From positions 1 through 26,260 of IMG/VR virus record IMGVR_UViG_3300005805_000413: DNA of 26,260 nucleotides, one strand, 5' to 3'. This stretch comes from a virus. Its lineage: Duplodnaviria > Caudoviricetes. The position numbers were made by a program, and so were the translations under genes. The notes beneath the pieces were generated by a model, which was not told where the DNA came from, made no database searches, and saw only the letters and a program-made list of their open reading frames with translations. Shown here piece by piece: positions 1 to 26,260 of the stretch. The first letter of the stretch is position 1, and each line of letters starts with the position of its first letter.

Positions 1-206
1 CTCCTTCTATCATAGAAAAACTTAAAGCGTTTTCTGGATATACTGATTATGAACAACCATATGCGGAACCAGAGATTATTGAAGTTCCTGTTCCTATGCC
101 ATTTTCTGATGGAGGAGGTGAAGATTCTTCTGGTGGATTTTCTATGGCAATGGGTGGTGGAGGAGAAGAAGATAGTTCTTTTGATTCCCTCTACGTTGGT
201 GGGTAA
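1..206 (+). CDS. 3' end of an upstream gene, truncated by the window edge; probably tail/baseplate-associated
   Basis: Frame open from position 3: PSIIEKLKAFSGYTDYEQPYAEPEIIEVPVPMP...SFDSLYVGG, stop TAA at 204-206. Not in the ORF track. Function inferred from context only. Confidence 0.7.
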   Translation, partial: PSIIEKLKAFSGYTDYEQPYAEPEIIEVPVPMPFSDGGGEDSSGGFSMAMGGGGEEDSSFDSLYVGG

Positions 207-209
207 ATA
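204..209 (+). promoter_or_regulatory. T4-type late promoter (TAAATA)
   Basis: TAAATA overlaps the upstream stop codon; SD GAGGT at 222-226; ATG at 235. Confidence 0.7.
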
Positions 210-224
210 GAGATAGAGATAGAG
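207..224 (+). repeat. Hexamer tandem repeat (ATAGAG)x3
   Basis: ATAGAG ATAGAG ATAGAG read directly between the late promoter and the SD. Confidence 0.85.
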
Positions 225-234
225 GTATAACAAA

Positions 235-1581
235 ATGGCAAATCAAGTAATAACTAGAAATGCAAATCCTTCTTATCTTGAAAGATTTGATGTAGTTTCC
301 AATAAAGATCAAAGCAAAACTGTAAGTTTGCTTGGTAAAGGATCTGCTATTGAACTTATGTATTTTGAAAGCATCCTACAAGATTCTGTCAAAGCAACCT
401 ATACTTATGCTGATGCTGGTAAAACCATAGATGATAAAAGTGCTCTAGAGGGTTTGCCTATTGTTGGGGAGGAGAAAGTTAATTTAAAATTTAAAGATCA
501 TAACGAGAATACAATAGACATAGTTTTGTATGTAAATAAAGTTACTACTCTTTCTGATGATACAACTAAATCTGTGGTTCAACTAGAGCTTTCATCTAAA
601 GAGTTTATTATGAATGAAAAGGTAAGATTGAATGTAAGATTTGATGGGAAAATATCTGATTATATTGAAACTATTCTTACATCTCCTAATTTTTTGGGAA
701 CAGAAAAAAAATGTGAAATAGAACCATGTTCTAATAATTACAATTTCTGTGGAAACAATAAAAAGCCTTTCTATACGATGAACTGGTTATCTACAAAAAC
801 AGTTCCAGATCTACCTAATACATATGGAAATACTGCTGGATATCTTTTCTTTGAAACTTCAGAAGGATTTAAATTTAAATCCATTGATTCTTTATTTTCT
901 CAGGAGAAAAAGAAATCAATTATATTCAACCAATCACCAGACTCGGCTGGAAAAAATATTCCTGCTGGATATGATGTAAAAGCACTTGAATACTCAAGAG
1001 ATAATCGTGTGAATGTTCAAGAGAAGTTAAAGATGGGAGCATATTCAACTCGCACAGTTCTTTTTGATCCATTCACTTGCTACTATGAAGTTGTTGTTGA
1101 GAATGCAAAAGATAAAGAATCATCTTTGAAACTGGCTGGAAAAGAACTTCCAGTTTTGAATCCTGAGTTTAATAGAGAAGGTGCTAATAAAGACTTTTCA
1201 AGAACTACATACATGCTTCTCGATAAAGGAACTCTACCGACAGGTAACACCACTCAGCAAGTAGAGAAGTCAAAAGAAGAAAACTTTAATCCAAAACAAA
1301 TATTGAATCAATCAATACGTAGATACAATCAAATGTTTTCTATAAAGAGTAAGGTTACAATACCTGGAGATTTTTCTTTACACGCAGGTGATGTAGTTTT
1401 CTGTGACTCAAAACAACTTGCAGCAGCTGATGAAGAAATTAATGATGAATATGGTGGACTATATATTATAGCAGATTTATGCCACTATATTACACCAAAA
1501 GAAACATATACCAAATTGAATCTGGTGAGAGATTCTTTTGGAAGGGTTGGAAATCACACCTCTGGTAAAATACCATTATGA
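235..1581 (+). CDS. Baseplate hub protein, gp27/late-control-D-like (448 aa)
   Basis: Lies just upstream of gp5. N-terminal YFESIL and C-terminal PGDFSLHAGDVV...GGLYII..LCH...TKLNLVRDS patterns resemble hub proteins of T4-like phages. Confidence 0.6.
   Translation: MANQVITRNANPSYLERFDVVSNKDQSKTVSLLGKGSAIELMYFESILQDSVKATYTYADAGKTIDDKSALEGLPIVGEEKVNLKFKDHNENTIDIVLYVNKVTTLSDDTTKSVVQLELSSKEFIMNEKVRLNVRFDGKISDYIETILTSPNFLGTEKKCEIEPCSNNYNFCGNNKKPFYTMNWLSTKTVPDLPNTYGNTAGYLFFETSEGFKFKSIDSLFSQEKKKSIIFNQSPDSAGKNIPAGYDVKALEYSRDNRVNVQEKLKMGAYSTRTVLFDPFTCYYEVVVENAKDKESSLKLAGKELPVLNPEFNREGANKDFSRTTYMLLDKGTLPTGNTTQQVEKSKEENFNPKQILNQSIRRYNQMFSIKSKVTIPGDFSLHAGDVVFCDSKQLAAADEEINDEYGGLYIIADLCHYITPKETYTKLNLVRDSFGRVGNHTSGKIPL
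1563..1571 (+). promoter_or_regulatory. Putative extended -10 sigma70 promoter for cp12
   Basis: TGGTAAAAT (TGn-TAAAAT) ends 7 nt before the cp12 ATG; no canonical -35 and no SD. Confidence 0.4.
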
Positions 1582-1796
1582 CGGACAGAACACTTCAACA
1601 ACATATTAATGACGATAAAGACGAACTAGATAATCCTAGTACAAGCAGCCAACGTCGTCGTCATTTAGAAGATGAACTCTCTTCATTGGAACAATATCAG
1701 ACAAATCATCCAGATGAAGATCATGATCCAACTCCTTTAGAGTTGTATTGTGATACTCATCCAGACGCATCAGAATGTAGAATTTATGAAGATTGA
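1578..1796 (+). CDS. cp12: Cyanophage-type CP12 Calvin-cycle inhibitor (72 aa)
   Basis: C-terminal LELYCDTHPDASECRIYED (CP12 C-terminal Cys pair) and acidic composition; lacks the N-terminal Cys pair, as in phage CP12. ATGA overlap with the upstream gene. Confidence 0.92.
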   Translation: MTDRTLQQHINDDKDELDNPSTSSQRRRHLEDELSSLEQYQTNHPDEDHDPTPLELYCDTHPDASECRIYED

Positions 1797-1802
1797 TAAC
1801 TA

Positions 1803-3380
1803 ATGGAAGGTGGAGCACTTTTTAATCCTGGATTTTTAGGCGGATCTTTTAACTGGTGGATCGGTCAGATCGCTAGTGATTCAACGTGGCGAGACAATGG
1901 ACTTGCTGGAAAGTTTGAATCCAAAGATCAAATACCTGGTTGGGGAAAGAGATATAAGGTTAGGATTATAGGTCTTCACGATCAAGAAGAAACTACAATT
2001 TCTTCAGATCAACTACCTTGGGCACAGGTCATGTATCCTGTGACTGGTGGTGGAGGCCAAGCGCAGGCAGGAGCAACTGCTAATTTAAGACAGGGTAATT
2101 TTGTTTTTGGTTTCTTCCTTGATGGGCAGGATCAACAAGTTCCTGTTATTATGGGAGTTCTTGGTAGTAATGCTCAGACTGCTCTTGGTGGGGAGATTGG
2201 TACAGATAAGGCAAACTTCTCATCAACAAGTGGATACGCAACTCCTGCGGATGGAAATAAAGATCCTTACATAAAAGTTCCTCAGGAGGGATTAGTTGTT
2301 ACTAATCCTTCATCAACTTCAACTTCTGCAACTCAAGGTGCTGCTGCATCTGGAGCAACAAAAGAAAATGTAGACGCTGTTCACGAAATGAGTGCGGCGG
2401 ATGTTGCTAGGAATGATTACTATAATAAGAAAATGATTTTAATGAGTCCTTGTGACATTGTTGGGTCTGCTCTTAAAGCAATTCAAACAGAACTTGAAAA
2501 CCTTGTAGCAGAAATTGACAAATATCTAAATGCTGCTCAAAGTTATATTGATGCAGTATCAAGTTATATAACAGACATACAATCAGTCATTGATAATGCT
2601 GCGTGCGAAATTGCAAAGTATATGAAAATTGTATTTGATAAAATATTTGAATACTCTTTAAAACAAATTAATGCAGCACTTGCTCCTACTGTCGGACTTA
2701 TGTTTCCGAATCAGAGATATTTGTACATAGACATCAAAGACATTGTAACTGAACTTTTAACTTGTTTGTACAATGGGATTACTAATGATTTGTGTGGACA
2801 AGTTCAAGCTCTTCTTGATGAAGCTTTAAGCACTGATCCAGAATCACTTCCTGAACCTACGAATGAGGATACTATCATAACTCCAACAGTTCCAAGTTGT
2901 TCCACAGAACAGTTAGTTGGTGATTTGATTGCATTAAATATGGATCAAATTGAAAGTACAACAACTGATATTCTTGATAGTGTTTCTTCCTTCCTTGATG
3001 ACGTGTTGGGAGAAATAAGTGATATATCAGGTGTGATTAGTGATGCATCATCACTAATTGGTGACATTACTGGCAGCATAACAGGTGCTCTTTCTTTTGA
3101 AAATATTTCATTGAATATTTTAGGATGTGAACTTACTCCAAGTTGTCCATCGGCAGATTACTATACTATAGCTAATGGTGGCGCATCAGCTCCTGCACAA
3201 GATGCACCAACTACTAGTAACGTAGATAAGGCAGCACAAACATCAACCACCACGGCAACTACTCCAACAACAACTCCTTATGCTGTTCCAACTTCTTCAA
3301 CTCCAGACCTGCAAGTTGGACAGTCTAATGCAGAAACTCAAGCGGCCGCTGCTGAAGAAAATGCATTAACTTTACTTTAA
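1803..3380 (+). CDS. gp5: Baseplate hub/spike gp5-like protein, N-terminal OB-fold part (525 aa); no lysozyme domain recognised
   Basis: WWIGQ...RYKVRIIGLH...LPWAQVMYP...FVFGFFLDG.D.Q.PVIMGVL is the gp5 OB-fold signature; followed by a helical Cys-containing region. Confidence 0.85.
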   Translation: MEGGALFNPGFLGGSFNWWIGQIASDSTWRDNGLAGKFESKDQIPGWGKRYKVRIIGLHDQEETTISSDQLPWAQVMYPVTGGGGQAQAGATANLRQGNFVFGFFLDGQDQQVPVIMGVLGSNAQTALGGEIGTDKANFSSTSGYATPADGNKDPYIKVPQEGLVVTNPSSTSTSATQGAAASGATKENVDAVHEMSAADVARNDYYNKKMILMSPCDIVGSALKAIQTELENLVAEIDKYLNAAQSYIDAVSSYITDIQSVIDNAACEIAKYMKIVFDKIFEYSLKQINAALAPTVGLMFPNQRYLYIDIKDIVTELLTCLYNGITNDLCGQVQALLDEALSTDPESLPEPTNEDTIITPTVPSCSTEQLVGDLIALNMDQIESTTTDILDSVSSFLDDVLGEISDISGVISDASSLIGDITGSITGALSFENISLNILGCELTPSCPSADYYTIANGGASAPAQDAPTTSNVDKAAQTSTTTATTPTTTPYAVPTSSTPDLQVGQSNAETQAAAAEENALTLL

Positions 3381-3389
3381 GTAAATCAA

Positions 3390-3395
3390 TAAATA
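3390..3395 (+). promoter_or_regulatory. Late promoter TAAATA
   Basis: AATAAATA in the short intergenic gap before the ATG at 3415. Confidence 0.7.
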
Positions 3396-3414
3396 AGGTC
3401 AGCAAGAAAAAGAT

Positions 3415-6400
3415 ATGTCTTTTAAATTCGGTCCTCAAACTAAAACTGATGTTAAGGTTGGATACATTGATCCAACCAGGGGATACGTTTCTGGTGTATC
3501 GATATGTGATGCCAATACATATGCTAAAAGTAATCCAGGAACAACTTTTATATTTGTGGATGGTGATGCCAATATAAAATATCTCAATATAAATGAAGTT
3601 AATGAACTAACCGAAAATGATACTGTTTCTTCCACTGATGAATGTGGTGGACTGCAGACTTATGAAGAATGTACCTCTCCGGAGATAGTCTTTTCTGGTG
3701 GTGGTGGAATAGGTGCATACGGAAATCCTGTCGTTGGTGTTGATGGAGCTTTACTTGCAGTTGACTTGGTGAGTGGTGGATTTGGATATCAATATCCCCC
3801 TGTAACAAAGGCAGTTGACAAGTGTCAGATTGGAAATGGCGCTGTTTTACAATCAGTATTGGGAACTGTTGCTGATACTGTAGAGGGTGGAGCTCCGTTT
3901 GAGACTTATGAGGAATGTCCAGGTGATACTGTTGAGTATGGTAGAGTTTATGACCAAGATGGACAAGATGTTGGTGAATGGGATCCTGCAAAATATCTCC
4001 CAATACCTGGAGAAGATCCCATATTAACTGATATTCTAGAGTTTCAACAGTCTCTAAAAAATCCTTGGTGGACTACAAGAGATAATAAACCACTGAGTAT
4101 AACCTCTCAGAGTGAAACTTTCTCATCTAACGATGCTACCTCCCCTCGTTGGAATGATTTTTTAAACAAGTATGCAATTTCTCCAGTAGCTCCATCTGAT
4201 GTTCCTGGAACAGATAATGCTGGAAAGATTTTTATCTTTGAGTGGCAAGAAAATTTCCCAACCACTGGTAATTATGTTTTCAGAACTCTCTGTGATAATA
4301 AAGGAAAATTATACATTGATAATCTTTATGTTTCGGACCTTAACTCAATTGCCAGAAATTTTAATATTGGAGTTATAACAAAAGAAATCCAGGAGGGTAT
4401 TCATACAATAAGGGTTGATTTACTTAATGCCCCAATCTATGAAGTTCAAACAACAACTCCAGGATCTGCCTTCTTTATTAAAAAAGATGGTGAAATATAC
4501 TTGGATCTAACATCCTTCCCACAATCTACAGTGAATGTTACATTCAGTACCTATGCAATTTCTCAGGGTGGTGCTGGTAGAGATCATACAATTGAGTTTG
4601 CTGAACTTATTTTTAAAGATATAAAGGATGTTTCAAATGATAGTGGAACATATGGTGTTCCTGGAGGAGTTCTTCATGGGCCAATTGTTCAAACTGGTGG
4701 TGATCGCTTAGCAATTGTTGAAGGTCGAGCAACAGAAGTTGATAGAGGTATAGAAATTGTTGCATATACTGGTGATAATATTGCCGCTGGTAAAGATGAC
4801 TTCTTTGTTGCTATCGTTGGTGCAGAGTTAGTTGAGCAACCTCAACCAGAAGAAGTTTCTTCGCAGTTGAATTCTTTCGAAACTCAAAACGTTTTCAATA
4901 CAGTTGATTACATTGATAGAGCAGACAGAACTCTTTGGAGAACTGCTTCTAATGTAAGTAGTATTTCAACTCTTTTGAACAGTTATGGAGTTGCTCCTTT
5001 TGATGCTACTACACAGCAATCTAAAACTGATAGTTATCCTGGAACTCATAAAATTGTTTGGAGTGGAGTTACTTTCCCAGTAAATGGGGATTATATTATT
5101 GAATTGGCATCTGACGACGATGCTACTCTTACGATTGGTGGTGTTGTTATTGAACATAAGGGCTTTAGAAGTCCAGGTGTTCCGAATGCAGACTTAACTG
5201 GTGCTTATTATTTTACTGCAGGAACATATGATATAGTAGCAGAACTTTATCAAATTCCTGGAGGAACCACTAGAGGACTTGGTGATGGCAATCCAATGTC
5301 TATCGCTGTTAATATCAATGTCTCTTTTGCACAAGAAAAAGTGCAGTCCAGTTTATCTTGGAATCAAAATCCTATTGGATTTGCTATGGTAATTCAGCAA
5401 CCACCAAGAGCAATACCACAAGAAATTCCTCCAGTTTCTGGCCCTTGTCCACCAAATCCAATATGGAGTACAAGATTTCCTGGATATCAAAATCAATGGT
5501 TCCCTGTAAACTATAGTGAGAGGGAAGCCTGGAGTGATTTTATGAATCGTTATGCACTTTCTCCAGTTCCCCCATTAGAAACTTTTGGAAGTGATGCATC
5601 TGGAATTCAATTTTCAAATAGTTGGAATGTTGAACTTCCTTTTAGAGGGTTTTATGGTGTTCAAGCAACTGCAGATAATGCTGGCAGGGTTCTTATTGAT
5701 GGGATTGAAGTTGCTAAAGCACAATCATATGCGACAGAAACTCCAGAAGTTACTCAAGTATTTTTAGAAGCAGGAACTCATAAAATTGATGTTCAAGTTT
5801 CTAATTATTCTCAGACTTATTCATCTTTAGTCAAACAAAAAATCTTTAGCACAAAAGATTGGAGAAACGTTGATGGTGGAATTGCAGAATCTGTTGAAGT
5901 ATTCTTTAATGTTTCAAATGATAGTCAAACCAGTCTTTCTTTCACTTTTGTAGCAGAAGATGGATCTGATACTTTTACACTGTTAAGTCCAAGTGAGGGA
6001 TTTTCTTCATATACTGAAGTTCGAACAATTAAAGTTGGTAAGAAGTATAAAGTTGTTTCTGGTGGAAATGCTACTAATGAGCAAGGATTGTTGTCTGGCA
6101 GTTCTGAAACTCAAGATCCATCAAATAAAATTTTCGCAGATTATATTGATGGTGAAAATGATAATAATGATTTTGTTGTTGAAGTTACTGAAGGTGTATT
6201 TACCAGTTCCAATAAAAGGTCCATCAGCGATAGTAGAGATACCTTTGATATAACTTTTGAAATTCCCGTTTCTGATGCACCTCGTCTTGATCCAGTGACT
6301 GAGACAAGAAATGGTGTAACCTATGTTGGACCACCTTTGTTCCCATTCAGCCTTACGACTGGAGGAGTGGATGGAACTGGGTGGGGAGATTTTATGAATG

Positions 6401-7443
6401 AGTATTCAATATCTCCAAATGTTTTTGATGAAATTAATCAACCAGATAATAAAATAAATGGGGTTTTTGTATTAGTTTGGAGAGGTGTTTCTTTTCCAGA
6501 AACAGGAACTTATAAGATCAAACTTGCGGCTGATAATGAAGCAGTTTTTAAATCGGATGGAGTTGAAATTACAAGAAGTTCTGATTTTCTGAGTGATGAT
6601 CCTACTGCAATCAATGTTAATTTTAGTGCGGGAAAACACGATCTTGCTATAGAACTACAAAACTTTGCTGATGGTATTGATATTTTTGAAACCAATCCAA
6701 TGGGAGTATCTCTTACGATTGAAAGAGACATAACAGTTTTATCTGAAAATGTTGCTGCTGATTGGGTAGATAATCCTATGGCAATATCGGCAATTTTAAT
6801 TCCTCCTCCATGTATTGTAAAAACTGGCGGAACTGGAGTGGTTGTTGACGTTGTTGTAGAGGATCCTGGAAATGGATATATTGCTCCTCCAGCAGAAGGA
6901 TATCCAGTTTTACTTGAACTTACTGAAGTAATTGTAGAAAATCCTGGAATCAATTATAATTGTGGAGTAGATCAAATACAAATAGTACCTGACTTGGGAG
7001 CAAATCCAACCTACACTTGCGATTCTTTTGGTAGAATTCAAAGTGTTCAGGTTGCTCCAACTGCTGGATATACTTCATATCCATCTATCACCATGCCATC
7101 TACGACTGGTGTTAATGCATCGTTTAGACCAGTCTTTAGAGTTATAAGAGATCCACTGCCCCAACCAGAAGAAATCATTCAGGTTACTGATCTTGTTGGT
7201 CTCAAGCAGACTGGTTATGTTGATGGTAGAGCATACTATGGTGCTGTTTACTATGAGAATGGAATCAGATATGCTGGATACTACAAGACTATTGGAACTC
7301 CAATTCGTGTTTACAATACCTTACAAGAAAGCATCACTGGAGAAGTCACAACAGTTCCAAGTGCAATTCAGAGATCTGGTACTGATATTACAAGTAACGA
7401 TCCAACTCTTAATATTCCAGGAACTCCACAGAACCTTATTTAA
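3415..7443 (+). CDS. Large virion/baseplate protein with four PA14-like beta-sandwich modules (1342 aa)
   Basis: Four repeats of W.DF.N.Y..SP...W...FP..G.Y.....D[DN].......G...G.H.I...L.N, flanked by GGGG.GA / V..PG.GY structural repeats. Confidence 0.7.
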   Translation: MSFKFGPQTKTDVKVGYIDPTRGYVSGVSICDANTYAKSNPGTTFIFVDGDANIKYLNINEVNELTENDTVSSTDECGGLQTYEECTSPEIVFSGGGGIGAYGNPVVGVDGALLAVDLVSGGFGYQYPPVTKAVDKCQIGNGAVLQSVLGTVADTVEGGAPFETYEECPGDTVEYGRVYDQDGQDVGEWDPAKYLPIPGEDPILTDILEFQQSLKNPWWTTRDNKPLSITSQSETFSSNDATSPRWNDFLNKYAISPVAPSDVPGTDNAGKIFIFEWQENFPTTGNYVFRTLCDNKGKLYIDNLYVSDLNSIARNFNIGVITKEIQEGIHTIRVDLLNAPIYEVQTTTPGSAFFIKKDGEIYLDLTSFPQSTVNVTFSTYAISQGGAGRDHTIEFAELIFKDIKDVSNDSGTYGVPGGVLHGPIVQTGGDRLAIVEGRATEVDRGIEIVAYTGDNIAAGKDDFFVAIVGAELVEQPQPEEVSSQLNSFETQNVFNTVDYIDRADRTLWRTASNVSSISTLLNSYGVAPFDATTQQSKTDSYPGTHKIVWSGVTFPVNGDYIIELASDDDATLTIGGVVIEHKGFRSPGVPNADLTGAYYFTAGTYDIVAELYQIPGGTTRGLGDGNPMSIAVNINVSFAQEKVQSSLSWNQNPIGFAMVIQQPPRAIPQEIPPVSGPCPPNPIWSTRFPGYQNQWFPVNYSEREAWSDFMNRYALSPVPPLETFGSDASGIQFSNSWNVELPFRGFYGVQATADNAGRVLIDGIEVAKAQSYATETPEVTQVFLEAGTHKIDVQVSNYSQTYSSLVKQKIFSTKDWRNVDGGIAESVEVFFNVSNDSQTSLSFTFVAEDGSDTFTLLSPSEGFSSYTEVRTIKVGKKYKVVSGGNATNEQGLLSGSSETQDPSNKIFADYIDGENDNNDFVVEVTEGVFTSSNKRSISDSRDTFDITFEIPVSDAPRLDPVTETRNGVTYVGPPLFPFSLTTGGVDGTGWGDFMNEYSISPNVFDEINQPDNKINGVFVLVWRGVSFPETGTYKIKLAADNEAVFKSDGVEITRSSDFLSDDPTAINVNFSAGKHDLAIELQNFADGIDIFETNPMGVSLTIERDITVLSENVAADWVDNPMAISAILIPPPCIVKTGGTGVVVDVVVEDPGNGYIAPPAEGYPVLLELTEVIVENPGINYNCGVDQIQIVPDLGANPTYTCDSFGRIQSVQVAPTAGYTSYPSITMPSTTGVNASFRPVFRVIRDPLPQPEEIIQVTDLVGLKQTGYVDGRAYYGAVYYENGIRYAGYYKTIGTPIRVYNTLQESITGEVTTVPSAIQRSGTDITSNDPTLNIPGTPQNLI

Positions 7444-7449
7444 AATCGT

Positions 7450-7455
7450 TAAATA
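7450..7455 (+). promoter_or_regulatory. Late promoter TAAATA
   Basis: TTAAATA intergenic, upstream of the ATG at 7478. Confidence 0.65.
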
Positions 7456-7477
7456 GTAATATTGAAATTCATTTCAA

Positions 7478-8146
7478 ATGGCAACTGCTGCAAACACTAA
7501 TAACACAAAATTAGCAACAACCCCCAAGGCAGGTAGAGAAGAACTTTTAGCGGACAATATTTCAAAAAATAACACTGCTAAACAAAATTATACTGCCACA
7601 AGACATGGTAATGATCATGGATCAATATCCTTTGGTCATATTCACAAACAAGGCGAATGTGTGTCCGAGGTTCTCCTTCAAGCATCTGATGGAAGACATT
7701 CTATTGTTCTTGATAAAGATGGCCCACGAAAAGGTTCAACTCAAATTACTGCTCCGGGAAGAATAACAATAGATTGTGGTGAAGATTCATCTGAGGGTGA
7801 AAAAACCTTAATGATTCATACTTGGAATGGGGATATAAGTATCGTTGCTAAAACTGGAAGACTCTTACTTCAAGGAACGGATATTGATTTAATAGCAGTT
7901 GGTGAGGGTGGATCTAAAGGAAACATCCGAATGAAAGCAACTGAAACTATTGAGTTGGATGGGAAAAAGGTAATAACAAATGCTAAAAGTCAAATTAAAA
8001 TGTGTTCAAGTGGAAAAGTTGAAGTTGCTGCAAATAGTTGTCTAAACATGTATGGATCTTTGATTAGAGCTGCGACTGACGCAGTAAGTACTAAAGACTC
8101 TAAAGTTGGTGGTAGAAATTTCCAAGTTAAACAAGTTCAATTTTAA
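7478..8146 (+). CDS. gp5 C-terminal-like beta-helical spike protein (222 aa)
   Basis: SDGRHSIVLDKDG followed by short beta-strand repeats (GDISIVAKTGRLLLQGTDIDLIA, GNIRMKATETIELDG); located in the gp5 module. Confidence 0.55.
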   Translation: MATAANTNNTKLATTPKAGREELLADNISKNNTAKQNYTATRHGNDHGSISFGHIHKQGECVSEVLLQASDGRHSIVLDKDGPRKGSTQITAPGRITIDCGEDSSEGEKTLMIHTWNGDISIVAKTGRLLLQGTDIDLIAVGEGGSKGNIRMKATETIELDGKKVITNAKSQIKMCSSGKVEVAANSCLNMYGSLIRAATDAVSTKDSKVGGRNFQVKQVQF

Positions 8147-8157
8147 GGAGAAATAAA

Positions 8158-8817
8158 ATGTCGATGTGTATGGATGACCTGGCAACAGGTGGACAATTGA
8201 TGGTAGGTGCAGGAACACCTCCTATTATGGGTGTTGGGGATGCAAAAATTAATGGTGCTGCTTTTATTGAAGGACCAGCCCAAGTTGGCGCAGCAACACA
8301 ATATTCTACTGTTGATGCTACATTAATGGTTGGTCAGACTTTTAATTCTGATTCTTTGTCTCCTCTTTATTCTCTATGGAGCAAATTTTATTCAAGATTT
8401 CAATATTGGGTTAGAGTTGATTTAGTTTTGAAATCAAAATACATTGAAGCAAAAATTGTAAGAACAAAAGTTTTACAAGCATCAATTAAAAACTTTGTAA
8501 TTGATCACCCAACAGTGCCTGGAAAGAAGTTAGTTCATACTTGTTTAGAGGGTCCTGAAAATGGTGTCTATTATAGAGGTAGATTAAAAGGAAAAGATTA
8601 TATTCAACTTCCCCCATACTGGACAGGATTAGTAGATGATACTACAATAACAGTATCAATTACTCCTGTAGGATCTCATCAAGATATTATCGTGAAGAGA
8701 ATTGGAGACAATAAAATTTATCTACAGGCAAGACCTGGTATTCCAATTGATTGTTTTTACCATGTTTATGGAACAAGAAAAGATGTTGAAAGATTAATTG
8801 TTGAGGTAGAAGAATAA
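8158..8817 (+). CDS. Spike/fibre-associated protein with C-terminal KxFxIxHP-LEGPE domain (219 aa)
   Basis: KNFVIDHP...HTCLEGPENGVYYRG...LP.YW..LVD; SD AAGGAG; paralogous to the next gene. Confidence 0.6.
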   Translation: MSMCMDDLATGGQLMVGAGTPPIMGVGDAKINGAAFIEGPAQVGAATQYSTVDATLMVGQTFNSDSLSPLYSLWSKFYSRFQYWVRVDLVLKSKYIEAKIVRTKVLQASIKNFVIDHPTVPGKKLVHTCLEGPENGVYYRGRLKGKDYIQLPPYWTGLVDDTTITVSITPVGSHQDIIVKRIGDNKIYLQARPGIPIDCFYHVYGTRKDVERLIVEVEE

Positions 8818-9536
8818 TGTCATTTTCATTTGAAAAGTACGGAACGTTTGCTGGCCCAGGAACTCCATTTGACTATAGAGATAATGATGAGTTCAGTTTT
8901 GATGAGGGAACTGAATTTAATTTAACTGATGTCTCTATGTGTCTGGTGAGAACTATTGAGTCTCCTCCTGATTATGTTTACATGCATTTGCAAGGAACTA
9001 ATACCTCAGTTGTTACTTTAGAGAGAAATACTGGACCAATTCCAACTTTTAACGTAGAAGCAAACGATACTAATTTTAGTGGTGATGTGACAGTCATCGG
9101 AACTGTCACTGCTGCTAATTTTGTCGGAACTTGGTATGGAAACACCGTTGGTTCTGTAAAAGCATTTGATATTCAGCATCCATCAAAAGATGGCCATCGC
9201 CTTAGATACATCTGTCTTGAAGGTCCAGAGGCTGAAGTTTACTTAAGAGGGAAGTTGGAAGATCAAACTGTAATTGAACTTCCTGAATACTGGAAAGATC
9301 TTGTTGATGTTGATACTATTGGTGTTTCTCTAACTCCAATTGGAGTCTATCAGGAACTATACGTAGATAAAATTGAATGGGGGCAGAGAATTATTGTAAA
9401 GAATAACTCTGGCGGCCCTATTAAGTGTTCATACGTTGTCTATGGTCAGAGAAAGGATGTGCCAAGGAACATCAGTGAATATGAGGGAACGAGCGCCAAA
9501 GATTATCCTGGAAATATTGCCCCATATACCCCTTGA
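8817..9536 (+). CDS. Spike/fibre-associated protein with C-terminal KxFxIxHP-LEGPE domain (239 aa)
   Basis: KAFDIQHP...YICLEGPEAEVYLRG...LPEYWKDLVD; TAATG overlap with the previous gene. Confidence 0.6.
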   Translation: MSFSFEKYGTFAGPGTPFDYRDNDEFSFDEGTEFNLTDVSMCLVRTIESPPDYVYMHLQGTNTSVVTLERNTGPIPTFNVEANDTNFSGDVTVIGTVTAANFVGTWYGNTVGSVKAFDIQHPSKDGHRLRYICLEGPEAEVYLRGKLEDQTVIELPEYWKDLVDVDTIGVSLTPIGVYQELYVDKIEWGQRIIVKNNSGGPIKCSYVVYGQRKDVPRNISEYEGTSAKDYPGNIAPYTP

Positions 9537-9561
9537 CACCACCACCTCACGGTGCTATGAT
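9533..9561 (+). promoter_or_regulatory. Strong sigma70-type early promoter
   Basis: TTGACA (9533-9538), 17-nt spacer, TATGAT (9556-9561), with extended TG at 9553-9554. Confidence 0.85.
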
Positions 9562-9586
9562 ACTTGGGTAATCAACGGACGACCGA

Positions 9587-9769
9587 ATGCAAGACGAGTA
9601 CCTCTCACGCTGCGTTGTGGATCCTATCAAGCGTACAGTGTATCTGTATTCTAGTGAAGGGTCAGAAAAGCAAGTGACCTGTGAGACCGTGGATGAGTTT
9701 ATGAACGTGCTAGAGTTTGTTCGTGCTACAGTGGGTGAAGAAACTCTCTCATACGCAAATCCACTTTAA
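9587..9769 (+). CDS. Small hypothetical early protein (60 aa)
   Basis: First ORF after the early promoter; protein-like composition; more G/C-ending codons than its neighbours. Confidence 0.75.
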   Translation: MQDEYLSRCVVDPIKRTVYLYSSEGSEKQVTCETVDEFMNVLEFVRATVGEETLSYANPL

Positions 9770-9832
9770 GTTTCATTTTTCGGGGGAAAAAATCCCGGCA
9801 AAAATTTACCCCTATTACTTTTTTGAAAAAGT

Positions 9833-10036
9833 ATGGTTTATAAAATTTCATACAAAGACCTCAAAGAGGAACCAGTCAAGACCACTCCAGAGAATGTAAA
9901 AGAGGCAAATGAAGCACTCTTTTCTGCAAAGTGGAATCTACCTAAAGCAGCAAAGCACTGTGGAATGTCACAAAAAGAAATGAAGTTGACTTTCTGGGAG
10001 TATATCAAGTATAATCCTACTACTTACCAAGCGTAA
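9833..10036 (+). CDS. Small hypothetical protein (67 aa), possibly HTH-like
   Basis: Co-oriented ORF; NLPKAAKHCGMSQKEMK resembles a helix-turn-helix. Confidence 0.7.
   Translation: MVYKISYKDLKEEPVKTTPENVKEANEALFSAKWNLPKAAKHCGMSQKEMKLTFWEYIKYNPTTYQA
9986..10015 (+). promoter_or_regulatory. Sigma70-type promoter upstream of tRNA-Leu, inside the 67-aa ORF
   Basis: TTGACT (9986-9991), 18-nt spacer, TATAAT (10010-10015); tRNA starts at 10044. Confidence 0.65.
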
Positions 10037-10043
10037 GTTTTTT

Positions 10044-10128
10044 GGGAGCGTGGCGGAATCGGTAGACGCACCGGACTTAAAATCCGTTGGGAGTAAATCC
10101 TGTGGGGGTTCAAGTCCCCCCGCTCCTA
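10044..10128 (+). tRNA. trnL: tRNA-Leu(UAA), intron-less, no encoded CCA
   Basis: Acceptor GGGAGCG/CGCTCCT; D-arm GGCGGAATCGGTAGACGC; anticodon loop CT-TAA-AA (TAA 10078-10080); long variable arm; T-loop GTTCAAGTC; discriminator A. Confidence 0.95.
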
Positions 10129-10136
10129 TCACTCCA

Positions 10137-10142
10137 TAAATA
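10137..10142 (+). promoter_or_regulatory. Late promoter TAAATA
   Basis: CATAAATA between tRNA-Leu and the ATG at 10164. Confidence 0.6.
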
Positions 10143-10163
10143 ATCCAAGTATGGGGTAAACCC

Positions 10164-10433
10164 ATGAAATACAGAATTGATGCCAGATATGTTTGGTACA
10201 ATCGTGGAACTCAAATTGTTCTCATGTATTTCATAAATCAAATTCCATTTACTTTTGATGATGTTCCAGATGATGGTCTTTATGATCTAAGTTTGATTGA
10301 AATAGCAGATGGCGAAAGAAGATTTGAACCAGAAGATCTCTATCAAGCATCATATTACTTAATGCTTGAAGAATGTCATCCTCTCATGTTTGAATTGGAT
10401 CTGGAAAATCCAGAAATGCTGCCTGTTGATTAA
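10164..10433 (+). CDS. Acidic hypothetical protein (89 aa)
   Basis: ORF fills the space between the two tRNAs and is preceded by a late promoter and a GGGG SD-like tract. Confidence 0.75.
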   Translation: MKYRIDARYVWYNRGTQIVLMYFINQIPFTFDDVPDDGLYDLSLIEIADGERRFEPEDLYQASYYLMLEECHPLMFELDLENPEMLPVD

Positions 10434-10434
10434 T

Positions 10435-10506
10435 GCCCTTGTAGCTCAGTGGTAGAGCGCGGCTTTTGTAAAGCCGATGTCGCTGGTTCAAATCCAGTCG
10501 GGGGCT
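10435..10506 (+). tRNA. trnT: tRNA-Thr(UGU), no encoded CCA
   Basis: Acceptor GCCCTTG/CGGGGGC; D-arm GCTCAGTGGTAGAGC; anticodon stem CGGCT/AGCCG with loop TT-TGT-AA (TGT 10467-10469); T-loop GGTTCAAATCC. Confidence 0.95.
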
Positions 10507-10524
10507 TGAGTTTACAAAACTCCA

Positions 10525-10728
10525 ATGTCACTCATTTCACAAAAAGATAGAGAACTCGCAATAACTGCTATTTCTCATTATGTTGACTTTTTGAAAAGCG
10601 AAATTGAATTTTTTGAAGCTGAAAATCTTTTAGATGACCCAGAATACCTTGATTATGCCTCAGAATTGCCAGAAGTTCATGCTCTTCTCAACTGGATCCG
10701 ATTGGAGCATTTCAAACATGAAAATTAA
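10525..10728 (+). CDS. Hypothetical helical protein (67 aa)
   Basis: Co-oriented ORF, tightly packed after tRNA-Thr. Confidence 0.7.
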   Translation: MSLISQKDRELAITAISHYVDFLKSEIEFFEAENLLDDPEYLDYASELPEVHALLNWIRLEHFKHEN

Positions 10729-10891
10729 TCTCTGGTACTGTAAAGATATGAAGCAGTGGCGTTGGGTTCTTACTGACGATTCACGTCCTATTGTAAAACA
10801 AGAGTCTGGTCAACAACCATTTCTTCGTGATGCTATGAACGATGTAGCAAATACGGTAGAATACATGATGGAATGCAAGCAATCTGAATGA
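10718..10891 (+). CDS. Hypothetical protein (57 aa, MKINLWYCKDMKQWRWVL...), weakly YegP/DUF1508-like
   Basis: Start moved from 10634 to the ATG at 10718, leaving only an 11-nt overlap; ATGA overlap with the next gene. Confidence 0.65.
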   Translation: MKINLWYCKDMKQWRWVLTDDSRPIVKQESGQQPFLRDAMNDVANTVEYMMECKQSE

Positions 10892-11496
10892 AGTCCGACT
10901 TTTATATTGATAAAGTCTCCAAAAAACAAGCAGAAGACCTTTTACTTCAATATCATTATCTAAAGGACATCTCCAAATCCTTCAAAAGTGGTTATAATTA
11001 TGGATTGTTTAAACACAATGACTTCTCCCCACTGAATATTGGTGGTGTTTTGGGAGTATGTATTTTTACTGGATTACCTGTACCTGAAATTGCGAAAGGG
11101 GCATTTGAACTTGAAAGACACGAACAACAAGGACTCTTTGAACTCTCAAGACTTTGCATTGAACCTAGCACGCAGTCATGCGAATATAACATCACTTCTT
11201 GGTTTGTGTCACAGGCGATTAGACAATTTCGCAGAGATACTGAAGTTAAAGCAATCCTTTCTTATGCTGATTCAGATTACCATTCTGGTACAATTTATCG
11301 TGCTTGTAACTTTAAATATTACGGTCTCACAGACCCTAAAAAAGATTTCTATTATTCAGACGGAACTAAACACTCTCGTGGAAAAGTAAAGGGTGAAGAA
11401 GGAGAATGGAAAGAACGTAGTCGCAAGCATAGATACTTGATGTTGTTTGACAAAGATCTTAAAAAACGCTTGACATGGGAAGAAGTAAAGTGGTAA
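10888..11496 (+). CDS. mom: Mom-like GNAT-fold DNA modification protein (202 aa)
   Basis: HYL...GVCIF...ELSRLC...SWFVSQAIR...ILSYAD...H.GTIYRACNF.Y.G...KHRY matches motifs of the phage Mu Mom family. Confidence 0.8.
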   Translation: MKSDFYIDKVSKKQAEDLLLQYHYLKDISKSFKSGYNYGLFKHNDFSPLNIGGVLGVCIFTGLPVPEIAKGAFELERHEQQGLFELSRLCIEPSTQSCEYNITSWFVSQAIRQFRRDTEVKAILSYADSDYHSGTIYRACNFKYYGLTDPKKDFYYSDGTKHSRGKVKGEEGEWKERSRKHRYLMLFDKDLKKRLTWEEVKW

Positions 11497-11499
11497 AAT
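11470..11499 (+). promoter_or_regulatory. Sigma70-type promoter in the last codons of the mom-like gene
   Basis: TTGACA (11470-11475), 18-nt spacer, TAAAAT (11494-11499), extended TG at 11491-11492. Confidence 0.75.
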
Positions 11500-11504
11500 A
11501 AGAT

Positions 11505-11554
11505 GGTGTGAAGGAAGTGCGAAAGAGGAGGTCTAAATAGATCTCCTCTTTTTT
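11505..11554 (+). ncRNA. Candidate ~50-nt small RNA with a Yfr1-complementary 5' region
   Basis: Bounded by a near-consensus promoter and an intrinsic terminator; no ORF inside; 5' GGTGTGAAGGAAGTG. Confidence 0.55.
11522..11554 (+). terminator. Intrinsic terminator closing the early island
   Basis: AAAGAGGAGGTCT-AAAT-AGATCTCCTCTTT: 13-bp stem with one G-U pair, running into T6 (11549-11554). Confidence 0.85.
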
Positions 11555-11567
11555 CGTATGATAAATA
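11534..11567 (+). promoter_or_regulatory. Two late promoters (TAAATA at 11534-11539 and 11562-11567)
   Basis: CTAAATA across the terminator loop and ATAAATA downstream of it, both before the ATG at 11599. Confidence 0.65.
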
Positions 11568-11598
11568 ATCCATAACGGAAACTATAAGCATTAATAAG

Positions 11599-14500
11599 AT
11601 GGGTCTCTCCAGATTAGATAATTTTCTGAAATCAATTCGTGGAACAATCCTCTACGTTAATCCGAATGATTTAGATGCAACGGATAGTATTGACAATCAA
11701 GGAAACTCTTTAACACGTCCATTTAAGACGATTCAAAGAGCTCTTGTTGAGGCATCAAGATTTTCATATCAAAGAGGTCTCAATAATGATAGATTTAACA
11801 AGACCACGATTCTTTTATATCCTGGAGATCATATAGTAGATAACCGTCCAGGGTGGATTCCTGATGGTGCCAATAATTTTAGACTTAGAAATGGTTTAAA
11901 TTCTAGTAATTTTTCTGCGTGGGATTCTGATACTAATTTCAACGTAGAATCTGAAGATAATGCTCTCTATAAGTTAAATTCTATTCACGGTGGAGTTATT
12001 GTTCCAAGGGGAACTTCCATCGTTGGTTTAGATTTACGTAAGACAAAAATAAGACCAAAATACGTACCAAATCCAACAAATGATAATATTGAAAAATCAA
12101 CTATCTTTAGAGTAACTGGAGGATGTTATTTTTGGCAGTTTTCACTGTTTGATGCTGATCCAAACGGATTCTGCTATACTGACTATACCTCAAATACTTT
12201 CGTTCCTAATTTCTCTCATCACAAATTAACTTGTTTTGAGTATGCGGATGGTGTTAATGACGTATCAATTAAAGATGAGTTTTATCCAGCTGGATTAAAA
12301 TATGATCGCACAGATCTGGATATGTATTATGAAAAAGTTGGACTGTGCTATGGAACTTCTAGTGGACGTGCTATTGAACCAGACTACCCATCTACTGGTG
12401 TTGATATTCAACCAAAGATTGATGAATATCGTATTGTTGGATCCACTGGACTTTCTGTAGGTATTAGCAGTATTCGTGCTGGAGATGGTGTAACAGCAAC
12501 GACTACCATAACTGTAACTACTCTTACTACAGTTCCTGGACTTGATGTTGATACTCCTTTCAGAATTGAGGGGGTTTCTGCGGCAGGATACAACGGACAG
12601 TTTGTTGTATATGAAAGAACTAGTGATACTCAAATAGTTTATCAAACACAAACTACACCAACTAACGCACTCCCCTCTGTGACTGGAGCTACGTTATCTC
12701 TAAACTCTGATACTGTAACATCTGCTTCGCCTTACATTTTTAATATATCTCTACGTTCTGTTTATGGAATGTGTGGTATTCTTGCTGATGGTGCAAAGGC
12801 TGATGGATTTAAATCCATGGTTGTTGCCCAATTTACTGGAATCGGATTACAAAAAGATGATAATGCTTTTGTTCTTTACAACAGTTCAACCGGTGCTTAT
12901 GAAGACTCCACTGTTGCTGGTAATGAAACAATAAGTACAAATTCAAGGTCACTATTTAAACCAGAATATAAAAATTTCCACATTAAAGCAGTAAATGATG
13001 CGTTCATTCAAAACGTGTCTATTTTTGCTATTGGTTATGCTGAACAGTTTGTTGTTGAAAGTGGTGGTGACATGTCAGTCACCAACTCAAACTCAAATTT
13101 TGGTGCAAAAGCACTTGTTGCTGATGGATTCAGAACAAATGCGTTTTCTCAAGATGACTTGGGTTATATAACTCACATTATTCCACCAAAAGAAATTCCT
13201 GTTGGCGAAAAGACAATTGAATTTAACGCAATAGACGTAAACAAGACTGTAGGAGTTGCTTCTACAGGACACCTTTATCTGTATGCACAAACCAATATAG
13301 ATTTTCCTCCAGAAAATGTTATTGATGGATATCGTTTTGGTGCTAAAGAAAATGATACCCTGAATGTTTTAATTTCGGCTGGATCCACAACATCTGAGTA
13401 TAGTTCAAGAGTTGTGATGCCAAATTCTCAAAGTAGTTCTGAGAAATCTTTTAATGTTGTTTCCAGATCATCAAATACTCTAACCTTTGGTTCAGTCCAT
13501 ACTTTCATTAATGGCGAATCAATTAGAATTTTAAGTGCTGATGGAAGTCTTCCTGATGGAATTCTTCCCAATAAAGTTTACTATGCTATTGCTGGAGCTA
13601 CTGGCATTGGTAGCACTCAAATCAAAGTAGCTCAGACACAAACAGATGCCTTAGCATATAGTACTTCAAATCTTACCAACATTTCCTTCAATACAAGAGG
13701 CGGTGCTCTAAAGGTTGTTTCTAGAGTATCCGATAAAAACTCTGGAGATATTGGTCACCCAGTTCAATATGACCCAACAAATAGTCAGTGGTATGTAAAA
13801 GTATCCACTTCTGCGACTGACAATACAATTTATTCTACTATAGTTGGTTTTGGATCAACCTCTCTTGGAGACGCAACATCAAGAACTTATATTAAACGTG
13901 TGCCCGATGACAGAAGTGGTTCTGATGTCATTTATCGTGTAAGGTATGTAATTCCTGCTCAGAGTGGTGGATCTTACGCAAGACCTCCAAGTGATGGATT
14001 TATTATTCAAGAATCTAATACATCTATAGGAGCAACCACTTCAGAAATTCAAAGTTATTTTGGTAATGATGGAACAGTAATAACAAATGAGAACCAATTA
14101 AGAAATCCTAGATTCATTGCTAACGCAACATGGTCTGGTGGAGTTGCAAATGTCGTTACTGAGTTACCTCACAATCTATCTGTCGGATCTCAAGTTCAAA
14201 TTGTTAATATACTAAGTGTTAACAATCCTACTGGTGTTGGAAATTCTGGATTTAATGGAGTTTATTCGGTAAGTGGAATTTCTAGTGCAAAGCAGTTTAG
14301 CGTTGGAATTACTACAGATCCTGGAGTTTTCTTAAATAACACCGCTATTAGAGATACATCCCTCCCATACTTTAAGAGAAAGAGATACTCCAATACTTAC
14401 TATGCTTATAGAACACAAGAAGTTCAACCCTATATTTCTGGACAACAGGACGGAATTTATTATCTAACGGTTGTCAATTCTTCTAATTCTCCTACGGTTG

Positions 14501-17481
14501 CTCCATTTACCGCAGAAAAATATTCACAACCGGTAAAAGAACTTTATCCTCAATCAAATAGAGACAATCCACTATCAGATCCTAGAGAAACAATTTCTTA
14601 TGCTAGCGCATCTCCTGTTGGAGAAGTTATAGTCAATGACGTAAGAAACAGTCTTACTAGAGAAACCATTACAAAGATCTTAAAAGATACTGACGTTGGT
14701 GTTGGTATTACTAATATTGTTTCAACATCAACAACGTCTCATGTAATTCATACTTCTATTGATCATGGATTCAATAGAATTATGAAAGTAGGTGTTACCA
14801 GCACTGGATCTGCTTATGGTGTTGGATCTGGAAGCACTGAAACGTACTACAATGCGAGACTTGTTGGATTTGCTGGGTCTATCACAGGACAAAATGCAAC
14901 AGCAAAAGTTACTGTCAGCCCAACAGGAAACATCTCCGAAATTCATATTATGGATGGAGGAAGTGCGTATGGCATTGGAAACACTCTTTCAGTTGTCGGA
15001 ATTGCTACAACAACCGGTCATGTTCCTGGTTATGTAACAGTATCTAAAATTTATAATAATGTTGGAGATTCTGTTAGAGTATCTGGCGTATCCTCAGATA
15101 CCACTCAAGTTTATAATACTCTTTATAGAGTAACAAATGTCTCTGTTGGATTTGCTAAGACCTTCTCAGTAATTTCACAATCTGCGATAGGCATTGCTAC
15201 GACTTCTGGTGTTGTGTCATCAGTTCTTGCCAATTCTATTGTTTACTCTACTGGAGAATCATTAAGAGTTATCTCTTTAGTCTATGATAATGTAAGTGGA
15301 ATAGCAACAATTACCACGTCAAATAATCATGGACTAAAAGTAAATAATAAGATTCGTATAGCAGGTGCAGATCAAAATCTTTATAATGGATCATTTGTAA
15401 TCAATCAAAACATATCATTAACCTCATTCTCTGTTGTGATTGGTGTTTCTACAACAGCACCAGTCGCTACTGGAACAATCTATGTCTATCGTGAAGGTGT
15501 GACTTCTAACGGTGGATTTATTACTGTTGAAGATGAAAATATTAGTGGAAGAATGGTCCACCAATATGCTGGAATTACTACCACTTTGGGATCCTTAGTT
15601 CCTGATGCAATAACTGATCAACTTTATGTAACTAATATTGAAAATCTTGATATTAAGATTGGAGATTATCTTCAAATTGATGAGGAGATTGTCAGGGTAA
15701 AACAAAAAGTTCCTGTAAACATTCCTCCAGGTGATCCAATTTATGTTTTCAGGGGAGCAGTTGGAACAAAAGCTTCTTCACACATTAATAGCAGTGTTGT
15801 AAGAAAAATACAAGTTAATCCAGTTGAACTTAGAAGACACTCAATTATTCGTGCTTCTGCTCATACTTTTGAATATGTTGGATTTGGTCCAGGAAACTAT
15901 TCAACAGCACTACCTGAAAAACAAGACAGACAAATTAGTGAGCAAGAAGAACTACTTGGACAATCTACCAGAAGAGAAGCTGGAATAAACTTCTATACTG
16001 GTATGAATGATAAAGGTATTTCATACTCTGGTAATAAGAAGTTAAGTACAGTTACGGGACAAGAAGAAATTTTTGATACTCCTATTCAAACTGTTACTGG
16101 TGAAGATATTGGAAACCGTAAAGGAATTAATGTTCTTAATCCTTTAGAAGTTATTGCTACTCGTTCAATTCAAGTTGAAGGTGATTCTGATGGCAAAGCA
16201 ACTTCTCAATTTAATGGACCCGTTATCTTTACTAATAAGATAACTTCAACTTCAGAAAAAGGTGTTGAGGCAAGTTCTCTATATCTTCAAGGAAATGCAA
16301 CTGTATCTAGAAAATATACAGTTGGAGTCTCTGTACCAACACTTTCAGGAAACCCAGGTGATATTGTTTACTATACAGACCCATCTGAAGGTGATCATGT
16401 TGGTTGGATTTATACAATTGAAAATTCTTGGAAGAGATTTGGTCCTATTAGTTTGAATTCAAATTCAAATACATACACGTTTGACTCTGTTGGTATTGCG
16501 ACCACGACTCCTGGAGATCTTAAGTTTAAAGTTGGATCTGGATCTTCTCAATTCTCAATTGATTCTATTGGAGTTGGTATTGGCACAACTTCAAGTGGGT
16601 ATGATTTAAATGTAAATGGAACCACAAATCTTTCTGGTGCGGTTTCTATTGGTGGATCGGTAACTACTTCTAATATTTTCTATGGTGATGGAAGTGGTTT
16701 AAGTAACTTAAATGCTTCCGCTCTTGGTTGGACTGTAGTGAGTAATGGAATTCATAATACAACACCCACCACAAAAAATGTTGGTATTGGAACAACAAAT
16801 CCAACCGCAGCTAAGTTGATTGTTGGTGCAGTTGGAGCAACGGGTCAAAGTTTAATTGTAAATGGTAGATCATATTTTGTTGGTATTGTTACGGTTAGTG
16901 GAGCAACAGACGTTCTTGGTAGATTTACTTCTACAAATTTCAGACTTGACAATCCAACCTTAAGTGGTGTTATTCGTTGCGGAGTTCTTACAACTGCTAT
17001 TCTTTCAGTTGGTGCTGCGGGCACAGTATTTAATACTTTTGGTAATAATGCTGGTGTTGGAACACAGATTCCAAGAGCAAAACTTGATATTGAGGGGCAC
17101 AGTAGAATTAAAACTTTTGCTCAACCTCTCATATCTGCATCAAGTGCCTCTAATGTTGTAACTCTTAATCTTTCTAATGGATCATTCTTTGAACATACTC
17201 TAGTTCAAAATGTCACTTCCTTTGTATTAACTCAAACTCCAACTGGAGCTCCTGTTTACACATTCACTTTGAAAATTACTCAAGGAAGCACAGGAAACTT
17301 TACAGCAAATCTAGATAACTTCTTAAACGCAACAGGAACCGCAATTCCAATTTATTGGCCAGCAGGTGGTGTTATTCCAATTGTTACTCCAATCGCAGAA
17401 AGAACTGATATTTACTCCTTCACTTCTTATGATGAAGGACTGAGTTACTATGCGGTTGTTGTTGGACAGAACTTCACTTAA
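11599..17481 (+). CDS. Large virion structural/tail fibre protein (1960 aa)
   Basis: LYV....D.....G.S..RPFKTIQRA N-terminus typical of beta-helix virion proteins; T..HGL..G..I.I.G...YNG repeats; VGIGTT.P repeats; C-terminal L.NG.FF...WP....P...RTDIYSF domain. Confidence 0.75.
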   Translation: MGLSRLDNFLKSIRGTILYVNPNDLDATDSIDNQGNSLTRPFKTIQRALVEASRFSYQRGLNNDRFNKTTILLYPGDHIVDNRPGWIPDGANNFRLRNGLNSSNFSAWDSDTNFNVESEDNALYKLNSIHGGVIVPRGTSIVGLDLRKTKIRPKYVPNPTNDNIEKSTIFRVTGGCYFWQFSLFDADPNGFCYTDYTSNTFVPNFSHHKLTCFEYADGVNDVSIKDEFYPAGLKYDRTDLDMYYEKVGLCYGTSSGRAIEPDYPSTGVDIQPKIDEYRIVGSTGLSVGISSIRAGDGVTATTTITVTTLTTVPGLDVDTPFRIEGVSAAGYNGQFVVYERTSDTQIVYQTQTTPTNALPSVTGATLSLNSDTVTSASPYIFNISLRSVYGMCGILADGAKADGFKSMVVAQFTGIGLQKDDNAFVLYNSSTGAYEDSTVAGNETISTNSRSLFKPEYKNFHIKAVNDAFIQNVSIFAIGYAEQFVVESGGDMSVTNSNSNFGAKALVADGFRTNAFSQDDLGYITHIIPPKEIPVGEKTIEFNAIDVNKTVGVASTGHLYLYAQTNIDFPPENVIDGYRFGAKENDTLNVLISAGSTTSEYSSRVVMPNSQSSSEKSFNVVSRSSNTLTFGSVHTFINGESIRILSADGSLPDGILPNKVYYAIAGATGIGSTQIKVAQTQTDALAYSTSNLTNISFNTRGGALKVVSRVSDKNSGDIGHPVQYDPTNSQWYVKVSTSATDNTIYSTIVGFGSTSLGDATSRTYIKRVPDDRSGSDVIYRVRYVIPAQSGGSYARPPSDGFIIQESNTSIGATTSEIQSYFGNDGTVITNENQLRNPRFIANATWSGGVANVVTELPHNLSVGSQVQIVNILSVNNPTGVGNSGFNGVYSVSGISSAKQFSVGITTDPGVFLNNTAIRDTSLPYFKRKRYSNTYYAYRTQEVQPYISGQQDGIYYLTVVNSSNSPTVAPFTAEKYSQPVKELYPQSNRDNPLSDPRETISYASASPVGEVIVNDVRNSLTRETITKILKDTDVGVGITNIVSTSTTSHVIHTSIDHGFNRIMKVGVTSTGSAYGVGSGSTETYYNARLVGFAGSITGQNATAKVTVSPTGNISEIHIMDGGSAYGIGNTLSVVGIATTTGHVPGYVTVSKIYNNVGDSVRVSGVSSDTTQVYNTLYRVTNVSVGFAKTFSVISQSAIGIATTSGVVSSVLANSIVYSTGESLRVISLVYDNVSGIATITTSNNHGLKVNNKIRIAGADQNLYNGSFVINQNISLTSFSVVIGVSTTAPVATGTIYVYREGVTSNGGFITVEDENISGRMVHQYAGITTTLGSLVPDAITDQLYVTNIENLDIKIGDYLQIDEEIVRVKQKVPVNIPPGDPIYVFRGAVGTKASSHINSSVVRKIQVNPVELRRHSIIRASAHTFEYVGFGPGNYSTALPEKQDRQISEQEELLGQSTRREAGINFYTGMNDKGISYSGNKKLSTVTGQEEIFDTPIQTVTGEDIGNRKGINVLNPLEVIATRSIQVEGDSDGKATSQFNGPVIFTNKITSTSEKGVEASSLYLQGNATVSRKYTVGVSVPTLSGNPGDIVYYTDPSEGDHVGWIYTIENSWKRFGPISLNSNSNTYTFDSVGIATTTPGDLKFKVGSGSSQFSIDSIGVGIGTTSSGYDLNVNGTTNLSGAVSIGGSVTTSNIFYGDGSGLSNLNASALGWTVVSNGIHNTTPTTKNVGIGTTNPTAAKLIVGAVGATGQSLIVNGRSYFVGIVTVSGATDVLGRFTSTNFRLDNPTLSGVIRCGVLTTAILSVGAAGTVFNTFGNNAGVGTQIPRAKLDIEGHSRIKTFAQPLISASSASNVVTLNLSNGSFFEHTLVQNVTSFVLTQTPTGAPVYTFTLKITQGSTGNFTANLDNFLNATGTAIPIYWPAGGVIPIVTPIAERTDIYSFTSYDEGLSYYAVVVGQNFT

Positions 17482-17495
17482 TTTGGAGATAAGTC

Positions 17496-19127
17496 ATGGG
17501 ATTTAAGCAAACAACTTTAGACCTTAACGGTCCTATTTTATCATTTACTCTCCATCCAGTTTCAACGACTGCTGCCAATGCTGGAATTGCTACGTTTATT
17601 GGAATTGCGACCGCTACTTTCCCAACACAATCTCCTACAAATCCAGCAACTAATACTGGTTCTATATCATATCGTTGGTATGATTCAAATGGTCCATTGA
17701 GTGATGGAACAAATATAACTGGGTCCGCAACAACAACTCTTACTCTATCAAATGTTGTAAATCCCACTGATAATGGACGTTCTCTTTATTTGAAAGCAGA
17801 TTATACGCCATCAGCATATGGTATAAGTCCAATTACTGTTGGTACAGCTAGATCTACAGGTAATGCAGTTAATGATCCAATTGATTCTAATTCGGCAGTA
17901 TTAACGGTTTATCCATCACTTTCTATTATAACACAACCAACTTCAAAGACTATATCACAAACAAGAACAGAAACATTTACTGTACTTGGAACAGCAACTG
18001 ATGGTTCAGCAGTCTCATATCAGTGGTACATTAATGGAGTTGCTGTTTCTAACGGATCAAATTCAATCAGTGGTTCTACCTTTACTGTTTCTGGAGCAAC
18101 AACTTCAACTCTATCAGTCTCCTCCACTGCAACAGGATCTTATAGTGTTACGGCAACTATTACACATCCCACGGCAGATAATTCGCCACTAACAAGCAGT
18201 GCTGCAACATTTACTGTTGTTTCCGCAAGGCAAATTGTTAATGTTGAGTTGACATCATCTGACGGTGGCAACGCAACTTTATATTCTTGGAATTTATTTG
18301 ATCAAGGTTCATTTAGCATAGGTCCATCACAGGTTCCCCAAGGAAATATTATGTCTTTTTATGCTCCAGAATCAGACATTGATGTGTATTTGGACTTAAC
18401 AGCAAATTCTGGAACAGATTATGGGAGTTATAGGGGCGGTCAAGGAGGAAAGTCTACAATTAGATTGACACTTAAAAAAAATGAAGAATATGTAATTACA
18501 TCAATATCTCAAGCAAATGATGGTAGTGCGATTTATTTTTATAAAAAATCCAGATTGGTTGCTGTTGTTGGTGGTGGAGGAAATGCTGGAACTAAAGGAA
18601 ATGGTGGAGCGGGAGGTGGAATAAATGTGGCTGGAGAGAATGGATTTGGTACTGGTGCTGGTGCTGGTGGAATACTTTATGCTGCAGGTACTTTACCATC
18701 AACTGGAATTTTTGGATCCAGTTTAGACAATAGTAGTGTTGTTAAGGCTGGAGATAGTCAAGCAATTGCTCCCAATCCAGGAAGAGTTCTTCCTTGCCCA
18801 AGAGGAGATTATTGGTATAATATTGGAATTAGTGCGTGTGCAGATTTGGGAAATATTCAACTTTATGTACCATCCGGAAGTGTAGTTAGAAACAGCGCAG
18901 TGATTTCAAGAGGTTTTAAGATGGGTTATGGTATTCGTAACAATTCCGGTAAAGGTTTAAATGGCGGTGGAAATGGTGGTAATGGTGGTGCGGGTGGTGC
19001 GGGTGGTAATGGCGGCGGTGGCGGCGGCGGAGGGTCTGGATATACTGATGGATCTGTAACTATAGTATCAACTCAACTGGGTGGAAATACTGGTAGTGGA
19101 AAAATTGTAATTAGGAGTGCTGTATAA
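17496..19127 (+). CDS. Putative adhesin: two Ig-like domains plus a glycine-rich domain (543 aa)
   Basis: Two P....A/TF...SY.WY...GA/SATT.TL Ig-like repeats; VVGGGG.AG...GG.GGG and GGGGGGGSGY glycine-rich motifs; SD GGAG. Confidence 0.7.
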   Translation: MGFKQTTLDLNGPILSFTLHPVSTTAANAGIATFIGIATATFPTQSPTNPATNTGSISYRWYDSNGPLSDGTNITGSATTTLTLSNVVNPTDNGRSLYLKADYTPSAYGISPITVGTARSTGNAVNDPIDSNSAVLTVYPSLSIITQPTSKTISQTRTETFTVLGTATDGSAVSYQWYINGVAVSNGSNSISGSTFTVSGATTSTLSVSSTATGSYSVTATITHPTADNSPLTSSAATFTVVSARQIVNVELTSSDGGNATLYSWNLFDQGSFSIGPSQVPQGNIMSFYAPESDIDVYLDLTANSGTDYGSYRGGQGGKSTIRLTLKKNEEYVITSISQANDGSAIYFYKKSRLVAVVGGGGNAGTKGNGGAGGGINVAGENGFGTGAGAGGILYAAGTLPSTGIFGSSLDNSSVVKAGDSQAIAPNPGRVLPCPRGDYWYNIGISACADLGNIQLYVPSGSVVRNSAVISRGFKMGYGIRNNSGKGLNGGGNGGNGGAGGAGGNGGGGGGGGSGYTDGSVTIVSTQLGGNTGSGKIVIRSAV

Positions 19128-19128
19128 C

Positions 19129-19134
19129 TAAATA
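19129..19134 (+). promoter_or_regulatory. Late promoter CTAAATA
   Basis: Immediately after the stop at 19127. Confidence 0.7.
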
Positions 19135-19167
19135 TTTAAAATACAACTCGGGGGAGAGTGAACCCAA

Positions 19168-22100
19168 ATGGCTGTCAATAAGAATTTTGTAGTTAAAAAC
19201 GGTTTAGAAGTTAATACAAGTCTTATTTTCGCTGATGCTGAAACTGATAAAGTTGGTATTGCAAATACAACGCCATCACATACTCTACATGTAAACGGTG
19301 GTATTGGTGCTACTAGTTCTTATGTCTCTGGAGTAGGAACATTTATAAATGGACTGGTTGTTTCTGGAACAACTGGATTTAACGTTGGAGCAGCAGGTTC
19401 GGTTGGAATTGGAACTAACACTGCAAATTATCCCCTTGAAATTCTTGGAACATCTGGAACAACAGTTGCTCAGATTACTGGTAATGTAAACGTTGATGGA
19501 AATCTAATAGTAGATGATTTAACTGCTACACAGTCTGTAACATCAATATCAACAGTAACTTCATCACTTCATGTTGAGAATGGTGGCAGTGATGCTTTAG
19601 CTGAGATTGATATTCTCACTGTGAATAGTTCAGCATCTTTCCCTAATTTATACGTTACTGGAGTATCAACTTTTACAAGTATCGCAGATAATGCTCTTGG
19701 ATCTAGTGCTACAGGATCAATTCAAATATCTGGTGGAGTTGGAATAAGTAAAAATCTTACAGTAGGATCTGCAGCAACGATTGGAAGTTCTTTGTTTGTT
19801 GGTGGAAAGTCACTTTTCTACAACTATTCTACAGTAAACAATACATTAAACGTAAATAGACTTAGACCAGAAACAGTATCATTCGCATCATCATTAACTG
19901 TTTCTTCTCAAGAAACTGAACCAAGAGAAGTTGTTCTTTCTAATGATGGAAAGACAATGTATGTTCTTGGAAATGCTGGAAATGATATTACTTACTATGG
20001 ACTAACTACTGCTTGGAGTCTTCCTTCAGCCTCTTACCTTGGCGAATACTCTGTTGCGTCTCAGTTGACTTTACCAACTGGAATGTATTTTAGACCAGAT
20101 GGGACTAAATTTTATGTTGTTGGTACTACTGGAGTTGGAGCAGCAGCGACAGCAGTTAATCAATACTCCTGTTCTACACCTTGGGATTTAACTACAGCAT
20201 CATACGACTCAGTTTCTTTTAGTGTCTTTTCTCAAGAGGCTTCTCCACAAGCAATTGAATTTAAACCAGATGGGACTAAGTTTTATGTTGCTGGAATTGG
20301 TGGAGCATCGGTTTATCAATATTCTTGCTCTACACCTTGGGATTTAACCACAGCATCATATGATTCAGTTGCTTATAGTTTATCCGTTCAAGACTCTTCA
20401 CCACAAGGGATTAGATTTAGTTTAGATGGACTTAAATTATTAGTCGTTGGATCTACAAAAGATGTTCTGAATGAATATGTGTTATCTACACCATGGAACG
20501 TATCTACCATTTCCTTTGGTAGCACTGTTGCCTATTTCTCTACCGTAGGAGAGACAAGTCCATCGGGACTTTATTGGAAGCCAGATGGATCTAGAGTTTA
20601 TGCTAGTGGATTTGTTAATGATAGAATATATCAATTTAATGTCTCATCTGATGCAGATTTGGAAGTCATTGGCGAAACCAAACTTTATGGTGATGTTGAA
20701 ATATACCAAGATGTTGATCTGTATGGAATTGTAAACGGATATGGTGATGTATATTTAAATTCAGATTTAACTGTCTCTGGATTAACCACAACCAGAAATT
20801 TCTATGCTTCTGGAATTAGTACTATTTCAAATATTAATTCTGGGCAACTAAATCTTTCTGGTATCGCAACAATATCGGTTAATAGTTCTACTAATGCCTT
20901 AAGAATTAATCAAACTGGATCCGGTAATGCCCTCTTAGTTGAAGATGAGACAAACCCAGATTCAACTCCATTCGTTATTAACTCAAATGGTAATGTTGGT
21001 ATAGCAACTAATGATCCAACGACCACACTTCACGTCATTGGAAATTCTATAATTACTGGAGTATCAACTCTGGGAGTTACATCTACAACTAACTTTACTG
21101 CACAGCAAGTTAATGTTTCCGGAATATCAACTCTGGGGGTTACAAGTACAACTAACTTTACGGCACAACAAGTTAATGTTTCTGGAGTATCAACTCTTGG
21201 AAACACATCAATATCTCAACTCAATGTTTCTGGAGTGTCAACTCTGGGAACTACAAGTGCAACTAATTTCACAACACAACAAGTTAATGTTTCTGGTCTT
21301 TCTACTTTTGCGGGGATCACTACAGTTACTGGAACTACATTATTTGCTAAGCAACTCAATGTTTCTGGAGTATCAACATTAGGAATTACAACTTTAACTA
21401 ATCTTACATCACAGCAATTAAATGTTTCTGGAGTATCAACATTAGAAATTACAAATATATCTCAACTCAATGTTTCCGGTGTATCAACATTAGGAATTAC
21501 AACTTTAACTAATCTTACATCACAGCAATTAAATGTTTCTGGTGTATCAACATTAGGAATTACAACTTTAACTAATCTCACATCACAGCAAATTAACGTT
21601 TCAGGAGTTGTCACGGCAACTACATTTATAGGATCTTTAACTGGTAATGCTTCAAGTGCGACTTATGCCACATCTGCAGGAATAGCATCCGCTCTCAATG
21701 CGAATTCCTCAATTAATACTACAGGTATTATAACTGCAACAGCATTCTATGGTGACGGGGTAAACATTACTGGAGTTACTGCAAATCCTGGTGGAAGTGA
21801 TGGACAAATTCAATACAAGAATGGTGTTCTTCTTGGTGGTGCAGCAAATATGTACTATGATAATAGTACTGGATTTGTTGGTATCGGAAGTACTCAACCA
21901 ACCGTTGCTCTTGATATTTACACTGGAAACATCAGAGGTGTATTTAAGGATTATGGTGAAGTATATTATGATCTTGGAAATACTGGAACTTCAAAAAATA
22001 TCAACCTTGCGGATGGAAACTTCTTTACAGCAACTTTGACTGGAAGCCCTTGTACCTTTACATTTACAACAGGTCTTGCTGCTGCCTCTCCAAATACTGC

Positions 22101-22299
22101 GGTTTCATTTACTTTATTCTTAACGAATGGTGTTGGGTCTGGAACAGTTGCTTGGCCACCTACTGTGTGGTGGCCTGGAACAGGACAAAATGTACCTAAC
22201 AGAACTACAACCGCAAACAGAACAGATGTATATACATTCATTACATACAATAATGGTGCGAAGTGGTATGGCACAATCTCAATGTTTGATTATCAATAA
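19168..22299 (+). CDS. Tail fibre protein with a beta-propeller-like insert and repeat shaft (1043 aa)
   Basis: N-terminal KNFVVKNGLEV; VGIGT repeats; five xxDG(T)K.YV.G blades; SGVSTLG repeats; C-terminal domain homologous to that of the 1960-aa protein. Confidence 0.8.
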   Translation: MAVNKNFVVKNGLEVNTSLIFADAETDKVGIANTTPSHTLHVNGGIGATSSYVSGVGTFINGLVVSGTTGFNVGAAGSVGIGTNTANYPLEILGTSGTTVAQITGNVNVDGNLIVDDLTATQSVTSISTVTSSLHVENGGSDALAEIDILTVNSSASFPNLYVTGVSTFTSIADNALGSSATGSIQISGGVGISKNLTVGSAATIGSSLFVGGKSLFYNYSTVNNTLNVNRLRPETVSFASSLTVSSQETEPREVVLSNDGKTMYVLGNAGNDITYYGLTTAWSLPSASYLGEYSVASQLTLPTGMYFRPDGTKFYVVGTTGVGAAATAVNQYSCSTPWDLTTASYDSVSFSVFSQEASPQAIEFKPDGTKFYVAGIGGASVYQYSCSTPWDLTTASYDSVAYSLSVQDSSPQGIRFSLDGLKLLVVGSTKDVLNEYVLSTPWNVSTISFGSTVAYFSTVGETSPSGLYWKPDGSRVYASGFVNDRIYQFNVSSDADLEVIGETKLYGDVEIYQDVDLYGIVNGYGDVYLNSDLTVSGLTTTRNFYASGISTISNINSGQLNLSGIATISVNSSTNALRINQTGSGNALLVEDETNPDSTPFVINSNGNVGIATNDPTTTLHVIGNSIITGVSTLGVTSTTNFTAQQVNVSGISTLGVTSTTNFTAQQVNVSGVSTLGNTSISQLNVSGVSTLGTTSATNFTTQQVNVSGLSTFAGITTVTGTTLFAKQLNVSGVSTLGITTLTNLTSQQLNVSGVSTLEITNISQLNVSGVSTLGITTLTNLTSQQLNVSGVSTLGITTLTNLTSQQINVSGVVTATTFIGSLTGNASSATYATSAGIASALNANSSINTTGIITATAFYGDGVNITGVTANPGGSDGQIQYKNGVLLGGAANMYYDNSTGFVGIGSTQPTVALDIYTGNIRGVFKDYGEVYYDLGNTGTSKNINLADGNFFTATLTGSPCTFTFTTGLAAASPNTAVSFTLFLTNGVGSGTVAWPPTVWWPGTGQNVPNRTTTANRTDVYTFITYNNGAKWYGTISMFDYQ
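21055..21600 (+). repeat. Nine in-frame tandem coding repeats (63/48/72 nt)
   Basis: Units of 21,21,16,21,24,21,16,21,21 aa; consensus SGVSTLG.T..TN.T.QQ.NV. Confidence 0.9.
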
Positions 22300-22301
22300 A
22301 C

Positions 22302-22307
22302 TAAATA
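22302..22307 (+). promoter_or_regulatory. Late promoter CTAAATA
   Basis: Intergenic; SD AAGGA follows; ATG at 22329. Confidence 0.7.
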
Positions 22308-22328
22308 CTTAAAAGGATATAATTTCCA

Positions 22329-22664
22329 ATGGCAGTCGCTGAAATTAACAATCTGGTCATTGAAAAAGGAACTGATTTTAGTGCTGAGTTTAATCTTTTT
22401 GAATCTGATAGTTCTGCGGCAGTATTATCGGGTCTTGGGACATCTTATGCGACAATCCGTAAGCATCCAACAGCAACAGATTACAAAAATTTTACTATAT
22501 CAATTACTGCAGCAACTGGAAAAATTCAAGTCTCTATGACTGCCGCAAATACTAGCGAATTGACTGCTGGTAGAAATTACTTTGATATTGTTTTAACTTT
22601 AGGAGGTCTTAAAACTAAAGTATTAAAAGGAACTATCTTAGTTGAGGAGAGTGTTTCCGTATGA
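22329..22664 (+). CDS. Small virion structural protein, BppU-N-like beta-sandwich adaptor (111 aa)
   Basis: NLVIEKGTDF...IRKH...G.I.VSMT...T..L.AGR.YFDIVL.......VL.G.I.V pattern. Confidence 0.6.
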   Translation: MAVAEINNLVIEKGTDFSAEFNLFESDSSAAVLSGLGTSYATIRKHPTATDYKNFTISITAATGKIQVSMTAANTSELTAGRNYFDIVLTLGGLKTKVLKGTILVEESVSV

Positions 22665-23005
22665 GTTATAAAGTAATTCTTTCTCAAGAAAATATATATA
22701 ACGCCAAGTTTTCTCCAACAGTAAAAAATTTCAAAGCAAACCTAGGATTTAACCTTGAAATTATGCCAACAAGTCTCAACGAACTTACAGACGTACAACT
22801 AAGTGGAAATAATTATGATCAGTATGTATTAGTTTATGATGCGGCTTCTGGAAAGTGGAGAGATGTAAATCCAGATGTTGTTCTCTCTGCGGCAACAACA
22901 GTTCCTGATGCTAATCGCACAACTTACACATTACCTGAAGTATTTGAAGATAAACTTGACGTTGATCTTGACAATAGAATTGATTTAGATGCTGGTAGTT
23001 TTTAA
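22661..23005 (+). CDS. Short fibre connector protein ending LDAGSF (114 aa)
   Basis: SLNELTDV...VLVYD..SGKW fibre module; ATGA overlap with the previous gene. Confidence 0.65.
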   Translation: MSYKVILSQENIYNAKFSPTVKNFKANLGFNLEIMPTSLNELTDVQLSGNNYDQYVLVYDAASGKWRDVNPDVVLSAATTVPDANRTTYTLPEVFEDKLDVDLDNRIDLDAGSF

Positions 23006-23011
23006 GGTTTC

Positions 23012-23017
23012 TAAATA
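23012..23017 (+). promoter_or_regulatory. Late promoter CTAAATA
   Basis: Intergenic; SD GGAG; ATG at 23049. Confidence 0.7.
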
Positions 23018-23048
23018 TTAATATAAGAGAATATTTGGAGAACTGTAA

Positions 23049-25352
23049 ATGCCCGCTCCTATCCTTCAGTTTAAGAGGGGTAGTGCGTCTGCTTTAAATT
23101 TTGGCTTAAGAGCTGGTGAACCCGCACTAACCACAGATAAGTATGATTTTTATGTGGGTATTGATAGCACTTTAGCAAATAATAAATTTTTTGGTAGCGC
23201 AAGATACTGGACCAAGGAGACAACTTCTACAGGTAGCGGCATAAACCTTGTTGAAGGAACTACTAATGGAACTCAGTATATTACATTAAAGTCTCCAGAT
23301 AATCTTTCTGGTATAACGACTTATACATTCCCAGCAACCCCAACTGCGGATTATTATCTTAAGACTGGTGCGGATGGAACTTTATCCTGGGCAGCAGTTT
23401 CTCAAAGTTCATTCGCTGGTATTGTTACATTTACCGATACCACAAATAATACTTTAGGTAATCCAAATACAGGTGCGGTTCAGATTGATGGTGGTTTGGG
23501 TGTAGAAAAAAATGTAACAGTTGGTGCTGGATTATCTGTCAATGGGAATGCATATGTTGTAGGTGTATTAACTTCCACTGCATTTTTTATAGAAACGACT
23601 GCAGTTATAACTCCAGATCTTGCTGCCGGAATTACCCTTGCAGGTATTCAAACGATTGATGCAACAACAAAGGCAACTCTTGAGAGAGAACTTGCTTTTG
23701 CTCCTAATAATTTTGATTCTCTAAATGTCTCTGGAATATCAACTTTTGGTGGTACTTCCAACTTTAATGGCCTTGTAAGTGTCGCAAATACTACACAATC
23801 AACAGATAAAGATACTGGAGCATTAGTTGTTGAAGGTGGTGTTGGTATTGAGAAAGATGTTCATATTGGTGGCCACTTAAATGTTATACGAGATGTTAAT
23901 GTTGATGGAAATCTAAACGTTGATGGAGTTGTTACTGTTGGCGGAACAGTATTCTTTCTTACAACACAAGAAGTTTATATTAAAAATAAAGATATTGTTC
24001 TTGGATACACTACAAGTGTAACTAACGCTGATATTTCTAATGACGACAGTGCAAATCACGCAGGTGTTGCGATTGCGTCTACTGTTGGAAGTCCATTAGT
24101 ATCATTCTCTGCTTCTGGAATTAATACACTTCCAGATACTTATAAGCAGATGATGTGGTTCAAGAGTGGAACTCTTGGATTTGGAACAGATACTTTTGCA
24201 TTCAACTATGGTGTTGCAATCGGCACCACAACAATGGCTGATGGTGTAAGACTTGCTGTTGGAACTGGTGTTTCTATTACTGATACTGCAGTTATTGCAC
24301 CTGTAGGAACATTTGGGACACTTAATGGAACTGTAACTGGTACTATTTCTACGGCAACCAGAGCAACCACTATTGATACAACAGGAACTTCTAATAATGC
24401 TACTTATTATGTTACTTTTGTTGATACATCTGCTGGACAAAATGGCGAAACTTTAAGAGTTGGTACAGCACTTTCTCTAAATGCATCTACAGGAAATGTC
24501 AAAGCAGCAGGTGATCTGATTGCTGGAAGCAGTTATTTAGCTTCTGCAGACGGCACTAGATCAATTTATATGTATGATGGTAGTGGTGATGTGCTTATAT
24601 CATCAAACTTAACTGTTAATGGAACTTTAACTGGAACAGCTTCCACCGCAGCAAAAGTTTTAACACAAACTGCATCTGATACTAACGCAACATATCATCT
24701 CACTTTTGTAGACTCACATAATCCTTCTCAAACACCAGAATATGTTTATACTGATGATGGAATTTATTATAACCCAGGCACAAATACCTTTACTACACAA
24801 TACATCACTGCTACCGCTGATGTAATTGTTGGAACTTCTTTAAGTGCTCCAACAATTAAAACAGCAACTGTTAAACATTCAAATGGAACAACAGCAGCAA
24901 CTATAGATTCCCTTGGTTCAATAGTAGCAAGTAAGGATCTAACAGTTACTGGAAATCTTTATGTTAATGGCAACACAACTCAAGTCAATGTAACTGAACT
25001 TGAAGTTTATGATCGCACGATTACTTTAGGTATTCAAAGCGGAACAACGCCATCTTCCACAAGTTGGGATCTTGGTGTGATGATGAACTATGGTGATGCT
25101 GGAGTTGCAAAAACTGCCGCTGTCATCTGGGAGCACACAGCACAAAGATTTAAGTTTGCTTCTAGTGCGAACAATCCAGTTTCTACTGGTAGTACAACAA
25201 CTCCTGATATTACTGTTAATACATTTGCCCCCATTGAAGTTGCTGAACTGTGGGTAAATAATACCTGCAGTGGTGGTGCTGTTCAGGTTATTGGATGTGT
25301 TTCTTCTGAACTTAATTTGCAAAATATAGTTATAGACGCGGGTAGTTTCTAA
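23049..25352 (+). CDS. Tail fibre protein (767 aa)
   Basis: N-terminal LQFKRG...L.AGEPA.TTD....YVG attachment-type domain; TGA....GG.G..K repeats; GNL.VNG.TT.VN...L.V.D..I.LG module; ends IDAGSF. Confidence 0.8.
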   Translation: MPAPILQFKRGSASALNFGLRAGEPALTTDKYDFYVGIDSTLANNKFFGSARYWTKETTSTGSGINLVEGTTNGTQYITLKSPDNLSGITTYTFPATPTADYYLKTGADGTLSWAAVSQSSFAGIVTFTDTTNNTLGNPNTGAVQIDGGLGVEKNVTVGAGLSVNGNAYVVGVLTSTAFFIETTAVITPDLAAGITLAGIQTIDATTKATLERELAFAPNNFDSLNVSGISTFGGTSNFNGLVSVANTTQSTDKDTGALVVEGGVGIEKDVHIGGHLNVIRDVNVDGNLNVDGVVTVGGTVFFLTTQEVYIKNKDIVLGYTTSVTNADISNDDSANHAGVAIASTVGSPLVSFSASGINTLPDTYKQMMWFKSGTLGFGTDTFAFNYGVAIGTTTMADGVRLAVGTGVSITDTAVIAPVGTFGTLNGTVTGTISTATRATTIDTTGTSNNATYYVTFVDTSAGQNGETLRVGTALSLNASTGNVKAAGDLIAGSSYLASADGTRSIYMYDGSGDVLISSNLTVNGTLTGTASTAAKVLTQTASDTNATYHLTFVDSHNPSQTPEYVYTDDGIYYNPGTNTFTTQYITATADVIVGTSLSAPTIKTATVKHSNGTTAATIDSLGSIVASKDLTVTGNLYVNGNTTQVNVTELEVYDRTITLGIQSGTTPSSTSWDLGVMMNYGDAGVAKTAAVIWEHTAQRFKFASSANNPVSTGSTTTPDITVNTFAPIEVAELWVNNTCSGGAVQVIGCVSSELNLQNIVIDAGSF

Positions 25353-25356
25353 AATC

Positions 25357-25362
25357 TAAATA
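25357..25362 (+). promoter_or_regulatory. Late promoter CTAAATA
   Basis: Directly abuts the terminator hairpin. Confidence 0.65.
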
Positions 25363-25386
25363 AGGGGGTATACACCCCCTTTTTTT
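25363..25386 (+). terminator. Intrinsic terminator
   Basis: AGGGGGT-ATAC-ACCCCCT followed by TTTTTT, then the ATG at 25387. Confidence 0.8.
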
Positions 25387-25575
25387 ATGTCTGAAGATGA
25401 TTTGAAATCAGTAATCGCAGCTTATCAGCAAAAAGCATTTGAACTTTTCAATCAAAATATTGTGTTGGAAACTCAAGTTAAAGGTTTAACTTCTAAAGTT
25501 GAACAACTTCGTTTGGAAAATGAGAAATTGAAAGCAGCAAAATCCAGAAAAAAACCAGACGAAGATTTTTCTTAA
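25387..25575 (+). CDS. Small coiled-coil protein (62 aa)
   Basis: Heptad pattern LETQVKGLTSKVEQLRLENEKLK; has its own late promoter. Confidence 0.75.
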   Translation: MSEDDLKSVIAAYQQKAFELFNQNIVLETQVKGLTSKVEQLRLENEKLKAAKSRKKPDEDFS

Positions 25576-25582
25576 ATAAATA
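25573..25582 (+). promoter_or_regulatory. Overlapping tandem late promoters TAAATAAATA
   Basis: TAAATA at 25573-25578 and 25577-25582. Confidence 0.65.
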
Positions 25583-25636
25583 CCCTATAGACCCAGTATA
25601 TACTAGGTTTTACGGTTCCTACCAGGATGAAAATGA

Positions 25637-26260
25637 ATGGCAGATCCAAAAATTAGGATTAAGAGATCTTCTGTATCTGGAAAAATACCAACACCAGATC
25701 AGCTTCCTTTAGGAGAAATAGCTCTTAACACCTATGATAAGAAAATATTTGCGTCTGCCGATGTAGGAATAGGAACCACAGTTTTTGCAATTAATCCTTG
25801 GAGTGTAGGAGTAGGAACTGCTGCATACGACACTTATTTTACTGTAGGTAATGTTGGTATAGGAACTGATATACCAACTCAAGATTTGGATGTTAATGGA
25901 AACGTAAGAATACGTGGTGGTTTATATGATAATAACAATAATGTTGGATCAGCATCTTCCGTTTTAGCATCTACTGGTAGTGGTATTAGATGGGTCCCCT
26001 CAACATCTGGTCCTCAAGGTGAACAGGGCGTTCAAGGTACTCAAGGAACCACCGGAGATCAAGGAACTCAAGGTACACAAGGAACTCAAGGTACAACAGG
26101 ATCTCAGGGTACAACAGGTGCTCAAGGTGCTACTGGCACTCAGGGTACAACAGGTACTCAGGGTACAACAGGTACTCAAGGAACCACCGGAGATCAAGGA
26201 ACTCAAGGTACTACAGGTACTCAAGGTGCTACTGGCACTCAAGGAACTACAGGTACTCAA
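25637..26260 (+). CDS. Collagen-like tail fibre protein, 5' part (runs off the window; absent from the ORF track)
   Basis: 208 open codons: MADPKIRIKRSSVSGKIPTPDQLPLGEIALNTYDKKIF...NVGIGTDIP...then Gly-X-Y repeats; SD-like AGGA at 25624-25627. Confidence 0.88.
   Translation, partial: MADPKIRIKRSSVSGKIPTPDQLPLGEIALNTYDKKIFASADVGIGTTVFAINPWSVGVGTAAYDTYFTVGNVGIGTDIPTQDLDVNGNVRIRGGLYDNNNNVGSASSVLASTGSGIRWVPSTSGPQGEQGVQGTQGTTGDQGTQGTQGTQGTTGSQGTTGAQGATGTQGTTGTQGTTGTQGTTGDQGTQGTTGTQGATGTQGTTGTQ
26009..26260 (+). repeat. Collagen-like Gly-X-Y repeat (28 uninterrupted triplets, truncated)
   Basis: GPQ GEQ GVQ GTQ GTT GDQ ... GTQ, dominated by GTQ and GTT. Confidence 0.95.

Follow-up and report, generated by a model that had tools for sequence, protein, structure and literature searches.

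What can a virus express from a promoter that points at a strong terminator only about 50 nt later? The question is raised by a locus in a 26-kb viral record (26,260 nt, analysed whole and hereafter called the window), whose proteins match the tail, baseplate, and tail-fibre families of T4-type phages. The closest named relatives of the region are the Synechococcus phages Bellamy and S-SM2, a kinship from which we infer that the host is a picocyanobacterium. An earlier note on this DNA had proposed an early phage sRNA that titrates Yfr1, a small RNA of cyanobacteria. The sRNA gene stands, as a conserved promoter-motif-hairpin unit; Yfr1 as its main target probably does not, since the host tRNA-Val(CAC) fits better.

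A promoter, a motif, and a hairpin upstream of the tail fibre gene

The unit lies downstream of tRNA-Leu(TAA) and tRNA-Thr(TGT) and is followed by the gene of a tail fibre protein, which is also its downstream neighbour in Bellamy and S-SM2. The features of the region are the following:

10888..11496, plus strand: gene of a Mom-like DNA modification protein, 202 aa (phrog_1384, E 1.2e-34); upstream neighbour, outside the unit
11470..11499, plus strand: predicted sigma70-type promoter, -35 TTGACA, extended TG, -10 TAAAAT (11/12 matches)
11506..11521, plus strand: antisense motif, the exact reverse complement of nucleotides 22-37 of the host tRNA-Val(CAC)
11521..11554, plus strand: intrinsic terminator predicted by folding, with a 14-bp hairpin, an AAAT loop, and six T; sequence variable among relatives
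11560..11567, plus strand: GATAAATA, T4 late-promoter-like site 3' of the terminator, kept in relatives and putatively serving the tail fibre gene
11599..17481, plus strand: gene of the tail fibre protein, 1960 aa (phrog_529); downstream neighbour

The promoter is as the earlier note had described it, with TTGACA at 11470-11475, a spacer of 18 nt, TG at 11491-92, and TAAAAT at 11494-11499. Three sites with 11/12 matches occur within 5000-20000, this one among them, and promoter-like sites overall show no enrichment (43 observed vs 51.4 in shuffles). Across 11 aligned sequences from the same slot, no change affects TTGAC or the T-A...T of the -10 box. The spacing observed in the family makes G11506, roughly the seventh base beyond the -10 box, the probable transcription start. 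Two further sigma70-like promoters with 11/12 matches were observed in the window at 9533-9561 and 9986-10015. The second precedes tRNA-Leu(TAA), in a leader from which the motif is missing in the window, while some relatives seem to have the anti-tRNA motif in the leader before tRNA-Leu(TAA).

In the predicted fold of 11504-11554, at -19.7 kcal/mol (z -4.14; 0/200 shuffles equally good), the 5' part stays unpaired and a 14-bp hairpin forms at 11521-11552. Six T at 11549-11554 end the hairpin, in agreement with the strong terminator of the earlier note. A simple terminator scan did not list this hairpin. Among 17 sequences, two-sided changes affect 6 of the 13 consensus pairs, and the loop, AAAT in the window, is unconserved. 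The hairpin is thus stable, followed by a T-run, and keeps its pairs through sequence change, which makes it a predicted intrinsic terminator. Sequence and folding together identify the unit as a predicted conserved and self-contained small-RNA gene, in which conservation centres on the unpaired 5' end. No Rfam family covers it. Cyano-1 gave no match at E up to 1 in the window and none in 20 related loci at the gathering score, where only tRNAs scored at or above that threshold; wcaG, manA, PhotoRC-II, abiF, and glnA gave no match at the gathering score in the window or in related loci.

Promoter and Mom-like gene share sequence, namely the final codons of the gene and its stop, whose TAA forms the start of the -10 box (window 11455-11499). 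In S-SM2 and Bellamy the unit is present behind another gene and the Mom-like gene is absent from the slot; therefore, the unit is not a by-product of the Mom-like reading frame. Many Mom-like homologs are sited elsewhere and have a different C-terminus which, together with this absence, suggests that the gene is mobile and acquired its tail from the promoter. Two other candidate products were set aside: a 79-codon minus-strand reading frame spanning the unit (11352-11591), where relatives have indels of various lengths, and a minus-strand, tRNA-sense decoy transcript, the minus strand having no promoter-like site between 11453 and 12007.

Elsewhere in the window, we observed a hairpin between A and T runs at 25351-25400, after a 767-aa gene, with a weak STnc50 match (E 0.13), probably an ordinary terminator. 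There are also tandem repeats of coding type with periods of 63 nt and 18 nt at 21053-21617 and 25999-26259, in or near fibre-like genes.

The motif is complementary to the host tRNA-Val(CAC)

The case for Yfr1 was correctly drawn in its details. The triplets ATG-GTG-TGA occupy 11503-11511 and GTGTGAAGGAAGT occupies 11506-11518; the conserved Yfr1 11-mer is as the earlier note gave it (in the part of PMC2190773 available), the flanks given there fit the Yfr1 of Cyanobium and Synechococcus, and a pairing of the motif to Yfr1 with two bulges can be drawn. The two A's drawn as bulges against Yfr1 are nevertheless paired bases in an uninterrupted 16-bp match to tRNA-Val(CAC). The gene of this tRNA has 72 nt and an anticodon beginning at 33; positions 11506-11521 pair with the 3' side of its D stem, the 5' strand of its anticodon stem, and its whole anticodon loop.

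We searched for the target of the 15-mer 11506-11520 in a sample of 151 genomes from the family of a Cyanobium MAG. It is present in 108 of them, once in 107 and twice in 1, whereas the reversed control 15-mer is present in 0/151. ARAGORN classed 28 of 30 fetched host loci as tRNA-Val(cac), and the remaining two are copies of this gene truncated at the end of a contig. One family genome has a diverged tRNA-Val(CAC) (L713:1501-1572), differing in the anticodon stem, that would mismatch the motif; the sequence of this tRNA is otherwise near-invariant in the family, and the diverged copy is possibly an escape variant or belongs to a distant lineage.

For the segment 11505-11522, the duplex with tRNA-Val(CAC) has a predicted energy of -31.7 kcal/mol, compared with -21.0 for the next-best of the 31 host tRNAs tested and -25.0 for Yfr1. 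When the costs of opening are included, the values become -18.4 kcal/mol for the tRNA and -11.9 to -15.7 for four Yfr1 RNAs, and co-folding with a start at 11505 gives -16 for the tRNA and -13 to -20 for Yfr1. These models leave out the tertiary structure and the modifications of the tRNA, and energy alone does not decide between the two partners.

We also observed that the Yfr1 11-mer itself reads like the anticodon arm of tRNA-Val(CAC) (L485:1479-1550) minus two U. The 5' end of a host Yfr2 also binds both RNAs about equally in duplex folding (-22.1 kcal/mol for tRNA-Val(CAC) vs -23.3 for Yfr1). Yfr1 may mimic tRNA-Val(CAC), or Yfr2 may also touch this tRNA.

The motif heads many predicted transcription units in viral genomes

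The exact 15-mer GGTGTGAAGGAAGTG occurs at about 160 viral loci. Among the 119 of these that were listed, a promoter-like site stands just upstream on the strand of the motif (antisense) in 61 and on the tRNA-sense strand in 3; many of the remaining loci are chance matches in coding sequence. A sigma70-type promoter followed by the 11-mer GTGTGAAGGAA was found in about 490 viral stretches, beyond chance: the matched control, an 11-mer against the host tRNA-Val(GAC) behind the same kind of promoter, gave 4.

We fetched 120 of these stretches, which contain 103 unique elements. In more than half (53), the motif is followed directly by phage tRNA genes (41 Gly-TCC, 8 Leu-TAA, 4 Leu-TAG). Of the others, 19 close with a hairpin and a T-run as in the window, 26 have a hairpin only, and 5 have neither. 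In a further 85 stretches the motif stands behind the T4 late-type ATAAATA, so that calling the RNA early was too narrow; the T4-type late consensus is given as TATAAAT in the available part of PMC3037559. Some elements precede open reading frames. The motif heads a predicted transcription unit in several unrelated genomic places, and it is kept relative to its flanks while hairpin and spacer vary freely. In model phages the unit is found at 119,421 in Syn9 and at 22,968 in S-SM2.

At five loci, the conserved leader is longer, and additional hairpins separate the motif from the first phage tRNA; the leaders tested have no Rfam match at the gathering score. None of the sequencing runs listed is recorded as RNA; two of them, both DNA-like, contain only relatives at about 85-95% identity, and in one contig 70 other letters replace the unit.

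Family variation follows tRNA-Val(CAC)

The pairing partners make different predictions for bases that the search patterns did not constrain. A count of 77/77 matches to the tRNA is partly circular, the search patterns being themselves complementary to it. At positions -3 to -1, the tRNA predicts T,C,C and Yfr1 predicts G,T,G. The 31 unique elements with a long 5' part have T, C, and C in 97%, 100%, and 100% of cases, in columns outside the search pattern, with the caveat that TCC could also be kept for pairing with GGA inside the RNA; the same positions are unconstrained in the 72 elements with a short 5' part. The elements behind late promoters (n=62) have AGTG at frequencies of 0.90/0.90/0.90/0.65, again in unsearched columns that follow the tRNA.

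The slot after the Mom-like gene provides a second line of evidence because, in related phages, it holds other payloads, first found by synteny alone. In payloads starting with GGCGATAC and ending with CCCTTCCGTGTGACTT, the matches to tRNA-Val(CAC) fall on its acceptor strand and its 3' anticodon strand; in those starting with GACGATAC, they fall on the acceptor strand, on the T arm, and on the anticodon loop. Among 11 distinct payloads anchored by a promoter, 10 have Val(CAC) as best partner among the 31 host tRNAs, at -39.9 to -47.8 kcal/mol, and bind Yfr1 weakly (-11.5 to -16.3 kcal/mol), retaining only 6-7 bases of the Yfr1 match. The eleventh looks like chance. When the payload patterns were searched, a promoter was present in only 16 of 120 matches, and the rest were dropped as chance. 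Two variants after the Mom-like gene have GTGTGC in place of GTGTGA, i.e., one mismatch to the anticodon loop.

The converse search gave a different picture. A perfect complement of Yfr1 stands behind a promoter in 24 viral stretches, which by eye are mostly ribosome-binding sites before open reading frames; none of them has, by eye, the promoter-motif-hairpin layout. Family variation, same-slot payloads, and the host range described below all follow tRNA-Val(CAC), and on these grounds Yfr1 is probably not the main target.

Host range and codon use

Among named phages, the unit is present in 10 of the 18 with Synechococcus hosts (Bellamy, S-SM2, SynMITS9220M01, S-B05, S-SKS1, S-CAM9, Syn9, Syn19, S-SM1, and S-SRM01, the last counted as positive despite one extra A in the motif) and in 0 of the 11 isolated on Prochlorococcus (Fisher p 0.0035, a value that overstates independence because the 29 phages were selected by hand and are relatives of one another). 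For the last nine phages, the search used a single exact 10-mer. Exact matches to the 11-mer or to the TCC pattern in P-TIM68, P-SSM7, P-SSM2, S-PM2, and S-RSM4, as well as second matches in Bellamy, S-SM1, S-SKS1, and SynMITS9220M01, did not count as positives, since on visual inspection they do not have the promoter-motif-hairpin layout. By the patterns used, 8 of the 18 Synechococcus phages are without the unit, including S-PM2, S-CAM1, and S-CRM01.

The tRNA 15-mer is present in 102 of the 110 family genomes of at least 2.0 Mb vs 6 of the 41 smaller ones, which, judging from their size, are presumably mostly Prochlorococcus; in four small genomes the best matches are only Val(gac) or Val(tac). 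Yfr1, in contrast, is present in Prochlorococcus.

Carriers tend to bring a valine tRNA of their own: tRNA-Val(TAC) is present in six of the seven checked, and none was seen in the S-SKS1 loci fetched. The non-carriers S-PM2, S-CAM1, and S-CRM01 also have Val(TAC), so the link between carrying the unit and Val(UAC) is one-way. The Val(UAC) of the four carriers tested pairs with the RNA at -9.6 to -21.6 kcal/mol, vs -31.7 for the host Val(CAC).

GUG accounts for 44 of the 674 valine codons in the window (6.5%), and for 52% and 62% of valine codons in 100-kb samples of two host-family genomes. Whole-genome counts gave a GUG share of 0.11 and 0.13 in two carriers and of 0.07-0.14 in 11 non-carriers, i.e., no extra avoidance in carriers, and other G-ending codons are equally rare in these phages. 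Codon use therefore does not explain the choice of tRNA-Val(CAC). We also scanned 20-kb pieces of 13 phage genomes with 11-mers against 40 tRNAs of one host and found no promoter-terminator unit against any other host tRNA. The scan returned only the Val(CAC) units of S-SM2 and Syn9, plus four single matches (Tyr, Thr, His, Pro) that were rejected, as they look coding or have no terminator.

Proposed mechanism

The sequences show the promoter-motif-hairpin layout and the exact complementarity, both conserved across hundreds of T4-like cyanophage contigs. Considering these data together, we think it probable that the unit encodes an RNA of about 49 nt that binds and disables tRNA-Val(CAC), the GUG reader of the host; confidence that this tRNA is the selected partner is higher than confidence in the mechanism as a whole. 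The host sigma70 polymerase would start at about G11506 and stop at the T-run. The 5' GUGUGAA of the RNA would first pair with the open anticodon loop, and the RNA would then invade the anticodon stem and the D stem until 16 bp are formed. A tRNA-Val(CAC) bound in this way would be unable to decode GUG, would probably not be charged, and may be degraded. Host genes, rich in GUG, would lose more than phage genes, poor in it, and valine and its synthetase would be freed for the valine tRNAs that the phage uses, including its own tRNA-Val(UAC). The available part of PMC11726456 reports that the alternative reader Val(UAC) is below detection in Synechococcus WH5701; the loss of the GUG reader would thus be sharper in such hosts.

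In front of a phage tRNA cluster, an equivalent short RNA would be set free from the motif-bearing leader by 5' processing, and the leader position would couple the removal of a host tRNA to the supply of phage tRNAs. The position of many members behind late promoters, which is late for host shut-off, counts against the explanation as a whole, as do the equal GUG use of carriers and non-carriers, the lack of units against other host tRNAs in the 13 genomes scanned, and the 8 Synechococcus phages that are without the unit by the patterns used. The late copies would suggest that valine is reallocated during virion synthesis as much as in an early shut-off.

Alternative explanations

The alternative that survives best is counter-defence, in which the RNA would hide or remove a tRNA-Val(CAC) that a host anti-phage system senses, cuts, or needs. 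It draws on the same complementarity as a bias of translation and would explain why there is a single tRNA target and why carriers and non-carriers use GUG equally; moreover, tRNA levels decide the infection of Synechococcus WH5701 by Syn9 (PMC11726456, in the part available). However, pairing over the anticodon would disable the tRNA anyway, and we consider this explanation unlikely.

We rate as quite unlikely that the RNA is a Yfr2-like sponge titrating the host Yfr1/Yfr10, alone or as a second activity. Yfr2 does bind Yfr1 through nearly complementary motifs, according to the part of PMC6778093 available, the Yfr1 motif is single-stranded and easily reached, and the net binding of the phage RNA to Yfr1 is predicted at -12 to -16 kcal/mol, or -13 to -20 in co-folding. 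In addition, a natural Prochlorococcus copy of Yfr2 has the same extra A after GTGTGA, so a bulged duplex with Yfr1 is natural and a second activity on Yfr1 is possible. Yet the unsearched flanks follow the tRNA, the other payloads of the slot keep little of the Yfr1 match, none of the 24 perfect complements of Yfr1 behind a promoter has, by eye, the layout of the unit, Rfam returns no Cyano-1 (Yfr2) match, and the unit is absent from the 11 Prochlorococcus phages although their hosts have Yfr1.

The RNA could instead act in cis, as a 5' leader that stabilises or controls its own transcript, either through the Shine-Dalgarno-like AAGGAAGUG or as a tRNA-binding attenuator. The motif does resemble a Shine-Dalgarno sequence, and about half of the 103 elements lead straight into phage tRNA genes, with some others preceding open reading frames. 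This is improbable: in the window and in 19 of the 103 elements, only a hairpin and its T-run come after the motif, leaving nothing else to stabilise, the paired segment shares only one base with the terminator, the tail fibre gene has its own late-promoter site, and the other payloads keep the tRNA match while having no Shine-Dalgarno-like part.

It is very improbable that the motif is a piece of a host tRNA gene captured by recombination and now functionless. Cyanophage tRNA genes do lie near rearranged regions and may serve as recombination substrates (PMC3037559, in part), but a relic would not keep its motif while hairpin and spacer change freely, nor head transcription units in several unrelated places in the antisense orientation (61 loci vs 3), and nothing alike exists for the sister tRNA-Val(GAC).

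Finally, a minigene of the start-stop or Met-Val-stop kind (ATG-GTG-TGA, 11503), trapping tRNA on ribosomes like minigene or CreT toxins, can hardly be credited: the three codons are present and CreT RNAs sequester tRNAs through mini-ORFs (10.64898/2026.06.02.729485, in the part available), but the ATG lies 3 bases past the -10 box, upstream of the likely start, it is not conserved and has no ribosome-binding site upstream, and decoding needs 3 bases, not a 16-base match.

Comparison with known systems

A close architectural parallel to the proposed anti-tRNA unit is Yfr2 (Rfam Cyano-1, RF01701; PMC6778093, in part), likewise a short RNA with a conserved unpaired 5' GUGUG motif followed by a hairpin, and likewise acting on another non-coding RNA by base pairing, as proposed here for the phage unit. 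The 5' motif of the phage unit may pair with the Yfr1 11-mer through two bulges, and natural copies of Yfr2 also have a bulge, but the variation within the phage family follows the tRNA. The phage unit differs in being phage-encoded and without an Rfam match, in having a motif that is the perfect complement of tRNA-Val(CAC) and not of Yfr1, and in a hairpin of free sequence, whereas host Yfr2 loci have a conserved GAAAC-containing loop of the GGAAAC(A) type.

Phages also encode anti-sRNA sponges, such as AgvB and AsxR. The unit shares with phage sRNAs and sponges (SprY; review PMC12197685, as far as available) its own promoter and terminator, a short conserved seed, and a host RNA as target, but here the target is a tRNA, and the conservation of the seed is better explained by tRNA-Val(CAC) than by a host sRNA. 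In the main text of this review, 'tRNA' at the start of a word occurs 0 times, and the cyanophage RNAs named in the part available are only CfrI, abiF, wcaG, manA, and glnA.

Conflicts centred on single host tRNA species are known from T4: in T4 infection, host tRNA-Leu(CAG) is cleaved and the vs protein modifies valyl-tRNA synthetase. An anticodon nuclease also cuts tRNA-Lys during T4 infection (PMC4810235, in the part available). These effects are protein-based and involve no antisense RNA. CreT (10.64898/2026.06.02.729485), in the description available, resembles the proposed RNA in its small size, its stable hairpin, and the depletion of a single tRNA; it works through a Shine-Dalgarno sequence and a mini-ORF on the ribosome and acts on rare tRNAs, whereas the phage RNA would form a direct 16-base duplex with the tRNA that reads an abundant host codon, and its unit has an unconserved ATG with no Shine-Dalgarno sequence before it. 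Finally, tRNA-tRNA heterodimers in E. coli, in which LysT sequesters ArgU (10.64898/2026.09.02.748885, in part), show that the sequestration of a tRNA by a complementary RNA is chemically feasible in cells. Both partners are host tRNAs there, while here the RNA would come from a dedicated viral gene that is not a tRNA.

In the literature searched, which covered few subscription journals, no description of a phage RNA complementary to a host tRNA came to light. If the proposed reading is true, the unit would be a naturally occurring antisense RNA that inhibits a tRNA, a class of target not found there for viral small RNAs.

Implications for the phages and their hosts

As a general statement about the family, we lean towards the view that T4-like cyanophages of Synechococcus have a dedicated anti-tRNA gene, with three or more designs, each directed at another face of tRNA-Val(CAC). 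Such a gene would rewire the tRNA pool by a strand-invasion capture that begins at the anticodon loop, the phage supplying its own, escaping tRNA-Val(UAC). Cyanomyoviruses are described as adding AT-reading tRNAs to the pool of the host (PMC3152331, in the part available), and the supply and levels of tRNAs decide between infection and resistance when Syn9 meets Synechococcus WH5701 (PMC11726456, likewise in part). If our reading is true, removing a GC-reading tRNA from the host would be the hitherto missing counterpart to the tRNA supply by phages. The unit is carried by model phages with cultured hosts and is thus directly testable, and it would offer a natural blueprint for switching off one particular tRNA in cyanobacteria. 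It would also represent a new way for viruses to take over translation.
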